The notes under the pieces: generated by a model | What the model saw: the letters and a program-made list of their open reading frames with translations, nothing else | What the model was told of the DNA's origin: nothing | Database searches by the model: none | Program-made: the position numbers and the translations under genes | Assembly (NCBI GenBank): GCA_016703265.1 | Contig: JADJCK010000004.1 | Location: 205,520 to 269,519 of the forward strand | Direction of reading: 5' to 3' | Source: a bacterium | GTDB taxonomy: Bacteria > Krumholzibacteriota > Krumholzibacteriia > LZORAL124-64-63 | Length of the DNA stretch: 64,000 nt | Shown here: positions 1 through 64,000 of the stretch, one piece after another | Layout of the letters: every line of letters starts with the position of its first letter | Position numbering within the stretch: the first letter of the stretch is position 1

Positions 1-90
1 CGAGCTTCGCGTGCGGTGGCAATCCACGGAGCTGGCCCCGGCAGACAGCGTTTCCGAGTATTTCCGGTTCGACTAGGAACAACACTCGCG

Positions 91-426
91 ATGCGCGCAC
101 GACAGGAAAACATGCGACGTCTGCAGCCCTCGCACTTCACTTCCGCTCTGCCCCTGACTATAGGACGGAGCGAAGCCAACGATATCGTCATCGCTGATGA
201 TTCGATCAGCCGGGTCCATCTTATCGTATCCCGGCTCCGTAGCGGCCGAGTTCTGATCACCGATTGCCAGACGACCAATGGAACGCGCGTGATGGAAGCC
301 GGAAGCGAACGGTCGGTCCACCAGGCGGTGGTTGAAACCGCCACGCTGTTGCAGTGCGGACAGATCCGCTTCCGACTGACAGAGATTCTCTCCCGCTCCC
401 AATCGAAGACAGCCGGGGAGGCCTGA
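91..426 (+). CDS. FHA domain-containing protein (may extend upstream of window)
   Basis: ORF 16..426; first in-frame ATG at 91. FHA signature IGRSEANDIVIADDSISRVHLIVSR...VLITDCQTTNGTRV. Confidence 0.6.
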   Translation: MRARQENMRRLQPSHFTSALPLTIGRSEANDIVIADDSISRVHLIVSRLRSGRVLITDCQTTNGTRVMEAGSERSVHQAVVETATLLQCGQIRFRLTEILSRSQSKTAGEA

Positions 427-466
427 TCGCTTGTCTGTCCTGGCGAAAGGCAGTGGCGGAGAAGCC

Positions 467-1186
467 ATGGCCCTGCTGGTCGGCTGTCTGCTGGCCCTTG
501 CTGTGATGTTCGCCTGGGCCACTTGTCGACTTACGCGCACGCAGCCAAGAGTGCGGTTCATTGATTGCTGCCTTCCGGTCTACGGCAGCATCCTGCTTTG
601 TCGCACTGCTGGGATGGCATCCTGGTGGGGCTGGTTTGCTGTCTTGCCACCGTTGGCGTTCGTCTACGGGTACCGTGTCTGTGGGCGACTGGCCCGCGCC
701 CGCGGCTACAACTACCACTTTTTCGGTTGTCTTGGCGTACTGGGCATCGGGCTCATTGTCCTCGCGATACTCGAGCCCGGTGGAATCGGACATTTGCGCC
801 CGGCCCCCGCCGCCGCCACGGTGCGGTTCGCGGGAAGCCGCCAGGAGCTCGTGGACGCGCCAGGTCTGATCTGCCTTGGTGGGGAATACGAAGGAGGGAT
901 CGTCCCCCTCGACTCACCCGTGGTCGTCGGTAGAGATCCCCGCGCCTGCAATCTCGTGCTACGCTCGGACGCGCTGTCCAGAACCCACCTTCGAGTGGAG
1001 GTTGATGCGCACGGGCAGGTCTTGGTGACGGATCTCGGCTCGCTTTGCGGAAGCCGCCTGCGGCGATCCCGATCCGAAAGTGACATCAGGCTGGAGGCCT
1101 TTCAGAGTCATGTCCTACAGGTGGGAGACTTCGTTTCGTTGGCTGACGGGGCCCAGGTCTTTCGGCTGGTGAACTGTAGTGAGTGA
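467..1186 (+). CDS. membrane protein with C-terminal FHA domain
   Basis: ORF 431..1186; ATG at 467. Four N-terminal hydrophobic segments, then FHA motif (VVVGRDPRACNLVLRSDALSRTHLRVEVDAHGQVLVTDLGSLCGSRL). Confidence 0.65.
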   Translation: MALLVGCLLALAVMFAWATCRLTRTQPRVRFIDCCLPVYGSILLCRTAGMASWWGWFAVLPPLAFVYGYRVCGRLARARGYNYHFFGCLGVLGIGLIVLAILEPGGIGHLRPAPAAATVRFAGSRQELVDAPGLICLGGEYEGGIVPLDSPVVVGRDPRACNLVLRSDALSRTHLRVEVDAHGQVLVTDLGSLCGSRLRRSRSESDIRLEAFQSHVLQVGDFVSLADGAQVFRLVNCSE

Positions 1187-1234
1187 TCATACGGATTCTG
1201 GCGACCGACCGATGGGCGATAGGAGTGTCTGCAC

Positions 1235-1844
1235 ATGATGACCAAATGTCCCAACGGGCATTTCTACGATCCAGCCCGGGAACGCGCGTGCCCCGGCTGT
1301 GCCGCCGTCACTCGCGGCGAGGTCGACACACGCCCCCCTCAATCGCCAGGTGCCGCAGACGCGCGCTTTGCGCGACCCGCAGTCCGGCCTCGTCCCCGAT
1401 TCGGTACCTGAAGCGCGCCACACCGACGCCCAGCACACACCTGCCGGCGCCACCGATCATGCGCGCGAGACCATCGCCTGGTCCCCTGATCGTACGGCAC
1501 ACGGGACTGATCCTGTTGTCGGCTGGCTTGTGTGCGTTGACGGTCCTGAACGCGGACGCGACTTTCGCCTTCACGCGGAGCGCAACTTCAGTGGTCGCGC
1601 AGCGAAAATGGACGTGTGCCTGGCCGCCGATGAGGCGATCTCGCGCAATGCACACCTCATCGTCACTTTTGACCCGCGAACCGCCGCCTTCGCGGTAGTT
1701 CCTGGCGAAGTGCGGGGTATGGTCTACATCAATGGTTCGCCGCTGGCGACCGTTGTCGCCCTTGCAGACCGTGACATCATCGAGTTGGGCAATACGAAGT
1801 TGCTCTTCGTGGCCTTATGCACGGGCGGCTTCACATGGGCGTGA
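1235..1844 (+). CDS. zinc-ribbon + FHA domain protein, frameshifted as assembled
   Basis: ATG at 1235 opens a 58-aa frame (MMTKCPNGHFYDPARERACPGCA..., zinc-ribbon-like) that stops at 1409-1411. The FHA domain (VVGWLVCVDGPERGRDFRLHAE...NAHLIVTF...GMVYINGSPL) lies in a different frame (ORF 1299..1844, GTG start inside the first frame). Same zinc-ribbon + FHA architecture as the ABC protein at 12063..14804. Confidence 0.5.
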
Positions 1845-1932
1845 AAGTCGCGATCTATCGTTCATTTCCTGTATGGCAGGCCGCCCGGATGGCCGCACTC
1901 CGGACCAGTCGTCTACGGAGGTCTTTCCTCAC

Positions 1933-3585
1933 ATGAACCGATTTGATCATCTCGATGAGCTGTGTTCCTGGTGCATGCGCCCGCGCACGGGACCCAGCGG
2001 CATGTGCGCATTCTGTCCGCCAACGCCGCCAACCCAAGACCAGCACCACATGAAAATGCCGACCGGTGTACTCATCGCCGACCAGTATGTAGTCGGCCGT
2101 GTTCTTGGCAAAGGCGGCTTCGGCATTACCTATCTTGGCGCCGACATCAACCTCGGCAACCGCGTCGCCATCAAGGAGTACTTCCCCACGGACCTTGCCG
2201 TCCGGGCCGAAGACCGATTGACGGTGCAGGTGATGTCGCCGACGTGTCGGGATACATACGACTATGGCTTGGAGCAGTTTGCCAGCGAGGCCCGGCGCTT
2301 GGCGAAGTACCAGCGTGTACGCGAGATCGTCACGGTGATCAACTATGTTCGAGAAAACAACACCGGCTATCTGGTAATGGAGTACCTCGACGGACGCACT
2401 CTTGGCGAGTACCTGGCCACTACGGGAGGTGCATTGACCCCGCCTGTGGCCCTGCGGCTGCTCGCGGGAGTTCTCAACGGATTGGAGGCCATGCACGCGG
2501 AGCAGATGCTCCATCGCGACATAAGCCCGGACAACATCTTCATGACCGACGCTGGGGATGTCAAACTCATCGACCTCGGCGCGGCGCGACTTGCTGTGGG
2601 GGGACGGACCCAGAATCTGTCGGTCATCCTCAAGCACGGCTATGCACCGCCTGAGCAATACCACCAGAACGGCCATCAGGGACCATGGACGGACATCTAT
2701 GCGTTCGGCATCACGCTGTATCGGTGCATCACCGGCCAGAACGCACCAGATGCCCTTGATCGGCGTGAATCGGACCGCCTCGACTGGTCGCTCCTGAGTC
2801 GTAGCGGCACCGACCGCGGATTGGTGCGGGCGCTGCAGAAAGCCACCTCGATCGACCCGAAGCAGCGGTACCAGTCGATACGCGAACTCCGGTCCGCACT
2901 CTATCGCAACCCGACGCCAACCGAAGAGCCTGTGCCGGGCCCCACGGTCCTTGCGGAACCGGCTCGAAGGACCACGAAGTTCCCGTGGATCGCAGTAGCG
3001 GCCTGCTGTGTCTTGGCCATTGCCTTGGCTGTGGTTTCGGTAACCGCATATTCTGCGCGTCGGGACCAGCAAACGAAGGAGAAGGAGAGCGCAGACAGGA
3101 TCGCGGCCTTGACCGCGGCCAACGCGGATCTGCGTTGGGTCGCCGAATGCGGAGTCAAGGACACTCACTACTACCGGGAGAACCTCCTGGGCAAGACCTG
3201 GTGGGACTTGGGTGCCCCGCTCCAGTTAGCCAAGTTCCTGGTTAGTCCCACCGCCCCCGTGGAAGACACCCACACCGGCACAAGCCTCAGTGACTCGCTC
3301 CGTGTTCGCGTCGGTGGTCGCAGATCTCCGGGCTTTGGGCATTTGTCCGGCGCCTGGGATCTGCTGTTTCTCCGGCTCGCCCAGCACTCGAACGACCGCG
3401 GCGCGGCCCTGGACAGCTTCGTAGTACCGGTCGAGTTCGGGAACGTGACGAACGAGTTCGACCGGACCTTCGGGCCATACCCTGCCAAGCCCGGACGCTG
3501 GAGTGTGACTCTGCGCTTCACGCCCGCGCACGGCGGTCCCTTGATGTATGTCGACCAGGCGGCCGCAGCAGTGGAGCGGCGTTGA
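1933..3585 (+). CDS. Hanks-type Ser/Thr protein kinase with N-terminal zinc ribbon, one TM helix and C-terminal extracytoplasmic domain
   Basis: ORF 1732..3585; in-frame ATG at 1933 (MNRFDHLDELCSWCMRPRTGPSGMCAFC = Cx2Cx10Cx2C). Kinase motifs GKGGFGITY, AIK, HRDISPDNIF, DLGAA, APE. TM helix FPWIAVAACCVLAIALAVVSV. Confidence 0.85.
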   Translation: MNRFDHLDELCSWCMRPRTGPSGMCAFCPPTPPTQDQHHMKMPTGVLIADQYVVGRVLGKGGFGITYLGADINLGNRVAIKEYFPTDLAVRAEDRLTVQVMSPTCRDTYDYGLEQFASEARRLAKYQRVREIVTVINYVRENNTGYLVMEYLDGRTLGEYLATTGGALTPPVALRLLAGVLNGLEAMHAEQMLHRDISPDNIFMTDAGDVKLIDLGAARLAVGGRTQNLSVILKHGYAPPEQYHQNGHQGPWTDIYAFGITLYRCITGQNAPDALDRRESDRLDWSLLSRSGTDRGLVRALQKATSIDPKQRYQSIRELRSALYRNPTPTEEPVPGPTVLAEPARRTTKFPWIAVAACCVLAIALAVVSVTAYSARRDQQTKEKESADRIAALTAANADLRWVAECGVKDTHYYRENLLGKTWWDLGAPLQLAKFLVSPTAPVEDTHTGTSLSDSLRVRVGGRRSPGFGHLSGAWDLLFLRLAQHSNDRGAALDSFVVPVEFGNVTNEFDRTFGPYPAKPGRWSVTLRFTPAHGGPLMYVDQAAAAVERR

Positions 3586-5974
3586 CGTGACCCCCCGCTC
3601 GAAGCGCCAGGTGGAACAACCGCCTCCACTGCGCCAATGGGACCTCGTCCCCGGCAGCACAGAGCGAATTGGTCCCTTGCGCATCTGTTCTTCGCAGCAC
3701 ATCGGAGGCCGCGAAAGCCAGCAGGATCGGCTCGCCGCGACGGCGCGGATCGGCGATTCTGATGAGCTGGTCACCGTTGTCGCCGGCGTTGCCGACGGAA
3801 TGGGTGGCACGCCTGGTGGCGATCGCGCTGCAGAACAGGCCCTCGCCGCGGCGATGTCCGATGCCATGGAGCTCCCGGAGGAGGCAGCTCCCCCTGCGAC
3901 GCTTCTCAACGCGATCGCTTCGGCACAGCATGCAGTCAAAGCTCTTGGAGAGAGTGAATCCAGTCTTTCCGGAGCCGGGACCACGCTGGCACTGGTCATG
4001 GTTACTGACGGTGACCTGTACTGGGCATCTGTGGGTGACACCTCTGTCTATGTTCTGCGCAATGGCGAACTACTGCGCGCGACGGAGCCGCACCGGGCCG
4101 CGTGGCTGGCGTCGCTCAGTCCGACTGTCGTTGGCCGGGAAAGTCTGCCCGGAAATATCCTCCACAGCTATCTGGGGTCCGACGAGCCTCTTGTTATTGA
4201 CCGCAACCTGTGGCCGTTTCGACTCGCCCATGGAGATCGAGTCCTGTTGGCTACAGACGGTGTCAGCGACACCCTTGCGCGCGCTGACATCGCCAGGTTG
4301 CTGGGCGACTCCGGAGGCGACCCGGCCGACCGGATCGTAGCGGCGGCAGCGGCTCGTGGCGGCGACAGTCAGGACAACGCGACCGCGCTGTGTCTCGATA
4401 ATATGCCACTTACGCGCGGTATATCCCCCCGCAGGCGCATTTTCTGGAGCATTGTCGCCGGGACGGCCGTATTGCTGCTATTCGCACTTGCCATGGCGCT
4501 CTTCCTGCGGTTGACCCACCGCCCGTCTCTCGACCTCGGATCCGCGGTGCCGCGGAATCCAAATGTCGTTTGGGCCTCGGTTTGCCTACTGCGGCGCAAC
4601 TTACCGACTCGCCACCACCGTCGCTTCCTTGCCGCCATTCTGGCACTCGTCTTCTGTTTCGGCCTGCCGGCATCGGCTACCGCGAACGCCGTTGACGAGC
4701 GGACCTTCGCCTCTACCTATCGCATCGTCACCCGCGTTCGGAACGGCAAGGATATCAGGACAGTGACCGGATCCGGATTTGCCATCAACAGCGATGGTTA
4801 TATCGTCACCAACTGGCACGTTGTACCAGGCCAGGATGTTCTGGACATACGAGTGTACTCTCGCGGGGACGAAGCACGTATGCGGGCTGCGCTCGCCGAA
4901 TACCGCCGTACCTCCGACTTCGATGGCGAGTTTGCAAGGACGAAGGACGTCACGAAGCTGCGAGACGACGTAATCGGACCGGCCCTGCTGGCCATTACGG
5001 AAGAGGCTGCAGACGCCAGATTGGTCTGGTTCGATCGAAGTCTGGATCTGGCCCTGTTGCAGTGCTCTGGTGCGAACGATCACGCATACCTCAAACTGGC
5101 GTCACTGAAGGACGTCCGGCCCAATGACGACGTGGTTGTTGTCGGCTATCCGTCCGGCGCCGAACTGGGCAGTCCGGAGGCCATGATCACGGCCAAGGCA
5201 GATGGCGGACATGCACGCGCCACTGAAGACAGCTTGGTGCGTGACGGCTACGCGTACCAAGCCCTGCATTTCGATGCACAGCTCAGCGACGGCAGCAGCG
5301 GCAGCCCCATTCTCAATGGTTGCGGAGCAGTGGTCGCAGTCGCCTCCTATATCATCATCGCCGCACCCGGCGCCGCGTCCAGTTACGGAGTTTCGGCGGA
5401 TCACGTCATCGAAGCTTGCCGAAAGGCCGGCGTACCCTGCGAAGTTGCCGGGCCATGTGACGATCGTGCTGCGCGGTCAAGGGCAACGTGGCTGATAGTG
5501 GCCGGAGTTGTGGCTTCTCTCGCCTTGTCATTAGCCACTCTGCGCCGTCAGCGGCGCGATGGTCGCACGAACGCCGTGGCGGTTCGCGACAGCTACACGA
5601 GCCTCACGAAACGGATTGTGAAACCACATTCCGGCCTAGCGCTGGTCGGCTGCGATCAAGACGGCACCCGCTTGTTTGCGGCCGCGCTTGAGCACCCCCG
5701 AATCGACATCGGGAGCGATACCATCGTCGCCAATCTCGTGGTACAAAGTCACGCGCGCGACATCGATGGTTTGCATTGCGTGATCCACTGGGCGGAGGGC
5801 GACACGACCATTGAGGTCGAGGATTGGTGGAGCCGTACCGGGACCTTCGACCCCAAGGGTAATCGGCTCGAACCGGGTGCACGATGCCGCGTCGGCCGCG
5901 GCGAGTCGTTCAGGATCGCGCGCGTCAGCATTGCATTGGTGTCGGCAGCCGAGGGTGCGGCGGATCGGAACTGA
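3548..5974 (+). CDS. PP2C-type phosphatase / TM / trypsin-like serine protease / TM / FHA-like domain fusion protein
   Basis: 808-aa ORF. N-terminal PPM motifs (GGRESQQDR, VADGMGG, ATDGVSD). TM helices. S1 protease triad context (TNWHVV, DLALLQ, GSSGSPIL). Second TM. C-terminal FHA-like fold (IDIGSDTIVANLVVQSHARDIDGLHCVIHWAEGDTTIEV). Start could instead be GTG at 3587 just after the kinase stop. Confidence 0.8.
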   Translation: MSTRRPQQWSGVDVTPRSKRQVEQPPPLRQWDLVPGSTERIGPLRICSSQHIGGRESQQDRLAATARIGDSDELVTVVAGVADGMGGTPGGDRAAEQALAAAMSDAMELPEEAAPPATLLNAIASAQHAVKALGESESSLSGAGTTLALVMVTDGDLYWASVGDTSVYVLRNGELLRATEPHRAAWLASLSPTVVGRESLPGNILHSYLGSDEPLVIDRNLWPFRLAHGDRVLLATDGVSDTLARADIARLLGDSGGDPADRIVAAAAARGGDSQDNATALCLDNMPLTRGISPRRRIFWSIVAGTAVLLLFALAMALFLRLTHRPSLDLGSAVPRNPNVVWASVCLLRRNLPTRHHRRFLAAILALVFCFGLPASATANAVDERTFASTYRIVTRVRNGKDIRTVTGSGFAINSDGYIVTNWHVVPGQDVLDIRVYSRGDEARMRAALAEYRRTSDFDGEFARTKDVTKLRDDVIGPALLAITEEAADARLVWFDRSLDLALLQCSGANDHAYLKLASLKDVRPNDDVVVVGYPSGAELGSPEAMITAKADGGHARATEDSLVRDGYAYQALHFDAQLSDGSSGSPILNGCGAVVAVASYIIIAAPGAASSYGVSADHVIEACRKAGVPCEVAGPCDDRAARSRATWLIVAGVVASLALSLATLRRQRRDGRTNAVAVRDSYTSLTKRIVKPHSGLALVGCDQDGTRLFAAALEHPRIDIGSDTIVANLVVQSHARDIDGLHCVIHWAEGDTTIEVEDWWSRTGTFDPKGNRLEPGARCRVGRGESFRIARVSIALVSAAEGAADRN

Positions 5975-6021
5975 GCCCTTCCCCCAATGCAGCGGCTCGC
6001 GCGGCGAAACGGAGACGACTC

Positions 6022-6770
6022 TCTTGGAGCTCACCTGTCACTTTGCCAGCGGCCAAACCGCGGGTGACCGCCCGACGATGGAGGATCGCTGCGCTTCAGC
6101 GGGCGACGAATACGGTCAGATCTGGGTGGTTGCCGACGGCCTGGGCGGCCATTCCGGAGGCGCCAGGGCTGCGGAGTTCGTGTGCGGTCGGATCATCAGT
6201 CTCTGGCGAGCGGCAGACGCCGGCGGGCGTGGCGATCTGCCGACACTCGTATCTGCAACCGCGTCGGAGCTGGCGGGCGCAAACGCTTCGCTTCACCGAA
6301 CCGAACGCGGATACAGCACCTGCGTGGTGGCGACATGGGAGGCCGCCAGCGGCCTGATCAGAGTATGCGGAGTCGGCGATACGCGCTGTTACCACGTCAC
6401 AGACGGCGCGATTGAGCTCTGCACGCGCGACGATACAGTCGCTTTCCGCTTTGCCCACGAGATCGGCACGGAACCGGGCGTGCGCGCGCACCCGGACAGG
6501 AACTCGCTGCTGCGCGCGATGGGCTCAGAGATGACCGGAGAGCCGCCGAAGATGCAGATTCTGCAACTTGATGATCGCCGCCAGGGTCTCTTGATCTGCA
6601 CTGATGGCATCTGGGAACATGTGCTGGACGGTGAGATCGCGCTGGATCTTCTCAAGTCGCCCGAAGCTTCCGATTGGGTCGCTTTTCTCCTGCGTCGGGC
6701 CGCAAATGCGGGCGCCAACGACCGTGACAACGCCACGGCCGTTGGCATCATTTGGGCTCCGTTGACCTAG
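6022..6770 (+). CDS. PP2C-family Ser/Thr phosphatase
   Basis: ORF 5811..6770. PPM motifs GDRPTMEDR, VVADGLGGHSGG, CTDGIWE. Start set at TTG 6022, after the upstream stop at 5974; ATG at 6079 would cut into the first motif. Confidence 0.75.
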
Positions 6771-6821
6771 AGGGTCTTCGCTGGCGTAGCCCTGATCCGG
6801 GCTCGCCACGAGCTGTCCGCA

Positions 6822-7253
6822 CTAACTGCCCTGTTTGCCGTCACCCTCGAACTCCAGGGTGAAATCGGCGGCACCCGTGGCGATCGTGATCCCCTCCAGC
6901 AGCACGATTTCGCCACCTCGCGCCTCAACGGTTTGCCATTGGGAGTCCTCAGCACCGACAGGCTTGCGAGCCTGGTCGAGCCAGTTGAACCGGTACCGAA
7001 GCGTCAGCAACTGGGACGACGCATTCCTCACCCGCACCGATGCTCGCATGCGGCCCGCCTCGCGACTCCAGTCGCTCTTGACCACCACGATATCCTGGGT
7101 TGCGAGCGTGGCATCAGCAGTCAACTTGTAGGATTCATAGCGGAACTGCTGTCGAGGGGCGCTCGCACAAGCTGTGAGAACGCTCAGCGCGAGCCCTGTC
7201 ACGACCATGATCGCCGAACGGTAAAACCGGTTCGCTGTTTCAGAATTTCGCAT
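6822..7253 (-). CDS. lipoprotein, possibly YcfL/DUF1425-like
   Basis: Signal peptide with lipobox LSVLTAC. 143 aa, beta-rich. Confidence 0.55.
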   Translation of the reverse strand: MRNSETANRFYRSAIMVVTGLALSVLTACASAPRQQFRYESYKLTADATLATQDIVVVKSDWSREAGRMRASVRVRNASSQLLTLRYRFNWLDQARKPVGAEDSQWQTVEARGGEIVLLEGITIATGAADFTLEFEGDGKQGS

Positions 7254-7262
7254 GTCCTCTTC

Positions 7263-8555
7263 CTATCTGTAGTCAGACACTAGCTTGTCAACCAGGCTCT
7301 TCGTCAGATCAGCATAGCGGCCAGGCCGCGCATCCATGCCGGCGCCCAAACTCAGTTTCATCGGATCGCGGGATCGCTGAATCGCTTTCGAGACAGGCTC
7401 GACGTCGGTATAAAGGACCGCCCCATTCGCATCGACCACCTCAAAACTGCCCTGAACGCTCAGGATGAGTTCGCCTTTGGGGCCTTCCCGCTCCGGAAGC
7501 ATCACCAACCGCAGGTTCACCAGCGCATCGGCAACAACATCAGCGCTTTGATCAGCCCAGCCGTCGATCGCAAAATTGCCTCGCTCCAGCGTCGCCCGGT
7601 GTTCCTGGTGCCTGCGGAGGCCGCTCTCGGCCGGCAGCACGGCCCACGACCTGCGTGAAACCAGCGCCCGCTCGAGGACCTGCCCGGCAGTTTCCACGGG
7701 CAGATTCGCCATTCCTTGATTAGTTCGGTCCTCGACCGTCACCTCACCGATCTGGAGCACGCGTCCCGACAGGAGCGGATCGCGCGCTGAGCTGGCCACG
7801 AAAAGGACATCGCCGACCTTCACCGGCTGGTTTGCCGAAGTCACCTTCACGAAATTGCCTTCGGCACCGACCGAGATCACCCGCGCACCCCCGATCCGCT
7901 CCTGGAAGCGGCCGAGTGTACGGCCGTCCAATCCACGGACTTCGTCGCCGGCGCGCCTGATCTCGAACACCACGCCCGGTCCAACGGCGCCATGATCGAG
8001 TGCAAACTCGGCAGTGGTTCCGTCCAGGGCGCGGATCGAGCCGCTTGCCTGAGCGGGCTCGAATGCAGTCGCAAGGCTGCACGCGGCAGCATGGAGCGCG
8101 TCGCGGGTGGTGCTGGCGAAACGTCCCGCACGCCCGGCGGTCCAGTACCGCGGGTTGGGAACATCGCTGAACGTGTAGTCCTTTCTATACGGATAGGACC
8201 TGCAGAACTGCACCAATCCCGTCCGACAATCGACGATCTCCAACTCGGGCTCCAAGGTGAAGAAGCAGTGGGACTCGCCCTCCGGACCCTTCACCTCTTC
8301 GAGCGTGGCCCGCGCGATACGTACGTTCACAAACAGGTCGGGACGTTCCCGGTTTCCCAGCATCACGTCCGTTGCAACATCGCTGGTGGAGGCTGTCTCA
8401 GCTTGCTGGCGAACCAGGTTGCCGGCCGGAGGCAAGACAGCCAGGTCGGTGTTGCGCAGTAGATAGCTATGAATCCACTCCTGGACGTGTTCGGCGGTGA
8501 CCGTGAACTTGGGATTGCCCAGGAGCGCTTTGGGCAGTTCCGGTCGCGTGACCAT
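7263..8555 (-). CDS. hypothetical protein, operon with flanking lipoprotein genes
   Basis: ORF 7263..8891; start set at ATG 8555 (MVTRPELPKALL...) with GGAAG Shine-Dalgarno upstream. The longer ORF N-terminus overlaps the upstream gene and looks non-coding. Repeated VxVGDxLxV beta-motifs. Confidence 0.45.
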   Translation of the reverse strand: MVTRPELPKALLGNPKFTVTAEHVQEWIHSYLLRNTDLAVLPPAGNLVRQQAETASTSDVATDVMLGNRERPDLFVNVRIARATLEEVKGPEGESHCFFTLEPELEIVDCRTGLVQFCRSYPYRKDYTFSDVPNPRYWTAGRAGRFASTTRDALHAAACSLATAFEPAQASGSIRALDGTTAEFALDHGAVGPGVVFEIRRAGDEVRGLDGRTLGRFQERIGGARVISVGAEGNFVKVTSANQPVKVGDVLFVASSARDPLLSGRVLQIGEVTVEDRTNQGMANLPVETAGQVLERALVSRRSWAVLPAESGLRRHQEHRATLERGNFAIDGWADQSADVVADALVNLRLVMLPEREGPKGELILSVQGSFEVVDANGAVLYTDVEPVSKAIQRSRDPMKLSLGAGMDARPGRYADLTKSLVDKLVSDYR

Positions 8556-9402
8556 CAACGTTGCGCTTCCGGCGCGGACGGTGCGCTTTCTCAAGCTGAA
8601 CCGCGACACCTGTGTACCCCTGGAGGGAGGGATCGCCGCGCGTCGTTCTCGCCAAGCAGAAGCCACTCTGTGCCGAACTGACACACAGCACGCAGTCCTC
8701 ATTGCGGAACATCTGACCCGCGGCGACACCATCGCGAGTGCCGCGGTCAAGAACCACTGAGTCACCGTGCCGCCCCAGGACATTGGCCTGCACACAACCG
8801 GGTGCGTAGTTCGCGGCGATGGTGGCCAACGGACCACCCAGAGTCGTGTCCACTTGCGCTGCGATAGCCGCATCGATGAGCCCGGAAACATCGAAGTCGG
8901 TGCTTTTCGCCTGCACCGGTAGCGTTGTCTCCGCGGTTAGCGACTCGGCGAAACAGACTTCTCCGGTAACGAGATCAAGGAACTCCACCGCACTGCTGGT
9001 CGTCAGAACGTAAGACTTGTTGAGCCGTCCGAGCGTCCACAGGTCGCAGCTCATCCGGGAGAGGTTGCCTCTGATCCAGATCCTGTCGAACGGCGCATCC
9101 ATGCGCACGTTGGTCGGAGATACGCCGGTCGGGACCACCACCGCACTGCCGAGATTCGCCTGCGCGCGTGACGCCATGCGGTCGAAGCAGAACCGCTCCA
9201 GATTACCGCTGTGGCCCACTGCCGACGGGTCGAATGCGTACATGCTGTCGGGACACACCAACTGGAACGGTACGACGACGTCGTACTGGAACGAGTCGCG
9301 ACAGCTCTCGTCCTGAGCCGCAGCATTGGACGCCGCTAGAAGCCACGGCATCAGCACCACAATGGCGAACACACGCAACGCGGCAATATCCATGATGGGC
9401 AT
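8467..9402 (-). CDS. secreted hypothetical protein
   Basis: ORF 8467..9627; signal peptide begins at ATG 9402 (MPIMDIAALRVFAIVVLMPWLLAASNAAAQ). The C-terminal 88 nt overlap the next gene, so a frameshift or earlier stop is possible. Confidence 0.5.
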   Translation of the reverse strand: MPIMDIAALRVFAIVVLMPWLLAASNAAAQDESCRDSFQYDVVVPFQLVCPDSMYAFDPSAVGHSGNLERFCFDRMASRAQANLGSAVVVPTGVSPTNVRMDAPFDRIWIRGNLSRMSCDLWTLGRLNKSYVLTTSSAVEFLDLVTGEVCFAESLTAETTLPVQAKSTDFDVSGLIDAAIAAQVDTTLGGPLATIAANYAPGCVQANVLGRHGDSVVLDRGTRDGVAAGQMFRNEDCVLCVSSAQSGFCLARTTRGDPSLQGYTGVAVQLEKAHRPRRKRNVDGHATGTAQSAPGQSQVHGHRRTRPGVDS

Positions 9403-9460
9403 GACGCCTCTCCTGTTGCGCGACATCCGCGCTCTCGACAAAGATACAGATTTTCGCATG

Positions 9461-10204
9461 TTACGCTCCGAACACCGGCTCAGAGGCATCTTCGACGATC
9501 TTGGGCACCGGCGCTTCCTGGGAGCGCAGGAACTTCCTGGCCTGGTCGAGGAAGCCATACATCTCCTTCGCTTGCCCAGGTATCTGACGAACCATGTCGG
9601 GTACGTCATGCGCGAGGAGGTTGGCAAACGGCCCTATGTACTTGGCTTCCAATACCGCCTGCACGGGGTTGCTCTTGACGCGCTCCAAAGCGACGGGTCC
9701 CGTGCTGGCGACCTTCTGAACCGTCTTTACGGCGGCCACATCAGCAACGACGGCCTGGACCAGTGACTCAAGTGAAGCACCCAAGGACTTCAGTGATTCG
9801 GCGCTGGCCTTTTCCTTCATGTTCTGGGCCTCGACGATTGCTTCGTCGCCATTGATCTTGATTCTCTCTTCGACCTTGCGGACCTGGACGTCCTTCTCCT
9901 TCGTGTCGGGTATCGCCACCGCGGCATCCAGTTCGGCCTGAAGGTCGGCGGCATCCTTCTTTCGTCCGACTGCGGCCACGAGCGAGATCCGGGATTGCGA
10001 CAGGGCGACGGAACCGGCTGTCAGCACGGCGTGGGAGGCGGTGACGTCGTCGATGAGGGGCTTGAGTTCGGACGACCTTCCGCTGTTGGGAAGCACTTTG
10101 TTTGGGTCGATTTTCGTTATCTTTTCCATGGTGGCGCACCCGCCAATCGCGCCCAGTACCGAAATCACTACGCCGAACATGACCATCCTGTTCACGATCT
10201 TCAT
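9461..10204 (-). CDS. alpha-helical lipoprotein, hypothetical
   Basis: ATG at 10204 (MKIVNRMVMFGVVISVLGAIGGC, lipobox). Start overlaps the stop of the upstream gene. Confidence 0.6.
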   Translation of the reverse strand: MKIVNRMVMFGVVISVLGAIGGCATMEKITKIDPNKVLPNSGRSSELKPLIDDVTASHAVLTAGSVALSQSRISLVAAVGRKKDAADLQAELDAAVAIPDTKEKDVQVRKVEERIKINGDEAIVEAQNMKEKASAESLKSLGASLESLVQAVVADVAAVKTVQKVASTGPVALERVKSNPVQAVLEAKYIGPFANLLAHDVPDMVRQIPGQAKEMYGFLDQARKFLRSQEAPVPKIVEDASEPVFGA

Positions 10205-11820
10205 TTCATACCTTCCTGACGGCTTGCGAACACATATTTGATGTTGTTGAATAGGCTGGAGTCTTCTTCGAGAGGCGGAAGACCGGGCTCGTCGCCCAAG
10301 GTTTCTTGGAACTTCCGCTTGAACATCGTGATGCGCCCCTTGTAGGTCAGGTAGACCGTCAAGTGTGCGCTGGCGCGATCCCACTTGCGCTCATCAACGT
10401 CCGATACTGCCGGGGTCTGGTCCAATTGAGCGACCAGAGCGTTCTTGGCCGTCGGACTGGGAACGTCCTCAATCTCCAGAACCAGATGCACGCCATTTTC
10501 GTCGCGTTCGCGAAAATACGTGTGCAGCTGTTCAGCAAGGCGCAACCCGGCCACGGCCCCCAGGCGGGTGGCAGCCCGAAAAGCCGAGCCCTGTGCGGTA
10601 CGATCCGTGCCCGACTCCTGCACGGCGGTCGAGGACAGAATCTCGCCGGAGAAGCAATCGACGATCTTGATCGCCAGCTGGGCTGTCGACCAGTGCATGC
10701 CGTCGTCGGTGACCCCTTCGTAGAGAATGGATGTCGAGCCGACCATTACGGCATCGGCGCCGTACCGCTCACCGGCTACGAGAGCGAACGCGCGCGCATT
10801 CAGATCATTGTCGACCTGGCCAGCCAGGTTCCCTTCGCCGCCGATAAGATACTCGCGGACGGCAATCGTCTCTTCGCTCGAAAGCAGTCGGATGTCGCGT
10901 TCGAGCAGCTTCTCCGAGATTGCGGCGGCACTAGCCGGATCCTGGTTGCGGAACTTCACCGATTCCGGAGGAAAGTATTCGACGCACTTCATGGAGAACG
11001 CTGCCGCATTCATGGAATGTTCGAAATGACTTTCCGTCTGCGCCTCTGCGCTGGCGCCCGGCTTCGACGCCGGCTTGAATTTCCGCAAGCGCTCCATCTC
11101 CGGAATCTCTTTGAGGGCCGGCGCCTGGCGCGGGAACGTTACCTGCGTCCAGCCGGCCGGCAAGGTCCGTGGCGCCTGCGAACCGGCTTGGCCGTCGCGA
11201 CCATTCCGACTGGGCGTCGCGGAACCACCTTCGGCCGGCGTGTTTTTCACATTCAGGTTACCTTTGGAGCTTCCCTCGGTGTGTTCGCTCTGAATCTCTC
11301 CATTCACGACAACGATGCGCTTGACGGGCGGTGTCGCGTCAGGAGCTATATCCGCCTGGAAGTACTCATCGACCAGGACCATGATCGATCGCCGCGATAC
11401 GCGGCCATCCTCGAGACCAGTGCCCTTAATTACTTCTCGGATCTTGTCCATGTTCACTTCACAGGTGATTGTGATGCGGTAGATCTTGTTCTGGTCGTTC
11501 TGGTCGCCCACGATGCGCACATCTTCGACATATCCGGCGGCGGCGCGCAGAATCCTCGTCTCGATGACGTCACGCTGGGACTCAAAGGTCGTCTCACTGA
11601 CATAGCTGCGAACTGCCAGCTCAAGGGCATCGCGGACGGCCGCCGTGCGTGCCGCCTCGAAGGCGCTGTCAATGCTTTCGCGCTTCTTGTTCTGGATCGG
11701 GGCCTCCCCGTACCCCGTGCAGGGCTTGAACTCCGCCCATGCAGCGGCCGGCAAGCCCAGCAGCAGAGCGACCAGCGCGATGCGGACGGTCCAGGTTTGA
11801 CGGTACTTCGGAATGCTCAT
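10201..11820 (-). CDS. secreted hypothetical protein (539 aa)
   Basis: Signal peptide MSIPKYRQTWTVRIALVALLLGLPAAAWA. First gene of the minus-strand operon 6822..11820. Confidence 0.6.
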   Translation of the reverse strand: MSIPKYRQTWTVRIALVALLLGLPAAAWAEFKPCTGYGEAPIQNKKRESIDSAFEAARTAAVRDALELAVRSYVSETTFESQRDVIETRILRAAAGYVEDVRIVGDQNDQNKIYRITITCEVNMDKIREVIKGTGLEDGRVSRRSIMVLVDEYFQADIAPDATPPVKRIVVVNGEIQSEHTEGSSKGNLNVKNTPAEGGSATPSRNGRDGQAGSQAPRTLPAGWTQVTFPRQAPALKEIPEMERLRKFKPASKPGASAEAQTESHFEHSMNAAAFSMKCVEYFPPESVKFRNQDPASAAAISEKLLERDIRLLSSEETIAVREYLIGGEGNLAGQVDNDLNARAFALVAGERYGADAVMVGSTSILYEGVTDDGMHWSTAQLAIKIVDCFSGEILSSTAVQESGTDRTAQGSAFRAATRLGAVAGLRLAEQLHTYFRERDENGVHLVLEIEDVPSPTAKNALVAQLDQTPAVSDVDERKWDRASAHLTVYLTYKGRITMFKRKFQETLGDEPGLPPLEEDSSLFNNIKYVFASRQEGMK

Positions 11821-12062
11821 AGCGAATCACCTTCCCGCGGCAGCGCGGCATGGGTTCGTGGACTGCAGCTCCTCGATCGGGCTGCGGCTTTCAACTGGTA
11901 CAGATGTCGCGCGCAGGCCTGACGTGTGACGGGATACCGGGCGCGAATCATGAGGGGATCAGGTTATCAGATCGAGCCTGCTCGGGGAATCCCTACGGAT
12001 GCGTTCGTGCGCATTGGTGATCGCGTGAGCCCACTTCGTTGACCTGTTATACATCTGCGTGT

Positions 12063-14804
12063 TTATGTTGTCTTTTGGTGCGCCTTACTCCGGCGTCCGT
12101 CCACGCCAACTACCGCGCGAAGCCTGGCATAGGCCAGGATGAGGAAGGTCAACGTGAAAGCAATGAGGACCAGTTCATTCCGCATTAGCGACTCCCCGGC
12201 CAGCGCAAAATCGGGCGGCGACAGAGAGGGCGGGATGGGGCTGCCGTCTACTGGCGCAGGCGTTGCGGGTGCTCGGGAAAGGGCGAAACCGTTGGCGATG
12301 TCCAATCGCTTCAGCAGCGCAAGCATTGACCACTTGAGGGGCGTCAAGAGCGCCAAGACATGTTCCAGCGGCTGTGACCTGACTTCACCGTAGGGCTTGA
12401 GATACCCGGACAACATGAGCTGCGGCACGACGAGCAGAGGAACGAACGAAATGGCGGCAACCTCTGTGGCTACTGCTGCCGAGACGAGCAAGCCCAGTGC
12501 CGCGCCGCACACGGACGTTGTGAACAGCAGACACAGGCCAGCGGGAAGAGTCTCCAAACCAAGCCCGATCCACGGCCAGGTAATGACCACCAGTACCGCT
12601 GTTTGCAACGTCACCAACAGGAGTTGCGGCAGCAACGAAGAGATGAGGTATGCGAGCGTCGAAAGACCCGTCATTCGTTCGCGCATGAAGACAGCGCGCT
12701 CGGCGACGAGTTCGCGGGCGGCATTGCTGCAGCCGAGCCACATGGACACGGCAGACAGCAGGAACATCGCCGGCACCTTGTCTTTCACCAGATCAGACGC
12801 GTCGCCTGGACCGAGACCTGCAAAGATGATCCCGATCAGGAGCGCAATAAACGGCGCCTGTCCCAACTGGAGCCATAGCGCAGCGCGATCTCGACGTCGC
12901 CTGATCAGGCTACGTGCCACCAGACCTGGGATCTGGATCCAGCCGGGTGCGCGCGGCGCCCGACGCGGCTGCGGACAGCTCTGCCGGTAGTGATCAAGAT
13001 CACTCTGCCTTTGTTTGACGAAGGTCTGGAACGTGTCACTCTGGAGATAGGCTTGTCGCCATTCCTCCGGGTCCTGACGCAGTTCTTCTTTTCCGGGCTC
13101 AAGACAGTCCAGCAGGTAGTCGGCCGGATTGACGCCCGGGCGCAGAGGCAGGTGTCCATGCGAGGAGAGATGCTCGACCGCCGCCGTTCCGGAATTCCCG
13201 AAATAGGCCAGCTTCCCGTTCTTGGCGAGCAGAATCAACTTGTCCATCAGTTCGAACACTTCACGGCGGGGCTGGTGAATCGTCACGACGATCGTCTTCC
13301 CCGAGTCGGCGAGGTCCCGTAGGATCTGCATCACCTCAAGCGCTGCCGTGGCGTCAAGACCGGAGGTGGGCTCGTCGAGGAATATCAGGGGCGGCTCGGT
13401 GACGAGTTCGAGTGCGATATTGACGCGCTTGCGTTGACCACCGGAGATTCCTCGTATCCGCTCGCCACCGATCAACGAGTCGCGCACGTGCGCCAATCCC
13501 ATGCGCGTGAGGAGGCGGTCCACGTGGGCGCGCATCTCACCGTCGGGAAGTTGAAGTCTCTGTCGCGCGGTAAAGTAGATCGTCTCGAATACCGTCAAAT
13601 CGCGGTGCATGATGTCTTCCTGGGGAACGTAGCCCATGCGGTCACGAACCGCATCCAGGTTCTCCTCAAGATCGTATCCATTGATCAGAACCTGTCCGCT
13701 CGACGGCGATCGCTGTCCGGTGAGCAGTTCCAACAGCGTGGTCTTTCCGGACCCCGAAGGTCCCATGAGTGCGACCAGCTCACCGGGATAGATACTCAAT
13801 GAAACGGCGTCGAGAATACGTTTGCGCTCGCGGCCGGTATCGATTTCGCGACATACATTGATGGCATCCAGGCGTACGGCGCTGTGATGGGGACGGATCG
13901 CGTCACCGGCCCGACCAGAGAGCCGTATCCGCACAGGACCGAGCGCCAATTCGTCAGCGGCCCCGATGACGGCCTGGCGGATCGGGTCCCCATTGACAAA
14001 GGTCCCGTTGCTGCTGCCTAGATCGTGAACCTCCCAGGCGCCACCCCGAGCGACGATGCGCGCGTGGTGCCAGGACACCAGGGGATCGTCAACGACGACA
14101 TCGCATTCCGGGGCCCGACCAAGGAGCACTTCGCCGTCGGTGGGTACGGTGGCAGTGAACGCGGTCGAATCCACCCCGGCCTTGGGCATTGCCAATTGCT
14201 GGGTCCAGGCGGCAATCGTCGCCGGTGGAATTCGATACGACCCCAGCGTCAGGTTGCTGCCGGTCGGAATCTCCAGCGGGGATGTCGCCGGCACCCCATT
14301 GACCTGGGTTCCGTTCTTGCTGCCGAGGTCAAGGACCAGCAACCGGCCGTCCTCGGTCCAGATCTCGGCATGTCGCGCGCTGACATCCGGATAGGGAACA
14401 ATCAGGTCCGCCGGGGGTTCGCGGCCGATCGTTAGCCGTGCACCCGAAGGTGCGGTGAGTAGCTTCGCGACGATATTTCGAATCTCGAACGGCCGGATGC
14501 CGATCTGGATGACTTCGTTGAGTCCGACGGTAGTCTCGGTAATGCGCCGGCCGGCCACGAAGGTCCCATTCGTGCTGTCCAGATCCTTGACGATATAGCG
14601 GCCGGGCGCCCTATCGCGCCGGATTTCGAGATGCTGCCTTGAGATATGGCGGTCTTCGAGAACAACATCGCAACCTTCACCACTACCGACCAGGAGCGCG
14701 GCCACGGGCGCCTCGATTTGGCCTGCGCCGGAAACGTCGCTGCCGCACCGTGCGCAGCGACCGGCATTGGCTGGAACGCGCGCATTGCAAGTGGGGCAAT
14801 GCAT
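12063..14804 (-). CDS. zinc-ribbon + three FHA domains fused to an ABCG/White-type ABC transporter (ATPase + ABC-2 permease), Rv1747-like
   Basis: N-terminus MHCPTCNARVPANAGRCARCG. Three FHA motifs (...SRQHLEI...DLDSTNGTFV; ...ARHAEI...LGSKNGTQV; ...WHHARI...LGSSNGTFV). Walker A GPSGSGKT, signature ISGGQRKR, Walker B IFLDEPTSGLD. C-terminal six-helix ABC-2 membrane domain. Confidence 0.85.
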   Translation of the reverse strand: MHCPTCNARVPANAGRCARCGSDVSGAGQIEAPVAALLVGSGEGCDVVLEDRHISRQHLEIRRDRAPGRYIVKDLDSTNGTFVAGRRITETTVGLNEVIQIGIRPFEIRNIVAKLLTAPSGARLTIGREPPADLIVPYPDVSARHAEIWTEDGRLLVLDLGSKNGTQVNGVPATSPLEIPTGSNLTLGSYRIPPATIAAWTQQLAMPKAGVDSTAFTATVPTDGEVLLGRAPECDVVVDDPLVSWHHARIVARGGAWEVHDLGSSNGTFVNGDPIRQAVIGAADELALGPVRIRLSGRAGDAIRPHHSAVRLDAINVCREIDTGRERKRILDAVSLSIYPGELVALMGPSGSGKTTLLELLTGQRSPSSGQVLINGYDLEENLDAVRDRMGYVPQEDIMHRDLTVFETIYFTARQRLQLPDGEMRAHVDRLLTRMGLAHVRDSLIGGERIRGISGGQRKRVNIALELVTEPPLIFLDEPTSGLDATAALEVMQILRDLADSGKTIVVTIHQPRREVFELMDKLILLAKNGKLAYFGNSGTAAVEHLSSHGHLPLRPGVNPADYLLDCLEPGKEELRQDPEEWRQAYLQSDTFQTFVKQRQSDLDHYRQSCPQPRRAPRAPGWIQIPGLVARSLIRRRRDRAALWLQLGQAPFIALLIGIIFAGLGPGDASDLVKDKVPAMFLLSAVSMWLGCSNAARELVAERAVFMRERMTGLSTLAYLISSLLPQLLLVTLQTAVLVVITWPWIGLGLETLPAGLCLLFTTSVCGAALGLLVSAAVATEVAAISFVPLLVVPQLMLSGYLKPYGEVRSQPLEHVLALLTPLKWSMLALLKRLDIANGFALSRAPATPAPVDGSPIPPSLSPPDFALAGESLMRNELVLIAFTLTFLILAYARLRAVVGVDGRRSKAHQKTT

Positions 14805-15044
14805 GGGCTCACCCTTTCTCGTCTCGGTTCAGGTGCCGCTACCGGGCAAGAGCGGCGCGGATCGTAGTGTCCGTAATACGGGCTATAGCCGTTTGCTTGG
14901 CGAGTAGGATTCCATATTGACCGTGTCCCGTCAACGCGAATGGGCGCCGCGAACGGCCAGCACTGTCTGGGGCTCTGCCGGGGCACACATTCATTGATAC
15001 TGTCGTGATCGTCATCCCCTGCAGGATCGCGACAGTTGGTGCGA

Positions 15045-15440
15045 TCATGCGCTCGGGGAAACGATTCCAGGAACAACAACGCCGGACTGAGATTCCTGAT
15101 ACGGGAAGGGCTGGTCTCCCCGGACCTGCGCCACGCCGGCATAGTCGGCCCGATTCCGCTTCCCCGCCCGGATCGGCAGCAGCATAAGGCCGATGGTTCC
15201 GGCTATCGCGCCATACCGGAAGTACCGCCAGAACCGGGCACGGGAGAAAGTAGCGCTGCGTTCCAGCGCGCCACGAAGCTCCAGCGCGACGGGATCGTCC
15301 GCATCGCGAAGGCTCAGAACACCGGGCTCCATGGCGATGAGAATGTGCAGGTCCCTTGTATGCGCCCGCGACGCCGCCGACGCGCTGCAGAGACAGAACA
15401 TGCTCGTGGCGATGAAGAGAAGGGATATCATCCGTACCAT
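15045..15440 (-). CDS. small secreted/membrane hypothetical protein
   Basis: ATG at 15440 (MVRMISLLFIATSMFCLCSASAASRA signal peptide). Lies within the longer ORF 15045..15767. Confidence 0.4.
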   Translation of the reverse strand: MVRMISLLFIATSMFCLCSASAASRAHTRDLHILIAMEPGVLSLRDADDPVALELRGALERSATFSRARFWRYFRYGAIAGTIGLMLLPIRAGKRNRADYAGVAQVRGDQPFPYQESQSGVVVPGIVSPSA

Positions 15441-15538
15441 AGTGGCGTCCTCGTCATGGTTCTTGCCGCCAGGGACCTGGTGGCCCCGCAAGGGCCGTCG
15501 AGAGGCCCCTGCGGAGCGGGTTGAGGCAATGACATTTG

Positions 15539-16102
15539 CTAGCTGCCGAGCGCGAACTTCACACCGGCGCGCACGCAGGTCTGCGTCCAGTCCCAGACGG
15601 TGCGGTAACGCAGTTCGGCGAAGTACGAGGTGCGGGCCTCGCTGTTGATATTGACGCCGCCGAGCAGATCGATACCGATGCGGGAATCGGACACGGAATC
15701 GCTTTCGCCACCACCCGAGATCTCGGAACTGAGGAAGTGCATGCCCAGTCCGGCGCCAACGTACCAACGGGCCGGCGCGCCAACCTCACCGAGTTCGTAC
15801 TTCGCCGTGCCGCCGATGGCCACATCGCTGAGCGACCACTTCAAGCTCTCTTCGTAGTAGTAGTCGTATCCCGCGTCCCAACTCTTGGACCACAGATCGA
15901 TATTGGCCTCGAGGCGGATGTTCTCGCTGATGTAGCCGAGGTCCACCATGCCTCCGAAGCCGATCGTGCTGCCGGCCTGGATATCGACCAGCGCGACATT
16001 GGCGCCCAATCCGCGGAAGCCAATGTTCGTTTCCGCCTGGGCTTCCCCGGACAGGATCGCCAACGAGATCGCGACCGCACCGGCAATAATGTACCGCTTC
16101 AT
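15539..16102 (-). CDS. small outer-membrane beta-barrel protein (OmpW/OmpA-like fold)
   Basis: ATG at 16102 with GGAGG Shine-Dalgarno. Signal peptide MKRYIIAGAVAISLAILSGEAQA, alternating amphipathic beta strands, C-terminal aromatic residue. Confidence 0.6.
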   Translation of the reverse strand: MKRYIIAGAVAISLAILSGEAQAETNIGFRGLGANVALVDIQAGSTIGFGGMVDLGYISENIRLEANIDLWSKSWDAGYDYYYEESLKWSLSDVAIGGTAKYELGEVGAPARWYVGAGLGMHFLSSEISGGGESDSVSDSRIGIDLLGGVNINSEARTSYFAELRYRTVWDWTQTCVRAGVKFALGS

Positions 16103-16727
16103 GACATTCCTCCGTCTTGAATCGTGGTTTAGGAATCTCGCAGAACCCGCGGCTGGCCGCTTTCTGTGCCCTGCACGTATGTGGAGTCGGGCGGCTGCCA
16201 ATCGTGTGACATGGAACTTGCGGCAGTACTGCGCGCCATCTGGCAGTGTCAACTGGCGGTATGAGCTGGTGGTGCGATCTGGCCGCGCTGGCTCGCGCCG
16301 TCCGCGATTCACTGCACCGAAAGGGAACATGGGACCACGCGCTGTGCGGGCAGCGATGAAGATCCATGAATGTGACCCGACGCGCACCGGGTTCATTGCT
16401 TGTTGAAACTTCAGATCATTGTCGCCAAGGTCAGCGCAATTTGGCCGAATAGAAGTGCCTGAGGGCCCACGGCGACTACGTCACCGGACCATTCAGTACT
16501 GCCGGAGATCGGCGTCGACTTCGCACAAGATCGGGCAGAGCGGCTCCGGATAGGCGCGGGCGGCCGGTCGCGGACGAACCGGATTATGTTGTGAGATCGA
16601 GTTGTACCTCTTGATGGCGAGTGGCTTGATCTTACGTGCGCTTATTTGTGCTATTAGGCACCGCCCTTCCAACTGCAATCCCAATGAAATCGAAGGCGAC
16701 CCGGCGATCGGGGCGTAAGCTCCCCCG

Positions 16728-17555
16728 TCAAGTGGACAGTTCGAAGTTAGAGTTTTCGGCTTCCCATCTCTCCCTGAAGACCGACGGCGGTACCTTGCCA
16801 AGGCTGTCGTGCGGTCGCTCCTCGTTGTAGTCGAGCATCCAGTTCCAAGCCAGCTCCCGCACCTGGTCAAGGTCGTCGAACAGGTATGCGCTGAGCAGTT
16901 CGTCACGGAACGTCTTGTTGAACCTTTCGATGTATGCGTTCTGGTTCGGCTTTCCGGGCTGGATGTACAGGATCTCAACGCCGTTCTGCTCGCACCAGTT
17001 CACAAACGGCTGACTCAGCAGCTCTGGCCCGTTGTCGCACCGGATGGCATCCGGCACGCCGCGCCAGCTCTTGATTACGTCCAGGGTCCGCACGACTCTT
17101 TCGCCGGGCAGCGACGTGTCGATCTCGATCCCCAAGCACTCGCGCACGCCTTCGTCCAGCACATTCATCGTTCGGAAGCAGCGCCCGCAGTACAACGTGT
17201 CGTGCATGAAGTCGAGTGCCCAGATTCGGTTCGGTTCTGCTGGAACAACTAAGGGCTGACGCGGCCGGTCGCCCAGCCGCTTCTTCGTCCGCCGTCGGTG
17301 ATTCATGCCCAGCTCGCAGTACACGCGGTAGATCCGCTTGTGATTCCAGGGCCGACCATCCAGCCGCAGGCGGTCTCGGTACTTCCAGAAGCCGCGACGC
17401 GGGTGCCTCTCTGCCAGGTCCTGCAACGCATCAATGACCTCGGCGTCGCGCACCAATCGATCCTGCGGCGCCTTGTACCAGGCCGAACGCGACAGCCCGA
17501 TCGCGGCGCAGGCACGGCTCACGGAAAATTTCTGCTCGGCCACCGGATACCTCAC
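16728..17555 (-). CDS. IS3-family transposase OrfB (DDE/rve integrase core)
   Basis: 275-aa ORF with the DDE motif context (ALDFMHD...CDNGPE...NAYIERFNKTFRDE). Normally expressed as an OrfAB fusion by -1 frameshifting. Confidence 0.85.
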   Translation of the reverse strand: MRYPVAEQKFSVSRACAAIGLSRSAWYKAPQDRLVRDAEVIDALQDLAERHPRRGFWKYRDRLRLDGRPWNHKRIYRVYCELGMNHRRRTKKRLGDRPRQPLVVPAEPNRIWALDFMHDTLYCGRCFRTMNVLDEGVRECLGIEIDTSLPGERVVRTLDVIKSWRGVPDAIRCDNGPELLSQPFVNWCEQNGVEILYIQPGKPNQNAYIERFNKTFRDELLSAYLFDDLDQVRELAWNWMLDYNEERPHDSLGKVPPSVFRERWEAENSNFELST

Positions 17556-17578
17556 GGCTTCTCTCTGCTCTGGTGGCC

Positions 17579-17844
17579 TCAGAGTTTTTTTGAGATCAAG
17601 TTTTTCAGGCCATCGTTCTCCAGGCTCAAATCGGCGTACATCCGCTTGAGCTTGGCGTTCTCGGCCTCGAGCTCCTTGACTCGCCTCAGCTCAGAAGCAT
17701 CCATGCCCCCGTACTTGGATTTCCAGCGATGGAAGGTCGCGGGGCTAATCCCTGCTTCCGGCAGATGTCCTGGACCTTTAGCCCAGCATCGGCCTCACCC
17801 AAAATCCCGATGATCTGGGTCTCCGTGAAATCGGACTTCTTCAT
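17579..17844 (-). CDS. IS3-family transposase OrfA (HTH), carrying a non-programmed 1-bp frameshift
   Basis: MKKSDFTETQIIGILGEADAGLKVQDICRKQG then a frame break at the CCC run near 17750. The other frame continues ISPATFHRWKSKYGGMDASELRRVKELEAENAKLKRMYADLSLENDGLKNLISKKL and ends at the A7 slippery site. Confidence 0.6.
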
Positions 17845-18288
17845 CAGAACCTCCTGGTCGATTATGCCAGAAAGCTCTACTTCTCAACTGTCTGAATTTT
17901 GGGGGAGCTTACGGGGGCTCTTGCCATGTCTGCAACGATGGTGCTCGGCTCATTTCGGGCGGTTCGTCCACTGCGTATGGTGGTATTGGCCACGAGGTGC
18001 GCTGATGCCAGCTTGCAGAATATCACCTGCAGGTGTGCATATGCGAGACGGCGGTACCCCAGCGCGCGATTGTCGTCATGCACATTTCACCCGGACGCGC
18101 ACCGGGCGTTCGCTGTCTCGCGTGCATCCCGCTGACCGATGTGTATAATCCCGAGCGCTCTGCCGCTGCCCTTTGTGTACCGTAATTGGTGACTTCGTTC
18201 CGGGCATGGGGATTGGCGACAGTGACGAGATCGCCTGCGCGGAGCCAACCTGACGCACGCGCCGCAAACGGGAATCGAGCTGAACGAC

Positions 18289-21162
18289 GTGAACTCCGAA
18301 GACCAGCATTCAAGTGATGATATTCGTGCGGAGTCGACTGCTACCCCGGCCCGTTCCACCAACTATTTTGCGCAGGCCACGCGAGATCTTGGCGTCTCGC
18401 GCAAGGCAACGTTCGATCACGAGCTTCCGGCATCACTATTGTCTGTTCTACATGACTTCACGATCGAGGAGTCCCTTGGGCGGGGCGGTGTCGGCACGGT
18501 ATATGCCGCCTTTCAGGTATCGATGCAACGGCGCGTGGCGATCAAAGTTTTGCATCACAACAGCTTGTCCCACCACTCCCTGCCCGCGCGATTCACACGC
18601 GAGGCCTGGATCGGAGGTCGGCTACATCACCCTTCCATAGTGAAAGTGTTTTCACAGGAAGACTGCGGCGAGTTCCAATGCATCGTCATGGAGATGATCG
18701 ATGGGGGCAACCTTGCCCAATGCGTGGCGACAGCGCGAAACCGCTTTGCGCCTGATGATTTGCCGCCCGCGACGGAGTATCGCGACTACCTGCAGGAGAT
18801 CTTGGTCTACTTCATACAGATCGCCGACGCACTCGACCATATCCACCGACGGGGGATCGTGCACCGGGATATCAAGCCCCACAACATTCTGGTGGATCGT
18901 GCGGCTAGACAGGCGTATCTGACTGACTTTGGAATCGCAATCGAATACGGATCCGATCAACTGACGCGCACCGGCGACTTCCTGGGAACCGTGCAATACA
19001 TGTCGCCAGAGCATCTTGATTCTGGCGGGCGCGCGCTGGATCATCGGGCAGACATCTGGTCGTTCGGCGTGACCCTATATGAGGCCGCCACCTTCACGAC
19101 GCCGTTCGCGGGCGGTGCAACATCGACCATGCGCAGCATCCTGGCCGATAGAAGCCTACCGTCCGCGCGGGCACGCCAGCGACACGTGCCGAGGGACCTC
19201 GAGACAATCCTTACTCGTTGTTTGCAGCCGGAACCTGGCCGACGATATGCGACTGCTGCCGACGTGCGCGACGATCTCCAGCGACTTGTCGATGGCCAAC
19301 CGATCTGTGCGCGGCGACCGAGTCGTTTGGAGCGCGTTGGCCGATATCTAGCTCGCAACCGCAGGCGTTTCATGATGGGCGGAGCCGCGTTCTTGATCGC
19401 AACCGCGGTCGTTGTCAGCGCAATTGATGCTGTTGGCGTTCGGATTCGTGATCATAAGACGAATAGGATCCTGCAACAGGTCATCACGCGGAACTTGCCA
19501 GCCCGCGCCCTCAGCACCAATTGGGACCACCTGGAGGAGCACCTGATGGAGCGCGTGCGCGCGCGCCCACGTGATCCGCTTTCGATACTGGCAAGGCGTG
19601 CTGCAAATGGCGTTGCAGTGCGCGTTGCCGAGTTCGGGCCAGTCCACCACGCGAACGCTGTAATCAGCGGACAGGCCCGCCTTAACCCAGGTATTCAATT
19701 CGACAACATCATTGACCTAGAGGCCTCGTGGGACCGTGGTCCATGGGACCCCGTGGCCGTACTCTATACAAACATGTGGGAATCGACGCGGCTCAACTTG
19801 CCCCTGGCCTCATGGGTGGATCCCAGCCGGATCAAGGAAGGGCCTCACATAATGCGGTTTCGCGCGCACGTACGCTATCTAGACGTGGCCGGGATCGCTA
19901 CCGCTGCGAGAGAGCGCCGGGACTATCGATCATTCGACCCCGAGCATCCGGCTACCGCCTGGCCCGTCGGCGACAGTTTTGATGAGTGGTTAGCCGCCGC
20001 GCGCGAAACGCCGTGTCTATTTGAGGAAGACACCGACCTGGGCGAATTTCCGATAGTGCTCTTAGGTTCGATTCCCGATTCCATACCATCGCCTCTTGAG
20101 ATTACGGAAACTGATGAAGCTCGGGCAACGTGGTTCGCGATCGATGAGCTTGTTGTTACCGGAGTTGCCGTGCCGGCCGGGCCGCCCGCGATGTCGATCG
20201 ACTACGTGTCGGGAAACGGTATCCCTCGGACCGCGGCCTGCCCTCCCGATATCGATGCCGAACCTGGGGGCGAATCGCAGGTGCTGATATGCACAATCGA
20301 GCTGAATGGGCGATTCGAGATCCGGTCCGATCGGGCGCTGGCGTTCGAGGACATCTTGCTGCGTTCGCGTGACGGGGACCTACGTGTGGGCGTTGGATCC
20401 GAACGCTTTGCGGTTGGCTGTGTAGTGGAAGGAGAACTGGCCGGCGCCCAGCATGAAAACGCAGGAGGCTTTCGTTATCTTGATTCGATTGGCGACGGGA
20501 TTCAGAGTGGTTTGCCCGACCAGTCGACACGTGAAGCAACCTTGGGTGACGTCTATACGCGACTGGTGCTGAGGGGACGAACAGCGGTTTCTGCGGCCGC
20601 CTGGGATCGCGCCCGAAACGGCGCCAAGCCAACCTTCGCTGTTCTTCCGAGTCGAGCAGTCGCATCACACCATGTGGATGGGGTATATGGTCCGGCTGGG
20701 GCTATGATGAGCTATGTGGCTGACCAGATCGAATGTGTACCGCGAAAACAGCGGTTCGAGCTTCTTCGTGGCAAGTGGAACGACGATATCGTGGCGTTGA
20801 CGGGTGAGGCCAAATGGTCGCCAGCGGCGTCTTCCGCCGCAGAGTCGTTAACCGTTAGGTACCGAATACTCGACGCCGACTGGGATCGCGCGGACGAGAG
20901 ACTGGAGCTCCACTGGGCTGTCGACAATTGGCGTCGGCCCCAGATCGAACTCGGCCACGGTTGGCGGTGGTCTCCACCCGATTCTGTTGCCGTGATCAGC
21001 CCCATGACCAAGGCGGAGCGCGGTTGGTGGCAAGTCACTGTTCCTCGGCCTCTAGACGCAACCGAACTGGACTTCGTCGTGCGTCTGTTTGATCGTCGCC
21101 GGAACCGAGTTGTACAATGGGACAACAACAACGGCAAGGACTGGCGGGTCGACCTCGACTAG
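18289..21162 (+). CDS. receptor-type Hanks Ser/Thr protein kinase with large C-terminal extracytoplasmic domain
   Basis: Kinase motifs GRGGVGTVY, AIK, HRDIKPHNILV, DFG, SPE. TM helix MMGGAAFLIATAVVVSAI. About 580 aa of unassigned C-terminal domain. Confidence 0.8.
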   Translation: MNSEDQHSSDDIRAESTATPARSTNYFAQATRDLGVSRKATFDHELPASLLSVLHDFTIEESLGRGGVGTVYAAFQVSMQRRVAIKVLHHNSLSHHSLPARFTREAWIGGRLHHPSIVKVFSQEDCGEFQCIVMEMIDGGNLAQCVATARNRFAPDDLPPATEYRDYLQEILVYFIQIADALDHIHRRGIVHRDIKPHNILVDRAARQAYLTDFGIAIEYGSDQLTRTGDFLGTVQYMSPEHLDSGGRALDHRADIWSFGVTLYEAATFTTPFAGGATSTMRSILADRSLPSARARQRHVPRDLETILTRCLQPEPGRRYATAADVRDDLQRLVDGQPICARRPSRLERVGRYLARNRRRFMMGGAAFLIATAVVVSAIDAVGVRIRDHKTNRILQQVITRNLPARALSTNWDHLEEHLMERVRARPRDPLSILARRAANGVAVRVAEFGPVHHANAVISGQARLNPGIQFDNIIDLEASWDRGPWDPVAVLYTNMWESTRLNLPLASWVDPSRIKEGPHIMRFRAHVRYLDVAGIATAARERRDYRSFDPEHPATAWPVGDSFDEWLAAARETPCLFEEDTDLGEFPIVLLGSIPDSIPSPLEITETDEARATWFAIDELVVTGVAVPAGPPAMSIDYVSGNGIPRTAACPPDIDAEPGGESQVLICTIELNGRFEIRSDRALAFEDILLRSRDGDLRVGVGSERFAVGCVVEGELAGAQHENAGGFRYLDSIGDGIQSGLPDQSTREATLGDVYTRLVLRGRTAVSAAAWDRARNGAKPTFAVLPSRAVASHHVDGVYGPAGAMMSYVADQIECVPRKQRFELLRGKWNDDIVALTGEAKWSPAASSAAESLTVRYRILDADWDRADERLELHWAVDNWRRPQIELGHGWRWSPPDSVAVISPMTKAERGWWQVTVPRPLDATELDFVVRLFDRRRNRVVQWDNNNGKDWRVDLD

Positions 21163-21248
21163 GCGGAGTTTTCTATATGGGGCGCTCCGGGTTGGCCATC
21201 CAATGTTCAACGGTTGCAGCACTCTGCTGAACATCGCGGCTCTCAAGA

Positions 21249-21446
21249 CTATCGGACCAGCAAATGGTCCAGGTACTCCCACATGAGTGTCGCGACATCC
21301 GACGGTGCCTGACGAGTCAACCCGGCCTTGAACTCTTCGTGTTCTTTCCGGTACATGCGCAGGTGCGATTGGTTTTCGGCGGTGGCAGCCTCTACGTTCG
21401 CAATCCGGTCGGCCAGCTTGAGGATCACGGCCAATTCGTCTTCCCT
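21249..21446 (-). pseudogene. HD-domain protein, C-terminal part (continues 24050..24378 once the IS and one TSD copy are removed)
   Basis: Joining the flanks gives the in-frame reading ...YAKTREDELAVILKLADRIANVEAATAENQ... (KLADRLxN motif of RelA/SpoT HD domains). Confidence 0.7.
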
Positions 21447-21562
21447 TGCGTATTCCAGTGATTTCGGCCACCCGTTCGATCGATTCCGGCCGCGCAGTCC
21501 AGTCCATTCCGGCCACCTGTTCCGACGTATTCGGCCACCGCCGGGCGTAGCGACGGGGATCT

Positions 21563-22220
21563 CATTCGCCCGCCTCCGCAGTCGCGGTCAACGTTTCTCC
21601 TTTCTTTTGCGGGGACTCGCCCGTCAACTCGATCTTGTGCGCGTTGTGGATCCCGGTCCAGGATCGCGTCAGCCAGCGTTGGGTCATCCAGGTACTGGTG
21701 CGGTGCTGACCGGCAGTTGGCTCGTGATCAGGGTCGACCGCGTCTGGTAACGGTCATCGGGCTCGAGCAGGTCCCGCCGGTTCTCTGGCGTCAGTGGCGC
21801 CAGTCCCCAGTCATCGAGCACCAGCAGGTCGGCGCGTGCGAGCTTGGCCAACCGCTTCCGGTAGCTGCCGTCGGCCTTGGCGATCTCCAGATCGTGGCAC
21901 AGCCGCGGCAGGCGCTGGTACGTGACCCGCTGCCCGTGACGGCATGCCTGCTGCGCCAGCGCGCAGCCGAGGTACGTCTTGCCGACGCCGGTCGGTCCGG
22001 TGATCACCACGTTCAGATTCTCCCTGATCCATTGGCACGACGCCAGGGCTCAACACCAGCGTCTTGCTCAGCCCGCGACGACTGCGGTAGTCGATGTCCT
22101 CCGTGCACGCCGGCAGGCGGCGCGCCTGCGTCAGGCGGGTCTTCAGTCGGCGGTTCTCGCGGGCGGCCTCTTCCCGATCGACCAGCAGCCCCAGCCGATC
22201 CTCCGAAGCTCAGGCTGGAT
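21563..22220 (-). pseudogene. istB: istB (IS21 helper ATPase), frameshifted
   Basis: Fragments MVITGPTGVGKTYLG (Walker A), LLVLDDWG, and DPTLADAILDR...IHNAHKIELTGES in a shifted frame (extra G near 21690). Confidence 0.65.
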
Positions 22221-23796
22221 GCGTCCGGGGTCTGCAGCTGGTCGACCAAGGCGTCGGCCATCCCGCCCAGTGCAGGTCGCGCAGCTTCTCCACCGTCGGA
22301 TGGATCAACATGGGCGACCTCCGCGGCGGGAACGGCAGCACGGGCGCGAGTAGTCGGCGCCCGGATGTTCTCGTGCTCGATCGACGGTGTCGGCGGCACT
22401 GGCGACGGCAGCGGCTGCTGGTCCAGGCCGCTCTTGAGGATCGACCCCGCTCTTGCAGCTGCACGCGCCGGTCGCCAGTGCGCGCTCGCAGGCCGCTTCC
22501 AGACGAGCATTTCCGTACTGCTCGCGTCGTATCACGCCCAGGCACGAACGGTAGCCTTGCTGGGGATGGGGCCGGCTCGCGATGATCCGCGTCGCCACCG
22601 CCGCCACCGCGCCACCAGCCTCGCCAGCCCAGCGCACCACTCGCTCCGGCGTCCACTCGGCGTGCTGCCGATGGTGCTCTGGCTGTTCGGGCAGCGTAGC
22701 GGCCCTGCAAGTGGCTGCGCGTGGCTCGCCACCGACGGCCGCGATGCAGCACCTCTACCGTCGACGCCGTCACCCGCGCCTCGCAGCGAAGGCCCACCAG
22801 TTGATGCGGCACCGAGTAGTAGTGCTTGTCCACCGCACGTGGTAGTCGATGCACCTTCACGCGCGGCCATTCGGCGTACTCGTACGGCGAACACGGCAAT
22901 GGCCTGAGCGCCGGCCGATCCAGTTCTTCCCACAGACTGCGCCGACTCGGCCGGTTTCTGGAACCGCTTGTTGTCCAGCGCTTCCAGCAGTTCCGTGATC
23001 GCACGGTTCAGCTCGGCCAACGAGAAGAACGTCCGGTGCCTCAGCTGGCAGGATCCAGCGCTGGCCACTGACCCCGGCCTCGACCTTCGCCTTGTCCTTC
23101 GGGCGGCATACCCGCGCCGGCAGCCGCCACCTCGTAGTGACTGGCCATCTCGGTACGTCGGGTTCAGGTCGGCTCGTGAGGGTGCGGGCTCGTCACCCGG
23201 CTTGAGATTGTCCGGCACCAGCACCTGCGGCACGCCGCCCAGGTAATGCAACGCCCGCACATGGGACGCAATCCAGTCCGGCAGCTTCTGCGTCCACGTC
23301 GCTTCCGCAGTACGTGTAGTTGCTCGCACCAAGCACGGCGACGAACAGGGCCTGCCGGATCTCGCCGGTCAACCGGTCCACCACCGGCACCTGGGCCCGC
23401 GTAGTCGACGAACAGTTTCTCGCCCGCGCGGTGCGTCTGCCGCATACCAGGGTCCTGACGACGGCCACTGGCCGTACAACTCGCAGAACCGGCTGTACTG
23501 GTGACCTTCCGGATGCGCCTCCTTGTGTTTCCTGCCGGCAGGGAACAGCGTCACGCCCTTGTGCCGCTTCAGCTCCAGATGCAACTGTGCCCGTTCGGCT
23601 GCGGCCGCTGATCGGCCGGCAGCGACGACGGCGGCGGGAACAGCAGCGACTCCAGCGCCGCGTCATCCAGATCCTCGGCCAACGGCCATGTCAGACCCGC
23701 CGCCTCCGCCAGCCGCAGATATTCCGCCACCGTGCTACGCGCGATGCCGCAGCTGTGGGCGATGGCCCGGCTGCTCAGGCCGCAGCCTCTTTTCAA
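22210..23796 (-). pseudogene. istA: istA (IS21 transposase), multiply frameshifted
   Basis: Fragments in three frames: HTH (SRAIAHSCGIARSTVAEYLR), the DDE region (GEKLFVDYAG) and HVRALHYLGGVPQVLVPDNLK. Confidence 0.65.
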
Positions 23797-24049
23797 ACGC
23801 AGGACTTCTTTGATCTTTCGCTGGACAACCGCTCTCTGGGCACCTCGGCTCCCTCTACTCGGCGTGTCGCGGTTAGAAGCGCGGTACCCGCTGGGGTGTC
23901 CTGCGTCGCGGTCGGCGTCTACCCTGCCAGGGGGGCCGAATTGCGTCGGAATCGGTGGCCGGTTTCGGTCGGAATGGGTGGCCGAATTGAATCGGAATGG
24001 GTGGCCGATTTGCGTCGGAATCAGTGGCCGATTTCAGTTGGAATACGCA

Positions 24050-24378
24050 TCCCTCGTCTTGGCATAGGTGGCCCGCTTCCTCGCCGCCCGGTTCGCTCCC
24101 GGTTCATCCGTGACGCGCCACACCAGATCTGCGACAGCTTCGCCGAACCGGGAGGCCAGTTCGCTGCGCGTGATCACAGTGTCTTCGAGGCTGTCATGAA
24201 GCCAGGCGGCCACGACAACGGGCGCCGACCATGGTTGCCCAGGAATCACGCCGAACCGCTCCAGGGTATCAACCACGGCCTGCAGATGATCCGTATATGG
24301 ACGCTCACCGTATTGTTGCCCGCTGTGCAGTTCGAAAGCCAACAGTTTGGCTGCGACGAGTCCCTGATCTCCGACCAT
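24050..24378 (-). pseudogene. HD-domain (p)ppGpp-hydrolase-like protein, N-terminal part, interrupted by IS21
   Basis: MVGDQGLVAAKLLAFELHSGQQYGERPYTDHLQAVV...AAWLHDSLEDT (SpoT-type HD motif). The reading frame runs into the IS terminus. Confidence 0.7.
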
Positions 24379-24422
24379 GTGACGCCGTTCCCTATCGCCG
24401 AGGCCCCGGCCTCGCGGGCTGT

Positions 24423-27400
24423 CTAGGAAGCCCCCAGGCTGATCGTCGTCCTGGCGGACCGATCATCCGTTTCGGTGCCATCCCAGATGTGGTGGCCCTC
24501 CCATTCCGCTCCCGCACGCTTGCGGCTCTGGATGGTAACCTGGTTCCGCGGCACATCGATAGTCAGAAGCTGATACGATTGAGGGATGCCTGGCGGCAGA
24601 GCCCGGCTGCGGGCACTGAAACTGCCCGTCGCCAGGAAGTAGACCCGCTGCCGGGTCAACAGATCCATGGCCCCGGCACGATCGCGGTGGATGTGGCCGT
24701 GCAGCCCAAGGCGTGTCCCCAGGGCGCGCAGGTGCCCAGCGAACTGCTCCTCGTCGCGAAAGTCCGCGAGGGGATGATGCCAGACTCCGATTGTCAGCAG
24801 GTCGCCGCTGGAATCGTCCAGCAGCCGCCCCTTCGATCCCACCAATACGTCATCGTGCACCCTTACGTCGTCGGCATGGCAGCGGTCAATGTGCCATGAG
24901 GAATTGTATGCGATGAAGCGCAGACCGATCTGGGGATAGGCGTGCAGGCGAACCTGATCTTTATAGGCCAGCGGATAGGGCTCGCCGTAGACCAGCCGAT
25001 GCAATCGGTGCGAGTACGGCCGAAAGCGATTCGGATAGAAGCCCGCGTCTTTCTTGGTCGGTTCGCAGCCGACCTGCTGCGGGCAATGCCCCAGGTCTGC
25101 CAGGGCCTTGAGGTCGTCCGGCGTGACGTGGCAACAGGTAGCCGCCTCCCAGTCGACGTCGTGGTTCCCGGGTACGACAACCCAGCGCTCGCGCGGCACG
25201 CCCATCCGCTCTTCTAGCATGCGCAGGAACGCATAGACGGAGGCGTACTCGTCCATCGCCGCGGTATCCGCAAGGTCTCCGGTGACGACAACCGAATCCA
25301 AACGCTCGATCTTCAGCCGGTGCTTCAGATCGAACACGAGATCGACCACAAGCTTCCGGATGTTTTCACCGCCGCGGAAGTGCAGATCGCTCAGGTGAAG
25401 GACATGTGCCGGTGCGCGACCGGGTGCAGAACGCTGCGGGATTTCGCACGCTGGGGCTGTTTCGTGCCGGTAATCGACGTCGTGCAGGGCCGCCGCCATT
25501 TCCGGAAGCTCCCAGATCTGGATCTCGCGGCTGCCGTTTGTCGGAACCGCCAGCCCGCCACCGGCGGGATTGAACGACAGACAGCCGCCCGGTTCGTGGT
25601 AGTGCGTGGCATCCATCGCGAGCGAGCCGTCCGCGAGCAGCGAGCCGTCGCGCCACCCCCACAACCGGCAGTGACCGCTGCGGTCAAGCGTCAGCAGGCG
25701 GGAACCGTCCGGCGACAGGCAGAGGCGTACCACGGCGCCTTCCGGCTGAGTCCAGCGGCCACGGTACCGCCGCTCCCTGACGTCCCAGATGCCAATGCGC
25801 CCGTCGTCGCCGCCGGAGATGACAAAGCGGCCCTCTGGCGTCCAGACGACGTCATTGACCGCTTCCAGGTGTCCGGCCGTGATATCGACGAGATCGTTGT
25901 CGACCACGGACCAGATCCTGACGGTTCCGTCGGCTGCGGCCGATGCCAGTTCGTGCCCCGAAGCAGACCACGCCAATGCCCGGACCGGCGCATGATGACG
26001 TCCAAGCGGCGACGAGCGGAGCCGGCAAGCGCCGGGTGTCCGCGTCCACAAGGTAACGGACCCATCGGCGGATCCGCTCGCGAAGGCATCTTCATTGGGC
26101 GCCGCAGCCAGCGCTCCGACACGGCCGTGGCCGGTCTCCAATACGGCCCGGCGCGCCCAGTCCGGCCCATCGAACCTGATGACGCGGCCACGATCGACGG
26201 CCACGATCAGCCCCAGACCATCGGCAGTGCCCGTGACTGCCGTGACATGTCCGTCGATCCGGGCGGTGGCCAGGCAGCGGCGCGCCGTCAAGCTCCATTT
26301 CTCGACTTCTCCGTCCGCGTTGATCAGCGCCAGATGTCGGCCGTCTGGAGTCCAGACAGTGTGGCTGAACCTGCCGCTCCGGCAACCGAGACGCATCACG
26401 CCTTCCGGGTCCACGCGCAGAACCCGAGCCAGTTCGTTCATGGCGTCACCGTTCGCGTCGTCACGGTCGCTGCGCGGATCTCGCGCGGTTCCGGTCTCGC
26501 TGGTCCTGATCATCCATGAGGTAAGCGGTGCAGGCTCGTCCATGCTCGCCGTCCGAACCGGGTCTCCTGCTCCGGCCCGGTCGTGACCACACAAGGCCTG
26601 GAGCTGTGCATGGCGCCGGGCAATTGTGTCGAGAGAAGCACTGTTCATCACATCGGCCAGGGTTGGGGCCACCTTCTCGACGGCGCGTCGCGCGAGTGCA
26701 ACCAGGGCCACTTCGTTACGATCAAGAATCTGCAGCAGCACCGGGTCCAGACGATGGTCAGCTGGACCCTGCGCGATGCCATCGGCGAAGCCGGCGCGGC
26801 GCGCCAGCGCGTCAGCGATCTGGACGACCCCTGCCAAGTCCCAGCGATTCCAACCCTGTACATGGTGCTCAAACGGATCGTGGTGCCCCGCGATGGCACT
26901 GACGGTCTCGGCGGCCAGGTGCGACAACTCGAGCACCTGCGCGGCAACGATGGCGTGGTCTGCTGCGCTCCCGTCCGCCTGGCGCAGGTGACGACGTTCT
27001 CCGTCCTGCGTTGTCAGACCCTCGCCCTGGCAGGTGATCGCCACATGGCGGTAGATGTCTCCGCCGTGCCGGATCAGCAACAACTTGCCGAAATCGTGCA
27101 GGAGCCCCGCCAGGCGAGCCTGTTCGGCGAAAGCTCGATTGCGATGTTCGCCCAGATCATGCGCCAGCTCAGCGACGATCAGGCTGTGGGCGAGCAGATG
27201 GTCCGCGAGCGCGCCCGCCCTGCCGGCCAGATGGCACAGGCCCTGACGCAGCGCACAGTAGTTGACGACGTCGCGCCCCAGACGTGTCACGGCCGTCGGC
27301 AGATCGCTGATCGTGCGCCCGGAGGTTCCGTAGAAGGCGCTGTTGGCGCGGCGCATGATCACGGTGGTCAGATCGGGATCGTTGGCCACGGCTCTGGCCA

Positions 27401-27593
27401 GGCGCCGGTTGTCACTGCACTCGGCTTGGCGCAGCTCCTCAAGCACTACCGCCAACGCCCCGGGCAATGACGCCCGGGCCAGGTTGGGAAGGTCGGGCAC
27501 ATCCACGATGTGGAACAGGTCGGGCTCGCCGGCCGCGCTGGCGGGCTCGTGCTCGATCGTGAGTGCTTCGGCGGTAGTGAATACCAGGCCCAT
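24423..27593 (-). CDS. HDOD domain / WD40 beta-propeller / calcineurin-like metallophosphoesterase fusion protein (1056 aa)
   Basis: N-terminal HDOD (NSAFYG...AVTRLG...AGLLHDFGKLLL). At least four WD repeats (GSADGSVTLWT, AAADGTVRIWSV, GGDDGRIGIWDV). C-terminal metallophosphoesterase motifs (LHLSDLHF, VVTGDLAD, VPGNHD, GHIH). Confidence 0.8.
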   Translation of the reverse strand: MGLVFTTAEALTIEHEPASAAGEPDLFHIVDVPDLPNLARASLPGALAVVLEELRQAECSDNRRLARAVANDPDLTTVIMRRANSAFYGTSGRTISDLPTAVTRLGRDVVNYCALRQGLCHLAGRAGALADHLLAHSLIVAELAHDLGEHRNRAFAEQARLAGLLHDFGKLLLIRHGGDIYRHVAITCQGEGLTTQDGERRHLRQADGSAADHAIVAAQVLELSHLAAETVSAIAGHHDPFEHHVQGWNRWDLAGVVQIADALARRAGFADGIAQGPADHRLDPVLLQILDRNEVALVALARRAVEKVAPTLADVMNSASLDTIARRHAQLQALCGHDRAGAGDPVRTASMDEPAPLTSWMIRTSETGTARDPRSDRDDANGDAMNELARVLRVDPEGVMRLGCRSGRFSHTVWTPDGRHLALINADGEVEKWSLTARRCLATARIDGHVTAVTGTADGLGLIVAVDRGRVIRFDGPDWARRAVLETGHGRVGALAAAPNEDAFASGSADGSVTLWTRTPGACRLRSSPLGRHHAPVRALAWSASGHELASAAADGTVRIWSVVDNDLVDITAGHLEAVNDVVWTPEGRFVISGGDDGRIGIWDVRERRYRGRWTQPEGAVVRLCLSPDGSRLLTLDRSGHCRLWGWRDGSLLADGSLAMDATHYHEPGGCLSFNPAGGGLAVPTNGSREIQIWELPEMAAALHDVDYRHETAPACEIPQRSAPGRAPAHVLHLSDLHFRGGENIRKLVVDLVFDLKHRLKIERLDSVVVTGDLADTAAMDEYASVYAFLRMLEERMGVPRERWVVVPGNHDVDWEAATCCHVTPDDLKALADLGHCPQQVGCEPTKKDAGFYPNRFRPYSHRLHRLVYGEPYPLAYKDQVRLHAYPQIGLRFIAYNSSWHIDRCHADDVRVHDDVLVGSKGRLLDDSSGDLLTIGVWHHPLADFRDEEQFAGHLRALGTRLGLHGHIHRDRAGAMDLLTRQRVYFLATGSFSARSRALPPGIPQSYQLLTIDVPRNQVTIQSRKRAGAEWEGHHIWDGTETDDRSARTTISLGAS

Positions 27594-27806
27594 GTCGTGC
27601 CTCCGTGCGGCGGCGCTGCGCTTATCCCGGATGACCTCCCTCGGGTGCCCTTCAATTGCTGATATCGTTCGTCAATCGCCGATACGGCTTGAGATCGCTA
27701 TTGGACCAGGCTTGCACGTTTGTCTTGTTTTTTGCGGCGCCGTGTTGCGATGCTCCGCTTTGGGCGGTCAAACTCCCTGGTCGGGGCGGAACTCGTTCGT
27801 GAGTGC

Positions 27807-28574
27807 TTAACAATCCTCCCGGATAAATCGCTCGAGGAATGCCTCGTAGGCCCCCTTCATCGGCAGCCCCAGATCGACGCATAGACCGCGTCCCGAAGCT
27901 CGGGCCCCCGTACCATCTGCGTCGGAGACCGTTGACGATTGATTGCCTTCCCAGTAGACACCAATGCCGCGGCGCTGCCAGGCCGGCAGGTCATTGAAAT
28001 TGATGCCGGCCCGCTCATACAACAGGTCGTTCTTGGCGGCAGTCGACATCCCCGCGAGCTGAGTCGCAGACTCGGCCGGGGTCCGGCCCTCCCGTCGCAA
28101 CTGCCAATAGCAGTGTCCGTTCAGTGCATTGCGGTGGGCGTCATCGGCGCGCCAGCGGAAGTAGCTCAGGACGCGCGCCCGGTCGGGCAACTGGGCGATC
28201 CGGGCGTCGAACGCCGCGGGTATCCCCAATCGGTGGGTAAACCACGCGCTGGCTTCGCCGGCCAGGATCGATTCGTACTTACGAAGCTTGCGGCCAAAGG
28301 CGTCTTCGTCGCGGTCCAAAAGCAACGAGATCTCATCGCTCTGCGTGTATGCATAGACGACGCGAAATCCGCACGACATCAGGTGCTTGGTCGTCTCGAC
28401 CATGTGGTCGCGAAATGATTCGTCATACGGTGCGGTGAAACAACACACTTCGCGTGTCAGGCGGGTGAAGTTGCGGCCATCGATCCGCACTACAATGTGC
28501 AGGCCTGGCAGGACACAATGGTCGTGCGCGGTTTCGAAGATCCGCATCGCGGTATCAAGATCCGTGAACCTCAT
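27807..28574 (-). CDS. tRNA(His) guanylyltransferase Thg1-like protein (3'-5' polymerase)
   Basis: ATG at 28574. HIVVRIDGRNFTRL and AYTQSDEISLLL match Thg1 catalytic motifs. Confidence 0.8.
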   Translation of the reverse strand: MRFTDLDTAMRIFETAHDHCVLPGLHIVVRIDGRNFTRLTREVCCFTAPYDESFRDHMVETTKHLMSCGFRVVYAYTQSDEISLLLDRDEDAFGRKLRKYESILAGEASAWFTHRLGIPAAFDARIAQLPDRARVLSYFRWRADDAHRNALNGHCYWQLRREGRTPAESATQLAGMSTAAKNDLLYERAGINFNDLPAWQRRGIGVYWEGNQSSTVSDADGTGARASGRGLCVDLGLPMKGAYEAFLERFIREDC

Positions 28575-29013
28575 CGCGCCACTCCTCGACTGCGAAGCCA
28601 CCCCTCGGCACCTGTGAGACATACCATAGTTGCGTGAAACCCTCGGCAAGGCTTGGCAGCCTCAGCCGCCCAGCCGTGCCCCGGACGGCCGCGTCCGGCA
28701 CGCGTTCAGGGCCGGAACGGAGCCGGTTGCGCTCCAGACAATCGGTGACCACGCTTCGGAAATAGTACCCCACAACCTCGTAACCCGCGGCCAGAGCCGG
28801 CACGATAAAGCGCGCGCGTTCCGCGATGCTCGCATTCGTGTTGTCGACGACAAAAGGCCGACGCTCGAGGATACATGCCTCCAACAGCGTCGCTTCGCGA
28901 CGTCTCGTGCGCAGCGAGTCGAGATTCAAGCGCACGTGGGTGTCGGCGAAGCGCTGCTGGCAGAACGTCGACTTTCCGGCAGCGGGAAGGCCGATGAGAA
29001 TAACTGCATGCAT
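28555..29013 (-). CDS. P-loop kinase (polynucleotide-kinase-like) partnered with the Thg1-like gene
   Basis: Walker A GLPAAGKST at the N-terminus. 152 aa. 20-nt overlap with the downstream Thg1-like start. Confidence 0.6.
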   Translation of the reverse strand: MHAVILIGLPAAGKSTFCQQRFADTHVRLNLDSLRTRRREATLLEACILERRPFVVDNTNASIAERARFIVPALAAGYEVVGYYFRSVVTDCLERNRLRSGPERVPDAAVRGTAGRLRLPSLAEGFTQLWYVSQVPRGGFAVEEWRDEVHGS

Positions 29014-29325
29014 GTGTCTTCATCACCCGGTCGGATCCTGAACGGCACGGTGGCCCCTGAATCCTGGTGGCGAGCGACGGCCTCATCAGAGTCCGCTGCG
29101 CGATGTACGTCCCGTCCACATGTTGTCAAACATGCGGATGGAATTCAACTGCGAACAACCGAACGATCGACGGAAACACCGCGGGACTGCGGAATCCGGT
29201 TTCCCGGGAACCGCGCCGTCCTCTACAATGGGGGCCGATCGGAACCTGACGGCGGTTCGACGTCGACTTCGTCCCGGCGCCGCGGGCTTTGCGAGCCGGG
29301 TCGTCCTCAAACGGGAGTACGTGAA

Positions 29326-30336
29326 GTGAGCCTGAGCTGCACCGTCCTGGGCGCCCCCGGCAAGGACAACGCCCTGCTGGTGACCGTCGACACCGGCCAA
29401 TCTGTCCACAGGCTGCTATTCGACTGCGGGGACGGGTGTTTGACCGGTCTGCCGATAGCCGACATTCTCGCGATTGACCACTTGTTCCTGTCGCATCTGC
29501 ACATGGACCACATTGCCGGCTTCGACACGTTTTTCCGATGCACCTTCGATCGCTCCAGTCGGCCCAATCGGGCGTGGGGCCCGCCTGGAACCGCGCGCAT
29601 TCTCCAACACCGGTTCCAGGGCTTCCTGTGGAACCTGCACGAGCAGATGCAGGGCACCTGGCGTGTCACCGACATCGGCCCCGAATGCCTGCACACGGCA
29701 CGCTTCGAACTGGGTGAGGCGTTCGCCGCGCTTCACGACGACTGCATGGAGGAGCGGTCCGCGGTCGTTCTGGACCATCCTCAGTTCACCGTCGAAGCCA
29801 TTGCCATGGAGCACCGCACCACCACTTTGGCTTACATCGTGCGCGAGAAGCCACGCCGCAACATCGACGTCACGCGTCTTGGCGCGCTCGGCTTGCAGCC
29901 TGGCCCATGGCTGAAGCAACTGAAGGAAGCGATCGATCCGGATTCGACCATTGTTGTCGAAGGAGTTGCGCATACCGCCGGCACACTTGCCGAGTCACTT
30001 GTCAGCGAAACTCCAGGCGATTCCGTTGCCTATCTGACGGACTTTCTTCTCGACGACCAGGCGATGGATGCTCTCGTGCCGCGGCTGCGCGAATGCAACA
30101 CCGTCGTCTGTGAGGCGCAGTACAGGCACGCGGATCTGGACCTTGCGCATCGCCATTTCCATATGACCACCGTCTTGTCCGCAACGTTGGCACAACGAGC
30201 AGCCGTCCGGGAGTTGGTACTCTTTCATCTGTCGGAGCGATATTCGCGAAGCGAATGGCTGGATATGTTGAACGAGGCGCGGGCCGTGTTTCCCAGGACG
30301 CGGTTCGCGGATTCCTGGCGCCTGGATGCCGACTAG
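29326..30336 (+). CDS. metallo-beta-lactamase-fold hydrolase, RNase Z/RNase BN-like
   Basis: GTG at 29326 with GGGAG Shine-Dalgarno. HxHxDH motif LFLSHLHMDHIAGF. Divergent from the kinase/Thg1-like pair. Confidence 0.7.
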   Translation: MSLSCTVLGAPGKDNALLVTVDTGQSVHRLLFDCGDGCLTGLPIADILAIDHLFLSHLHMDHIAGFDTFFRCTFDRSSRPNRAWGPPGTARILQHRFQGFLWNLHEQMQGTWRVTDIGPECLHTARFELGEAFAALHDDCMEERSAVVLDHPQFTVEAIAMEHRTTTLAYIVREKPRRNIDVTRLGALGLQPGPWLKQLKEAIDPDSTIVVEGVAHTAGTLAESLVSETPGDSVAYLTDFLLDDQAMDALVPRLRECNTVVCEAQYRHADLDLAHRHFHMTTVLSATLAQRAAVRELVLFHLSERYSRSEWLDMLNEARAVFPRTRFADSWRLDAD

Positions 30337-30390
30337 GGTGGCTACTGTCAGGCAGCGCGCCCGCGTGGCCGGAAGTTCAGCCCCTGGCGG

Positions 30391-30978
30391 CTAATCGGGC
30401 GCTTTCCCGGCAGCTTTGCCACTCGACTCCCTGAGCGCGCGCCACTCGTCCGCCAGCACGTCGAGATACACCATGTCGCACCATTCGCCTCGCATGAACG
30501 CTGCCTGGCGCAGCACACTTCCGCGGCGATAACCCTGCTTCTCGAGAGCGCGAAGCGAGGCGTGGTTGTCGGCCAGCACCTCAGCCCACAAACTATGTAG
30601 TCCGAGCTCGCCGAATGCGTAATCCATCATCAGGTTCTTGGCTGCCGTGCCGAATCCCCGGCTGCGGTACTCCGGCGGGCCGATCACGATGCCCGTCATC
30701 GCACGGCGACGAATCCAGTCAATGGCATGCAGGCCTGCCGTCCCGATCAGGATTTGATTGTCGCCATCCGGAATAGTGATGCCCAGAACCACATCTCGAC
30801 GATCGGCGCCCGCCGTCGAATGCGACTGCAGCCATGCCGTCTCGTCGCCAGCCGTGATGGGGAATCTGACGGAGAGAAAGCGCCTCAGCTCAGGACTGTT
30901 CAGCCAAACAACCAATTGTTCGGCGTCGCTGGGCTCGAGTGTGCGCAGATTCACGGCTTCGCCGCTTAGAAACACCAC
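30391..30978 (-). CDS. GNAT family N-acetyltransferase (RimJ/RimL-like)
   Basis: 195-aa ORF with acetyl-CoA-binding region (HASLRALEKQGYRR). Confidence 0.65.
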   Translation of the reverse strand: MVFLSGEAVNLRTLEPSDAEQLVVWLNSPELRRFLSVRFPITAGDETAWLQSHSTAGADRRDVVLGITIPDGDNQILIGTAGLHAIDWIRRRAMTGIVIGPPEYRSRGFGTAAKNLMMDYAFGELGLHSLWAEVLADNHASLRALEKQGYRRGSVLRQAAFMRGEWCDMVYLDVLADEWRALRESSGKAAGKAPD

Positions 30979-31125
30979 CGCGTGTCCCCCTCCGTGTTCT
31001 CGGCCATGTTGGCCCCGAAGGCGCGCTCAGCTCTTGCGCCGTCGCGCGGTCTCCGGCGGTACGGATTGTACGGCTTGAACTCCGTCGCGGTCAACCTCTC
31101 CGGAACAGACGCGACCGTGCGAACC

Positions 31126-31617
31126 CTATCCCAGCAAGCGTTCGTAGACTTCAAGATCTCGCGCCGAGAAGCAGCAGAACTGCACCTCTTCGATGCCCTG
31201 TGGTGCCGAGCGGACCGTCGCGATGGCCGTTGCAGCCGCCTCTTCTATCGGATAGCCGAAGATGCCCGTGCTGATGCTGGGGAACGCAAGCGTCCTGATC
31301 CCATTCGCGACGGCGACCTCCATCGAGCGGCGGTAGCATGACGCCAACAGATCCGGCTCACCATGGGTACCGCCGCGCCACACCGGTCCGACGGTATGAA
31401 TGATGAAGCTCGCGGGAATCCTGTAGCCACGTGTGATCTTCGCATCTCCCGTTCGGCAGCCGCCCAGCAGCCTGCACTCGTGCACCAGTTCTGGACCTGC
31501 CGCACGGTGAATGGCACCATCGACGCCACCACCACCCAGCAGCGACGAGTTTGCAGCGTTGACGATCGCCTCTACAGGTACCTTCGTGATGTCGGCCTTA
31601 ACGGCCCGGATGATCAT
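31126..31617 (-). CDS. macrodomain protein (MacroD/YmdB-like ADP-ribose-binding hydrolase)
   Basis: [25 protein letters not shown] and [12 protein letters not shown] motifs. ATG at 31617 ([12 protein letters not shown]). Confidence 0.8.
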
Positions 31618-31683
31618 GGCGTCTCCAGTTCGGGCTCTCAAGCGTGCCGCGCGACACAGATCCGCAGTCTCCAGCCAAGCCCA

Positions 31684-32325
31684 TCAATCGACGGCCAACT
31701 GCAATCGGCCGGCGATCGCCGGATCACGGGGGCGGTACACACGTTCGCGTGGGGCCTGAAGCCCGGCCACCCCGGCGACCGCAAGTCGGGCTCGTTGGTC
31801 GGCCACGAATCCCGACACATCCATGACCTCGATCAATTCGTTGCACCCGTATGACTTCAGAACGCGTCCGCGCAGGCCCAACTGGACAGCTCTTCGTGGC
31901 AAGCGGGCGCCGAATGGGTGATGATCTGGGTCCCATCGCAGCCTTACCTCTGACGTCTTCAGCGCGCGGGACCATTCGCCTTCCGTGGCGAACTCGCCAC
32001 AATCCCACAACGAGGGCACCGCCTGGGCCAACAACGAGTCAAAAAACACCTGTCGTATGCGCAATGCCAGGACGGTTTCCTGCCCGACTTTGGTGCCCCA
32101 TCCGGAGCGATACATCATCCACAGGAAATTCGGCTTCACCCAGCTCATTCGTGAATAGCTGAAGCCGGGTCCGAATGTCCCGTGTTCGGCGGCATATTGA
32201 CCAGTCGGCGATCGGAATGCCTGATAGACGATGATTGTGTCGTCGTCGTACTGGGCGAGTATGTGGCGCCCTTCCGCGGGCCACAGCTTCACCTGCTCCA
32301 GATAGGATTCGGTTTCCAGATTCAT
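31684..32325 (-). CDS. DUF4291-like protein
   Basis: ATG at 32325 (MNLETESYLEQVKLWP). Conserved block TIIVYQAF...YSRMSWVKPNFLWMMYRSGWGTKVGQE...LRWDPD. Confidence 0.55.
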   Translation of the reverse strand: MNLETESYLEQVKLWPAEGRHILAQYDDDTIIVYQAFRSPTGQYAAEHGTFGPGFSYSRMSWVKPNFLWMMYRSGWGTKVGQETVLALRIRQVFFDSLLAQAVPSLWDCGEFATEGEWSRALKTSEVRLRWDPDHHPFGARLPRRAVQLGLRGRVLKSYGCNELIEVMDVSGFVADQRARLAVAGVAGLQAPRERVYRPRDPAIAGRLQLAVD

Positions 32326-32359
32326 TCGTCTCACCTTGGGCCCTCGCGCAGACTCTCGA

Positions 32360-32902
32360 CTACGGCAGCTTGTTGGGCGATTCAGCGGGCGCCGGTGGCG
32401 CCTCCAGAGGCATAAGACCCAGATCCGCCTCGACAACTTCCGCATACTCCACGAGCGTTGCGATCACTTCACAATAGGCATCGAGAGCGCCGGTGGCCAT
32501 GCTCTGCGCTCGCCGCAGCAGGTCGTCTTCGGCTGCCGCCAAGCGTGCGTCGGCGTCCCGCAGACTTTTCAGCATGACTCCGGTAACGCCATGTTCTGCC
32601 GTGAGTACCGCGACGATGGTCGCCAACTTGCCGAACTGATCGACGATTGCTGAGGCGTGGAGATTCACGCGCTCCGATGTGACATCCGTCCACGTGGCGC
32701 CCCTGGCCGACACCAGATCGGTCATGGCTTCCACGCGTTCGCTGATTTCCCGGCTCGGCGCCAATATGCGCTTGAGGCTCTGTGCGTCCGCTGCCAGGGC
32801 GGCCATGGCCGCGGAGGTGTCACTCCGCAGTGCCGATTGCAGCTGGCAGGACTCGAGCGCGGTCCCGAACAGGACACATGTTGTCAGCCGGGCTGACATG
32901 GC
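32360..32902 (-). CDS. hypothetical helical protein
   Basis: ORF 32360..33070; start uncertain (MSARL at 32902 avoids overlap with the upstream gene). Confidence 0.4.
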   Translation of the reverse strand, partial: AMSARLTTCVLFGTALESCQLQSALRSDTSAAMAALAADAQSLKRILAPSREISERVEAMTDLVSARGATWTDVTSERVNLHASAIVDQFGKLATIVAVLTAEHGVTGVMLKSLRDADARLAAAEDDLLRRAQSMATGALDAYCEVIATLVEYAEVVEADLGLMPLEAPPAPAESPNKLP

Positions 32903-32943
32903 GTCGACAGGCGCTGCTTCACCGCGGCGGATCGCCTCCTGGA

Positions 32944-34440
32944 TCAGATCGCGCGCGGCGACCAGGTCGGCTCGTGCCGCCTGCTCGGAGACTGGATCCC
33001 GTTCCGCAGGTACCTGAATTTCAAGGCCGACCAGGGAACAACCCGTCGGCATGTACCTCGCCAGGCACACCGGCGTGCGGCCGAACGCTCCTTGCGGTTC
33101 AGGTACTCGCTCAAGGGCTCGATCGTTTCCGGGCTGGGCGCGGCGCCCAGCCCGGACGCGTAGAACACCTGACTGGCCGCGACATGCACCGCATTCGGCC
33201 TGCTCAGCAAGGTACTGGCGGCGGCATTGCCGGCGATGACGCCCTCACCGCCAAGTTGTTCCGCTGCGGCGATGCGATCGGCTTCACACTGATGTGTCGC
33301 GCGAGGCTCCGTCCGTGTCGCCAGAACTTCGCTCCAGCGCTCGGCGAAGGTCGCCTGGTCAAGACGCGACGCCTCGACGGCAATCAACTCGCCAACGGAG
33401 TCTGGAAGGACTCCGCGGCGCAGGAAGTGCGACAATTCAGCCTCGACAACGGATCTTCCCGAAGCCAATTCGTGCAGCCGCCGCGCGGTTGCCGCGAACT
33501 CGTTGCTGCCGGCCACCAGGGTCTCGTAGCGATCCGCATCGAACTCCATCTGGCGCAACTGGAACGAACTGATGAGCACGCCGACTTCCATAAGCAGGCG
33601 CAGGATCGCACGCGAGATCCACACCATGCCACGAGCAGCCCAGCAAACCACAACCAACGTCACATGTTGCGAGCCGACCCCGTTGTCGAGCCACTCGTCC
33701 AGGCGATCCCGCTGGTACACGACCCGCGAGAACCACCAGTTGACAGAGCGAATCACGTACGAGACACGCATCGCGCCGCCTTGTGCGAAATGGCCCAACT
33801 CATGCGCCATGACGCCGGTGAGTTGCCGCAGGGACATGCCGGCCAGGAGCGGCGTTCCGATCGTCAGCACAAGGTCGTTACCAATGAAGCTGAACATGCC
33901 GCGGCGGAATGCGGCCGAGGCATTGACGTCGCAGTTCACTCGTATCTCGCGCGGTCTCGGCGCTTGTAGCGTGTCGGCGAGACGGTTCACGTGGGCATGC
34001 AGTTCCGGTTCTGCAATGGGGTCGAGCACCACATGATCGGCCCGGTAAGCGGCACGGCTGAAGAGCGGCTTGATCAGAAAGAGCCAGGTAATGCTCCCGA
34101 CGATGAGCGGGCCAAGGTAAAATGTGAGTTGGAGACGGCCCATGCCGTGGTCGAAGATCGCCAATCCACGAACGGCGTGCGTGGCGATCAGCCACGCCAG
34201 TGCAGCCAGCAGGCCCACGTACAGCATGGGCAGTAGAATCATGCCCGCCGCCACGATTGTCGTGCCCAGGTTGTAGCGCGCCGGGCGGCGAGGCCGATTG
34301 ATGGCGTTGGTCGTCCAGACCGTCGCTACCGCGATGGGTTCCTCTGCAACGGGGCTTTGCACAGTGAATTCCTTGGTTGAAGAACCAGACGCACGCGCGA
34401 GTGGCAGGACACACCGCCCGCGTACGATCTCGAAGATCAT
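32944..34440 (-). CDS. M48/M56-type membrane zinc metalloprotease
   Basis: TM helices, then HELGH with a downstream EFDADRYE third-ligand motif. ORF extends to 34581; ATG at 34440 (MLTKTD) is preferred. Confidence 0.65.
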   Translation of the reverse strand: MIFEIVRGRCVLPLARASGSSTKEFTVQSPVAEEPIAVATVWTTNAINRPRRPARYNLGTTIVAAGMILLPMLYVGLLAALAWLIATHAVRGLAIFDHGMGRLQLTFYLGPLIVGSITWLFLIKPLFSRAAYRADHVVLDPIAEPELHAHVNRLADTLQAPRPREIRVNCDVNASAAFRRGMFSFIGNDLVLTIGTPLLAGMSLRQLTGVMAHELGHFAQGGAMRVSYVIRSVNWWFSRVVYQRDRLDEWLDNGVGSQHVTLVVVCWAARGMVWISRAILRLLMEVGVLISSFQLRQMEFDADRYETLVAGSNEFAATARRLHELASGRSVVEAELSHFLRRGVLPDSVGELIAVEASRLDQATFAERWSEVLATRTEPRATHQCEADRIAAAEQLGGEGVIAGNAAASTLLSRPNAVHVAASQVFYASGLGAAPSPETIEPLSEYLNRKERSAARRCAWRGTCRRVVPWSALKFRYLRNGIQSPSRRHEPTWSPRAI

Positions 34441-34603
34441 CATGTCGGTCTTCGTCAGCATCTGTGACAAAAAGCGCGAACCGCAGCCAGGACCGGCAAC
34501 GTTGACCTCCCTTTCCGCACAACAACGGACCCGCAGTCGCGATAACGACGCTATCGCCGAAGGAGACCGCGCAGAATTCATGAGGCTGTGCGCGGTTTGT
34601 CCT

Positions 34604-34638
34604 TGACAACGGTCGGAGAGACTTGTAACATCCCCGCC
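34604..34638 (+). promoter_or_regulatory. candidate sigma70 promoter TTGACA-N17-TAACAT
   Basis: TTGACA at 34604-34609, 17-nt spacer, then TAACAT. Oriented toward the leader ORF and the tRNA-Arg genes. Confidence 0.4.
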
Positions 34639-34673
34639 GTTACAAAAACGCGCAACGCTTCAGGGAAGGAGGA

Positions 34674-34763
34674 ATGGACATGTTCGGGCAAGCCAGACTG
34701 CGAAGTTCGCATATGTCGATTCCCTCACTGGGCTTTGCCGCGGTGTCGGCGGGAGTTGGATGA
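34674..34763 (+). CDS. 29-codon leader-like small ORF with AAGGAGG Shine-Dalgarno
   Basis: agggaaggaggaATGgac; encodes MDMFGQARLRSSHMSIPSLGFAAVSAGVG; contains the rare Arg codons AGA and CGA. Confidence 0.35.
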   Translation: MDMFGQARLRSSHMSIPSLGFAAVSAGVG

Positions 34764-34801
34764 TCTCATCCGGCCACGCCAACAGCATTCCGCCCGCGAA
34801 G

Positions 34802-34830
34802 CCCTTGGGAAACCGAGGGTTTTTTGTTTT
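34802..34830 (+). terminator. intrinsic terminator-like hairpin CCCTTG-GGAAAC-CGAGGG followed by TTTTTTGTTTT
   Basis: 6-bp stem (one G.U), 6-nt loop, 11-nt T-rich tract ending 1 nt before the tRNA. Confidence 0.5.
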
Positions 34831-34831
34831 C

Positions 34832-34908
34832 GGGCCCGTAGCTCAGTTGGATAGAGCGCCTGGTTCCGAACCAGGAGGCCGGGGGTTCGAGCCCCTCTGG
34901 GCCCACCA
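34832..34908 (+). tRNA. tRNA-Arg (anticodon CCG), CCA encoded
   Basis: Cloverleaf read by eye: acceptor GGGCCCG/TGGGCCC, D arm GCTC-AGTTGGATA-GAGC, anticodon arm CCTGG-TTCCGAA-CCAGG, T arm GGGGG-TTCGAGC-CCCTC, discriminator A plus CCA. Confidence 0.85.
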
Positions 34909-34912
34909 GATC

Positions 34913-34992
34913 GCGAGCCTGTATGCTCAACTGGATAGAGCGCCTGATTACGAATCAGGAGGTTGGGGGTTCGAGCCCCTCCAGGCTCGCCA
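34913..34992 (+). tRNA. tRNA-Arg (anticodon ACG), CCA encoded; one-nucleotide irregularity at the acceptor/D-arm junction
   Basis: Anticodon arm CCTGA-TTACGAA-TCAGG, D arm GCTC-AACTGGATA-GAGC, T arm GGGGG-TTCGAGC-CCCTC, acceptor 3' strand CAGGCTC-G-CCA. The 5' side (GCGAGCCTGTAT) has one extra nucleotide relative to a canonical 7+2 layout. Confidence 0.7.
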
Positions 34993-35034
34993 AGAGCATC
35001 GCCGCAAGTTCAAGCAACCAAGGAAGCAAGGCTG

Positions 35035-36201
35035 TTGAAGCAATCAAACGAATCCGACCGCGATGAGGCAGCAAGGGCCCCCGTCGCGACCTGGCTGAGC
35101 GAGCGGATGCCTGAGCCCGTATCGCGGGCCATCGCAAGACTGTCGACCTGCGACGATGTGGTGAAGATCGCCGTGATGCCGGATGTGCACCTGGCTGCGG
35201 ACGTCTGCAACGGAGTCGTCGTGGCGACGCGGGAGCGACTCTATCCGCAAGCTGTCGGTGGGGATATCGGCTGCGGCATGACCGCACTGCGGCTTGACGG
35301 CAGCGCAGGTCTCTTGCGCTCCCGGCATCAGGCGCAGCAGATACTGAAGGGGCTTGAGACGGCCGTGCCGATCGAACGTCATTCGCGGGCCACCGTCGCC
35401 GATGAACTGCCCGGCGATCTGCGCGACCAGCCCCTGAGCGATCCTGCAATGGCGCTGCAGGCCGCGCGCACGGGCCTGTTCCAGCTGGGTACGCTGGGGC
35501 GTGGCAACCATTTCCTGGAGATCCAGGCCGACGACCAGGACCAGCTCTGGCTGATGGTCCACAGTGGCTCGCGGGGTCTTGGTCAGGCGATTGCGATGCG
35601 GCATCTGGCGCGCGCGGAGGATTCCGGTCGCGGCCTGCGCTCGCTGGACGCGGGCAGCGACGACGGCAAGGCCTACCTGAACGACATGGACTGGGCGGTC
35701 CGCTACGCCAGCCGGAGCCGACTGGCCATGGCTCGCGCGGCGGCTCACCTGCTCGAAGCGGTACTCGGCGCTCCGGCGGTCGAGAACTCGCTTGTCGACA
35801 CCCCGCACAACCTGGTTCGCCAGGAGAACGTGGCCGGGCAGCAGCTCTGGATCCACCGCAAGGGCGCCATGGGCGCCCGGGAGGGAGAGCCCGGGGTGAT
35901 TCCCGGGGCCATGGGCGCCATCAGCTACCATGTCACCGGACGCGGCAGCGAGGAAGCGCTGAACTCGTGCTCGCACGGGGCGGGTCGCGCCATGAGCCGA
36001 ACGGAGGCGCGGCGGCGGATCACGCGACGCGATTTCGAGCGCCAGGTGGGAGACCTGTGGTACGACGAACGCCGCGCCAACGATCTCCGTGAGGAATCTC
36101 CGGGCGCCTACAAGGACCTCCGCCTCGTAATGAAGGCACAGGCCGATCTCGTGCGTATCGACCGCCGCTTGCGGGGCGTGCTGACCTACAAGGGGATCTG
36201 A
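35035..36201 (+). CDS. rtcB: RNA ligase RtcB (3'-phosphate/5'-hydroxyl RNA ligase)
   Basis: APVATW...IAVMPDVHLAADV, GGDIGCGM, GRGNHFLEIQ, HRKGA motifs. TTG at 35035 gives the N-terminal spacing expected before the MPDVH block; ATG at 35107 is the alternative start. Confidence 0.85.
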   Translation: MKQSNESDRDEAARAPVATWLSERMPEPVSRAIARLSTCDDVVKIAVMPDVHLAADVCNGVVVATRERLYPQAVGGDIGCGMTALRLDGSAGLLRSRHQAQQILKGLETAVPIERHSRATVADELPGDLRDQPLSDPAMALQAARTGLFQLGTLGRGNHFLEIQADDQDQLWLMVHSGSRGLGQAIAMRHLARAEDSGRGLRSLDAGSDDGKAYLNDMDWAVRYASRSRLAMARAAAHLLEAVLGAPAVENSLVDTPHNLVRQENVAGQQLWIHRKGAMGAREGEPGVIPGAMGAISYHVTGRGSEEALNSCSHGAGRAMSRTEARRRITRRDFERQVGDLWYDERRANDLREESPGAYKDLRLVMKAQADLVRIDRRLRGVLTYKGI

Positions 36202-36412
36202 CGCCCCAAACGCTGTCGGTCACACTGCGAAAGCCGCGCCACTGCGGAAATCGCGGATTGACCAGCGAAAGGGCTCCGTGGGATCATGGCATCGTTTGAT
36301 GCGGTTCCGGGCTGGGGGCGGGATGCGATCTTGTGAGCTAGCTTCGACTTGATCTGACAGATCGTGCTCCAAAGAACAAACGATCTTTCAGGTCCAGTTG
36401 CCGCTGTCTCAA

Positions 36413-37183
36413 CTAGCGCCCCTCTTGGCTTCGCACCCAGGCCTCGTCCTCCTCGGTGGCGTGCTGCCATAGAGAGGTCAGCCCCCACCACTTGATCCCG
36501 CCCCCGCGCGAGTCCGAACCGGCACACACACCAGGAATGCCGTCAGCGCCGCAGTACGTCACTTCGACATTCCACGCCTTCGTTGCATCTGCGATACGTA
36601 GGGCCTCGTCCAGATCCTGGATGTGCTCCGAGACCGTGATGTACGGCTTGCTTCTTCCTTCCTGTCGGCTCACCGTGAAGCTTCCTCCGATCCGTTCCAC
36701 CATCAGCTTGTCCAGGTTCTTGCCGCGTTGCTCGCCTGCGCCTTCATCCGTTCCCTTGCAATCCCCGCAGACGCGATCAAGAGAGGTCCGCGTGACCCGA
36801 CGACGGCAGTACCCGCACCGCTGGGGGTCGCTGCTCCAGTATCCCGTTTGGGGAAATTCCTCTCGTGACGCGCGCCACTCGACCATGCTCGGATGGTCCT
36901 CGGGGAGCCACGAGCCTTCACCATCTGTTGGTGACTCAGGGCAATTTCCGTGCAGGTAGCCCAAGATCCAGTATTCGGACTCACGTGAGCAGGACATGAT
37001 CTCTGCCTTCGAGATCCGGGTGAACCCCTCCTTCGAAGGGCAGTACACCTCAATGCGTCCCGGATGTGTGTAGGGATTCCCCACCAGGTAGTGCCGAGCC
37101 GTCCCGCAAGTATCATTGATTTCCACCCACAGGCAGTCGTCAATCTCATACTCCGCATCCGATGCCGATAAGCGAACCTTCAC
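36413..37183 (-). CDS. zinc-ribbon protein of unknown function, paralog A, last gene of the rtcB2-prfH operon
   Basis: 256 aa. HYLVGNPYTHPGRIEVYCP...YWILGYLHG...CGYCRRR...CGDC. Clear paralog of 54880..55632 (HYLVGNAFTFPGRILVWCP...YWIAGFLHG...CEMCRKR...CATC). Confidence 0.6.
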   Translation of the reverse strand: MKVRLSASDAEYEIDDCLWVEINDTCGTARHYLVGNPYTHPGRIEVYCPSKEGFTRISKAEIMSCSRESEYWILGYLHGNCPESPTDGEGSWLPEDHPSMVEWRASREEFPQTGYWSSDPQRCGYCRRRVTRTSLDRVCGDCKGTDEGAGEQRGKNLDKLMVERIGGSFTVSRQEGRSKPYITVSEHIQDLDEALRIADATKAWNVEVTYCGADGIPGVCAGSDSRGGGIKWWGLTSLWQHATEEDEAWVRSQEGR

Positions 37184-37244
37184 GTCTGATCTCCCTTCCG
37201 GACCCCGCGCACTCGGAAACAGGTGGTAACGCCCAGGACTGGAT

Positions 37245-37712
37245 TCACATGACGCTCATTCGAATCGCGTGACACAACTTCACGATCTGCGCATCCTCAA
37301 GATCAATATCAAGCTGGCGCAGGCGACGACGTCCCAACCGTCGATCCAGCATTGCGAACGCACGGATCAGGTCGTCTTCTGAATGAAGTGCCTCGTCGAT
37401 GTTGCAAGTCAGATATTCCTCGACGGCACGGATGAACTCTTCTTCGTCGTAGACATCCTGCTCGGCCACTTCATCATGCGTGTATCTGGCATTCAGCTTC
37501 TTGTAGTACCCGGCGCCGAATACCTTCTCGCCGTCAAGGGTGATCCAGGCCTCGCCGACGTCGTCGTGCGCGCCGCGATATGAAGTCACGTAGATGTCGA
37601 CCCGCTTGCTGAGCTCTGGGCACAGCATGCTCTTGAAGCTCTTTCTCTTGCCGGACCAATTCATCGCTTGCACAATCTCCTTGTTCACTCGTCGCGAGGC
37701 GGGCTCGTTCAC
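37245..37712 (-). CDS. hypothetical protein (155 aa), within the rtcB2-prfH operon
   Basis: ORF with compact intergenic spacing (62-74 nt) to its neighbours. No motif recognised. Confidence 0.5.
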   Translation of the reverse strand: MNEPASRRVNKEIVQAMNWSGKRKSFKSMLCPELSKRVDIYVTSYRGAHDDVGEAWITLDGEKVFGAGYYKKLNARYTHDEVAEQDVYDEEEFIRAVEEYLTCNIDEALHSEDDLIRAFAMLDRRLGRRRLRQLDIDLEDAQIVKLCHAIRMSVM

Positions 37713-37785
37713 TTTCGCGATACTGTCGCATCGGAATTGCGGGCGAGGCGTACTCGCTGCAGCCCAACAAAGAAGTCACAAAGCC

Positions 37786-38085
37786 TCAATTTCGACGCCG
37801 AACGTGACCCTCAATCGCTCTGATGCCAGCAAGCATCCGCTCCCTGGCCGCCGCATTGGCCGAATGGACGGCGATCTTCGGCGGTGAGAATTCGCGCAAA
37901 GCCACTTCCTCCTCGATCCAGAGGATCACGTCGTATCCCGTTCCCCTCGCATCGTCTCCCAGGTCATGATCCAGACTCAGCTCCTGTACGGCGCCGGTCT
38001 TGAGAAGTTCGATGGCTTCTGACGGCCAGTACACGCGAATCCAGCCTTCCGGCGCTGCGCGCTCGTCATCCAGAAAGACCTTCAT
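37786..38085 (-). CDS. stand-alone cyclic-phosphate RNA repair-associated receiver-like (CPR) domain protein
   Basis: 99 aa. MKVFLDDERAAPEGW...ELSLDHDLG...GTGYDVILWIEE...IAVHSANAAARERM; Rossmann-like receiver pattern of the kind described next to RtcB. Confidence 0.55.
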   Translation of the reverse strand: MKVFLDDERAAPEGWIRVYWPSEAIELLKTGAVQELSLDHDLGDDARGTGYDVILWIEEEVALREFSPPKIAVHSANAAARERMLAGIRAIEGHVRRRN

Positions 38086-38139
38086 GCCGCACCGCTCCTT
38101 CTGGGCGTCGAGGCCCCTGGGCGCTGCCGCGCGCCGGGC

Positions 38140-38787
38140 CTATTGCCCTGCACGCCGCCCGCCCCGCGCGCGGAAATCTGCGCCCTCGTACACCCGAATC
38201 GGATTCCCTCTCTCCAACTGATCGTGCCCCTCCCAGCGCTGCTGCCTGGCAGCATCCAACTGGCGCTCACCGCTGCGGTGCACCAGAATCGCCAACCGTT
38301 CCAGCGCGCGCTTGCGATTGGCGATCTGGGATCGTTCATCGCGAGCGATGGCCACCAGCCCTGTCGGGACATGGACAGCGCGGACGGCCGACTCCGTGGT
38401 GTTCACGTGCTGTCCGCCGGGACCCGAGGCGCGCATCACTTCAATCCGTACATCCCGCTCGGAGAACACCGGTGTCGCGGGTACGGGGACGCGCCGCACG
38501 CCGACAAACCAGTTCTTTCGCTTGTTTTCGGGCCGGAAGCGCGAGGTGCCGATCCACTGGACGGTGCCCTCAAGGGTCGCAGCAAAGGCGGCGCAGTCAT
38601 CGCCGGACAGGTGAATCAGAGCCGAGAGGAGCGTGCCGGGTTCCGGCCCGGGCTCGGTTTCGATCAGTTCGGCGTTGAGTTCGGCCCCACGCGCCTCCAT
38701 GAGGAGCACTTCGACCAGCTGTGCGGCCACCCAGGCGCACTCCACCGGCCCGCGGCCGGATGTGATCTGAATCAGCTCTGTGCTCAT
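38140..38787 (-). CDS. prfH: peptide chain release factor H (PrfH), GGQ-containing RF paralog
   Basis: SGPGGQHVNTTESAVRAVH motif. 215 aa, lacking the RF N-terminal domain. Start overlaps the rtcB2 stop. Confidence 0.85.
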   Translation of the reverse strand: MSTELIQITSGRGPVECAWVAAQLVEVLLMEARGAELNAELIETEPGPEPGTLLSALIHLSGDDCAAFAATLEGTVQWIGTSRFRPENKRKNWFVGVRRVPVPATPVFSERDVRIEVMRASGPGGQHVNTTESAVRAVHVPTGLVAIARDERSQIANRKRALERLAILVHRSGERQLDAARQQRWEGHDQLERGNPIRVYEGADFRARGGRRAGQ

Positions 38788-39941
38788 CTTTCCCTGACCT
38801 TGTACGTCAACACGGGGGTGAACGAGGCGATGACCCGGATCAGGCCGAACGTCTGCATGTTCTCGATGATCGTCTCGATGTCCTTATAGGCCTGGGGGGC
38901 TTCTTCGTACAGCAGGCTCTTGTCTTCGCAGATGACGTAGCTCCCCACGCCGGTCCGGCGCAGCGAGTCGGCGCTGTAGCGCTCCCGCAAGCGGCCCTCG
39001 CATTCCGAGCGGCTCCATTTGCGGCCGGCTCCGTGGGCCACGGACCAGAGATTCGGCTCCTGTTCGCCGCTCGGCATCACCAGATAGCTGGCTGCTCCGC
39101 GTGATCCTGGGATGACAACGGCGCCGGCATCAGAGGGGGCTGCGCCTTTGCGGTGCAGACAACAGGGCCCATCGTCGGTCGCCACCTGAGTGACGGAATT
39201 GTGCACCAGATCCACCACGCGGCGGTATCCGCTCCCCAACTGTTCGAGAAAGCGCAGCGCGATCAGTTCCCGGTTGGCGCCCGCCCAGCCAATGGCATTC
39301 TGGTGACGTTCCAGGTAGATCGCGGCTTCCTCGCCGCCGGCGGCCAGACTGCCATCGCGGAACCGGGTTGTATGGGCCCGCAGCAACGCTTCGCCGAGTC
39401 CGCGGGAGCCTGAATGCACCAACAGCGCAAGTGCGTCCTTCTTCAAGCCCAGCGACTGGAATGTCTCGGGGTCCGGGATATCCTTCGCGCGCAGGAGTTC
39501 CGCAAAGTGGTTGCCGCCACCGATCGTGCCCACAGATCTGGCATGGCCCTCTTCCCGGGCCCCACGCTCTTCGAGCCAAGCAACCGCATCGCCATCCCAC
39601 GGCTCTTCCAGATGGCAGAGCTTCTTGGACCATCTTTCCGGCTTGGCTCTGGCCACCTCAAGATCGGTCGCGAACAGCCCCATACCGCAACCCACGTCCG
39701 AACCGACCAGATGGGGATAGAACTCCAGCCTCGAAAGCATGGCGGCGCCAACCGGCGAGCCCTTTCCCGGGTGCAGGTCCGGGAAGCCCGCAACCCTGAC
39801 CATGCCGGACAAAGCGGCCACCCGCTCCAGCTGGCGAAGCGCTTCGCCCTCGATTCGGGCGTCAGAGGTGGCGAAGAGTGAGATCGGCTTGTCGTTCACG
39901 GGATGCGTTCCTTCTGTATTTCGATCGGCTTGGCTCGGCAC
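38784..39941 (-). CDS. rtcB: RtcB2, PrfH-associated RtcB-family RNA ligase
   Basis: FPDLHPGKGSPVG, GSDVGCGM, GGGNHFAELL, HRKGA motifs. Immediately upstream of prfH. Confidence 0.85.
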   Translation of the reverse strand: MPSQADRNTEGTHPVNDKPISLFATSDARIEGEALRQLERVAALSGMVRVAGFPDLHPGKGSPVGAAMLSRLEFYPHLVGSDVGCGMGLFATDLEVARAKPERWSKKLCHLEEPWDGDAVAWLEERGAREEGHARSVGTIGGGNHFAELLRAKDIPDPETFQSLGLKKDALALLVHSGSRGLGEALLRAHTTRFRDGSLAAGGEEAAIYLERHQNAIGWAGANRELIALRFLEQLGSGYRRVVDLVHNSVTQVATDDGPCCLHRKGAAPSDAGAVVIPGSRGAASYLVMPSGEQEPNLWSVAHGAGRKWSRSECEGRLRERYSADSLRRTGVGSYVICEDKSLLYEEAPQAYKDIETIIENMQTFGLIRVIASFTPVLTYKVRER

Positions 39942-40110
39942 CAGGGATGTCCTCGGGGTGAACTTCCGTTTTCGTCATGTCGCAGGCATGCGGACCATTG
40001 TGACAGACGGCGTCACTTTGAATCGAACAGGGTATGCGGTTCCGAAGGCAGTGATTCGATCTCCTCGACTCGCCGGTGGTCTGTTGTCGCGATCGGCGGG
40101 CTCCAGGGCT

Positions 40111-40470
40111 CTACTCATAGATCTTGCCACAATAGAGCATGACTGCGAACTGCTTCCAGGGATTGTCAGGCGACAGCTCGCCGAAATCGGTGTCTTCAGC
40201 CCATCTGGCGGCCGCGCTCAGGAACGTGTCGATCTTCGTGTTTTCCCACCCACCCGCGTCCGGCCCATACCGTGAACTCGGCTCGGCGCGCTCGGCCGTG
40301 ATCGCGCGCTTGCGATCCTCAATCAGTGCCTGGACGAATACGAGTAGGGTCTGGGAATCACAGACATCATCAAGCACCTCGTGCAGCTCTTTGCGCGGCG
40401 GCTCCACGGGTTGCGGTACGGATCTCGACACTCTCTTGGCGCGTTTTTGCGAGGACATGGATTCACTCAC
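40111..40470 (-). CDS. hypothetical protein (119 aa)
   Basis: ORF only; acidic C-terminus. Confidence 0.4.
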   Translation of the reverse strand: MSESMSSQKRAKRVSRSVPQPVEPPRKELHEVLDDVCDSQTLLVFVQALIEDRKRAITAERAEPSSRYGPDAGGWENTKIDTFLSAAARWAEDTDFGELSPDNPWKQFAVMLYCGKIYE

Positions 40471-42355
40471 TCTTCTGATGTTCTGCCGTCACAACTGTCT
40501 CGTCGAGGACTGCCGTCTCCCAGCGACCGTAGAGCGTCCTCCACATCCCGGGCACCACCCAACCGAGCGCGTAGCGAAGCCTCGGCTCCGGATTGAGATG
40601 CCGCGGAATGAGAATCTCGTTCCCGCCCTCGGCCGTGAAGAGCCTGCCCGCGCCGTCGCCCGGCAACCGGCACACCACGGGACCAGGCGCCTCGCCGTCG
40701 AATACAGGACGGATGACGATGTGGCTTCCGCGCACGCCAACGACCGCCGACAGTTGAGGTATGCGCTCGAAGAGATCCCGCTCACGATGCGCGAAGTCTC
40801 TCGTTGCCTCCGCCTGTCGGCCCAGAACGCGCTCCAGGTCGATGCCCGCCCCCTGAGCGGTGTCGTACCACCACGCCGCGCCCGTGAGGTCGTGCCGAGC
40901 GCCGGGCCGCGCCATGCTCCCAAGAAGCCGTGCCGGCGCGTCCTTGCCGTAGGCATCAACGAGGGCCCGGAAGAACGATTCCCCCAGGGCATAGACCACC
41001 GCATCGTCGCGCTCTTCACACAATCGCTCGTCGTCGGACAGCAGATCGAATGCGACCGGATCCTTGACCTCAATGGCCGCCGCATAGCGTCGCAACTCCT
41101 CAAGACCGGCCGGATAGAGTTGGTGTTCCACAAACGTCGCCAGTCCTTCGTGCGCAAACCTGGTTGACGCCCAATGCTTCGCCATGGCACCTTTGCTCAG
41201 TTTTTCCACATACACGTGCGCCGTCTCGTGGGCGAGGACCGCCCGCACTGCGCTGTCCCCCAAAGCACGCTCGAGCGGAATCCTGATCTTCGTCCAGTGC
41301 GCATCCCCAAGAACGCCGTCCCGACTCTCGCCCCCCAGATCCGCCACGATTCTTATGTCAAGTGGCGGACACTGCAGGGCCAACGCCACAGCTTCGCAAA
41401 TGCTGTCCGCCGCAGCTATCAGGCCTCTTGCGTCCGTCTTCTGGGACGTGCGATAGACGAACTCGTAGTAGCGCGTTTCCTGCCTCTGGAATGCCGCCTC
41501 ACCGCCTGGATGGCGTTCATCCTGTGTGTCATTGTCACTGCCGCCGTCGCCCAGCGCAACCATTCCCACGATCCAGATCACTGGCAGCGACCACGTCCCG
41601 ATGCGCGCAGCGCCAGCAGCCAGCGCTCGCCGGCGCGGGGAACGAAGTCCACCGCCACCAGGCCATGCATTGAGTTGGCTGAATCCGACTGTGACTAACG
41701 CAACAGCCGTCACGGCGAGGCCAGCGTACAGAAGACTCTGTCGCCAAGCGACGGGTGCCGGTGGATCCGCAAGTGCGGCGCCAAGGTATCGGCTTGGGTC
41801 CACGTAGGCGATCACCTTCCAGTCGGCTTCGCGCAGCCACATGAAGCCCCAGATCACCGCTGCCGACACCAGGGCGTACCATTTTCCGGCGAGCGAGATC
41901 ATCAGGGCGACGCTATAGATGGCGATCGCGACAATCAGCAACTGCGCCAGCACCCCCATTTGCGTTCCAGCGTGAAGCGGGGCATCCAGCGAGGTCTTCG
42001 TCCACGCCTGCTGCACCAGATCGTAACCACGCTGGGGCAAGATCATGAGTACGATGGCGCCGGCGCCGGCGCACCACTTGGCCAGGAGCACCCGGGTGCG
42101 CCCGACCGGAAGCGTGTCCAGGAACTTCAGTGTGCCGTCGCGGGCCTCAGCTCCGGTCTGGCCGGCAGCTATCAGGAATGCTACCAAGACGATCCACAGC
42201 ACCCATTCATCCACGAACTCTGATTGAGGGCTCGCATCGGGCATATCCAGGAACTCCGTGCCCATGACAAAGACGAAGTCCACGAGCCAGATCGCCGCCG
42301 CGAGCATGAGCGCCGGCGCGACGGCACGGAGTTCCTTGCGAATCAATTGTCGCAT
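40463..42355 (-). CDS. ABC-2 family permease fused to a C-terminal HExxH (M1 aminopeptidase-like) domain
   Basis: ATG at 42355 overlapping the upstream stop. Six TM helices, then AHETAHVY...HEGLATFVEHQ. Confidence 0.6.
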   Translation of the reverse strand: MRQLIRKELRAVAPALMLAAAIWLVDFVFVMGTEFLDMPDASPQSEFVDEWVLWIVLVAFLIAAGQTGAEARDGTLKFLDTLPVGRTRVLLAKWCAGAGAIVLMILPQRGYDLVQQAWTKTSLDAPLHAGTQMGVLAQLLIVAIAIYSVALMISLAGKWYALVSAAVIWGFMWLREADWKVIAYVDPSRYLGAALADPPAPVAWRQSLLYAGLAVTAVALVTVGFSQLNAWPGGGGLRSPRRRALAAGAARIGTWSLPVIWIVGMVALGDGGSDNDTQDERHPGGEAAFQRQETRYYEFVYRTSQKTDARGLIAAADSICEAVALALQCPPLDIRIVADLGGESRDGVLGDAHWTKIRIPLERALGDSAVRAVLAHETAHVYVEKLSKGAMAKHWASTRFAHEGLATFVEHQLYPAGLEELRRYAAAIEVKDPVAFDLLSDDERLCEERDDAVVYALGESFFRALVDAYGKDAPARLLGSMARPGARHDLTGAAWWYDTAQGAGIDLERVLGRQAEATRDFAHRERDLFERIPQLSAVVGVRGSHIVIRPVFDGEAPGPVVCRLPGDGAGRLFTAEGGNEILIPRHLNPEPRLRYALGWVVPGMWRTLYGRWETAVLDETVVTAEHQKSE

Positions 42356-43935
42356 CACGAATCGGACCTCCGTGCCGTGTCTGCGCTTGCAGAGCGCCAT
42401 TCGGCCCATTCGGCCACGAAGTCCTCCAAAGTGGCCCCGGTGGCGCGCCGCCAGCGGAGCGAAACCGGGTGTGCCGCGTCCCGGATTGACGCCACGGCAT
42501 TGCGGCGCACTTCACGGCCGAGAACGTCGCCGAGGAATGTCCTCAAGGCTACGGAACCATAGCGTTGTGCAGCGAACCTGAGTCCGCCTGCTGCCATGGA
42601 GCCCGCTTCATCAGCGCCTACCCGTTCACGCAATGTCAGCCAGGCATCCAGGTCGTGACGATCAACGACTTCCATATCTGCCCTGCCGCAATCCCCGGCG
42701 TCGGCGATGGCGGAATCGACGCCGGCAACCGTTCCAGGCCACCAGGACACGAACCCGTCCAGTACCCACGACGTCTGCTCGCGCTCCAGCCGCCCGAGGC
42801 TCCGGGCCAGGAGTGCTTCCCGAATCACGCGCGCTCGGAGCTCCTCGCCCTCGCCGGCCAGCAGACGCAGATCCAACCTCAGCATCACGCCCTGTTCGTG
42901 AACTATGTCGCCAGGACTGATCTCATGTGGAAGCATGTTTCGACGGTGCACGAGATGTACCGGCGGCAGGTCCTCACAGTCCAGATAAGTGGCCAATCGG
43001 TCGAGATCCCCGCTTATCCATTGCGCCACCCGTTCCATTGCGGCCTGCTCCTCCGGTAGCAGATCACCGACAGCAGACGCCACGACGACGCGCGTACGCA
43101 GGCTGACGATCTCTACGGCGCCGGGGAACTGGAGGGGGCGATTGTGCTTTCGATTCTCGTCGTACGTGAAGCGTATGATTGCAATCGCGAGCAGCAGACT
43201 GATGATCACCGTACGCTCCCTGGAGGACATTCGCTGCGCCAGCGCCGGGCCCAGGTGCCCCCCGAAACCCGCTCCCAGCGCGAACGCCACAGAGATCCAG
43301 ACCAGGCTGGCAAAAGCAGCCACAAGCAGAGCGACCACTGGAAAGTCGTAGCGCTCGTAAGCGAAATCGGAACCCACGAGAGCCCAAGGCATCGCGTGTT
43401 CAAAGCCGCGGGCGGGCAGGGTTGGCATGAACACCAGGACGGCAATCGTCACCACGACAACTGCGAGCCGGTAGCGCCCGGTGAAGGCCCAGGCGAATGT
43501 GAAGCTGTACACGAGACCGGCATGAGCGAAGGACCGGGCTGCGATGATCGCAATCTGCCGCGCCGTCACGGCATCTGTTGTTCTGCCGGCCCAGACGGCC
43601 AGGCCCAAACCGACCGCCAGTCCCAAACCGACCGCCGCTATTCCCAGTATGAACTTGATGGCAACCATACGGCTGCGTGAGATCGGAATGCCGTCAATGA
43701 AGACATGAACCGGATGATGGTACTCCGAGGCAACCAGAGCCTGGGCCAGCACGAGACAGCTGATGGGCAGCAGACTGAAATGGAGCAGCCGCAGAGCTTC
43801 CAGCGGCGTGTCGTTGGACTTCCCGATCACCGGCAGCGCGGCTATCAGCAGTACGCTCCCCGCAATCACGAGTACAGTGGCGAGGAGCAGGCCGCGGTGC
43901 TGGCGCCATTCCTTGACGAGAATTCCGTACGTCAT
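42355..43935 (-). CDS. ABC-2 family permease with C-terminal soluble domain
   Basis: Hydrophobic N-terminal half. Start overlaps the ATPase stop. Confidence 0.6.
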   Translation of the reverse strand: MTYGILVKEWRQHRGLLLATVLVIAGSVLLIAALPVIGKSNDTPLEALRLLHFSLLPISCLVLAQALVASEYHHPVHVFIDGIPISRSRMVAIKFILGIAAVGLGLAVGLGLAVWAGRTTDAVTARQIAIIAARSFAHAGLVYSFTFAWAFTGRYRLAVVVVTIAVLVFMPTLPARGFEHAMPWALVGSDFAYERYDFPVVALLVAAFASLVWISVAFALGAGFGGHLGPALAQRMSSRERTVIISLLLAIAIIRFTYDENRKHNRPLQFPGAVEIVSLRTRVVVASAVGDLLPEEQAAMERVAQWISGDLDRLATYLDCEDLPPVHLVHRRNMLPHEISPGDIVHEQGVMLRLDLRLLAGEGEELRARVIREALLARSLGRLEREQTSWVLDGFVSWWPGTVAGVDSAIADAGDCGRADMEVVDRHDLDAWLTLRERVGADEAGSMAAGGLRFAAQRYGSVALRTFLGDVLGREVRRNAVASIRDAAHPVSLRWRRATGATLEDFVAEWAEWRSASADTARRSDS

Positions 43936-44862
43936 GACGAGGCTGCCGGCGCGCGTACGAACGCCACAAAGATGTCCTCAAGCGACAGCGGTACGCGGGT
44001 CGATCCTGGAGGCAACGTGTCGTCCGACCACGCACCAGAGCGCGAGTGCAGTGTGACTCGCCGCATCTCGTCAATGGTGGCGTCGTTCCAGATAGCGAGA
44101 TCGTTGTTCTGCGGCAGGTCGGCGCCAACCGGCACGAGGTATTGCCGCACACGATCGCGAAGCTCAGCCATCGCGCCCTCGAAGCGCATACGTCCCTGAT
44201 GGATGATGCCGACGCGATCCGCACAGCGCTCCACCTCGTCGATCAGATGGGACGAGAACAGGGTTGTGCATCCGCGTTGGCGGGCTTGCTGCGTCACGAG
44301 CTCCATGAACTCACGGCGAGCGAGCGGATCCAGCCCGGCCGTGGGTTCGTCCAGGACCAGCAGATCGGGGTGGGGCGCCACCGCGAGGGCCAGAGCCAGT
44401 TTGGCCGTCATGCCCCCCGACAGCTCGCTGCACCGCCGTCGCTCCGGGATATCGAAGATCCTGAGCAGGCGGGCGAACTCCGCTCCGTCCCAAGTGGGGT
44501 AGCAGGCGCCGACGAAACGGCCCAGATCGGCACATGTCATCCACGGATAGAAGTGTTGTTCCTGAGAGACGTAGCCAATACGTCGCTTTTCCTGGATGGA
44601 AACCCGCCGTATAGGCCTGCCGAGCAGCTTGAATGTGCCGGCGTCAGCCGAGAGGATTCCCATCAAGAGACGAATTGTAGTAGTCTTGCCGGCGCCGTTG
44701 ACGCCGAGAAAGCCGTAGATCTCGCCACAGCGCACCGTAAGATCGACTCCGTCGACCGCGGCAAACTTGCCGAAGCTGCGCCTCAGTCCGCGTACTTCCA
44801 GGAATGCCGCTGCGCCATCCGAAGTCGCCACCAGTGGGCTCGGTTCGTTGGGCAAGTGCACG
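43932..44862 (-). CDS. ABC transporter ATP-binding protein
   Basis: GVNGAGKTT (Walker A), LSGGMTAKLALA (signature), LLVLDEPTAGLD (Walker B). GTG at 44862 with GGAGTGAG Shine-Dalgarno; ORF extends to 45017. Confidence 0.8.
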
Positions 44863-45445
44863 TCACTCACTCCTCGGGTTCGCGGACCATCCCGGATCGA
44901 TCCGAATCGATCGGCGCCTGTCGTCATCTGCCTTGGTGGCCCGGGTTTCTGAAAATCCACGGCGCGGGTTTCGCGGGTACGGTCGGCCGTAGGCGCTCCC
45001 TGGGCGCGAACCAGCATCGGCGATCTTGTGAGTTATCGTCAACTGCCGATCGACGTTGCCCTGTTGCCGACGGACGCGTGGACTGCGGGCTCCTGATCCG
45101 GCTGCGCGCGGCAACCAATTCGTGAATCTGATTCAACGGCCTGACTCTCAGCAGCTTCAGCGTGAAACGCGAACAGATCCGGCAGCATTTTCTTGTAGCA
45201 TGAGCGGGCAAGAAGGCAGGGAGAACGCGGCGAGACACATCTGCCCGTGTTTGAGACCGTCCGCCGACCCCGTCCAGGGCGCTTCGGTGCCCGGGTTTCT
45301 TGCCGCTATCGGGGCACCGCAAAGCGGCCGCCCCGCGGCTTCAGCGACTCGCTCTGTCACACGAACTGCCAACTGGCGACTATCACATCACGGCCCACGC
45401 CGACGCAGTAGCCAATTGTCGAGCCAATCCCAGGCGAGGTTAATC

Positions 45446-46216
45446 ATGAATCGATCACCTTTGGTTTCGGCCGCCTACCGGACGGCCTTCGTCGCGCTCG
45501 CGCTTCTTGGCATCCTCGGTGTCCAGCGAGCGCAGGCCGGTAGCGCCTCTGTGCGCGAGCTCTATGCCCTTCAGAAGTTCGATGACGTGATCGTTGCGTG
45601 TCGCGGGAAAACCGATCACGAGAGCACGATCATGCGCGCCCTGGCCCTGTCGGAGAAGGCCGCCCTCTACAGGCAGTCGGTCGACAAGAAAGACCTGGAC
45701 GCCGCAACTAAGAGCCTGAAGGACGAGCTGGCGGCCGCCGATCTGGAGCTGCTGGCCGATCTGGCGGCGATCTCCACCAACCCCAACGGATCCGCACTGG
45801 CGACCAAGCTGATGCAGGGCGTCCTACAGCGCGTGTCGACGCTCGAGGACATGAATCTTGTCGTAGAAGCGCTGAAAGCCAATCCGGGCCCACTGGGTAC
45901 GGAGGCCGCCCTCAAGTCCGTGGCACGCCATCTCGACTACGTGCGCGCCTATGTTAACGACGGGGGCACCATGCCTGAACCGGAGCGCCTGTTCTTCGCC
46001 CGTGAAGATCTGATAGCTCTGCTTGTGGGCCAGCTTGAGACCAAGGGTTGCGCGTCCGTCGCCCAGAAGTGCTTGGTGTTGATCGAGGAACCCGCGTTGA
46101 TGCCCTGCGAGAGCCGCGGCGGCGAGGCCGCGCTGGAGACGGCGCGCAAGATCCGCGCCGCCATAGCGACTCGGGAGAAGAAGCTGCCGGGAAGCGCCTG
46201 GCATGGGAAGCACTGA
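45446..46216 (+). CDS. secreted hypothetical protein
   Basis: ATG at 45446 with AGGCGAGG Shine-Dalgarno. Signal peptide MNRSPLVSAAYRTAFVALALLGILGVQRAQA. Confidence 0.55.
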   Translation: MNRSPLVSAAYRTAFVALALLGILGVQRAQAGSASVRELYALQKFDDVIVACRGKTDHESTIMRALALSEKAALYRQSVDKKDLDAATKSLKDELAAADLELLADLAAISTNPNGSALATKLMQGVLQRVSTLEDMNLVVEALKANPGPLGTEAALKSVARHLDYVRAYVNDGGTMPEPERLFFAREDLIALLVGQLETKGCASVAQKCLVLIEEPALMPCESRGGEAALETARKIRAAIATREKKLPGSAWHGKH

Positions 46217-46560
46217 CACCCGCCAGCGACGGAGGTCACGATCCCCTTGGCATAGTGATCGAAGGCGCGAAGTTCCTTGACGGCGTGCTGGAGTAGGCCG
46301 CCGGGCAAGAGGTCATACACAACACATGGCCATTGCTCTAAATGACACGTGGTCACCCCGCGTCGTCGGCCACACTCCAGCCGACGCCTTTGACTGTGAT
46401 GTCCTCGGCGAACTATCACGAACGCCGCGCAAACTGGACTGTCACACGCCCGTAGTCGCAGCGACAAACATCGCTGTTGGCGCTGAGGCCGCACACCGGC
46501 CACGCAGCCAGATCGAGCAGATCATCGCGGGGCAACGAGATCAAACAGGGAGCACGAGAC

Positions 46561-46830
46561 ATGAGACAGGATGCAATGCGCAGGCTGAAGTTCGGAATGA
46601 TTTGGCTGGTCGGGGGGATCATTGTGACCGTCGGTTCCTTTGCGGTTGCCGAGGACGGCGGCAGCTACGTCGTGGCTTGGGGAGCCATCGCCTGGGGAGT
46701 GATCCAGGTGCTGCGCGGGCTGGTGGGTATCGCCAGGTCATCGCGCGAGCACGCCGACCCGTCTGTGGGTGGCATCGTGGGATCAGCGGTTTCCGCCGGC
46801 TTCGAGCGCGCCAAGAGGGGCGACGACTGA
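46561..46830 (+). CDS. small two-helix membrane protein
   Basis: ATG at 46561 after GGGAG. IWLVGGIIVTVGSFAVA and WGAIAWGVIQVL hydrophobic helices. Confidence 0.4.
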   Translation: MRQDAMRRLKFGMIWLVGGIIVTVGSFAVAEDGGSYVVAWGAIAWGVIQVLRGLVGIARSSREHADPSVGGIVGSAVSAGFERAKRGDD

Positions 46831-47070
46831 TTCCGAGCGTGAATCCTCCCCTGATCGCGCTGAACGCCGCGGGGATTGAGCCACAAGATGAGTGCCCCGC
46901 CGTGATTCACCGTGTCCATCGCCAACCCCTCGCGATAGCCCTCTGACACCCCCTGAATGTATCCCCCACCTGGGCGCCGTATCCGCCCTGCGCGGCTCGT
47001 CTAATGCACCACGGGCACCTGCTCAAGTTCGAATGAAGGAGTTCGCGGCTGAAGGAGGCCGCGGCCCGGG

Positions 47071-47099
47071 TTGCAAACCGCGGCACGCGTGCCTAGAAT
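47071..47099 (+). promoter_or_regulatory. near-consensus sigma70 promoter TTGCAA-N17-TAGAAT
   Basis: TTGCAA at 47071-47076, 17-nt spacer, TAGAAT at 47094-47099. About 150-nt GC-rich leader before the ORF at 47259. Confidence 0.45.
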
Positions 47100-47258
47100 G
47101 CGACCGTCCAGTCGGGGCCGGGTGGAGGAAGTTGACCTGGCCACAGGTAGGGGACGTTGGGGTGGCCGCCGGGGGCGGCGGTCATCGGGCCAGAATCGGT
47201 GTCAGAAAGCGACTATTAGCTGGAGCGGTTCTTCGTCTCAATCAGGTGACGACCGACA

Positions 47259-47558
47259 ATGACCTTTGACTCCCTGTATTCCAGATTCGCCTGGCAACCT
47301 ATTCGCGATTGCCCCGGCCGGTTCGTCTTGCGCGGGGTCACGGCGACCGTTGGGCTTGTGGATCTGCTTGACGAGACGATGGTCGCTCGGCGTTTTGATT
47401 CGGTGCATGCGAAGGATGCCGTCTGGGTCGCTCGGTTCGACGATGGCGGGGTGATTTCGTATCAGCGAGGCGATGGGACCTGGCTGCACACGCTCTGCAC
47501 GCCGGCGGGACTTGAGCGCAAGCTAAGGCAGCTAGAAATCCCCTACAGCGACTCTTGA
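47259..47558 (+). CDS. hypothetical protein (99 aa)
   Basis: ATG with AGGTGA Shine-Dalgarno. Confidence 0.5.
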   Translation: MTFDSLYSRFAWQPIRDCPGRFVLRGVTATVGLVDLLDETMVARRFDSVHAKDAVWVARFDDGGVISYQRGDGTWLHTLCTPAGLERKLRQLEIPYSDS

Positions 47559-47634
47559 TCTTGCCGGCGCGCGGCGCCATGAAAAATGGTGGCGGCAATG
47601 CGGCTCCAAGGCATGCTTACAGAAATGCGCCCCC

Positions 47635-48165
47635 TCAACCTGGTTTCGCCTCCAAGAGCTGTCCGACCTTCTCTATCAGCACGGCAACGTCATTTCTGGC
47701 ATGTTCAATGAATTCCAGATCGGAAGCACGCGCATCCCCAACAAATAGATCTATTGCGTAACCAACTCCGGGAGTGATTGCGTAGAGAACCTCGCCCTCG
47801 TCAGGGTGGGCGGGATCAGGAATGTGAATAGCCCACGGGTTAGTGCTTGCTGACTTGTATCTCTCAGTGATCTCCATCAACTCGGACTTGGTCATGGAAA
47901 TTTCTTTGAACTGAGAAAGAAGCCTAGGTATATCACTGCGCGCCGCCACGATGAAGTGCAAGTCCTCGCCGGGTCCCCCGGGGATTTCAATATAGTCACC
48001 AGTCGTGGGTTTTCCCGGCTTGTGTCCAACGACAATGGTGCTGGTATGACTGTCGGACGGGCCTTCGGGTTTGGCCCACCAGGGCAACTTCGTCGCAGCA
48101 CCGCAGCGACAGGCGATCTCCAGAAGAACTGGATCGTTCATTGCGCATCTCTTGTCAGATTGCAT
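47635..48165 (-). CDS. hypothetical protein (176 aa)
   Basis: ORF with coding-like composition, abutting the IS3 remnant. Confidence 0.45.
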   Translation of the reverse strand: MQSDKRCAMNDPVLLEIACRCGAATKLPWWAKPEGPSDSHTSTIVVGHKPGKPTTGDYIEIPGGPGEDLHFIVAARSDIPRLLSQFKEISMTKSELMEITERYKSASTNPWAIHIPDPAHPDEGEVLYAITPGVGYAIDLFVGDARASDLEFIEHARNDVAVLIEKVGQLLEAKPG

Positions 48166-48185
48166 TGTGCCTCCAATTGTCCCAG

Positions 48186-48325
48186 ATCTTCATCACGGCA
48201 TCGGCCTCACCCAGAATCCCAATGATCTGAGTCTCTGTGATCTCGGACGTCCTCATCGGAACCTCCTGGCTGCAGTACGCCAAGAAGCTCCGCTTCTCAA
48301 CTGTCTGGATTCGGGGGCAGCTTAC
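48186..48325 (-). mobile_element. solo remnant of the IS3-family element (terminal ~140 bp: IR plus first ~25 codons of orfA)
   Basis: Roughly 85% identical by eye to 17775..17913, including ...CTTCTCAACTGTCTGGATTCGGGGGCAGCTTACG and MRTSEITETQIIGILGEADA. Diverges after 48190. Confidence 0.6.
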
Positions 48326-48596
48326 GCTGGCACTCACAACCTATTGTCGACGCGACGGCAAGTGGGTGACACAGATCTCGCAGCCCAACACCTTGCTTCA
48401 GTGGCGGGTGCGGTTGGCGCAGGCACTGCTTTGCGCAGCCCGTTGCAACCGTGACCATCAGCCGCAAACAGAAGTTTCGGCGCCGGTCCCCGACCGGAAA
48501 AGCCAACCCGCCCCGCTCCCACCCGCGCGGCCACGTGCAATCTCAACTGTTTGGCGGTGCTGGACACCGCCTAGTCACGTTTCTGGCTGCTGAGAA

Positions 48597-48929
48597 TCAC
48601 CTCGCGGGCGCAATGGTGTAGATGGCCACGAAGTCAGGATCGACCAGAACTTCGCCAGTAGTTCGAAGATGATACTCCCCCGGCGTGGCCACATGAATGG
48701 CTGATGTATCGGGTGGCAGATTGAACTGCTCGCCCTCTCTCATTCCCTCCAGGCCCAGCAGGATTCCTTCGCGACTGTGCGCTCGCAGAACTCGGCCATA
48801 AAACTGCCCCTGCTTCTTGATCTCCCCGTTCTCTTCGAGAAACGTAAGGCCGACGAGTACTACCGAGCCAGTGAGAGACTGGGCGAATTCCTCGTTCCAT
48901 GGTGTTTCGTCCGGTCGTGAATCAGTCAT
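48597..48929 (-). CDS. hypothetical protein (110 aa)
   Basis: ORF only. Confidence 0.45.
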   Translation of the reverse strand: MTDSRPDETPWNEEFAQSLTGSVVLVGLTFLEENGEIKKQGQFYGRVLRAHSREGILLGLEGMREGEQFNLPPDTSAIHVATPGEYHLRTTGEVLVDPDFVAIYTIAPAR

Positions 48930-48954
48930 TCACTTCTCCTCAAAAGTTGTGTCC

Positions 48955-49050
48955 AGACGGCGTGGAGCAGCTGCCCAGCGCCGGCTTCAGCAGCGAAGAC
49001 GACTGGCGTTGGCCGTGTGCATACACGGACCGTGACCGGCGGCTTCGTCT
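48955..49050 (+). repeat. intergenic repeat copy A (GCTTCAGCAGCGAAGACGACTGGCG ... TCTGCTGCAAG)
   Basis: Shares a 25/26-bp core and a downstream TCTGCTGCA(A/G)G box with 50100..50190. Confidence 0.5.
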
Positions 49051-49293
49051 GCTGCAAGATCCGGCCAGGTGCCATCCACCGTCGCGATTCATGGCCCTCG
49101 CGACCTGCCATCGCCAGGACGCCTCTTCCTTCCGGGCAAGCCGTACTCGTGAAGCATACTCGCTGGCAGCACCGTTCCAAGATTCGGCAGCGCAGAAGAG
49201 AGCGCCGCGCATCCGCGTTCTCGATGTGTATGCGCACGACGCTATTGGCTGCTGCAAATCTGCTCAGAGATCGCGCTTTCGGAGTATCCAGCC

Positions 49294-50058
49294 TCATCTC
49301 GGAAGAGCCCCTTCAAGCTCCACCCGAAGCGGCCACCGACCCTGCAGCTTACCCGCCTCCAAGTAGTCGTGGTGGAAGTAGCTGATGACCCATGCCGCTG
49401 AGCCGGGAAGTAGCGGTAGCAGCACACAGTCCGAGTTGGGGTTGCAAAGAAGAATGTCGGCCCAGCGGTCACGAAGCGTCGCGCTTTCGATCAACGCCGC
49501 CATCGATTCGTACTCCCAGAGAGCGACTGCATACTCATCCGCAGAACCGGTCAGCAACGTCTCGACGGCGACCTTCGCTATCGGCGCTTCCGTCGCCTCC
49601 GGCCACCGCCCCGAGTACACCAGCTCGAACCGGCCCGTGTCGAGTTGGGGTGCCCAGGGAGCCCACGCCACTTGCGCCTCATGTGCCCAATCCGTGACAA
49701 GCGCTCGCGCCTCCGCATCCAAGATCCACGCACTCTCCGTCACATGCGCGAGTCCGAGATTTTCGAGAGCACTCCGATCGCTGGTAAGGTGCCGGCCCAA
49801 CATGCGGAAGAGTGCGGGAGCGCCGCGGCATTCGCAATGCGCGATGCAGTACTCTCCAAAAGGGGAGCGCCTGATCGCAGGCGGAAGGCCTTGCGTCCAA
49901 AGGCGCAGTTCGTCAACCGTGCGCAACTCGGCCAGACGCGCGCCGAACCCCGCTGGTTGCCAGCGACGATCATCAGAGCCAATTGCCCGGACCAAATGGT
50001 CCCATCGACGCACGACCGCGTCTCTCAAGTCCTTGTCAAACATGTCACCATTACTCAT
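49294..50058 (-). CDS. hypothetical protein
   Basis: ORF 49294..50094; ATG at 50058 (MSNGDMFDKDL). Confidence 0.45.
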   Translation of the reverse strand: MSNGDMFDKDLRDAVVRRWDHLVRAIGSDDRRWQPAGFGARLAELRTVDELRLWTQGLPPAIRRSPFGEYCIAHCECRGAPALFRMLGRHLTSDRSALENLGLAHVTESAWILDAEARALVTDWAHEAQVAWAPWAPQLDTGRFELVYSGRWPEATEAPIAKVAVETLLTGSADEYAVALWEYESMAALIESATLRDRWADILLCNPNSDCVLLPLLPGSAAWVISYFHHDYLEAGKLQGRWPLRVELEGALPR

Positions 50059-50099
50059 GCCCGCCACTCCTTCATACAGCACGGCCGCATGCACCTAAC

Positions 50100-50190
50100 A
50101 CCAGCTTCAGCAGCGAAGACGGCTGGCGCGGACCGTGCATCAGCACGAGCCATTACAGATGGCCTCATCTGCTGCAGGCTTTGGTTGACA
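50100..50190 (+). repeat. intergenic repeat copy B
   Basis: GCTTCAGCAGCGAAGACGGCTGGCG ... TCTGCTGCAGG. Confidence 0.5.
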
Positions 50191-50223
50191 CTTGACACCG
50201 CATCAACGGCATAACGGTTTCCA

Positions 50224-50739
50224 CTAGCCGTCACTTGAGCCCAATTCTCTGTAGATGCCACCAGGGCCTCCGTGATTCCTGCTCTTGCGACGCGTCATCA
50301 CCATCTCCAGCGCGCCAAAACGCACCGCGATTTCCCTGTACGGCCCACCCGCCTCATCGCGACCGACCCAGAAGATCATCCTATGCTCAAACAGCCCAGC
50401 GGCGATGGCGTCCACTTCATCACGGAGCAGTTCGGCGCAGTGACTGCCCGTGTCGTCTTGAAGAGTCGCCACCGAGCGCCAAGCCCCGGCGTCGGTGTTC
50501 TCCAGATCCACCGCGGCATACTTGAGGTCAAGATCGAAGTACCCACGGTCAAGATCGCCACACCGAAGCACAAGATGCAGACTGCACGCAATTCGATCCA
50601 GCGTAACGGCACGAATTAGACCATCGTGAAGACTGACTTCAGACGCCAGAGCATATAGAGCCGGCGGAAGCACAGGCTTGAGCTGGCGGACATGATCGCC
50701 ATATGCAGAAGCCACTGCCCGGCGCTCGCCATCAGGCAT
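50224..50739 (-). CDS. hypothetical protein
   Basis: ORF 50224..50949; start ambiguous (MPDGERR at 50739 avoids overlap with the NADAR gene). Confidence 0.4.
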   Translation of the reverse strand: MPDGERRAVASAYGDHVRQLKPVLPPALYALASEVSLHDGLIRAVTLDRIACSLHLVLRCGDLDRGYFDLDLKYAAVDLENTDAGAWRSVATLQDDTGSHCAELLRDEVDAIAAGLFEHRMIFWVGRDEAGGPYREIAVRFGALEMVMTRRKSRNHGGPGGIYRELGSSDG

Positions 50740-50797
50740 ATCACCGGACAACCACCTGTCCGTAAAGTATCTCACAGCCGCACCCCCGATCCATCTC

Positions 50798-51673
50798 TTA
50801 AGTAGCCGCGTCGCCCGCCCGCCGCAGCGTGCGGATGTCCAGTACCGCGACGACGCACGGATCGGCGCAGTCGCGGACGAAGCGATCCCGGGCGACCAGC
50901 CCCAGCAACACGTCGGGGTATGGTCGCGCCTCAACCGACAGGAAGACATGCAGCATACTTCGCGAGCAACCGAAGCGGACGACGGCGCCGAGCGGGCCGT
51001 TCAGCCGCTCTACGGAGATCTGCCCGGCCGGAGCATCCTGGGGTCCGAGTGACCGGGATGCAACGGACCGCGCGTGCTCGGCCAAGTTCAGCTCGGGATG
51101 GTCACTTTCACAGGCGACGCAGGTGCCGTGCTCGAGTAGTGCCAGACCGACCGCTGCCCGGTCGACGACCGCAGGAAGCGCGGCCAACACCGCCTGCCGG
51201 CGCAGAGTGCGGCGTACGGGCTCCAGAACGAGGCCGAGCTTGTTTCCCCCCTCACCATCGCCTCCGTCGGCCCAATAGTCGTCGTTCCGCGTGTGCTCTA
51301 CGAGGCGTGCATCGCAGGTCGCCAACAGGATCTCCCGTATGTCGTCGTGCTGCTCGAATTTCGCCAGCACGCATCTTTCCATGACGGCATCTTTCACGGC
51401 CGCCCAGTCCGCACGCAGATTGCCATCCCTGCCGCGCCCTATGCGCGCCGCCCTGCCGGGCGTGGTCGCGCTGCGAATCAGGTCCTCCTTCGGAGTACCC
51501 GCGTACTTCTGTGCCTGGAAGTAGTGCTCTGTCGTGGGCCAGACCTTGCCGTCCAGAGTGATCGGATGCGCCGAGAAGTTCGAGAAGCAGCCGTAGGCGT
51601 CTTCTGCCCGATAGAAGAGGATGCGCGGCTCGTCATCATCGTCAAGAGTGTCGTGATCGGACTTACCGCACAT
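50798..51673 (-). CDS. NADAR (YbiA-like, DUF1768) domain protein with ~150-aa C-terminal extension
   Basis: ATG at 51673. RILFYRAEDAYGCFSNFS...TTEHYFQAQKY...NDDYWADGGDGEGGNKLG. Confidence 0.75.
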   Translation of the reverse strand: MCGKSDHDTLDDDDEPRILFYRAEDAYGCFSNFSAHPITLDGKVWPTTEHYFQAQKYAGTPKEDLIRSATTPGRAARIGRGRDGNLRADWAAVKDAVMERCVLAKFEQHDDIREILLATCDARLVEHTRNDDYWADGGDGEGGNKLGLVLEPVRRTLRRQAVLAALPAVVDRAAVGLALLEHGTCVACESDHPELNLAEHARSVASRSLGPQDAPAGQISVERLNGPLGAVVRFGCSRSMLHVFLSVEARPYPDVLLGLVARDRFVRDCADPCVVAVLDIRTLRRAGDAAT

Positions 51674-51792
51674 GACATCGTCCCCCTGGCAGTCGAACGG
51701 CACGTTTCGGGTTCGAAAACTGCGTACACGCACTGCGCCCATCGCCGGTCAGGCCTCTCGGCGGGACCTTCAACTGCCCCTGCCATGGCGAT

Positions 51793-52846
51793 TCAGTATT
51801 CGCGAAGATCTTCCAGGCTGACCTCGATGCCGCCTTCGCCAGGCTCAGCTGCCAGCGCCTTGTCGTAGAATGGGGCCTCTCGTCCGCGCCGGTCCGATCG
51901 GCTCCGCTCGCGGCGGCCCACCTGCCTGTAGATCTCGGCCATCGCGATCGTTGCGAAGAGCCGATAGTGATAGGCGAATTCGCTGTGCGGCAGTTCGATA
52001 TGGACGAGCGTGGCACCAGCGAACCGCTCTGTCGCCAGATCAGCGGCGCACATGCGGGCCTCGTCCGGAATGACGATCAGCTGTTCCGGGCCATTGGACA
52101 GTCGGGCCTGCCCAAGTGGTGTTCCCATTCCCCTGGTGTTTACGACGACGACCTCCCGGAACGACAAGCGCGACCCCGGTTCACCGGCACCAGCCTGGTG
52201 GTATTTCGACTGGCGCGCGGCGGCACGCCCCTCCGCGCGCTTCCAGCGCTCAGATCCGAACCACACGCCGCCGGGATCATCGATCAGGCATCGGCGCCAG
52301 CCGAACGCGCACGCGGAGCGGATCGCGCTGCCCAACTCCACATGATCGTCGCCTCCGACCAGCAAAAGCTCGGGGCGACGGCCGTCCGGACTTCCGCCGG
52401 CGCGCATCCGGCCGACCCCACCCCGTGTCAGATAGTAGAGGCCGACCCCCGAAGCGGCGGCGACATTGAGGCAGTTGATCGCTTTGGAGTCCATCGGGAT
52501 CTCCACGGCTGCAGACATGGAGGCCGTCACTTCGCGGGACAGCCCGCGGCGCTCGTTCCCAACGATGAGCGCGGCCGCCGTCGACCGCGGCAGCCGGTAC
52601 CCGTAGATGGCTTGGGCGCCGGCGCTGTTGTCGAAACCAATCAGGAGGGGGAACGCCTCCGTGAGCGCGGCGATGGTGACGTCCGGCACTGCAAGGCCGT
52701 CTTCGTCGCCTCTCGCTTCCGTCAGCCCTTGCGTATCGCGGAAGAGGCATGTGCAGCCGAACATCTCGGCGGCGTGCATCATCGTCTGCGCGTTGTGGTG
52801 GTTCTCGATGCCGTCACCAACGAGCGCAATTCCAGCTGTCTTCATC
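51793..52846 (-). CDS. SpoU/TrmH-family RNA 2'-O-methyltransferase with a second degenerate SPOUT-like half
   Basis: ATG at 52846. ALIVGNERRGLS...VEIPMDSKAINCLNVAAASGVGLYYL. Confidence 0.7.
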
Positions 52847-52945
52847 GGTGGACGTCCTTCTGTGCGACTACTCCGCGCAGCTGATGTCTCCGTCGATGTC
52901 CGCGGAAAGGGCCGTCGGCGCCCCACCGTGCTTGCTGCGCGTTGC

Positions 52946-53671
52946 TCAGTCCGTCTCTTGATCGCGTTTGCGCCCGAAGGCGCCCGTCGCTGCCGCCTGC
53001 CCCGTCCAGTTGATCCGACATTGTCGCGCGAACGCATCGGCAAAGGCCTCATGGTCGCTGGTCCTGGCTGCCGCGCTTCGCATTCGGCGACGGGAGTGTT
53101 GGATCAGGTGGTGACCGATCTCATGGACCAGCACGTCGAAGAGCATAAAATCACGAAGTGCCGCCCGGCTGGGCCAATCAACGACGGTGACGGTGCCGGC
53201 GTTGACGACCTCGACACTCGCACCCGCCCGCTCCAGCTGCGCCACCGCCCCGGCGTCGACAATCCCGTCGATCCGCCACGGAGGAGGAGGCTGGGCGAAG
53301 AGAGTGATGCACCCGGGATTCTCGTACCGCCCCAGTTTCAGCTGCCGGGATCCGTCATTCGCCGAACCCAAGGTGATGCAGCGCAGGCCATAGTAGCACT
53401 CCGGCCCGAGGCGCAGCAGGGCTTGTCTGATCTCCCGCCTGTTCAGGACGTGCTCACGACCAGGCCGGGGACGAGTCTCGACAATCCGCGGAAGTATCGC
53501 CCGACGAATCCGACGCGGCTCGCTGGGCTGCGGCACAACGCCTCTCAACTTGAGCTGCCTGGCCACCCGCCGTCGCTGCCGCGCATCGCCCGCGCTGCGC
53601 GGCGCCCGCGGATCGGCCGTGCGATCGGTCGCGATCAGGATCCGTGGTCTCGTGTGCTTGCTCCGGGACAT
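52946..53671 (-). CDS. ImmA/IrrE-like (DUF955) HExxHxxxH zinc peptidase domain protein with Arg-rich N-terminus
   Basis: ATG at 53671. DVLVHEIGHHLIQH followed by EAFADAFARQ. Confidence 0.45.
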   Translation of the reverse strand: MSRSKHTRPRILIATDRTADPRAPRSAGDARQRRRVARQLKLRGVVPQPSEPRRIRRAILPRIVETRPRPGREHVLNRREIRQALLRLGPECYYGLRCITLGSANDGSRQLKLGRYENPGCITLFAQPPPPWRIDGIVDAGAVAQLERAGASVEVVNAGTVTVVDWPSRAALRDFMLFDVLVHEIGHHLIQHSRRRMRSAAARTSDHEAFADAFARQCRINWTGQAAATGAFGRKRDQETD

Positions 53672-53983
53672 GAATTGCGCCCCCGTACCTGCATTGCAGC
53701 ATCGGCGTGCCTCGCATGATGACCGATCTGGGCCGCGCGTGCCCGGGACGACACATATTGTCAGGGATCGTTTGGGTGCGGTCAAGCGGCGCGTGTTCTT
53801 GCGTGATGCGCGCCGGACGCAATTGAGGTGGCGGAGGTAGTGCGACGGCAACGGGGCGTCACGGGACGGATTCAGAAGCCGGATCAAGGCAAGGCGCTGT
53901 TCGATTGACCTCTGGTTCGGAGTTGCGGATACTGAAGAGGGCCACGCGATATCGCGTAGCTCTTGAAGGGGGGTAATGGCGCC

Positions 53984-54828
53984 ATGGAATTTCCTCGCCC
54001 CACGCCGTTGCGACTCATAGCGGAGAAGACATGGGCGATTATCCAGGCGGGCGGCTATACCGCCGATGATGGCATGCGCATCGAAATCGCACAGGAGATC
54101 GCAGCTGCGGTCGCCGGCACACAGCTCTTTGATCTAGGGCGTCTCGAAAGCCTGCTCAATCGTGCTGGCGGCAACGGGCCGCGTGCCGCGATCGAGGTGA
54201 CGGGCGAACTCACGCAGGAGGCGGCCAGACGAATGATCCTGGACGAGCGCTGCAAGGACGTGCTTCTGCTGAACTTCGCGTCCGCAAAGCGGGTCGGGGG
54301 CGGGCTTCTGACTGGCGCGAAGGCCCAGGAAGAGGATCTCCTGCGGGCATCAGCGCTGTACCCCTGCCTGCTGAAGGTTCCTGAATACTACAGCCGCAAT
54401 CGGGAATGCGGACACCTGACCTATACTGACCACATGATCGCGTCGCCACGCGTGCCATTTTTCGGGTCAGCGCGCACGCGCTGCTCCATCGACCGTTTTT
54501 TGCGACCGTCATTTCGGCTGCGGCCCCGAACGCGATGGCACTCACCCTCCCGTGGCCGGCCAGTCTCGAGGACCGCGACTACCAAGCCATCCTGCGCCGC
54601 CGCGTGGGCATGGTGCTCGCGCTCGCCGAGCATCTCGGCAGTCGTCAACTTGTTCTGGGCGCCTGGGGTTGCGGGGTGTTCCGCAACGACCCCGAATGGG
54701 TCGCGGGTTCATTCGGCCACTGGCTCGAGCACACGCGTTTTGCGGGCTCCTTTGATCGTGTGGTGTTCGCCATCCGGGACCGGAACACGGCCAACCGCAT
54801 GGTCTTCGAAAAGCGCTTCGCCACCTGA
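53984..54828 (+). CDS. bacterial-type poly(ADP-ribose) glycohydrolase (PARG, DUF2263), frameshifted as assembled
   Basis: GGG-X8-QEE signature (VGGGLLTGAKAQEEDL) in ORF 53963..; macrodomain loop LVLGAWGCGVFRNDP in ORF 54535..54828 in another frame. Frames join at the T5 run 54458-54462: one extra T restores ...SPRVPFFRVSAHALLHRPFFATVISAAAPNA. Confidence 0.7.
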
Positions 54829-54879
54829 ATTCTAGCCGAGCGGAACAAGCCGTGCCCGGCGCGGTGTCCGCGTGCCCGC

Positions 54880-55632
54880 CTATTCGGGGCTTCTGGCGTC
54901 ATTGGTCGAAAGCACGGCAGTCTCATCCTGCCGGGATGCACCGCGCCAGATCGCGCCGTAGCCATAGGACCCTGGCGATCTGCTGTCCCAATAGTAGGAG
55001 CCATTGGTCTCCACACAGATGGCCCAGCCGCTCTGCGCGCGCGCTAAGCGCATCGCGTCGGGGAGCCGCTCCATGCCGGCCTCGATCGGCATCCATGGCT
55101 TCGATTTGCCCGCCTGCACATTCACGGTGAACACAAGGCCTCGCCGACGGGCCATTTCGGCATCAAGTTCGAGACCGCGCTCGGCGTCGAAGCCGGCCGT
55201 TCCTGCGCATGTTGCACACCTGTCCTCGAGTGTCGTGGGGAGGAGGCGCTTTCTGCACATCTCACATCTACGATTCTCGTTCCAGTGGCCGGTGAGGGGG
55301 AACTCATCCCTGGCCATCCCCCATTCGACCATCTCCGGTGCATCGAAGTCGAACCAGTCGCCTTCCGCGTCAAGGGGCGGTGCAGGAGTCGCCCCATGCA
55401 GGAAGCCGGCTATCCAGTACGCGGCCTCGTGGGATTGATCGACGATTTCGCTCTTGCTGATTCGCGTCGTCTTTTGCTGAGCGGGGCACCAGACGAGGAT
55501 TCGACCGGGGAACGTGAAGGCGTTTCCAACCAGATAGTGACGTCGTTCACCGCAGCCGGCGTCGAGATCCACCCAAAGCGTCTCGTCCAGGCGGAATGCC
55601 AAAGATCCATCGTTGTTTCTGACGTCAATCAT
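54880..55632 (-). CDS. zinc-ribbon protein of unknown function, paralog B
   Basis: 250 aa; colinear similarity to 36413..37183 over the whole length. Confidence 0.6.
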   Translation of the reverse strand: MIDVRNNDGSLAFRLDETLWVDLDAGCGERRHYLVGNAFTFPGRILVWCPAQQKTTRISKSEIVDQSHEAAYWIAGFLHGATPAPPLDAEGDWFDFDAPEMVEWGMARDEFPLTGHWNENRRCEMCRKRLLPTTLEDRCATCAGTAGFDAERGLELDAEMARRRGLVFTVNVQAGKSKPWMPIEAGMERLPDAMRLARAQSGWAICVETNGSYYWDSRSPGSYGYGAIWRGASRQDETAVLSTNDARSPE

Positions 55633-55703
55633 CTCCGACTCCGGGCTCGCGCCAATGGCGCATACAGGCCAGGTGGTGAGGGCTCCGTCTGCAGACTGCG
55701 CAA

Positions 55704-56308
55704 CTAGCGGTGACCTCCGTCAAACCGTCCTCGCCAACCGCGCTTCTCGATGGAGAGGACGTTCGACACGCTCTTCAAGGACTGCAGATAGACCCCCATG
55801 AGCTGCAGCTCATTGTCTTCTGGATCGCCTTCGTAGTCGGACGCCAGGACGAGATTGCCATAACTTCTTGTCCATTTTGCCGCTGTATTGTCGACGACAA
55901 TGATCCTCTCAAGATCGTAACCGAGCTTCTTGACCTTCTTGATGTTCTTGGTATGACGATAAGCGAAGTCATGATGATCAAACTGCAGTGTGCAGCGTTC
56001 GCGCGCCCAGACGAAATCAAGTTCCGCGCGCGCGCCGAACAGGTGGTCGACAACGCCGGCAGCATAGGCCTCCGTCGCTGAGGTCCAAACCGCCAACCGG
56101 AATGCCGCGGCACACGAAGCAATGAACTCTCGCACGAAGGGTCGCTCGTAGCCGTGATACCCACCGACGCGGCAGTCGGCCGGCGTTTCCAGAGGCGGTA
56201 TCGTTCCGAATATCAAGGTCTCGTCGAGATCCAGGATCAACAGCTTCCTGTCCACGCGTCCTCGCTTACATGTGCCGACTAGAGTTGCAGGCTTGCACGA
56301 CCACTTCA
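55704..56308 (-). CDS. NIF/FCP1-like HAD-family phosphatase
   Basis: ATG at 56308. LLILDLDETLI (DxDxT), RPFVREFIASCAAAFRLAVWTSATEAYAAGVVDHL. Confidence 0.7.
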
Positions 56309-56485
56309 TTGTTGGCCGCTCGTCTCGAGCCCGGCCAGTCACGCCAATTGCCAGGATTCCACTTGCCCGTTGGTGCCTTTGACGTCCCAATCGAGAACTG
56401 CACTCATGTATGGCATCGCCTCGGCAAACCAGGACTTGGCCGCAATTCGGGTTGCCGATGAGCCGCAGACATCCTGGCGATTCGT

Positions 56486-57148
56486 CTATCCGGACCCACC
56501 ATCATCAGGCGCGCGCTTGTAGTACTCGCGGACATTGCGATCGCGGTAGAAGTACCACACCAGAATGGCGATACTGATCACGCCCTGTACGACCCGGCCC
56601 CAGCGAGCGGTATCGCGGGACATGATGGCGGCTTCCCCGGTCGAATCGGCGATAAGCCCCAGATTGTTGATGCCGATCGATCCGTAGTGGATGACCGCGA
56701 GCACAACGAGTGCGTGTCGCGCGAACGAATGGCCGCGCCACGCCCCGGCCGCTGCTGCCGCGATGGCGACACTGAACGACAGTTGGTACGCCCAATTTGC
56801 TGGCGTCAGAAGACCAGCAGGGTCCTCCACATTGTCTACGCCGGCCATGATCGACAACGCAATGATGGGAAAGGCCGCCACGACAACCACCAGGTAGATC
56901 GTGAGCACAGTGACGGCTCGAGGCCGTCCCGCGCGGCGTGATTCCCGCCTTCCTGGCCGCCTGTGGATAGTGGAGCTTGGGCATGGACAGCCGCACCGGC
57001 TCTTCATCGACGACGACGAGATCCTCTTCGTGGGGTGCGTTCGTTTGGCTGGAAGCCGAAGTTGTCGTGGTCACCAACTCACGTGACGGTCCCGCACATC
57101 CCATTGCGATGAGCGAAAGGAAAACGTAGGCCAGCAAGGGCTTCATCA
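56486..57148 (-). CDS. membrane protein (4 TM), possibly preceded by a lipoprotein-signal segment in another frame
   Basis: Frame a (56486..56911) gives four convincing TM helices. Frame b from ATG 57148 gives MMKPLLAYVFLSLIAMGCAG (lipobox) plus a TonB-like ...PKLHYPQAARKAG, then degenerates. The frames abut near 56925. Confidence 0.35.
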
Positions 57149-57315
57149 TTCCACTCACTCCAAAGGGTACCTCGGCAGCCCTCAAGTACACCCGTGTAAG
57201 AAGTACATCCGTATAAGCGCGGAACGGACGCAGAGACGGCAATCTCTCTCCGGGAGACGGCCATCACCTCGCCGGCGAGGGCTGGCCGCCCTGAGCGCGC
57301 CGCGCCCGGCGATCG

Positions 57316-58683
57316 TCACGATTCCAGTCTCTCATCGAGATAGGCACGCACGGTCTCCGCGGAATCGAACAGCCCGTACAATTGGTCCTCATAGCACTGC
57401 CGTAGAAACTCCCCCATGTGTTGCCCTGGCGCCATACCGCGGGCGACCAGGTCGCGCCCCCGGATCAGCGGCTCCGGCCGACTGGCCGTGATGCCTTCAG
57501 CGTCAGCCTTGGCTAGCAGCCACTTGCCGGCCTCGAACTCACCGACCTCGATCGGCGGGCGGCCGCGCTGATCCGCTTCCGCCACGCGCACCAGGCGGTC
57601 GATGCGTCCGACCCGGCTCGCCAGCCTCCTGATGGCGGCGGCCGACGCCGAAGCCTGGAAAAGCTCGACCGGACGCAGGTGCTCCGCGACCAGCGGACAG
57701 ACCTGGTCCACGAGATCCTGGTGTCGCGACATGCCGGCCAGGAAGCTCCGTGTCGGCTCAAGGCCGGCTTCGCTGTGACCCAGAGAGCGGATGCCCTCTC
57801 CGGTCGTCGCCGTCGTCAGCGGCTTTCCCAGATCATGGCAAAGCACGGCAAACCCGACGACGAGGTCTTCCCAATCGTCGCCAGTGCGCGCCGCGGCGAA
57901 TGCGTCCAGGCAATGGCAGGTATGCGTCCAGACATCGCCTTCCGGATGCCAGTATGGATCCTGCTCACAGCCGATCAGTGCCTCCACTTCGGGAAAGAAC
58001 CGCACCCATCCGCTTTCACGCAGGAAGCGCAGCCCGCGCGACGGCTCCTCGCCCTTGAGGATGAGCTTGGACCATTCCTCGAACACTCTTTCGGGGGCGA
58101 GCCCCTCCATGTCCAGGCCGCGACACAACGCAACGGTCTCCGGCGCCGCGTCCAGGCGGAAGCGCGCGCAGAACTGCATGCCGCGCAGCACCCGCAGCGG
58201 ATCCTCGGCGAACTGTTCCGATGTGTGGCGCAGTATCCGTCGCTGCAGGTCCTCGGCGCCTCCGAACGGATCGACGATCTCCCCGGTCAGCGGATCGAAC
58301 GACATGGCGTTGATGGTGAAGTCGCGGCGCCGGGCGGCGACATCCGGCGGCAGCCCGGGATCGGACTCGACGAGAAAGCCGCGGTGCCCGAGCCCCCGCT
58401 TCGATTCGCGCCGGGGAATCGAAACGTCGATCGGCCAGCTCTTGAGCTTGAGGATGCCGAACGCCTTCCCCGTGAGATCGACCGCGTGATGGCGCTCCAG
58501 CAGCGCCTGCACGTCCGCCGCGGGGATCCCGTACACCTCGAGGTCCAGATCGCGCGATTCCAGGCCCAGCAGGCGATCGCGCACCCAGCCGCCGACAAGC
58601 AGCGACCTGCCGCCATGCTGACGGAAGAGACGACAGAGATCTTCCGTGGCCTGCAATTCCGGGGTTGTCGGCTGCCAGTCCAT
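57316..58683 (-). CDS. cca: CCA-adding enzyme (tRNA nucleotidyltransferase with C-terminal HD domain)
   Basis: LVGGWVRDRLLG, RRDFTINAM, HD region LCHDLGKPLTT. Confidence 0.85.
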   Translation of the reverse strand: MDWQPTTPELQATEDLCRLFRQHGGRSLLVGGWVRDRLLGLESRDLDLEVYGIPAADVQALLERHHAVDLTGKAFGILKLKSWPIDVSIPRRESKRGLGHRGFLVESDPGLPPDVAARRRDFTINAMSFDPLTGEIVDPFGGAEDLQRRILRHTSEQFAEDPLRVLRGMQFCARFRLDAAPETVALCRGLDMEGLAPERVFEEWSKLILKGEEPSRGLRFLRESGWVRFFPEVEALIGCEQDPYWHPEGDVWTHTCHCLDAFAAARTGDDWEDLVVGFAVLCHDLGKPLTTATTGEGIRSLGHSEAGLEPTRSFLAGMSRHQDLVDQVCPLVAEHLRPVELFQASASAAAIRRLASRVGRIDRLVRVAEADQRGRPPIEVGEFEAGKWLLAKADAEGITASRPEPLIRGRDLVARGMAPGQHMGEFLRQCYEDQLYGLFDSAETVRAYLDERLES

Positions 58684-58719
58684 GGGCTGGGCCTCGCTTC
58701 AGTTGACCCGCCACCAGGA

Positions 58720-59470
58720 TCAGGCAGGATTGTCGATGTCGATGAATTCATGCTGGAGGTCGAACTGCGCGGCCACATGCTCGCCCAGCGCCGCCGCGCC
58801 CAAGCGCTCCGTGGCGTGATGACCGCACGCCAGGAAAGCAACACCCGTCTCGCGGGCCAGGTGCGCCTGCGGTTCCGAGATCTCACCCGTCAGATAGGCG
58901 TCGGCACCGGCGCCGATCGCCAGTTCGAACTGGCCCTGCGCACCACCGCTGCACCAGGCCACCCTGCGGAGTGGGCGCCCGTCACCCGGCACGAGCACCG
59001 GAGCGCGCCCCAAACGTTCTGTAACCAAGGCCGCCAGATCGGCGGCGGACGACATCGGTCCCACCGGCCCCACAAAGAGAAGTCCCTGTTCGCCGAGAAC
59101 CTGCTCGACTTCGAAGTCCAGACGCCGCCCCCATTGCGCATTATTGCCCAAGGTGCGATGGGCGTCCAACGGGAGATGATAGGCGAACAGGCTGAGCCCG
59201 GCGCGTATCAGGGCCGCCACGCGCCGGTATCGCCAGCCGACCAAGCGGACGTCCTGCCCCTGCCAGAAGATTCCGTGATGCACCAGCAGCGCATCAGCGC
59301 CTGCCGCCGCCCCGGCCTCGATGAGTGCCAGGCTGGCGGTCACGCCCGAGACGACCTTGCGGATCTCCGGGCGGCCCTCGACCTGCAAGCCATTGGGGCA
59401 ATAGTCGGCGAAGTTGCCAACTTCAAGCAAATCGAGAAGATAGCGCTCAAGGGCGTTGCGGTCTGTCACG
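58720..59470 (-). CDS. Nif3/YbgI-family dinuclear metal-centre protein
   Basis: GTG at 59470 with AGAAGGG Shine-Dalgarno. DYCPNGLQVEG...LLVHHG...AYHLPLDAH. Confidence 0.75.
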
Positions 59471-59729
59471 TCGAAGACCCTTCTGTGTGGTTCCGCTCCG
59501 GCACGCGGATGGTGGCCGAGCTGTGGCTGGCGGCAATGTAGATGCCAATCATGGCGAAGCCCAGATTGAACTTCAGGCTCTCGGTCGTCGCAGCCTTTGG
59601 ATGGACTTGTCGTCCGCACTTGGATGCTGTGACGGCGCATCAGACTTGGGGCCTCATAATATGAGCCGGCTTGGACTCGCGCGCGGGGACGGCGCATCTC
59701 GCTTGAACAGAAAGGAGCGCCACACCCAG

Positions 59730-60998
59730 TCACTGGGACGCGGGATTCCCCAGCATCCTCTTCGCCTGTGCCGGGCGCCGCAGCGCCTCGTAGGCCGAAG
59801 CTGCAATCCGCCTCTCGTCATCATCCCAGTCCCGCGGCCGTCCGTAGGGGCCCGCCCGTAGAGTCCGCAACGCGAGCGATGGCTCACCGACAGCCACAAG
59901 CTCCTCTGCGATCTTGCTGCGCCACCACCAGCCCCACGCGCGCTGGGCGTGCCGACGGCACATGAGGCGGTCCATGATCCTCCGACTCGTCGCTACGTTA
60001 CCGTTCGACCTCAAGAGCTTGGAAGCGAGGAGATTGAATCTGGTGTCCAGGTCATCACAGAGGAGGAGCTCCTCGGCGAACGCATAGACAATCTCCGGCC
60101 GCCGGTCTTCGGGCATTGCCTCCACAACGGAAGGAATCAGCGTTGGGCTCAGTTCATGGGGATCCAGCCGGCGTTCAATTTCTGCGCGCAGCTGGCCGGC
60201 CGGGATCTTGGCGACTGAGCTCATGAACTCTGAATCGGCTTTCAGGAAATCAAGCAGTCCACCGATGTCGACGGGTCCGTCGTCATACCATCCACGCATC
60301 ACCAGATCAGCGACGCGCCCGCCGGCCGCCACACCGGCGCCCATACGCGCCGCGAGTTCGGTGACATAGGTGCTTATCATGATCTCGAACTCGGCCCGGT
60401 TCCCATGTGTGTAACGATGATAGGTCAGGATCTCCCCGCGCTCCGTCAGAGCCAGCAAGCACCGCCCGACGACCGATCCCCGGCCGTCGCGCGCATAGAC
60501 CACGGCCTTGTTGGCACCGGCCGCATTCAGGACGGCGATGTGGAAGTTCATACCGTCGGGGGACAGGTATGTTCCGAACGGCGCGCCCATCATCATGACG
60601 CGCGCAGGATCATGCTCGATCTCCAGTTGCACCCGGGATCCATCACTGAACTCGGCGGCGCGGCGCGAGTCCCCTTCCAACCAGGGAGCCAGGTCGAGGC
60701 CCATCTTGCGCATGCGCTCCGCGAAAGCGTGATTGTCCGCATGGTCGTACATGCGCGTTTCGCCGCGAGCAGACGCCGCGAGCATCTGGTGCGCCAGCGA
60801 CCTGTAGCTCTCGGGGAGGCGCGCAGCCGCGCTGAACAGGATGCCGAAATCGCGCTCTCGAAGCGCTGCCGAGCCCAGCTCGACACCGAGAAATCGATCT
60901 GCAGCCGCGTGGATCTCAGCGTCCAATCCTGACGCGATCAGGGCCGCTTCGGCTTCACATACGCGTCGTTCGAGCCTGTGACGGGCTTTCTCGATCAT
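59730..60998 (-). CDS. hypothetical protein (~423 aa)
   Basis: ORF 59730..61202 (TTG start); ATG at 60998 is preferred. Confidence 0.45.
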   Translation of the reverse strand: MIEKARHRLERRVCEAEAALIASGLDAEIHAAADRFLGVELGSAALRERDFGILFSAAARLPESYRSLAHQMLAASARGETRMYDHADNHAFAERMRKMGLDLAPWLEGDSRRAAEFSDGSRVQLEIEHDPARVMMMGAPFGTYLSPDGMNFHIAVLNAAGANKAVVYARDGRGSVVGRCLLALTERGEILTYHRYTHGNRAEFEIMISTYVTELAARMGAGVAAGGRVADLVMRGWYDDGPVDIGGLLDFLKADSEFMSSVAKIPAGQLRAEIERRLDPHELSPTLIPSVVEAMPEDRRPEIVYAFAEELLLCDDLDTRFNLLASKLLRSNGNVATSRRIMDRLMCRRHAQRAWGWWWRSKIAEELVAVGEPSLALRTLRAGPYGRPRDWDDDERRIAASAYEALRRPAQAKRMLGNPASQ

Positions 60999-61198
60999 CT
61001 TCTGCCTCGGACCTGCCGCGGGGCGCGCGCGGCGCTCCTCAAGATTCGCTACTCGTCGGAGAAGCCGATCGCGTCGCGAATCAGTGGCCTCGACTGCCAG
61101 CTGCCCAGATGAACGGGCACAGATGTGGAGCCGCATTTCTGCGGATCTGCGGATGTGCATGGAGGCCCCGGGGCTATCGCAACGGCCGGCCAGCTGGG

Positions 61199-61696
61199 TC
61201 AATCGTCCAGATCCGGGAGCTCTTCGTCAGACATTACCAGCTTGAGGACGAACTGCAGTTCCGGCATCTGCTTACCATCGATCTCCGTGGCCAGCATGCC
61301 GCGCAGATGCGCCCGCCGCGCCCGCAGTGCCTCAAGAATGCCGTTCGTCGCCAGTTCCGCAGGCAGCTCGGCCCGGGGATCAATGGTCACACTGAGAACC
61401 GCCGCACCCCGGACGGAACGCACTGAGGCCACTTGGAAATGCCCAGGTCCGGTTGCGGCCGGGGCCACGGCCAGGAATGCATCCACGACCCGTTGTGCGG
61501 CCTTCCCAACACGGCCCGCGTGAGGGTTGGGCTTGTCACCGATCCGGGATGAGCGGTCGAGGCCGCGGCGGCCGTCGGGGCCGTCGTCCGCACTCAGTTC
61601 ATCGGTAAGCGTTGCGAGAATCCCAGGCAAACGGGTACTGGTTTTCCGCAGCCGACTTTCGAACTCGTCCTCGCCGGAGATGTCCCGATTGTCCAT
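61199..61696 (-). CDS. hypothetical protein (165 aa) with acidic C-terminus
   Basis: ORF only. Confidence 0.45.
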   Translation of the reverse strand: MDNRDISGEDEFESRLRKTSTRLPGILATLTDELSADDGPDGRRGLDRSSRIGDKPNPHAGRVGKAAQRVVDAFLAVAPAATGPGHFQVASVRSVRGAAVLSVTIDPRAELPAELATNGILEALRARRAHLRGMLATEIDGKQMPELQFVLKLVMSDEELPDLDD

Positions 61697-61820
61697 GTGT
61701 CAATTGTTCCGATCTGCGGAAATGGGTGCCAATGAACGGGTCATGCCGTTCAGGTCGTACGCGAGTTGCCAACGGCGCGAATTATCGCCGTTCGGGCTTG
61801 CGATGTTGCTCAATGCCGTT

Positions 61821-62375
61821 TCATCTAGAAGCCGGCGTTCCATCGTCTACCGAGGGTATCAGAAGTTCCGCAACCTGCTGCCAATTCTGCACGAACGTTG
61901 CCCACGGCGGACACTGCTTCGCGCCCCCAGGATCCCCAAACAGGTACAGATGCGGAACCACATCCCTGAGGATCTGCATGATGTGGATGCGATCGTCGAC
62001 GAAATGCGTGATTCCGAGATCACGGCAGATCTGAGCCTTGTCCTCGCGGCGCGGGCAGAATCGGACCTGATTCGCGCTCATGCGGGTGCGGGCGAAGAAG
62101 GCCTCAGCTTCAAGCCAACTGAGGGTCTTCGCCTGCATGCCCGGGCCGGCCTTCGAGACGATCCAGACATTGCCGGCGTAAGCCGCGACCACGTCGTGCA
62201 GCGCCTCGTAAACGCCGTCTCTGGCGATCAGCGGCCTGCTGGAATGCGCTACACCTGTTCGCGCGTGCGAACTATCCACGCAGCTCGTGGCGATGACCCC
62301 ACCGAAGTCGATGCCCACACATCCGTTCACGGACGCTCCGATCCGCGGGCTCCCGCACCGCGCCAGTAGTGTCAA
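61821..62375 (-). CDS. hypothetical protein with N-terminal GIDFGGV phosphate-loop-like motif
   Basis: Preferred over the overlapping +strand ORF 61527..62369 (Arg/Ser-rich low-complexity translation). Confidence 0.45.
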   Translation of the reverse strand: MTLLARCGSPRIGASVNGCVGIDFGGVIATSCVDSSHARTGVAHSSRPLIARDGVYEALHDVVAAYAGNVWIVSKAGPGMQAKTLSWLEAEAFFARTRMSANQVRFCPRREDKAQICRDLGITHFVDDRIHIMQILRDVVPHLYLFGDPGGAKQCPPWATFVQNWQQVAELLIPSVDDGTPASR

Positions 62376-62401
62376 CGCACACGCCGCCGCTCATGTCACG
62401 C

Positions 62402-62998
62402 CTAAATGTCCTGATAGGCCGCTTTGTCCGGCTTCTTCAGGGCGCGTCCCGTTACGCGGACCCTCCGCCCGACTACTCCCACGCTGTCTACGGTATTCAG
62501 CACGAAGCAGTCATCTGCACCAACGCCGTGAGCGCCGCACCAGATATCGAGTATTTCCCTCCCAAACACTTCGAAGACGAGCGCGAGCCTGTCCGGATCT
62601 GTGACGACCGCCTGAGTATCCGGCCAATCCGCGCCGCAAAGAGCAACTCCAAGCCTGTCGTCAGGATCATGGTCCTCTTGCGCCAGCAGCCGCCATTCCG
62701 GGAGATTGCGCTCCAAAAAGTCGCGGACATAGGTCGCCGGCAGTTCCAGGGAGTATTCTTCGTCCACGGCGCCGGGGGTGCGCCAGTGTTGACCGAAGTT
62801 CATCGTGCGAACTGTCAGCGCATCGACCGCAACCGCGTCGCCGGATGCCGTGCAACGGCATGATGGCGTGTCTGTATACATCACTCGCAGATCTTCACCG
62901 CTGAAGGCAAAGCCGAAGCACATCGGGTCCCCCTCGCGCTTCCAAAGCAAATCGCCATGCTTGCTGCGTTCCCAATTGTCAATTCGGCCGTCGGGCAT
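62402..62998 (-). CDS. hypothetical protein (198 aa)
   Basis: ORF only. Confidence 0.45.
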   Translation of the reverse strand: MPDGRIDNWERSKHGDLLWKREGDPMCFGFAFSGEDLRVMYTDTPSCRCTASGDAVAVDALTVRTMNFGQHWRTPGAVDEEYSLELPATYVRDFLERNLPEWRLLAQEDHDPDDRLGVALCGADWPDTQAVVTDPDRLALVFEVFGREILDIWCGAHGVGADDCFVLNTVDSVGVVGRRVRVTGRALKKPDKAAYQDI

Positions 62999-63000
62999 GA

Positions 63001-63549
63001 TTAACTTCCCAGCTCATCGATATACCCCACCCCCACCCCCTCCGTAAGCCAAACCCCATTCGCCGAAACAAGGAACACTACCCCTGCACGCGACATCTCC
63101 CCCGCCCGCACCCGCAGCACAACCGGCACGCCGTGCCGCGCTCCTACGCTCCGGGCGGTCTCCTCGTCTGCCGACAGATGGACGTGGTGCCGGGCACCGC
63201 GGTGCAGCCCCTCGCGCCGGATCACTTCGAGGAAGCGCGCGGCCGTGCCATGGTAGAGCACTTCCGGCGGCACGCACGGTTCATAGCCAAGATCGATCGG
63301 CACCGAATGGCCCTGGCTGGCGCGGATCCGTCGTCCGTCCTCGCTGATGGCGTAACGCCGTTTCTCATCCTGCGCCACGACCAGATCCAGATCGGCGCGA
63401 CCGAACATCCGCCCGTGAGCCGCACACGCAGCCAGCAGCGCGTCGATATCGACCCAACCGTTGGCGTCCAGCGCCAGGTCGACGGCATCGGGGCGATGCC
63501 GCAGGACGTAGCTCAGAAACCGACTGATGCGGATGTGCTTCTTTTCCAT
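63001..63549 (-). CDS. kptA: RNA 2'-phosphotransferase KptA/Tpt1
   Basis: [13 protein letters not shown]...GWVDIDALL...QGHS...LYHGT...HVHLS motifs. 182 aa. Confidence 0.85.
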
Positions 63550-63603
63550 GCTCTCTTCACCGCTCTGACGACCGCCTGATCGCCTGGGTAGCCCACGCCC
63601 ACG

Positions 63604-64000
63604 CTACATCCTGAACACCTTCCCCCGCGCCACGAACGGCAACTGCCCACGCCGCGGCATCAGGAAGGCGTGCTCCCGGCGGATCTTCACCACGTCGCAC
63701 CCGCCGTCGGTGATGATCAGCAGCGGCCCCTTCTCCGGGAAGTCCTCCGCCGCCTCGAGCAGGTCGATCGCCGGCTGCAGTACTGTACCACCGCGTCCGC
63801 GCACCCGCACGCGGCCGGCGATATCCTCGGGGGCCAGGTACCCCTGGTCATACGGATGCGCGTCGCAGAAGACGACCCGGGCCAGCGGCACCTCGCGCGA
63901 CACGCAATAGCTTGCGATCGCGCCCAGCGCATGTGCGAGCAGCGGCCGCTCCATCGAGCCCGAGGTATCGAGAACCACACCGAAGGTCCGCGCCTCCGCC
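63604..64000 (-). CDS. VWA domain protein, C-terminal part (N-terminus beyond window end)
   Basis: MIDAS motif VLDTSGSM. ORF open to the window edge. Confidence 0.55.
   Translation of the reverse strand, partial: AEARTFGVVLDTSGSMERPLLAHALGAIASYCVSREVPLARVVFCDAHPYDQGYLAPEDIAGRVRVRGRGGTVLQPAIDLLEAAEDFPEKGPLLIITDGGCDVVKIRREHAFLMPRRGQLPFVARGKVFRM

Follow-up and report, generated by a model that had tools for sequence, protein, structure and literature searches.

The question raised by this locus is whether the zinc ribbons found at the N-termini of a Ser/Thr kinase, an FHA protein and an FHA-ABC transporter encoded close together are copies of one shared tag, a common localisation or assembly determinant as the original prediction suggested, or domains that belong separately to each protein family. 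The window, which is the whole stretch of bacterial DNA analysed (64,000 nucleotides; GCA_016703265.1, JADJCK010000004.1:205520-269519), was compared with related loci of Bryobacteraceae (L039/L040), Syntrophomonadaceae (L041), an unclassified MAG (L042), a Synergistes-type contig (L043) and a JGI contig (L047).

Organization of the kinase-FHA gene cluster

A run of six plus-strand genes had been predicted at the start of the window. Their order and domains were borne out by Pfam, except that the third "gene" consists of two open reading frames (ORFs) in different frames. The features of the cluster are as follows.

16..426, + strand: small stand-alone FHA protein (136-aa ORF; Pfam FHA, E = 1.2e-11)
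431..1186, + strand: membrane-anchored FHA protein with a C-terminal FHA domain (Pfam FHA, E = 5.8e-8; two predicted TM segments)
1235..1411, + strand: 5' piece of the split adaptor gene, with the zinc ribbon MMTKCPNGHFYDPARERACPGC and the start of the linker; AGGAG-like site upstream
1299..1844, + strand: 3' piece of the adaptor gene, with a Pro-rich linker and a GarA/OdhI-like FHA domain (Pfam FHA/YscD-type)
1332..1337, + strand: run of six C, where a change of frame splits the adaptor gene (the sibling assembly, L045, has five C here)
1933..3585, + strand: receptor-type Ser/Thr kinase (Pkinase, E = 5.5e-32; one TM segment, residues 353-371)
3548..5974, + strand: fused PP2C, Trypsin_2 and FHA ORF (Pfam PP2C_2, Trypsin_2, FHA; TM segments predicted)
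5811..6770, + strand: second, stand-alone PP2C phosphatase, "type b" (Pfam PP2C_2, E = 4.4e-12)

The small FHA protein shows 36% identity to the small FHA gene heading the related cluster in L042. The true start of this ORF is uncertain, and the cluster may extend upstream of the window. The membrane-anchored FHA protein (hydrophobic segments at residues 12-30 and 96-114) has its top match in the TM2-FHA protein of the Synergistes locus L043. The fused ORF gives sub-threshold NCBIfam matches to both Stp1 and MarP, and the counterparts of its two halves are separate neighbouring genes in L039 and L041. L042 contains a type a PP2C and no protease-FHA gene; the listing for L043 contains a protease-FHA gene and no PP2C gene. 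The TM pattern of the fused ORF is hard to square with a cytoplasmic FHA domain. The type b PP2C, whose true start is probably downstream of 5811, has its top matches in the second PP2C of L039, L041, L042 and L047.

About 59 non-overlapping ORFs in the window reach 100 aa. Four of these have a ribbon motif anywhere, and only the kinase and the ABC exporter have it at the N-terminus; the third N-terminal ribbon lies on the short split ORF. N-terminal ribbons in the cluster are more than chance would give.

The ribbon-bearing kinase

The zinc-ribbon N-terminus predicted for the kinase was confirmed. The protein starts at ATG 1933, opens with MNRFDHLDELCSWCMRPRTGPSGMCAFC and carries a Cx2Cx10Cx2C ribbon at nt 1963-2016, which is included in the public annotation (MBK6734065.1). 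The best solved relative of the kinase domain is PpkA (5hnv; E = 4e-45, vs 4e-24 for PknB), and the fold matches PpkA with a TM-score of 0.88, normalised to the target. The C-terminal domain of about 180 aa showed no Pfam or NCBIfam match above threshold, vWA included.

In the AF2 model of the kinase, a confident single body (pTM 0.87), the ribbon has a pLDDT of about 90 and lies about 15 residues from strand beta-1 of the N-lobe. The ribbons might accordingly be regarded as cis regulatory or structural caps that tune the adjacent kinase or FHA domain in a redox- or metal-sensitive manner, like the rubredoxin-like domain of PknG. PknG has a Cys-rich metal-binding domain adjoining its catalytic core (PMC8546545), and in a Bryobacteraceae orthologue of the window kinase, ribbon, kinase and TPR follow one another as in PknG. 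However, no PknG entry appears among the best 50 fold matches listed, and the window kinase resembles PpkA and PknB. The adaptor ribbon is parted from its FHA domain by a disordered linker, which argues against a fixed cis arrangement there. A cis cap is considered improbable.

The split adaptor gene

The adaptor ribbon, for which Cx2Cx10Cx2C had been predicted, is Cx3Hx9Cx2C (nt 1247-1300), with His as the second ligand. The ribbon ORF (1235-1411) and the FHA ORF (1299-1844) are in different frames, and both pieces match a single family profile (positions 4-51 for the ribbon, E = 1e-13; positions 35-195 for the FHA piece). A second public assembly, L045, is 99.87% identical to window positions 1212-4197. 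It has C5 instead of C6 at 1332-1337 and encodes an intact 202-aa ribbon-FHA protein, P0361; the C5 version translates through GEVDTRPLNRQVPQTRALRD, identical to P0361. The adaptor is therefore split in the window because of one extra C, and this 1-nt homopolymer difference stems either from faulty assembly or from a lesion in the strain. The deposited adaptor (MBK6734064.1; 164 aa) starts at GTG 1350, downstream of the ribbon.

All four differences between the window and L045 over 2,986 bp are non-silent. Two are in the window (the frameshift and an I-to-S change at a nearly invariant FHA position), one is a nonsense codon in the L045 kinase, and the fourth exchanges E and D. An IS3-type transposase is found nearby. 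The window copy may be decaying. That this organism has only a decaying remnant of the cluster, without function, so that the recurrence has no present biological meaning here, is nevertheless a slim prospect. The lesions differ between the assemblies, and where one copy is broken the other is sound; the frameshift is in a homopolymer, a typical place for assembly errors; and the remaining cluster ORFs, all of them long, are unbroken and keep conserved catalytic and ligand residues.

The adaptor family comprises 2,022 clusters (50% identity) at E<=1e-30. AF2 modelling of the intact P0361 gave a confident ribbon, about 65 residues of disordered linker (pLDDT about 50) between it and the FHA domain, a pLDDT >92 for the FHA domain, and a pTM of 0.56. 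A linker threonine (T79 of the intact adaptor) is conserved in 46 of 50 sequences. The closest folds of the FHA domain are GarA, OdhI and FhaA, with GarA and OdhI also the closest by sequence.

The FHA-ABC exporter and intervening genes

The third ribbon protein is encoded on the opposite strand.

12063..14804, - strand: ribbon, three FHA domains and ABCG-type exporter (Pfam three FHA, ABC_tran, ABC2_membrane)
6822..11820, - strand: five genes on the exporter's strand, downstream of it (one DUF1425, the rest without family match)

A ribbon does head this transporter, as predicted: the 913-aa ORF begins with MHCPTCNARVPANAGRCARCG at 14804 on the minus strand and contains Cx2Cx10Cx2C at nt 14745-14798. 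The ribbon alone matches PF13240 with E = 4.5e-5 (23.5 bits, vs a cut-off of 25). The core is ABCG-type, with ABCG relatives in PDB and NCBIfam. The deposited protein (MBK6734073.1; 880 aa) starts at V34 and omits the ribbon. Annotated starts thus lie downstream of the ribbon in the FHA and ABC genes and not in the kinase gene.

The exporter gene is convergent with the kinase cluster, on the opposite strand about 5 kb away with five genes between, and the link between the two in the window is positional only. From position only, the five intervening genes may belong to the system; they are unlike the gene content downstream of the ABC homologue in L044. Close homologues of the exporter are found in operons with VWA-FHA, PP2C and ribbon-FHA genes, and the operon of one of them includes a double-ribbon FHA protein and a ribbon-bearing M48 peptidase.

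One ribbon tag or three modules

The ribbon Cys/His motif is kept in 115/120 adaptor homologues and in 107/120 of the best kinase homologues. In the exporter family it occurs in 41/120 matches and in 25 of the 35 closest, and three more of these 35 begin inside the ribbon. The ribbons are therefore conserved in homologues of the adaptor and of the kinase and in the closest ABC homologues. Set beside the deposited starts, two of which miss the ribbon, this gives a mixed outcome for the grounds of refutation named in the original prediction. The homologue counts uphold the view that they are genuine N-terminal modules on functionally linked phospho-signalling proteins. They are dispensable in relatives, since they are missing from 13/120 kinase homologues and from 79/120 ABC homologues, including the majority of the remoter ones.

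The proposal of a single shared tag was not sustained. Three distinct signatures were found, each fixed in its own protein family: LCxGCM..CPxCG[WFY] (mostly Cx2Cx9Cx2C) in the kinases, CxxCG..RFCGxCG (Cx2Cx10Cx2C, PF13240 type) in the ABC exporters, and RCPxGH[FY]YD..CPxC (Cx3Hx9Cx2C) in the adaptors. Profile-profile comparison gave probabilities of 92% for kinase vs ABC, 69% for ABC vs adaptor and 58%, over 9 columns, for kinase vs adaptor, and this similarity rests mainly on the metal ligands. The kinase and adaptor ribbons are also predicted from the models to differ in structural setting.

The ribbons could then have no common function, being promiscuous N-terminal modules acquired independently in each family, with co-occurrence reflecting domain promiscuity and family ancestry. 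The differing signatures and ligand spacings (one with a His ligand), the weak cross-profile similarity, the differing predicted contexts and the homologues without a ribbon fit this explanation, as does the presence of ribbons on other carriers, a small unrelated ORF of L043 and the L044 M48 peptidase. It is opposed by the related loci, since the ribbon-adaptor gene adjoins a ribbon-kinase gene in every independent one read (L039/L040, L041, L042, L043 and L047), the adjacent kinase being ribbon-bearing each time. Counted over the pooled loci, 10/28 signalling genes carry a ribbon, vs 3/42 flanking genes (Fisher p = 0.004), a count biased by the choice of loci through ribbon proteins. In addition, the ribbon is nearly invariant over seven tandem Blautia kinase paralogues whose C-termini differ. 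Independent acquisition without common function is possible but rather unlikely.

Synteny and component-by-component similarity connect the window with these loci, in which two PP2C types are separable. Clusters that combine a ribbon-FHA protein, a ribbon-kinase and one or more PP2Cs are found again in Acidobacteriota, Firmicutes and Synergistota, and a protease-FHA protein is usually part of them. A vWA-FHA gene directly follows and overlaps the ribbon-FHA gene in L041 and L043, and is present in the same cluster in L047.

Comparison with known systems

ArnA of the Sulfolobus acidocaldarius archaellum module (ArnA/ArnB/ArnC) is the closest characterised precedent for the adaptor and the sole structurally characterised ribbon-linker-FHA protein. 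Control of the module by a Hanks-type kinase together with a phosphatase is a further parallel (PMC12852372; PMC6509490). In ArnA, a disordered linker joins a zinc ribbon to an FHA domain; the ribbon binds unphosphorylated ArnB, tethering the partner before phosphorylation, and the FHA domain binds phospho-ArnB (PMC12852372). ArnA and the adaptor are not significantly similar in sequence (E = 0.099, over the FHA part only), and the ArnA ribbon has four Cys (Cx2Cx10Cx2C), unlike that of the adaptor. ArnB is a vWA protein, whereas the window has no vWA gene, and the Arn phosphatase partner is a PP2A, whereas the bacterial cluster has PP2Cs. The kinase ribbon, the two PP2Cs and the protease-FHA membrane protein go beyond the Arn module.

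The adaptor ribbon might instead be a nucleic-acid-binding output domain, through which the phosphorylated adaptor acts directly on transcription. The same has been proposed for EsrG zinc-finger variants and for ArnA of Saccharolobus islandicus, and ArnA has been called a global repressor (PMC10470591). The Esr preprint (PMC13622651) reports zinc fingers among the commonest partner domains of FHA output proteins and suggests that these control transcription directly. In the structural study of ArnA, however, no binding to DNA was found, and ArnB was shown to occupy the ribbon (PMC12852372). Pfam recognises no DNA-binding domain in the adaptor, whose single ribbon spans about 20 residues. The same module type occurs on an ABC transporter and a membrane kinase, neither of which is plausible as a DNA-binding protein. 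This role is very improbable.

The exporter resembles Rv1747 of Mycobacterium tuberculosis, an FHA-ABC exporter activated by PknF phosphorylation of its linker threonines (PMC3138270). Both have N-terminal FHA domains fused to an NBD and an ABC-2 membrane domain, with a Ser/Thr kinase nearby, and regulation through FHA-linker phospho-threonines would be the obvious model for the window exporter by analogy. Rv1747 has two FHA domains and no ribbon described, whereas the window exporter has three and an N-terminal ribbon. The window kinase, with its PpkA-like domain, lies in a different operon from the exporter.

The PpkA/PppA/Fha1 system of type VI secretion likewise combines a membrane kinase with a PP2C and an FHA adaptor, and provides the closest solved catalytic domain. 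No type VI secretion family matched the part of the window's ORFs that was scanned. PpkA is not known to carry an N-terminal ribbon.

The actinobacterial GarA/OdhI proteins, with PknG/PknB (PMC8546545), share with the adaptor the FHA domain and a disordered N-terminal segment whose conserved Thr could bind the FHA domain once phosphorylated. GarA has no zinc ribbon, unlike the adaptor, and no metabolic target is evident in the window. PknG is soluble, and its rubredoxin-like domain was not among the fold matches of the window kinase.

The Esr threat-sensing system (EsrE kinase, EsrF phosphatase, EsrG FHA output), grouped here with the vWA-kinase-FHA-PP2C operons of Actinobacteria and Deinococcus (PMC13622651; 10.64898/2026.01.23.701218; PMC7159879), has a kinase/phosphatase pair acting on an FHA output protein with a variable N-terminal domain, often a zinc finger. 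In contrast, the window cluster lacks MoxR, vWA and beta-propeller sensor genes, and has a protease-FHA protein, two PP2C types and an FHA-ABC exporter. The PADLOC matches reflect kinase, protease, PP2C and ABC domains at large and not a complete defence system.

Proposed role of the cluster

No published description of the cluster was found in the literature searched. The core components are a ribbon-bearing receptor kinase with a PpkA-like catalytic domain, a GarA-like ribbon-linker-FHA adaptor, two PP2Cs and a membrane protease-FHA protein. Accessory FHA proteins join this core, and this genome adds the neighbouring Rv1747-like FHA-ABCG exporter.

A phospho-signalling cluster with family-specific ribbons and a docking mechanism is the best explanation overall, in which our confidence is about even. 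The kinase would be switched on via its C-terminal domain beyond the single TM segment and would phosphorylate linker Thr residues of the adaptor and the exporter. The phospho-threonines would be bound by FHA domains, in cis or in trans, so that the exporter and the protease protein are assembled or activated, and the PP2Cs would reset the system. The ribbons may offer small docking surfaces, independent of phosphorylation, by which the components are brought into position beforehand, as ArnB is by the ArnA ribbon; alternatively or additionally, the kinase ribbon may be a rigid accessory of the kinase N-lobe. A putative docking or assembly role is supported by precedent, and the tethering of ArnB by ArnA fits the "assembly determinant" reading of the original prediction. 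ArnA, the source of this analogy, is archaeal and not detectably related in sequence.

The three ribbons are old, family-specific, built-in domains of long-established kinds, not a tag shared within the genome, and the window contains one copy of a widespread, cross-phylum Ser/Thr phospho-signalling cluster.

Gene content of the kinase cluster and the exporter

Six open reading frames on the same strand are found in the first 6.8 kb of the window, and their order and Pfam content agree with the FHA, kinase and PP2C genes listed in the original prediction. A seventh gene encodes an ABC exporter with FHA domains.

Genes of the kinase cluster and the exporter (domains from Pfam)
16-426, + strand: FHA protein
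431-1186, + strand: FHA protein with two hydrophobic segments (TM; Pfam and TM prediction)
1299-1844, + strand: open reading frame with an FHA/YscD-type domain
1732-3585, + strand: protein kinase; the real start is ATG 1933
3548-5974, + strand: PP2C, trypsin-like peptidase and FHA domains, 808 aa
5811-6770, + strand: second PP2C
12063-14804, - strand: 913-aa protein with three FHA domains, an ABC ATPase and an ABC-2 membrane domain

The exporter contains three FHA stretches, ABC_tran (residues 331-481) and ABC2_membrane (residues 626-831) in Pfam, and its core is of the ABCG/White type according to NCBIfam and structural relatives. The kinase is encoded by the other strand, and a distance of about 8.5 kb separates it from the start of the ABC gene. 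Five genes are present downstream of the exporter on its own strand (6822-11820, -), where several maximal open reading frames overlap adjoining ones. One of the five is a DUF1425 (YcfL-like) gene, and the other four have no Pfam or NCBIfam match; the exporter may have the five products as its cargo or its partners. On the other side of the exporter, an IS3-type transposase gene (rve/HTH_21; 16728-17555, -) is followed by a gene for a second Ser/Thr kinase of 957 aa without an N-terminal zinc ribbon (18289-21162, +).

The 808-aa open reading frame (3548-5974, +) covers both a PP2C (type a) and a trypsin-FHA part, which are encoded by separate adjoining genes in related loci of Bryobacteraceae (L039) and Syntrophomonadaceae (L041). 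Its first TM segment (residues 302-320) is followed by a signal-peptide-like segment at the junction (residues 360-378) and then by an AxA-type site. With both segments spanning the membrane, the FHA domain would end up outside and the protease in the cytoplasm, an implausible arrangement. The open reading frame may be a genuine fusion of unusual topology, or it may contain an internal start or have lost a stop codon.

Membership of the cluster proteins in curated families was rejected because NCBIfam gave no match above cut-off for any of them and Pfam contains no model for the kinase and adaptor ribbons. An anti-phage defence system was also rejected, since the PADLOC matches were to generic kinase, protease, PP2C and ABC domains, with none at system level.

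Other genes in the window

RNA repair and modification genes are concentrated at about 27800-59700.

RNA repair and modification genes
27807-28649, - strand: Thg1-like guanylyltransferase
34963-36201, + strand: RtcB ligase
38784-39941, - strand: second RtcB ligase
50798-51742, - strand: NADAR
51793-53052, - strand: SpoU methylase
57316-58683, - strand: CCA-adding/poly(A) polymerase
58720-59733, - strand: NIF3

Two paralogues of about 250 aa (36413-37183, - and 54880-55632, -), 41% identical and each with an internal CxxC-x12-CxxC, are encoded within this region, and neither has a Pfam match. The gene of the first follows downstream of one RtcB gene (34963-36201) after about 200 bp. Other genes encode a 1,056-aa protein with HDOD/HD, WD40 beta-propeller and calcineurin-like phosphoesterase domains (24423-27593, -) and an M48 peptidase without a ribbon (32944-34581, -).

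Zinc ribbons of the kinase, the adaptor and the exporter

According to the original prediction, one N-terminal Cx2Cx10Cx2C zinc ribbon is common to the kinase, the exporter and the FHA protein encoded before the kinase (the adaptor). The peptide that it quoted, MHCPTCNARVPANAGRCARCG, is the N-terminus of the exporter (nt 14745-14798, minus strand; ligand positions C3, C6, C17 and C20). The kinase N-terminus, MNRFDHLDELCSWCMRPRTGPSGMCAFC, contains the same motif (nt 1963-2016; C11, C14, C25 and C28). The adaptor ribbon, MMTKCPNGHFYDPARERACPGC, has the form Cx3Hx9Cx2C (C5, H9, C19 and C22) with His as the second ligand, and its gene is split in the window. The original observation is largely correct but needs two amendments, one for the split adaptor gene and one for the different type of its ribbon. 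All three ribbons have two knuckles with four predicted metal ligands and a short loop between them. The four ligands are invariant in the family alignments of the kinase and the ABC protein (A2, A3) and in those of the adaptor (A4, A6, A7). In AF2 models the kinase and adaptor ribbons have a pLDDT of about 90-94, in line with a predicted ribbon fold and putative zinc binding.

In a census of the whole window (about 59 non-overlapping open reading frames of at least 100 aa), four contained any such motif, and only the kinase and the ABC protein had it at the N-terminus. The ABC N-terminus alone scored 23.5 bits against PF13240 (cut-off 25; E=4.5e-5), below the gathering score, and 20.4 bits against DZR (PF12773; cut-off 27.3). 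Precomputed PF13240 matches are present on some ABC homologues (P0251, P0252, P0255 and P0360). The kinase and adaptor N-termini have no Pfam match. Many adaptor homologues in the homologue search table carry a precomputed match to PF26443, which may be a recent Pfam model for the adaptor ribbon or for the Pro-rich linker.

The Cys motifs are retained in homologues of the adaptor and the kinase and in the closest homologues of the ABC protein. An N-terminal CxxGH...CPxC was found in 115 of the 120 best adaptor matches, and a CxxC...CxxC start in 107 of the 120 best kinase matches and in 41 of 120 ABC matches; among the 35 closest ABC matches, 25 start with a ribbon and three more begin mid-ribbon. 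The ribbons are therefore part of the conserved coding sequence rather than groups of Cys that arose by chance. The deposited kinase (MBK6734065.1) includes its ribbon, whereas the deposited starts of the FHA gene (164 aa, MBK6734064.1) and the ABC gene (at V34, 880 aa, MBK6734073.1) are downstream of theirs. The longer gene forms are favoured because the N-termini of homologues carry ribbons. One annotation point holds whether or not the ribbons are docking modules: public gene calls for the source genome drop the ribbon from two of the three proteins.

Ribbon consensus in the three families
Kinase: [LI]CxGC[MF]-x9-CPxCG[WFY]; Cx2Cx9Cx2C dominant (65 of 91 distinct sequences; 17 have the x10 spacing of the window)
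ABC protein: CxxCG-x-[RK]FCGxCG; Cx2Cx10Cx2C dominant (35 of 41)
Adaptor: RCPxGH[FY][FY]D-x6-CPxC; Cx3Hx9Cx2C dominant (81 of 87)

The idea of a single common tag was not borne out by these sequences, which carry three family-specific signatures and spacings. The ABC consensus is the pattern of Pfam Zn_Ribbon_1, and the window copy falls just below its threshold. Profile-profile comparison gave probabilities of 92% for kinase and ABC and 69% for ABC and adaptor; kinase and adaptor reached 58%, over nine columns. With 25-column profiles, such values reflect mostly the ligand positions. Judged from sequence, the three ribbons appear to be of a common fold class but are not copies of one tag. Independent acquisition of the ribbons as promiscuous modules with no common role is an unlikely reading; these separate signatures speak for it, and the repeated occurrence of ribbons in the related loci described below speaks against it. 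The ribbons are, with high confidence, genuine, conserved and family-specific domains of a conserved cluster.

Conservation of the cluster across phyla

Related loci were read from other genomes, chosen as neighbourhoods of adaptor homologues.

Gene content of related loci (ZnR, zinc ribbon)
L039/L040, Bryobacteraceae: ZnR-FHA, PP2C, trypsin-FHA, PP2C, kinase-TPR
L041, Syntrophomonadaceae: kinase, PP2C, trypsin-FHA, PP2C, ZnR-FHA, vWA-FHA
L042, unclassified MAG: FHA, MotA/ExbB, unknown, ZnR-FHA, PP2C, PP2C, kinase
L043, Synergistes-type contig: ZnR-FHA, vWA-FHA, TM2-FHA, trypsin-FHA, kinase-Sel1
L047, JGI contig: three kinases, ZnR-FHA, two PP2C, vWA-FHA

Every kinase in these loci has an N-terminal ribbon. 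In BLASTP searches, the components of the window cluster each had a counterpart in the related loci. The N-terminal part of the 808-aa open reading frame corresponds to the first PP2C (type a) and its C-terminal part to trypsin-FHA, the stand-alone PP2C of the window corresponds to the second PP2C (type b), and the small FHA and TM-FHA proteins correspond to the small FHA protein of L042 and the TM2-FHA protein of L043, respectively. At E<=1e-30 the adaptor family comprises 2,022 clusters (50% identity), a number that rises to 4,732 at E<=1e-10. A query with the PP2C-protease-FHA protein against GTDB representative genomes returned nothing closer than remote relatives of the protease domain, with identities of up to about 30%. 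The loci from this query (L001-L038) contain neither ZnR-FHA nor ribbon-kinase genes and are thus uninformative for synteny.

At least seven tandem ribbon-kinase paralogues are encoded at 1-17563 of a Blautia sp. MAG locus (L046; GCA_034118325.1). Over about the first 65 residues they hardly differ (MDVNKLCFGCMKEKENPGQRCPYCGFD...), and their C-termini vary in length, several with Sel1 repeats. The locus resembles an array of diversified receptor kinases. For the two closest ABC homologues with readable context, the genes are in operons of ZnR-3xFHA-ABC, vWA-FHA, PP2C, ZnR-FHA and M48 peptidase genes. In one of these (L044, 13613-15813), an FHA protein has two ribbons, CxxC-x10-CxxC and then the adaptor-type CDNGH...CPYC, and the next gene encodes an M48 peptidase, also with an N-terminal zinc ribbon. 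When the loci were pooled, N-terminal ribbons were found in 10 of 28 signalling genes compared with 3 of 42 flanking genes, a difference inflated by the choice of loci via ribbon proteins. The interpretation in the original prediction is thus partly supported: ribbons are genuinely and generally associated with FHA/kinase signalling, though not as one common tag.

The split adaptor gene

In the window, the adaptor ribbon is encoded by a 58-codon open reading frame (1235-1411) with an AGGAG-like site upstream, in a frame different from that of the FHA open reading frame. A search with a joined query returned proteins of about 200 aa with ribbon, linker and FHA domain in one chain. The two pieces match positions 4-51 and 35-195 of the family profile, so that each is half of a single gene. 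The family elements are the N-terminal RCPxGH[FY][FY]D..CPxC ribbon, a Pro-rich linker, a DPVVGWLVC..GP.RGRDFRL FHA core and a C-terminal C..[FY].W; all of them are present in the window, spread over two frames.

A sibling contig of 2,985 bp (L045; JAHZTJ010283864.1, assembly GCA_020051655.1), found by cluster look-up, encodes a single 202-aa adaptor (P0361). It was reached only via cluster membership and P0121; an exact look-up of the 913-aa ABC open reading frame and P0001 in the contig index gave no match. The contig is 99.87% identical to window positions 1212-4197 (2,986 bp), with four differing sites, all non-silent.

Sites that differ between the window and the sibling contig
1332-1337: six C in the window and five in the sibling contig, the adaptor frameshift
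1591: Ile to Ser in the nearly invariant NFIGR of the window FHA domain
2391: E/D change in the kinase
3209: TAG in the sibling contig, which truncates the kinase (425 + 108 aa); the window kinase is intact (550 aa)

What splits the gene in the window is an indel in a homopolymer, which arose in assembly or else is a lesion of the strain. Programmed frameshifting was rejected in favour of this indel, since the near-identical contig has an intact open reading frame. Each of the two contigs is broken where the other is intact. That the window cluster is a decaying locus is very unlikely; the split adaptor and the Ile to Ser change would fit it, and the other open reading frames of the cluster, which are long and intact, speak against it.

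Predicted structure and known relatives

The kinase domain is nearest to PpkA, a type VI secretion (T6SS) threonine kinase, both in sequence (5hnv, E=4.2e-45, compared with 4e-24 for PknB) and in Foldseek (rank 1). The periplasmic vWA domain and T6SS gene linkage of the PpkA type were not found here: the kinase C-terminal region matches no Pfam or NCBIfam family above threshold, vWA included, and no T6SS family was matched among the window open reading frames in a non-exhaustive scan. The AF2 model of kinase residues 1-340 has a pLDDT of 89 (about 90 in the ribbon) and a pTM of 0.87; no more than about 15 residues separate the ribbon from the first strand of the kinase domain. A PknG-like rubredoxin arrangement was rejected because the fold search gave it no support; PknG is absent from the 50 best fold matches. 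The ribbons might also be cis-regulatory or redox caps, a reading that the short distance to the kinase domain would suit; it is considered improbable, and in the adaptor the disordered linker between ribbon and FHA domain argues against a fixed arrangement in cis.

In the AF2 model of the intact adaptor P0361 (pTM 0.56), the ribbon (residues 1-20) and the FHA domain (91-195) are confident, with pLDDT values of 94 and above 92, respectively, and the linker (25-90, pLDDT about 50) is predicted to be disordered. The FHA domain is nearest to GarA/OdhI/FhaA. A linker threonine, T79, is conserved in 46 of 50 sequences. The predicted order of zinc ribbon, disordered linker and FHA domain is that of the archaeal protein ArnA. 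In a 2026 co-crystal structure, the ArnA zinc ribbon (C21, C24, C35 and C38) binds unphosphorylated ArnB, and once ArnC has phosphorylated ArnB, the phospho-form is bound by the FHA domain of ArnA (PMC12852372). ArnA (5a8i) matches the adaptor in the FHA part only (E=0.099), with no detectable sequence relation, so the likeness is one of analogy and not of membership. The window cluster also differs from ArnA/ArnB in having no vWA gene, although vWA-FHA genes are present in L041, L043 and L047. Nucleic acid binding by the adaptor is a highly improbable reading.

The exporter has the architecture of Rv1747 (PMC3138270) with a third FHA domain and a ribbon in addition; its gene is not in an operon with a cognate kinase as in the Rv1747 case. 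Kinases fused to zinc ribbons beside PP2C and vWA genes (PMC7159879) and FHA output proteins with zinc fingers (PMC13622651) have been noted in comparative genomics. The system is a variant of the known kinase/PP2C/FHA kind, from families abundant in databases; no description of a cluster of ZnR-FHA, ribbon-kinase, two PP2C and protease-FHA genes was found in the literature searched, where most subscription journals are missing, so that this absence is weak evidence.

Proposed mechanism and significance

Composition of the cluster, conservation and synteny of its parts and predicted domain organisation are the observations from which a mechanism is inferred. A receptor kinase would be activated through the domain beyond its TM segment and would phosphorylate linker threonines, T79 in the adaptor and others in the inter-FHA linkers of the exporter. 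FHA domains would bind these phospho-sites in cis or trans, by which the exporter and the protease protein would be assembled or activated, and the two PP2Cs would undo the phosphorylation. By analogy with ArnA-ArnB, the ribbons would dock partners weakly and without need of phosphorylation, and so bring them into position beforehand; the kinase ribbon could alternatively be a fixed N-lobe accessory. Partner docking as the role of the ribbons is proposed tentatively, and the best overall explanation, a blend of genuine domains and docking, has about an even chance of being correct.

In a stronger form, which is rather unlikely, the ribbons would constitute a "ribbon code" in which each of the three binds a defined surface on another cluster member, be it the kinase, a PP2C, the protease-FHA protein or the exporter. 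The whole set, adaptor included, would in that case come together at the membrane ahead of any phosphorylation, and FHA-phosphothreonine binding would do no more than switch its state. If correct, this would extend the two-step ArnA-ArnB switch to a bacterial system of several components and would define a new, very widespread envelope-signalling machine. Its range would run from Acidobacteriota of the soil to Firmicutes of the gut, the latter with ribbon-kinases in expanded tandem arrays.

Networks of Ser/Thr kinases, FHA proteins and PP2Cs abound in bacteria, and how specific partners meet in them before phosphorylation is for the most part poorly understood. The window contains one copy of a large cross-phylum cluster type with small N-terminal ribbons on the kinase and the presumptive adaptor, and often also on neighbouring FHA proteins, the FHA-ABC exporter or a peptidase. 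If the ribbons do not dock, this is a correct but routine observation of domain architecture; if they dock like that of archaeal ArnA, they would offer a simple point of entry, open to mutation, from which to map how these pathways are wired.

Follow-up and report, generated by a model that had tools for sequence, protein, structure and literature searches.

Results

A fused phosphatase, protease and FHA-fold protein in a kinase gene cluster

At the start of the window, by which we refer to the entire analyzed stretch of 64,000 nucleotides, genes for FHA-domain proteins, a Hanks-type Ser/Thr kinase and PP2C phosphatases follow each other on the forward strand, with one of the phosphatases being part of a large polypeptide that also contains a protease and an FHA-fold domain:

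1..426, +: 3' part of the gene of a canonical FHA-domain protein (Pfam FHA, E 1.3e-11)
431..1186, +: membrane protein of 251 residues with DUF5684 (E 5e-4) and FHA (E 5.8e-8)
1299..1844, +: small FHA-type protein (Yop-YscD_cpl, E 3.3e-6), start codon uncertain
1933..3585, +: Hanks-type Ser/Thr kinase, in an ORF that opens at 1732
3548..5974, +: fusion ORF, 808 residues from ATG 3548 or 765 from TTG 3677
3680..4402, +: PP2C/PPM phosphatase domain, residues 45-285
4439..4513, +: hydrophobic segment H1, residues 298-322
4514..4618, +: basic linker, residues 323-357
4619..4690, +: hydrophobic segment H2, residues 358-381
4715..5431, +: PDZ-less S1C/HtrA-like trypsin-fold protease, residues 390-628
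4817-4819, 5045-5047 and 5297-5299, +: codons of the triad residues H424, D500 and S584
4853..5005, +: helical insertion of about 50 residues (436-486) between the His and Asp strands
5480..5548, +: transmembrane helix H3, residues 645-667, followed by RRQRRDGR
5633..5947, +: FHA-fold domain, residues 696-800, with degenerate phosphothreonine site
6024..6770, +: second PP2C, 248 residues from TTG 6024 with GGAG upstream, in an ORF that opens at 5811

The first of these genes is cut by the window start and contains the motifs GR, SRVH and TTNGT. Another FHA protein of the cluster carries a cysteine at the Asn position (SLCGS). An ORF at 1183-1698, which overlaps the gene of the small FHA-type protein, was discarded as spurious based on a GC content that is higher at codon position 2 than at position 1. 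The kinase, whose start is likely ATG 1933, consists of an N-terminal Cys4 zinc-ribbon-like motif, a kinase domain with intact catalytic residues, a single transmembrane segment and an extracytoplasmic tail of about 180 residues, for which a search of domain-family HMMs returned no known family. The catalytic motifs of the second PP2C are equally intact. Pfam and NCBIfam thus confirm the kinase before and the stand-alone PP2C after the fusion, as proposed in an earlier note that was made from the sequence alone. We saw neither type VI secretion nor cell-division genes in the vicinity of the cluster.

The fusion forms one continuous reading frame of 808 codons from the ATG, as the same note had claimed. 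Its codon-position GC, which is lowest at position 2 throughout and uniform in all four parts, shows that it contains no frameshift join. Which of the two starts is used is uncertain: the NCBI annotation of the identical MAG protein places it at TTG 3677, and in our family alignment the N-termini of relatives coincide with this position rather than with ATG 3548. The assembled sequence contains no in-frame stop between the PP2C and protease parts and no ATG, GTG or TTG within the 12-20 codons before the hydrophobic core of H2, where the start of a signal peptide would be expected. The nearest candidates, GTG at codon 334 and TTG at codon 322, are both without a clear ribosome-binding site. A database search identified no close homologue of the protein, which is a singleton on one contig and shares 25-29% identity with all relatives.

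Properties of the three domains and the hydrophobic segments

The N-terminal domain is recognized by Pfam PP2C_2 (residues 49-246, 62.2 bits, cutoff 24) and by the NCBIfam model of Stp1-type PP2Cs across residues 55-283. Its metal-binding motifs are intact (D60, D83-G84, D237-G238 and D276-N277) and a Foldseek search with its structure model finds the fold of tPphA, PstP and PppA (1txo, 2cm1, 6jkv).

The assignment of the middle domain as protease with an intact His-Asp-Ser context also withstands closer inspection, with Pfam Trypsin_2 matching residues 408-598 (81.7 bits, cutoff 27.6) and the triad comprising H424, D500 and S584, the latter within a GSSGSP motif where relatives carry GNSGGP. 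The best structural matches of its model are DegP, DegQ, HtrA1 and MucD. The insertion at residues 436-486 is shared with one subgroup of stand-alone relatives and missing from other PP2C fusions. The spacing between His and Asp is 74 residues in the window protein and 60-69 in the insertion-bearing subgroup, compared to 27-36 in other fusions where measured. Two cysteines, C592 and C637, are either both present (8 of 45 family sequences) or both absent (the remaining 37) and never occur singly (Fisher p = 4.6e-9, with kinship ignored).

For the C-terminal domain, the proposed FHA fold is recovered in an AF2 model (pLDDT 91), which was built on an alignment of FHA domains and thus favors this fold, and whose top 50 Foldseek matches in the PDB are all FHA domains; the Pfam FHA score of 20.2 bits in turn stays below the gathering score of 20.7. 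Of its five signature residues, G722 and H743 are kept, and Ser723, Asp740 and Thr764 occupy the positions of the canonical Arg, Ser and Asn. Since the residues that contact the phosphate are lost, the phosphopeptide recognition ascribed to the protein is not supported, and it appears unlikely from its sequence that the domain would read phosphothreonine in the usual manner.

Instead of the two membrane passes originally described, we find three strong hydrophobic segments at residues ~298-322, 358-381 and 645-667, each with a mean hydropathy above 2.0. H1 is the counterpart of the C-terminal membrane anchor of stand-alone long PP2Cs. H2 matches, in the alignment, the signal peptide at the N-terminus of stand-alone protease-TM-FHA proteins, still shows the n-, h- and c-region layout of an export signal and ends in a candidate signal-peptidase-type site (A-N-A/V-D-E, assessed by eye with the -3/-1 rule). 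The stretch between them, with seven Arg/Lys and three His at residues 321-358, is the remnant of a PP2C tail joined to the n-region of a signal peptide.

A conserved gene cassette and the origin of the fusion

The domain arrangement was unfamiliar to the author of the earlier note, but it is not unique. Exhaustive phmmer searches retrieved multi-domain proteins and stand-alone protease-TM-FHA proteins aligning over residues ~360-795. The PP2C-TM-protease-TM-FHA architecture is represented by at least 13 clusters of public sequences (90% identity), originating from Nitrospirota, Desulfamplus and Competibacteraceae and always located in a kinase/PP2C/FHA cassette. Trypsin_2 combined with FHA accounts for dozens of clusters, and the stand-alone signal peptide-protease-TM-FHA form is widespread. 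A search of the literature found no paper describing the PP2C-protease-FHA family.

Fused and stand-alone forms both reside in a cassette encoding a Ser/Thr kinase (STK), a long anchored PP2C, a signal peptide-S1 protease-TM-FHA protein, a short soluble PP2C and between one and three FHA proteins that are small or membrane-bound, often of vWA-TM-FHA or DUF5684-FHA type. Its synteny was followed in eight loci from different phyla (L081-L087 and L001), with L084, L001 and the Methylovulum locus L086 counted besides the following gene orders:

L081: FHA, vWA-FHA, fusion, PP2C, STK
L082: FHA, fusion, STK
L083: STK, STK, FHA, PP2C410, protease-FHA
L085: vWA-FHA, PP2C394, protease-FHA, PP2C245, FHA
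L087 (Bacillus tianshenii): PP2C331, protease-FHA, PP2C242, DUF5684-FHA, STK, FHA

The long PP2Cs of L083 and L085 consist of a PP2C domain, a transmembrane segment and a charged tail, and the DUF5684-FHA architecture of the window recurs in L087 (gene 10071-10862). Judged by sequence scores, the fused PP2C can be assigned to the long, membrane-anchored class (94-119 bits, compared to 33-51 to the short class) and the downstream PP2C to the short, soluble class (74-113 bits, compared to 27-43 to the long class). We thus conclude with high confidence that the window ORF belongs, as a very divergent member, to a conserved, uncharacterized Hanks-kinase cassette.

Its closest counterparts in architecture, MBF0456479.1 (Nitrospirota) and MBF0113068.1 (Desulfamplus), are named 'trypsin-like peptidase domain-containing protein' in public MAGs and match it in the three domains and their order. 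Fusions of this type are, as in the window, followed by a short PP2C and adjoined by a Hanks kinase and FHA proteins. They differ from the window protein, to which they are 25-28% identical, in a single hydrophobic segment between PP2C and protease instead of two, the absence of the 50-residue protease insertion, a canonical FHA domain (IGRD, SxxH, SxNGT) and a GNSGGP motif. The stand-alone signal peptide-Trypsin_2-TM-FHA proteins, including MCI0488798.1 (Blastocatellia) and homologues from Methylovulum psychrotolerans and Bacillus tianshenii, align in a single stretch to residues ~360-795, and the protease insertion and cysteine pair also occur in one of their subgroups. In the stand-alone proteins, the long PP2C is encoded directly upstream as a separate gene and the FHA domain is canonical, both unlike in the window protein.

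With equally high confidence, we regard the window ORF as an end-to-end join of the genes of a long PP2C and a protease-TM-FHA protein, which are normally adjacent and co-directional, since it retains both the anchor H1 and the signal peptide H2. Other lineages have fused the same pair more cleanly, with only one transmembrane segment. The His-to-Asp spacing and the two hydrophobic peaks preceding the protease, which are found only in the window protein and the doubtful sequence P0018, suggest that its fusion probably arose independently. The recurrence of such fusions across lineages argues that the two proteins act together physically.

Discussion

Membrane topology and proposed function

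The proposed topology, with PP2C inside, protease outside and FHA inside, is well supported for the wider family. In the window protein, the protease domain is most likely extracytoplasmic, as suggested by the paired occurrence of C592 and C637 and by the basic clusters located after H3 and before H2. The PP2C and the FHA-fold domain would then face the cytoplasm and the protease, tethered by H3, the periplasm or the cell exterior, in which case only one of H1 and H2 would span the membrane. Alternatively, H2 might still act as signal peptide and be cut between Ala381 and Val382, yielding the two ancestral membrane proteins in a 1:1 ratio.

The protein would thus most likely serve as a membrane subunit linking cytoplasmic Ser/Thr phosphorylation to extracytoplasmic proteolysis, by an 'inside-out' mechanism that we infer from architecture and synteny. 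Canonical members would use their cytoplasmic FHA domain to bind phosphothreonine generated by the cassette kinase and thereby place the extracytoplasmic protease, and in fusions also the PP2C, at the activated kinase complex. In this way, cytoplasmic phosphorylation would control proteolysis beyond the membrane, with the PP2Cs resetting the system. As the Arg, Ser and Asn of the FHA site are lost in the window copy, its docking would probably not depend on phosphorylation, or else rely on the PP2C in the same polypeptide and on the cluster's three other FHA proteins. Taken as a whole, a divergent cassette member that originated from an end-to-end gene join and acts as membrane subunit in an inside-out role is the explanation we consider probable.

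Alternative explanations

Could the join be an artefact, with a base error in the MAG consensus having erased the stop between an anchored long PP2C and a separate signal peptide-protease-TM-FHA protein? The complete anchor and signal peptide are what two separate genes would encode, the nearest subgroup, which has the protease insertion, carries both genes separately with 0-43 nucleotides between them, and the protein is known from a single contig. We still regard this as unlikely, given the unbroken frame and codon-phase signal, the viability of fused versions in other lineages and the absence of an in-frame stop and of a suitable start before H2, which would require two or more changes. A genuine fusion might instead reflect the decay of a system under relaxed selection. 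The awkward topology and low scores of the window proteins (~100-119 bits to relatives, which reach 200-250 bits among themselves across phyla) would fit such a loss, as would the missing FHA motifs, also in the protein with SLCGS, and the replacement of GNSGGP by GSSGSP. However, an 808-codon ORF without stop, intact catalytic residues in both PP2Cs, the kinase and the protease, a normal coding-type codon-phase pattern and the retained cysteine pair and signal-peptide features make decay quite improbable.

Read straightforwardly, three hydrophobic segments that all span the membrane would keep both PP2C and protease in the cytoplasm and expose the FHA-like domain on the outside. Cytoplasmic (phospho)proteins would then be the targets of the protease, and the FHA-like domain would be released from phosphothreonine binding, in line with the high hydropathy of each segment and with the loss of phosphate-binding residues expected in a domain not exposed to phosphoproteins. 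We consider this arrangement highly improbable, as it would place the linker with its seven Arg/Lys and RRQRRDGR outside, against the positive-inside rule, expose a cysteine pair typical of an oxidizing compartment to the cytoplasm, and disregard the tripartite organization of H2 and its alignment to signal peptides. The earlier note had envisaged one polypeptide that reads phosphothreonine by its FHA domain, erases it by its PP2C and ends kinase signaling by proteolysis. Its appeal lies in the presence of three activities in one kinase-adjoining ORF, the intact FHA domains of canonical family members and the precedent of FHA-PP2C fusions that dock on and dephosphorylate kinases (KAPP, DRA0334). 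Against it stand the degenerate FHA site and a membrane that most likely separates the protease from the kinase domain and any phosphothreonine, so that only extracytoplasmic parts of partners could be cut, making termination by proteolysis topologically indirect. Since, moreover, nothing points to proteolysis terminating rather than executing a signal, we consider this model improbable.

Comparison with known systems

The protease shares the trypsin fold and triad of the S1C proteins HtrA, DegP, DegS and MarP and gives partial matches to the NCBIfam models of MarP and the Do family, although its scores fall well short of all equivalog cutoffs. Its catalytic domain would lie outside in a membrane-tethered arrangement, as in DegS and MarP; unlike the S1C proteins, the protease is without PDZ domain in Pfam and instead anchored by a C-terminal transmembrane segment bearing a putatively cytoplasmic FHA domain.

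An FHA fold on a transmembrane segment is also found in YscD, EscD and PrgH of the type III secretion ring, whose FHA-like domains are devoid of the canonical phosphothreonine-binding residues. The entries 4a0e and 4d9v are among the structural matches of the window FHA domain, and Pfam Yop-YscD_cpl matches many cassette FHA domains. In place of the extracytoplasmic ring-building domains, the window protein has a protease, and it is found without secretion-system context.

The long PP2C class resembles PstP of Mycobacterium tuberculosis in its PP2C-TM-extracellular tail layout. The window PP2C shares its fold with PstP and with PppA of Pseudomonas aeruginosa, which both, unlike the window protein, are without attached protease or FHA domain. 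The operon logic of Hanks kinase, PP2C and FHA protein parallels PpkA/PppA/Fha1 of the threonine-phosphorylation pathway of type VI secretion in P. aeruginosa. Plant KAPP is a fusion of FHA and PP2C domains that docks on phosphorylated kinases. The same two domains are combined in DRA0334 of Deinococcus radiodurans, which is encoded in an operon alongside vWA, kinase (STPK), FHA and PP2C genes (bioRxiv 10.64898/2026.01.23.701218). By analogy, these single-polypeptide combinations, which the window protein shares, offer a plausible model for phosphatase targeting in canonical family members; in the window protein, by contrast, two or three membrane segments and a presumably extracytoplasmic protease lie between the FHA and PP2C domains, and the FHA domain is without the phosphothreonine-binding residues.

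Three domains in one reading frame

The open reading frame at 3548–5974 (+) had been described in the earlier note as a single 808-residue protein, and counted from its ATG it indeed extends over 808 codons without interruption, with all three domains in the same frame. The identical protein is deposited at NCBI under the name 'trypsin-like peptidase domain-containing protein' with a TTG at 3677 as start (765 amino acids), and since the N-termini of its relatives line up with this shorter start, a length of 765 residues is more likely. GC content by codon position is lowest at position 2 from about 3590 to about 5870, equal across the PP2C part, linker, protease and FHA part and similar to that of neighbouring genes. 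This continuity in a single stop-free frame rules out a frameshift or chimera as origin of the ORF, a concern that had been raised at the outset. Scans for promoters and terminators gave no signal above background.

The N-terminal domain is recognized by the Pfam models PP2C_2 (PF13672, residues 49–246, 62.2 bits at a cutoff of 24) and PP2C (PF00481, 24.5 bits at a cutoff of 20.3) and by the NCBIfam model of Stp1-type PP2Cs, which covers residues 55–283. The metal-coordinating aspartates of the RxxxxD, DGxGG, DG and DN motifs are present (D60, D83-G84, D237-G238 and D276-N277) and align with those of other family members. A model of the domain (pLDDT 85–94) matches tPphA, PstP, S. agalactiae STP and PppA in Foldseek searches with E-values of about 1e-14. 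As had been proposed, this part of the protein is thus a PPM/PP2C domain, with a predicted function as Mn2+/Mg2+-dependent phospho-Ser/Thr phosphatase.

The middle domain matches Trypsin_2 (PF13365) at residues 408–598 (81.7 bits at a cutoff of 27.6) and contains the catalytic triad H424, D500 and S584, the latter within the motif GSSGSP. In the family alignment, the columns of H424 and S584 are invariant and that of D500 nearly so, and Foldseek relates the modelled domain to DegP, DegQ, HtrA1 and MucD. Several MarP/HtrA-type models of NCBIfam match in two pieces, which points to an insertion within the domain. No PDZ domain was detected in the ORF with Pfam at E ≤ 1, and the equivalog models of HtrA, DegP and DegS all score far below their cutoffs. 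We thus assign this domain to the trypsin-fold S1 proteases of clan PA, in agreement with the initial description, as a predicted protease that falls outside the HtrA/DegP family proper, whose members carry one or two C-terminal PDZ domains.

The C-terminal domain had been described as an FHA-like phosphothreonine-binding module, of which the fold but not the proposed binding mode is supported. With 20.2 bits for residues 721–786 (E 8.4e-4), the score of Pfam FHA (PF00498) remains just short of the gathering threshold of 20.7, and a phmmer search of the domain against the PDB gave no FHA match. In an alignment with canonical FHA domains from 10 family members, G722, H743, D759, S762 and G765 are invariant. 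A model of residues 690–808 (pLDDT 91.4, pTM 0.82), which is biased towards the FHA fold since it was built from an alignment of FHA domains, finds only FHA structures among its best 50 PDB matches in Foldseek, including FhaA, GarA/OdhI, CT664 and domains of the YscD type. Alignment and model together assign the domain a predicted FHA fold, an eleven-strand beta-sandwich, and identify it as a homologue of bona fide FHA domains. Characterized FHA domains contact phosphothreonine by the Arg of a GR, the Ser of an SxxH and the Asn of an NG motif. These columns are occupied by Ser723, Asp740 and Thr764 in the window protein, whereas Arg and Asn are kept in all 10 aligned protease-linked relatives and Ser in 8 of them. 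As a consequence of these replacements, canonical reading of phosphothreonine by the window copy is unlikely. In this respect it is similar to the FHA-like domains in ring proteins of type III secretion, which are phospho-independent.

A recurrent family of fusion proteins and their stand-alone relatives

The earlier note knew of no comparable arrangement. Word-index searches returned the window protein itself and PP2C-only matches when it was used as query, and PP2C-type proteins only with the mixed alignment A2, whereas phmmer, run exhaustively against 1.8 billion representatives, identified two groups of relatives. In the first (P0012, P0014, P0015, P0017 and P0045), PP2C domain, hydrophobic segment, protease, transmembrane segment (TM) and FHA domain follow each other in this order, and the window ORF likewise encodes the three domains as one polypeptide in that order. 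Members of the second (P0022, P0025, P0048, P0065 and P0137) are 440–580 residues long and match the window protein from about 360 to 795 in one stretch, starting at their own N-terminal signal peptide. With P0012 as query, at least 13 clusters combine PF13672, PF13365 and PF00498, with named sources in Nitrospirota including Candidatus Magnetominusculus, Competibacteraceae and Desulfamplus. P0012 also retrieved dozens of Trypsin_2-FHA proteins, which originate among others from Binatia, Candidatus Magnetobacterium, Gemmatimonadota, Desulfobacter, Methylovulum psychrotolerans and Bacillus tianshenii. The arrangement is therefore not unique. A separate scan of a genome collection yielded ordinary HtrA-type genes at 79 of 80 loci, since it relied on generic protease patterns, and L001 was the only locus of use.

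All family members listed carry generic automatic names, and our search of the literature for the PP2C-protease-FHA fusion, for protease-TM-FHA proteins or for the cassette that contains them found no report. A protease catalogue from 2008 contains only an FHA-FHA-trypsin order, in Bacteroides.

A conserved cassette surrounds the protease-FHA gene

At eight loci from different phyla, a common set of genes accompanies the protease-FHA gene or the fusion that contains it. Besides the protease-TM-FHA protein itself, recurring members are a Hanks kinase, whose sensor domains vary, a long and a short PP2C and small FHA proteins, often accompanied by a vWA-TM-FHA protein and sometimes by a MotA/ExbB-like protein. 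At three loci encoding the unfused protease (L083, L085 and L087), the long PP2C gene is located directly upstream of the protease gene, at distances ranging from a 4-nt overlap to a 43-nt gap, and at the latter two the short PP2C follows directly downstream. The corresponding genes of the window are:

1–426 (+), 3' part of a canonical FHA-domain gene, truncated by the start of the window
431–1186 (+), DUF5684-FHA protein, cassette member
1299–1844 (+), small FHA-type protein (Yop-YscD_cpl, E 3e-6)
1933–3585 (+), Hanks kinase, cassette member upstream of the fusion
3548–5974 (+), PP2C-protease-FHA fusion
6024–6770 (probable extent), short PP2C downstream of the fusion, motifs intact

A comparison with L081 and L082 supports this context: in the window, kinase, short PP2C and FHA proteins adjoin the fusion. 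The kinase before and the stand-alone PP2C after the fusion are both where they had been noticed, the former keeping its GxGxxG, VAIK, HRD, DLG and APPE motifs, and BLAST comparisons place the fused PP2C in the long and the downstream PP2C in the short class.

Several features of these genes merit description. Ahead of its catalytic domain, the kinase contains a CxxC...CxxC zinc-ribbon-like motif (1933–2050 (+), CSWCMRPRTGPSGMCAFC), and its extracytoplasmic C-terminal region of about 180 residues matches no Pfam family. The DUF5684-FHA protein keeps GR and SRTH but has SLCGS in place of STNGT, with Cys at the Asn position, which makes it the second FHA domain of the cluster with a departure at a position of phosphopeptide contact; Arg and Asn positions are both kept only in those encoded at 1–426 and 1299–1844. 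The first approximately 70 codons of 1299–1844 (+) appear non-coding. An overlapping ORF at 1183–1698 (+) was rejected as gene in view of its Arg/Pro/Ser-rich translation and a GC2 exceeding GC1, the real gene being 1299–1844 in another frame, and Rfam found nothing between 1100 and 2000. At other loci, the cassettes of L084 and L085 contain genes of MotA/ExbB-like membrane proteins, and a large surface protein with cadherin/Big_9 repeats is encoded directly upstream of the L084 protease gene (4438–6987 of that locus). These extra members hint at targets in the envelope or on the surface.

The region is generally rich in genes of Ser/Thr signalling. Directly downstream of the cassette, 7263–11820 (−) contains long, partly overlapping ORFs of 542, 386, 307 and 539 residues, which have no Pfam match beyond a weak TrkA_C. 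In a 913-residue protein encoded at 12063–14804 (−), a Cys4 zinc-ribbon-like motif at the N-terminus is combined with an ABC ATPase, an ABC-2 permease and three FHA domains (185 bits for Pfam FHA over three stretches, the first with GS instead of GR). The protein is similar to Rv1747, the FHA-regulated ABC exporter of M. tuberculosis, though with three FHA domains. It is separated by an IS-type transposase (16728–17555 (−), rve/rve_3 core and HTH_21) from a second, large Hanks-type kinase of 957 residues (18289–21162 (+)), located 12 kb from the cassette. A protein of 1056 residues at 24423–27593 (−) shows an unusual signalling architecture of HDOD/HD, WD40 beta-propeller and calcineurin-like metallophosphoesterase.

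The window protein as end-to-end fusion

In L083 and L085, the long PP2C is built of a PP2C domain, a single TM and a charged tail approximately 100 residues in length. In the window protein, residues 298–322 correspond to this TM and residues 323–357 to a shortened, basic version of the tail, whereas residues 358–381, which end in A-N-A / V-D-E, align with the signal peptides of stand-alone proteases. The ORF thus represents two complete membrane proteins that are simply joined head to tail. It contains two hydrophobic segments between PP2C and protease, compared to one in the other fusions, the doubtful P0018 excepted. The window protein further shares a helical protease insertion of 50 residues with one subgroup of stand-alone proteins, which is absent from the other fusions, and its spacing of 74 residues between catalytic His and Asp is closer to the 60–69 of this subgroup than to the 27–36 of other fusions. 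Two segments, insertion and spacing together imply that the long PP2C and protease-FHA genes probably fused independently in this lineage. As in the window ORF, the 1098-residue P0018 displays two hydrophobic segments in an arrangement of PP2C, TM, signal peptide and protease, but the Arg/Pro/Ser-rich composition of its last approximately 350 residues and the absence of an FHA domain from them suggest a frameshift or poor sequence quality, and we have left it out as evidence.

A join of this kind could also result from a point error in the assembly that hides two genes by removing the former stop codon between them. We regard such an artefact as improbable since no canonical start codon is found where the signal peptide of the second half would need one, and more than one change would thus be required. 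A search for an internal translation start of the protease half likewise found no convincing start codon or ribosome-binding site. The window proteins are unusually divergent, with BLAST scores of about 100–119 bits against relatives that reach 200–250 bits among themselves, and we give only a small chance to a cassette in decay under relaxed selection. The placement of the protein in the membrane allows for a further alternative. Two membrane passes had been predicted, which fits the wider family, but the window ORF itself contains a third hydrophobic segment (645–667) besides those at 298–322 and 358–381. If all three were spans, the protease would be cytoplasmic and the FHA domain outside. 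This inverted topology would export a linker with seven Arg/Lys and the C-terminal cluster RRQRRDGR, and it conflicts with the distribution of two cysteines, C592 just after the nucleophile motif and C637 just before the last TM. Both are found in 8 of 45 family members, neither in 37 and a single one in none (Fisher p = 4.6e-9, for a motif- and position-based count over 45 sequences, uncorrected for their relatedness). Since they always occur together, as expected for a disulfide, the pair favours a location of the protease outside the cytoplasm, and we consider the inverted arrangement unlikely. With an external protease, either just one of the first two segments would span the membrane, or the second would act as working signal peptide, whose cleavage would regenerate the two ancestral proteins.

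Discussion

The protein analysed here combines well-known parts in an architecture that recurs but has remained unstudied, of which it represents a new variant, divergent and probably the result of an independent fusion. What had been observed in the sequence of the window was largely correct, its interpretation partly so: rather than a unique invention, the ORF is one divergent example from a cassette conserved across phyla. Repeated fusion between the same neighbouring genes classically indicates joint action of their products, here PP2C and protease-FHA protein. Within the family, the cytoplasmic FHA domain would dock on phosphothreonine generated by the cassette kinase and thereby recruit or regulate the extracytoplasmic protease, with the attached PP2C of fusions brought along to reset the signal. 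In the window copy, docking might be phospho-independent, or left to the linked PP2C and the three other FHA proteins of the cluster. The idea of the earlier note that proteolysis terminates kinase output could at most apply in a restricted form: with protease and kinase domain on opposite sides of the membrane, substrates could only be ectodomains, and about 180 residues of the kinase itself form an extracytoplasmic tail.

On a broader scale, the protease-TM-FHA proteins and their PP2C fusions could be the output arm of a widespread, undescribed 'inside-out' cassette, although we consider this less likely than not. In such a system, the Hanks kinase would phosphorylate a cytoplasmic site on which the protease-FHA, vWA-FHA and DUF5684-FHA membrane proteins assemble, assembly would switch on proteolysis or remodelling on the external side of the membrane, and two dedicated PP2Cs would reset the system. 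In this view, a covalent link to the phosphatase would have taken the place of phospho-docking in the window copy, a natural variant that may be cut by signal peptidase into two subunits. As natural experiments, this copy offers both the simple end-to-end joining of two genes, with topology signals in conflict, and an FHA domain that has lost the residues for phosphate binding. If correct, phosphorylation inside the cell would gain a route to control proteolysis outside, through an extracytoplasmic serine protease that is coupled to an FHA domain in the cytoplasm, has repeatedly been fused to a PP2C and is conserved in organisms from Bacillota to Nitrospirota. Since the cassette is found in the cultured Bacillus tianshenii and Methylovulum psychrotolerans, this idea is directly testable.

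Bacterial modules of Hanks kinase, PP2C and FHA proteins are mainly known as cytoplasmic switches. The window cassette differs from the threonine-phosphorylation pathway of type VI secretion (PpkA/PppA/Fha1), which is linked to genes of the secretion system, whereas no type VI structural genes were found among the ORFs scanned in the window. Membership in an anti-phage defence system was discarded, as PADLOC returned only generic domain matches to kinases (PD-T4-6, mad6) and a protease (RT-Protease). A parallel to the proposed FHA docking with a PP2C brought along is found in the plant phosphatase KAPP, where an FHA domain is joined to a PP2C. The same comparison applies to DRA0334 of D. radiodurans, which is also an FHA-PP2C phosphatase (bioRxiv 10.64898/2026.01.23.701218).

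Follow-up and report, generated by a model that had tools for sequence, protein, structure and literature searches.

A probably recent IS21-family insertion in an HD_4 hydrolase-like gene, with internal frameshifts that likely stem from long-read consensus errors

Introduction

How can an insertion sequence (IS) whose ends look freshly inserted carry transposition genes that are broken almost throughout? This question is raised by an IS in the 64,000-nucleotide stretch of DNA analyzed here (the window). Our answer is that the IS21-family insertion into an HD_4 gene is real, and that the indels inside the element are very probably errors of a long-read consensus.

Results

The element occupies positions 21447..24049 and is 2,603 bp long as written, with istA and istB on the minus strand. 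It is bounded by perfect terminal inverted repeats (TIRs; TG...CA). The istA-proximal repeat (24039..24049, minus strand) reads 5'-TGCGTATTCCA in the orientation of the IS, and the same sequence, read inward, forms the istB-distal repeat (21447..21457, plus strand; 11/11 inverted match). A mismatch-free search found no further exact copy of this 11-mer in the window. Directly outside the TIRs, the sequence reads TCCCT at both 21442..21446 and 24050..24054. A 5-nt match of the flanks has a chance of ~1/1024, and perfect 5-bp target-site duplications (TSDs) also flank three related insertions elsewhere (GCCTG, GCCTT and CCGGG). The original prediction had placed the IS, its TG-starting TIRs and its TCCCT duplication at exactly these positions. 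Subterminally, four to five tandem 23-nt repeats with the core AATCGGCCACCCATTCCGA line the istA-proximal end (23930..24044, minus strand; direct repeat family D1, with four matches where chance predicts 0.04). Repeats with TTCGGCCACC cores, inverted relative to this set, line the other end (21461..21545, plus strand; D2, with the inverted pairs I1, I6, I12 and I17). The 23-nt repeats are presumed to be IstA binding sites.

As had been proposed, this is the organization of the IS21 family: istB (AAA+ helper ATPase) comes after istA (HTH and DDE transposase) and overlaps its end, 5'-TG...CA-3' TIRs are accompanied by subterminal repeats at both ends, the TSD is short (5 bp here; the family criterion is 4–8 bp), and the length is ~2.6–2.7 kb. 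istA spans 22305..23843 and istB 21562..22311, both on the minus strand, and the start of istB overlaps the stop of istA in ATGTTGA (22311..22305). As written in the window, istA carries about 30 frame-shifting indels and istB about 7, and the istA ATG at 23822 is missing its T. Because their frames are broken, the istA fragments of the window match the NCBIfam model NF033546 below its cut-off of 160 bits; IstA of the same insertion, read from a second contig (L001, see below), scores 310 bits and has rve and Mu-transpos_C_2 domains. An IstB_IS21 domain is present as well. For IstB, a 121-amino-acid fragment from the window reaches 131 bits with NF038214 (cut-off 200), and the protein of the closest intact relative 271 bits.

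Over its full length, the IS is 87.5% identical to an intact element of 2,670 bp in contig L002, and its own true length is probably ~2,670 bp as well. The closest named elements, ISSpu5 (Marinobacter/Shewanella) and ISPre4 (Pseudomonas resinovorans), share ~59–60% IstA identity with it, which makes the window element an unnamed isoform. Intact relatives with 92–93% IstA identity were found only in unannotated metagenome contigs, and a genome scan returned only a related isoform (83–87% identity) in two other assemblies. The window itself holds one copy of this isoform, and a search for more copies with a 26-nt IS-end pattern gave 0 matches in JGI metagenome contigs.

The 5' part of the interrupted gene (24050..24378, minus strand; codons 1–109) is deposited as MBK6734079.1, a protein of 114 amino acids whose last five residues (DAYSN) are encoded by the IS. 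In GenBank, this truncated product is labeled an ordinary HD-domain protein. The 3' part (21249..21446, minus strand) holds codons 110–173 and the stop, and includes the invariant KLADRIAN motif. Removal of the IS and one TCCCT, which had been predicted to restore an uninterrupted SpoT-type HD protein, does so: on the minus strand, 24378..24055 continued by 21446..21249 reads as a single ORF of 173 codons with a stop, which includes ...AAWLHDSLEDT... and ...YAKTREDELAVILKLADRIANVE... and whose product matches Pfam HD_4 (PF13328) over residues 14–143 (44.5 bits, cut-off 27.2). The rejoined protein also aligns with intact HD-domain orthologues, a check that the original prediction had named; it is collinear with 13 of them (175–185 amino acids) and shows no gap at the junction. 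The 45 invariant columns of this alignment lie on both sides of the junction, and H31, H61-D62, E65-D66 and K118-L-A-D121-R-I-A-N125 are invariant in 14/14 sequences. Every catalytic residue of the RelA/SpoT hydrolases is kept, with the motifs H, HD, ED and (K)LADRxxN in order and aligned with the same motifs in Mesh1 and Lmo0812. The insertion separates the N-terminal metal/catalytic residues (H31, H61-D62 and E65-D66) from the C-terminal KLADRIAN (D121 and N125), and presumably inactivates the hydrolase.

The rejoined protein has 173 amino acids and a single domain match, without synthetase or regulatory domains. With the small alarmone hydrolases (SAH) and Mesh1 it shares a single HD_4 domain of ~175 amino acids and the motif order H...HD..ED...(K)LADR..N. 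The set compared comprised human HDDC3/MESH1 (3NR1, 5VXA), Drosophila CG11900 (3NQW), the SAH structures 6YVC and 6Z3N/6Z3O, and Listeria Lmo0812 (4YF1). The family profile matches Lmo0812, Mesh1, SAH and Rel hydrolase structures with E about 1e-20 to 1e-11, and those of the set just named with E 1.7e-20 to ~1e-12, so that sequence alone places the protein unambiguously in this fold family; pairwise, the window protein is only weakly similar to the solved SAH/Mesh1 proteins (single-sequence E 8e-9 to 1e-3). Compared with Rel/Mesh1, the loop preceding the first His in this HD_4 subfamily (Q-x-Y-G-x-x-P-Y) has one residue fewer and is without their conserved Arg. Judging from homology, we infer that (p)ppGpp is a candidate substrate; Mesh1 is also reported to act on NADPH.

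Upstream of the HD_4 gene lies a gene for a protein of 1,056 amino acids with HDOD, WD40 propeller and metallophosphoesterase domains (24423..27593, minus strand). The operon proposed for the two genes is putative. They share a strand and are separated by 44 nt (24379–24422), and it is this layout that suggests an operon; the linkage, however, is not conserved in relatives. It is absent at four loci (L007–L010) with the three closest orthologues examined, where the neighbors are unrelated (such as GH30, PAS/GGDEF and hypothetical genes), and for this lack of synteny we rejected a conserved operon. The 44-nt spacer contains no consensus promoter or terminator that we could find, its hairpin does not exceed shuffled sequence in stability (z = 0.89), and an Rfam search of 15–31 kb returned no match to a structured RNA or regulatory element. 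The HD_4 gene is indeed the distal gene: it is the last on its strand, followed by a convergent kinase gene, and the insertion would hence be expected to spare downstream genes any polar effect. Undamaged single-copy genes flank the locus (957 and 1,056 amino acids). A reading of the neighborhood as a defence system was dropped, as PADLOC recognized neither the HD protein nor the Thg1-like protein nor the AAA_33 kinase; where it did respond, to the Ser/Thr kinase (with PD-T4-6 models) and to the metallophosphoesterase domain, the matches are of a generic domain kind.

Relative to the intact element in L002 and L004, the IS of the window shows 48 indel events (42 deletions and 6 insertions; net −67 nt), ~37 of which break a reading frame; examples of the 48 lie at 23933, 23821, 23592, 23347, 22697, 22120 and 21761. 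L001 (JAHZTJ010592930.1) is 1,992 nt long and belongs to a separate metagenome assembly (GCA_020051655.1). It has the same istA-side junction and is 100% identical to the window over 791 nt (675 of flank and 116 of IS). Beyond this point, that is, from 116 nt inside the IS, the two sequences differ by 33 indel events and 8 mismatches over 1.2 kb. These 1–3-nt indels leave the window with bases missing in 27 cases and with extra bases in 6. Were the differences evenly spread, the chance of finding none in the first 791 nt would be ~1e-9. In L001, the IstA frame is uninterrupted over 369 codons, the first 369 of istA. The original prediction had reported several frameshifts in istA and istB: the genes are broken as written, by more indels than 'several' conveys, but the open IstA of L001 suggests that the damage is not biological. 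A same-junction contig with an open IstA, whose differences from the window are almost all 1–3-nt indels and start 116 nt inside the IS, points to a consensus artefact as the source of the conflict between fresh ends and broken genes. The frameshifts are almost certainly sequencing-consensus errors.

The pattern resembles that of repeats in Nanopore R9.4.1 consensus sequences, with deletion-biased errors of 1–3 nt confined to a presumably multi-copy element, clean unique flanks, and copy-to-copy differences that are mostly indels. In JADJIV01, a Nanopore-derived metagenome-assembled genome (MAG), three copies of a related IS differ chiefly by indels (110 gap openings versus 68 mismatches in one pair). 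L002 and L004 differ by 11 mismatches and no gaps, and three other assemblies, one of them represented by a megahit-style k141 contig, show no such copy-specific indel noise. The MAG set of JADJIV01 was produced with CANU, racon and medaka, followed by Illumina racon with --include-unpolished (PMC8012365), a pipeline that retains unpolished sequence. PMC9262707 states that indel correction in Nanopore R9.4.1 metagenome assemblies required short-read polishing. The window proteins MBK6734076-80, which are labeled as MAG-derived and encoded on a 548-kb contig, fall in the same accession range as MBK6900624 of JADJIV01, and the source assembly is probably likewise a long-read, Nanopore R9 assembly. 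Two features depart from this likeness: with ~18–27 events per kb, the IS has more errors than one would expect after polishing, and many of the indels lie outside long homopolymers. Diverged IS variants mixed in one pile-up may add to the indel density. L001 could have been walked from the unique flank into a consensus of other intact IS copies, and so falls short of strict proof that this particular copy is intact.

Discussion

These observations suggest the following sequence of events. A copy of an unnamed IS21-family element would have entered a single-domain HD_4 gene of 173 codons at codon 109/110, leaving a 5-bp duplication of the kind that this IS group typically makes; the product of the gene is predicted to be small-alarmone-hydrolase-like and of the RelA/SpoT type. 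The ~48 deletion-biased small indels would then be consensus errors of a long-read MAG, probably from Nanopore R9. As a presumably multi-copy repeat, the IS may have been beyond correction by short-read polishing, except for its outermost ~116 nt, which, like the unique flanks, would have been polished by reads anchored in unique sequence. In reality, the IS is most likely ~2.67 kb long, intact and competent for transposition, with 527 codons in istA and 252 in istB.

Were the frameshifts real, the element would be an aged relic of a once complete IS21 member, no longer autonomous, its genes decayed and its ends and TSD preserved by chance. The ~37 frame-breaking indels written in istA and istB fit such a relic, and bacterial pseudogenes show deletion bias. 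Natural decay, however, yields far more substitutions than indels, and against the same-junction contig L001 indels outnumber substitutions by 33 to 8. Complete identity to L001 over the flank and 116 nt into the IS likewise argues against long divergence, and the same copy-specific noise occurs in the documented Nanopore MAG JADJIV01. The perfect TIRs, the perfect TSD and the undamaged split target ORF point to recency, in line with the recent date that had been proposed for the insertion. Decay of the element is thus quite unlikely. We regard as barely credible an account in which the indels are real because a host defence riddled the interior of the IS with 1–3-nt deletions, sparing its ends and flanks, with L001 being a chimera. 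Under that account, deletion-biased, copy-specific mutation would have inactivated the IS soon after insertion.

The insertion itself might be an artefact, with the repeat spliced into the contig by misassembly and the IS not truly inside the HD gene. IS elements are classic places for assembly chimeras, and L002, whose right flank is that of L004 but whose left flank differs and which lacks a TSD, suggests that chimeras arise for this IS. A random splice would not, however, create an exact 5-bp duplication and a full-length rejoined ORF collinear with its orthologues, and the istA-side junction is identical base for base in two separate assemblies; we consider a misassembled junction highly improbable. 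There is a small but appreciable chance that the insertion is real but polymorphic, with part of the population keeping an intact hydrolase, a situation compatible with our main explanation. A MAG is a population consensus, and an insertion that is recent and has perfect ends need not have reached fixation. Against this stands the failure to find the empty site (the pre-insertion sequence ...CAATTCGTCTTCCCTCGTCTTGGCATAGG...), which is absence of evidence only: a search of a 5.8-billion-protein collection with the rejoined ORF returned no intact allele and nothing closer than 59% except the truncated ORF itself, and an exact 24-nt flank pattern had 0 matches in JGI metagenome contigs. For the opposite junction, the 61-amino-acid C-terminal ORF was searched exactly and gave no record.

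Taken as a real insertion with consensus errors inside, the locus is one more IS21-family insertion, real but ordinary. In this uncultured bacterium, it appears to disable an accessory gene for a single-domain, alarmone-hydrolase-like protein; at most, it serves as a natural knockout of that gene and as a sign that the IS was recently active. In long-read MAGs, pseudogenized transposases and 'decayed' IS copies can stem from unpolished repeats; counts of degraded elements and pseudogenes from these MAGs are therefore unsafe unless checked at the level of reads. The host probably comes from activated sludge.

Insertion of an IS21-family element into an HD_4 gene

The element occupies positions 21447..24049 (2,603 bp) and carries TGCGTATTCCA at both ends in inverted orientation; no other exact copy of this 11-mer is present in the 64-kb window. 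TCCCT flanks it on either side (21442-21446 and 24050-24054). Reading of the sequence and a direct check thus confirmed the extent, inverted ends and flanking repeat put forward in the original prediction. Because related insertions in other assemblies likewise show perfect 5-bp duplications (GCCTG, GCCTT and CCGGG), the TCCCT duplication is what this IS group ordinarily leaves at its target and no coincidence. The G+C content rises from ~0.58-0.63 in the flanks to 0.66-0.69 within the element, which fits foreign DNA.

Three-frame translation of the minus strand yielded fragments of IstA-like and IstB-like proteins that match two NCBIfam models, one for the IS21 family transposase (NF033546) and one for the IstB helper ATPase (NF038214; 131 bits on a 121-aa IstB fragment). 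istA ends and istB begins within one overlapping ATGTTGA (22311..22305, minus strand; read from the sequence), a layout shared by an intact relative on the metagenome contig L002 (istA 338-1921, istB 1915-2673). Four to five tandem 23-nt repeats at the istA-proximal end (23930-24044) recur as inverted copies at the opposite end (21461-21545). The family matches, the gene overlap and the end repeats bear out the claimed IS21 identity. The closest named elements, ISSpu5 and ISPre4 (annotated plasmids), reach an IstA identity of only ~59-60%, and intact IstA proteins at 92-93% identity reside in unannotated metagenome contigs. The element is an ordinary, unnamed IS21-family member.

When the element and one TCCCT are removed, minus-strand 24378..24055 joins 21446..21249 in a single 173-codon ORF ending in a stop, in line with the uninterrupted frame that had been predicted. 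The insertion point lies between codons 109 and 110, with the invariant KLADRIAN motif eight codons further on. The rejoined protein scores 44.5 bits against Pfam HD_4 (cut-off 27.2) and also matches the spoT_relA model over its hydrolase portion. A protein search with it returned 235 homologues: the best, at 99% identity, is this locus's own truncated 114-aa ORF, and those ranked after it are intact (175-185 aa, identity up to 59%, query coverage 94-100%). Thirteen intact homologues align collinearly with the rejoined protein and free of gaps at the junction (...YAKT-REDELAVILKLADRIANVE...), with 45 invariant columns that include H31, H61-D62, E65-D66 and K118-L-A-D-R-I-A-N125. The misalignment with intact orthologues that was named at the outset as refuting the joined reading thus did not occur. 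In the PDB, the subfamily profile matched Lmo0812, fly and human Mesh1, small alarmone hydrolases and Rel/SpoT hydrolase domains (E 1.7e-20 to ~1e-11). Together, the domain scores, the orthologue alignment and the PDB matches uphold the SpoT-type assignment: judged from its sequence, the target is a single-domain RelA/SpoT-type, small-alarmone-hydrolase-like HD protein and a putative hydrolase.

The annotated 114-aa product, MBK6734079.1, retains the HD and ED motifs and lacks D121 and N125, a loss that, given the known Rel and Mesh1 active sites, would be expected to abolish the putative hydrolase activity. It is publicly annotated (24034-24378) as 'HD domain-containing protein' though truncated, and its last five residues (DAYSN) and stop codon are encoded by the IS end.

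Origin of the frameshifts in istA and istB

A 1,992-nt contig, L001 (JAHZTJ010592930.1), which belongs to a separate metagenome assembly (GCA_020051655.1) and aligns to 24724..22760, also encodes the truncated ORF. The first 791 nt of L001 match the window base for base, through 675 nt of flank and across the junction into 116 nt of the IS. Because two separate assemblies thus share the istA-side junction, the flanks carry an exact duplication and rejoining restores a full-length gene, a misassembly is very unlikely as the source of the interruption. Empty-site alleles were found neither in the protein collection, where the nearest intact homologue is 59% identical, nor among JGI metagenome contigs, where the flanks had no match; such a lack of hits says little on whether the insertion is fixed. 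The insertion into the small-alarmone-hydrolase-like gene of this uncultured bacterium is genuine and probably recent.

From 23933 inward, the 1.2 kb over which L001 and the window can be compared contain 33 indel events and only 8 substitutions. In 27 of the indels, 1-3 nt are absent from the window (the T of the istA ATG among them), and the other 6 are extra bases in the window. Were the 41 differences evenly spread, the computed probability of finding none in the first 791 nt would be ~1e-9. The IstA frame of L001 stays open through all 369 codons to the contig end and scores 310 bits against NF033546. Set against the intact 2,670-bp relative on L002, the window copy shows a net change of -67 nt from 42 deletions and 6 insertions, with ~30 frame-breaking indels in istA and ~7 in istB; the L002 element and another on contig L004 are 99.6% identical, with 11 mismatches and no gaps. 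These two intact copies (L002, ENA k141_690952, 130-2799; L004, CAIOLW010000080.1, 3466-6135) have a common right flank, GCCTGCCGACAGACA, and unlike left flanks. A perfect GCCTG duplication is present in L004 and absent in L002, which probably arose as a chimera or by recombination between IS copies.

The original prediction had described several frameshifts in istA and istB. The indels are present as written; their reading as biological decay gives way before the open IstA frame of L001 and the predominance of indels. An indel-to-substitution ratio of ~4:1 and a clean boundary ~100 nt into the repeat are unlike natural decay and like an imperfectly polished long-read repeat consensus, and the perfect ends, perfect target-site duplication and undamaged split gene are likewise at odds with decay. 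A genome scan for the IS end turned up a related isoform, in three copies, in the MAG JADJIV01 (Ejby_18-Q3-R6-50_BAT3C.246); most differences between these copies are indels (110 gap openings against 68 mismatches for L003 versus L006, 25 against 13 for L003 versus L005). The MAG set of JADJIV01 was assembled from Nanopore reads with CANU and polished with racon, medaka and then Illumina racon --include-unpolished (PMC8012365). Nearby protein accessions (MBK6734076-80 in the window, which lies on a 548,398-bp MAG contig, and MBK6900624.1 in JADJIV01) suggest, short of proof, that the two come from the same submission. L001 alone is no strict proof of an intact copy, since a short-read assembler, on leaving the unique flank, could have continued along a consensus built from other IS copies; rather, the error-like mutation spectrum carries the argument. 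The best explanation for the frameshifts is thus consensus error within a repeat of an imperfectly polished long-read MAG, and calls of IS decay or pseudogenes from assemblies of this kind warrant caution.

Genomic neighbourhood

The HD_4 gene starts 44 nt beyond the stop of a same-strand gene (24423-27593, minus strand) for an unusual 1,056-aa fusion of an HDOD (degenerate HD), a WD40 beta-propeller and a calcineurin-like metallophosphoesterase, which clusters with no other entry of the protein collection. A search of the spacer for a consensus promoter or terminator found neither, and its hairpin is of unremarkable stability. Because the next gene, 87 nt past the HD_4 gene, is a convergent Ser/Thr kinase gene, the HD_4 gene is the last on its strand and there is no downstream gene for the insertion to polarise. 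The predicted position as distal gene of an HDOD-WD40-phosphoesterase operon holds for gene order and fails for conserved linkage: at four loci with three of the closest orthologues, the neighbours are unrelated, so the 'operon' is a local arrangement and an inference, no conserved module.

Just upstream of the HDOD gene (27807-29013, minus strand), an AAA_33 kinase-like gene is overlapped at its end by a gene for a Thg1-like protein (tRNA-His guanylyltransferase family, Thg1 and Thg1C domains), and the two may form an RNA 5'-end repair pair. PADLOC gave no match for either protein. The convergent gene (18289-21162, plus strand) encodes a Ser/Thr protein kinase of 957 aa. This kinase is extended well beyond its C-terminal side and has a weak CBM53-like match; its strong PADLOC matches (PD-T4-6 models) are limited to the generic kinase domain. 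A defence-system reading was rejected, PADLOC lending it no support.

Elsewhere in the window, 46300-49400 holds only short ORFs (~100-200 aa) on both strands, with no obvious long gene, and two adjacent tRNA-Arg genes (34832-34992, plus strand; anticodons CCG and ACG) are separated by 6 nt. Another mobile element, this one belonging to the IS3 family (16714-17913, minus strand; ~1.2 kb), has imperfect terminal inverted repeats around CGTAAGCTCCCCC and comprises orfA (17844..17582), orfB (rve; 17555..16728) and a programmed-frameshift A7 site at ~17590, all on the minus strand. Its orfA bears a further, non-programmed frameshift at ~17750, where a G-run is one G short (CAGGGATT; expected CAGGGGATT). 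With one G added, the HTH_Tnp_1 match is again full-length (1-75 of 75), and this frameshift is probably of the same kind as those in the IS21 element, a consensus error at a homopolymer within a repeat.
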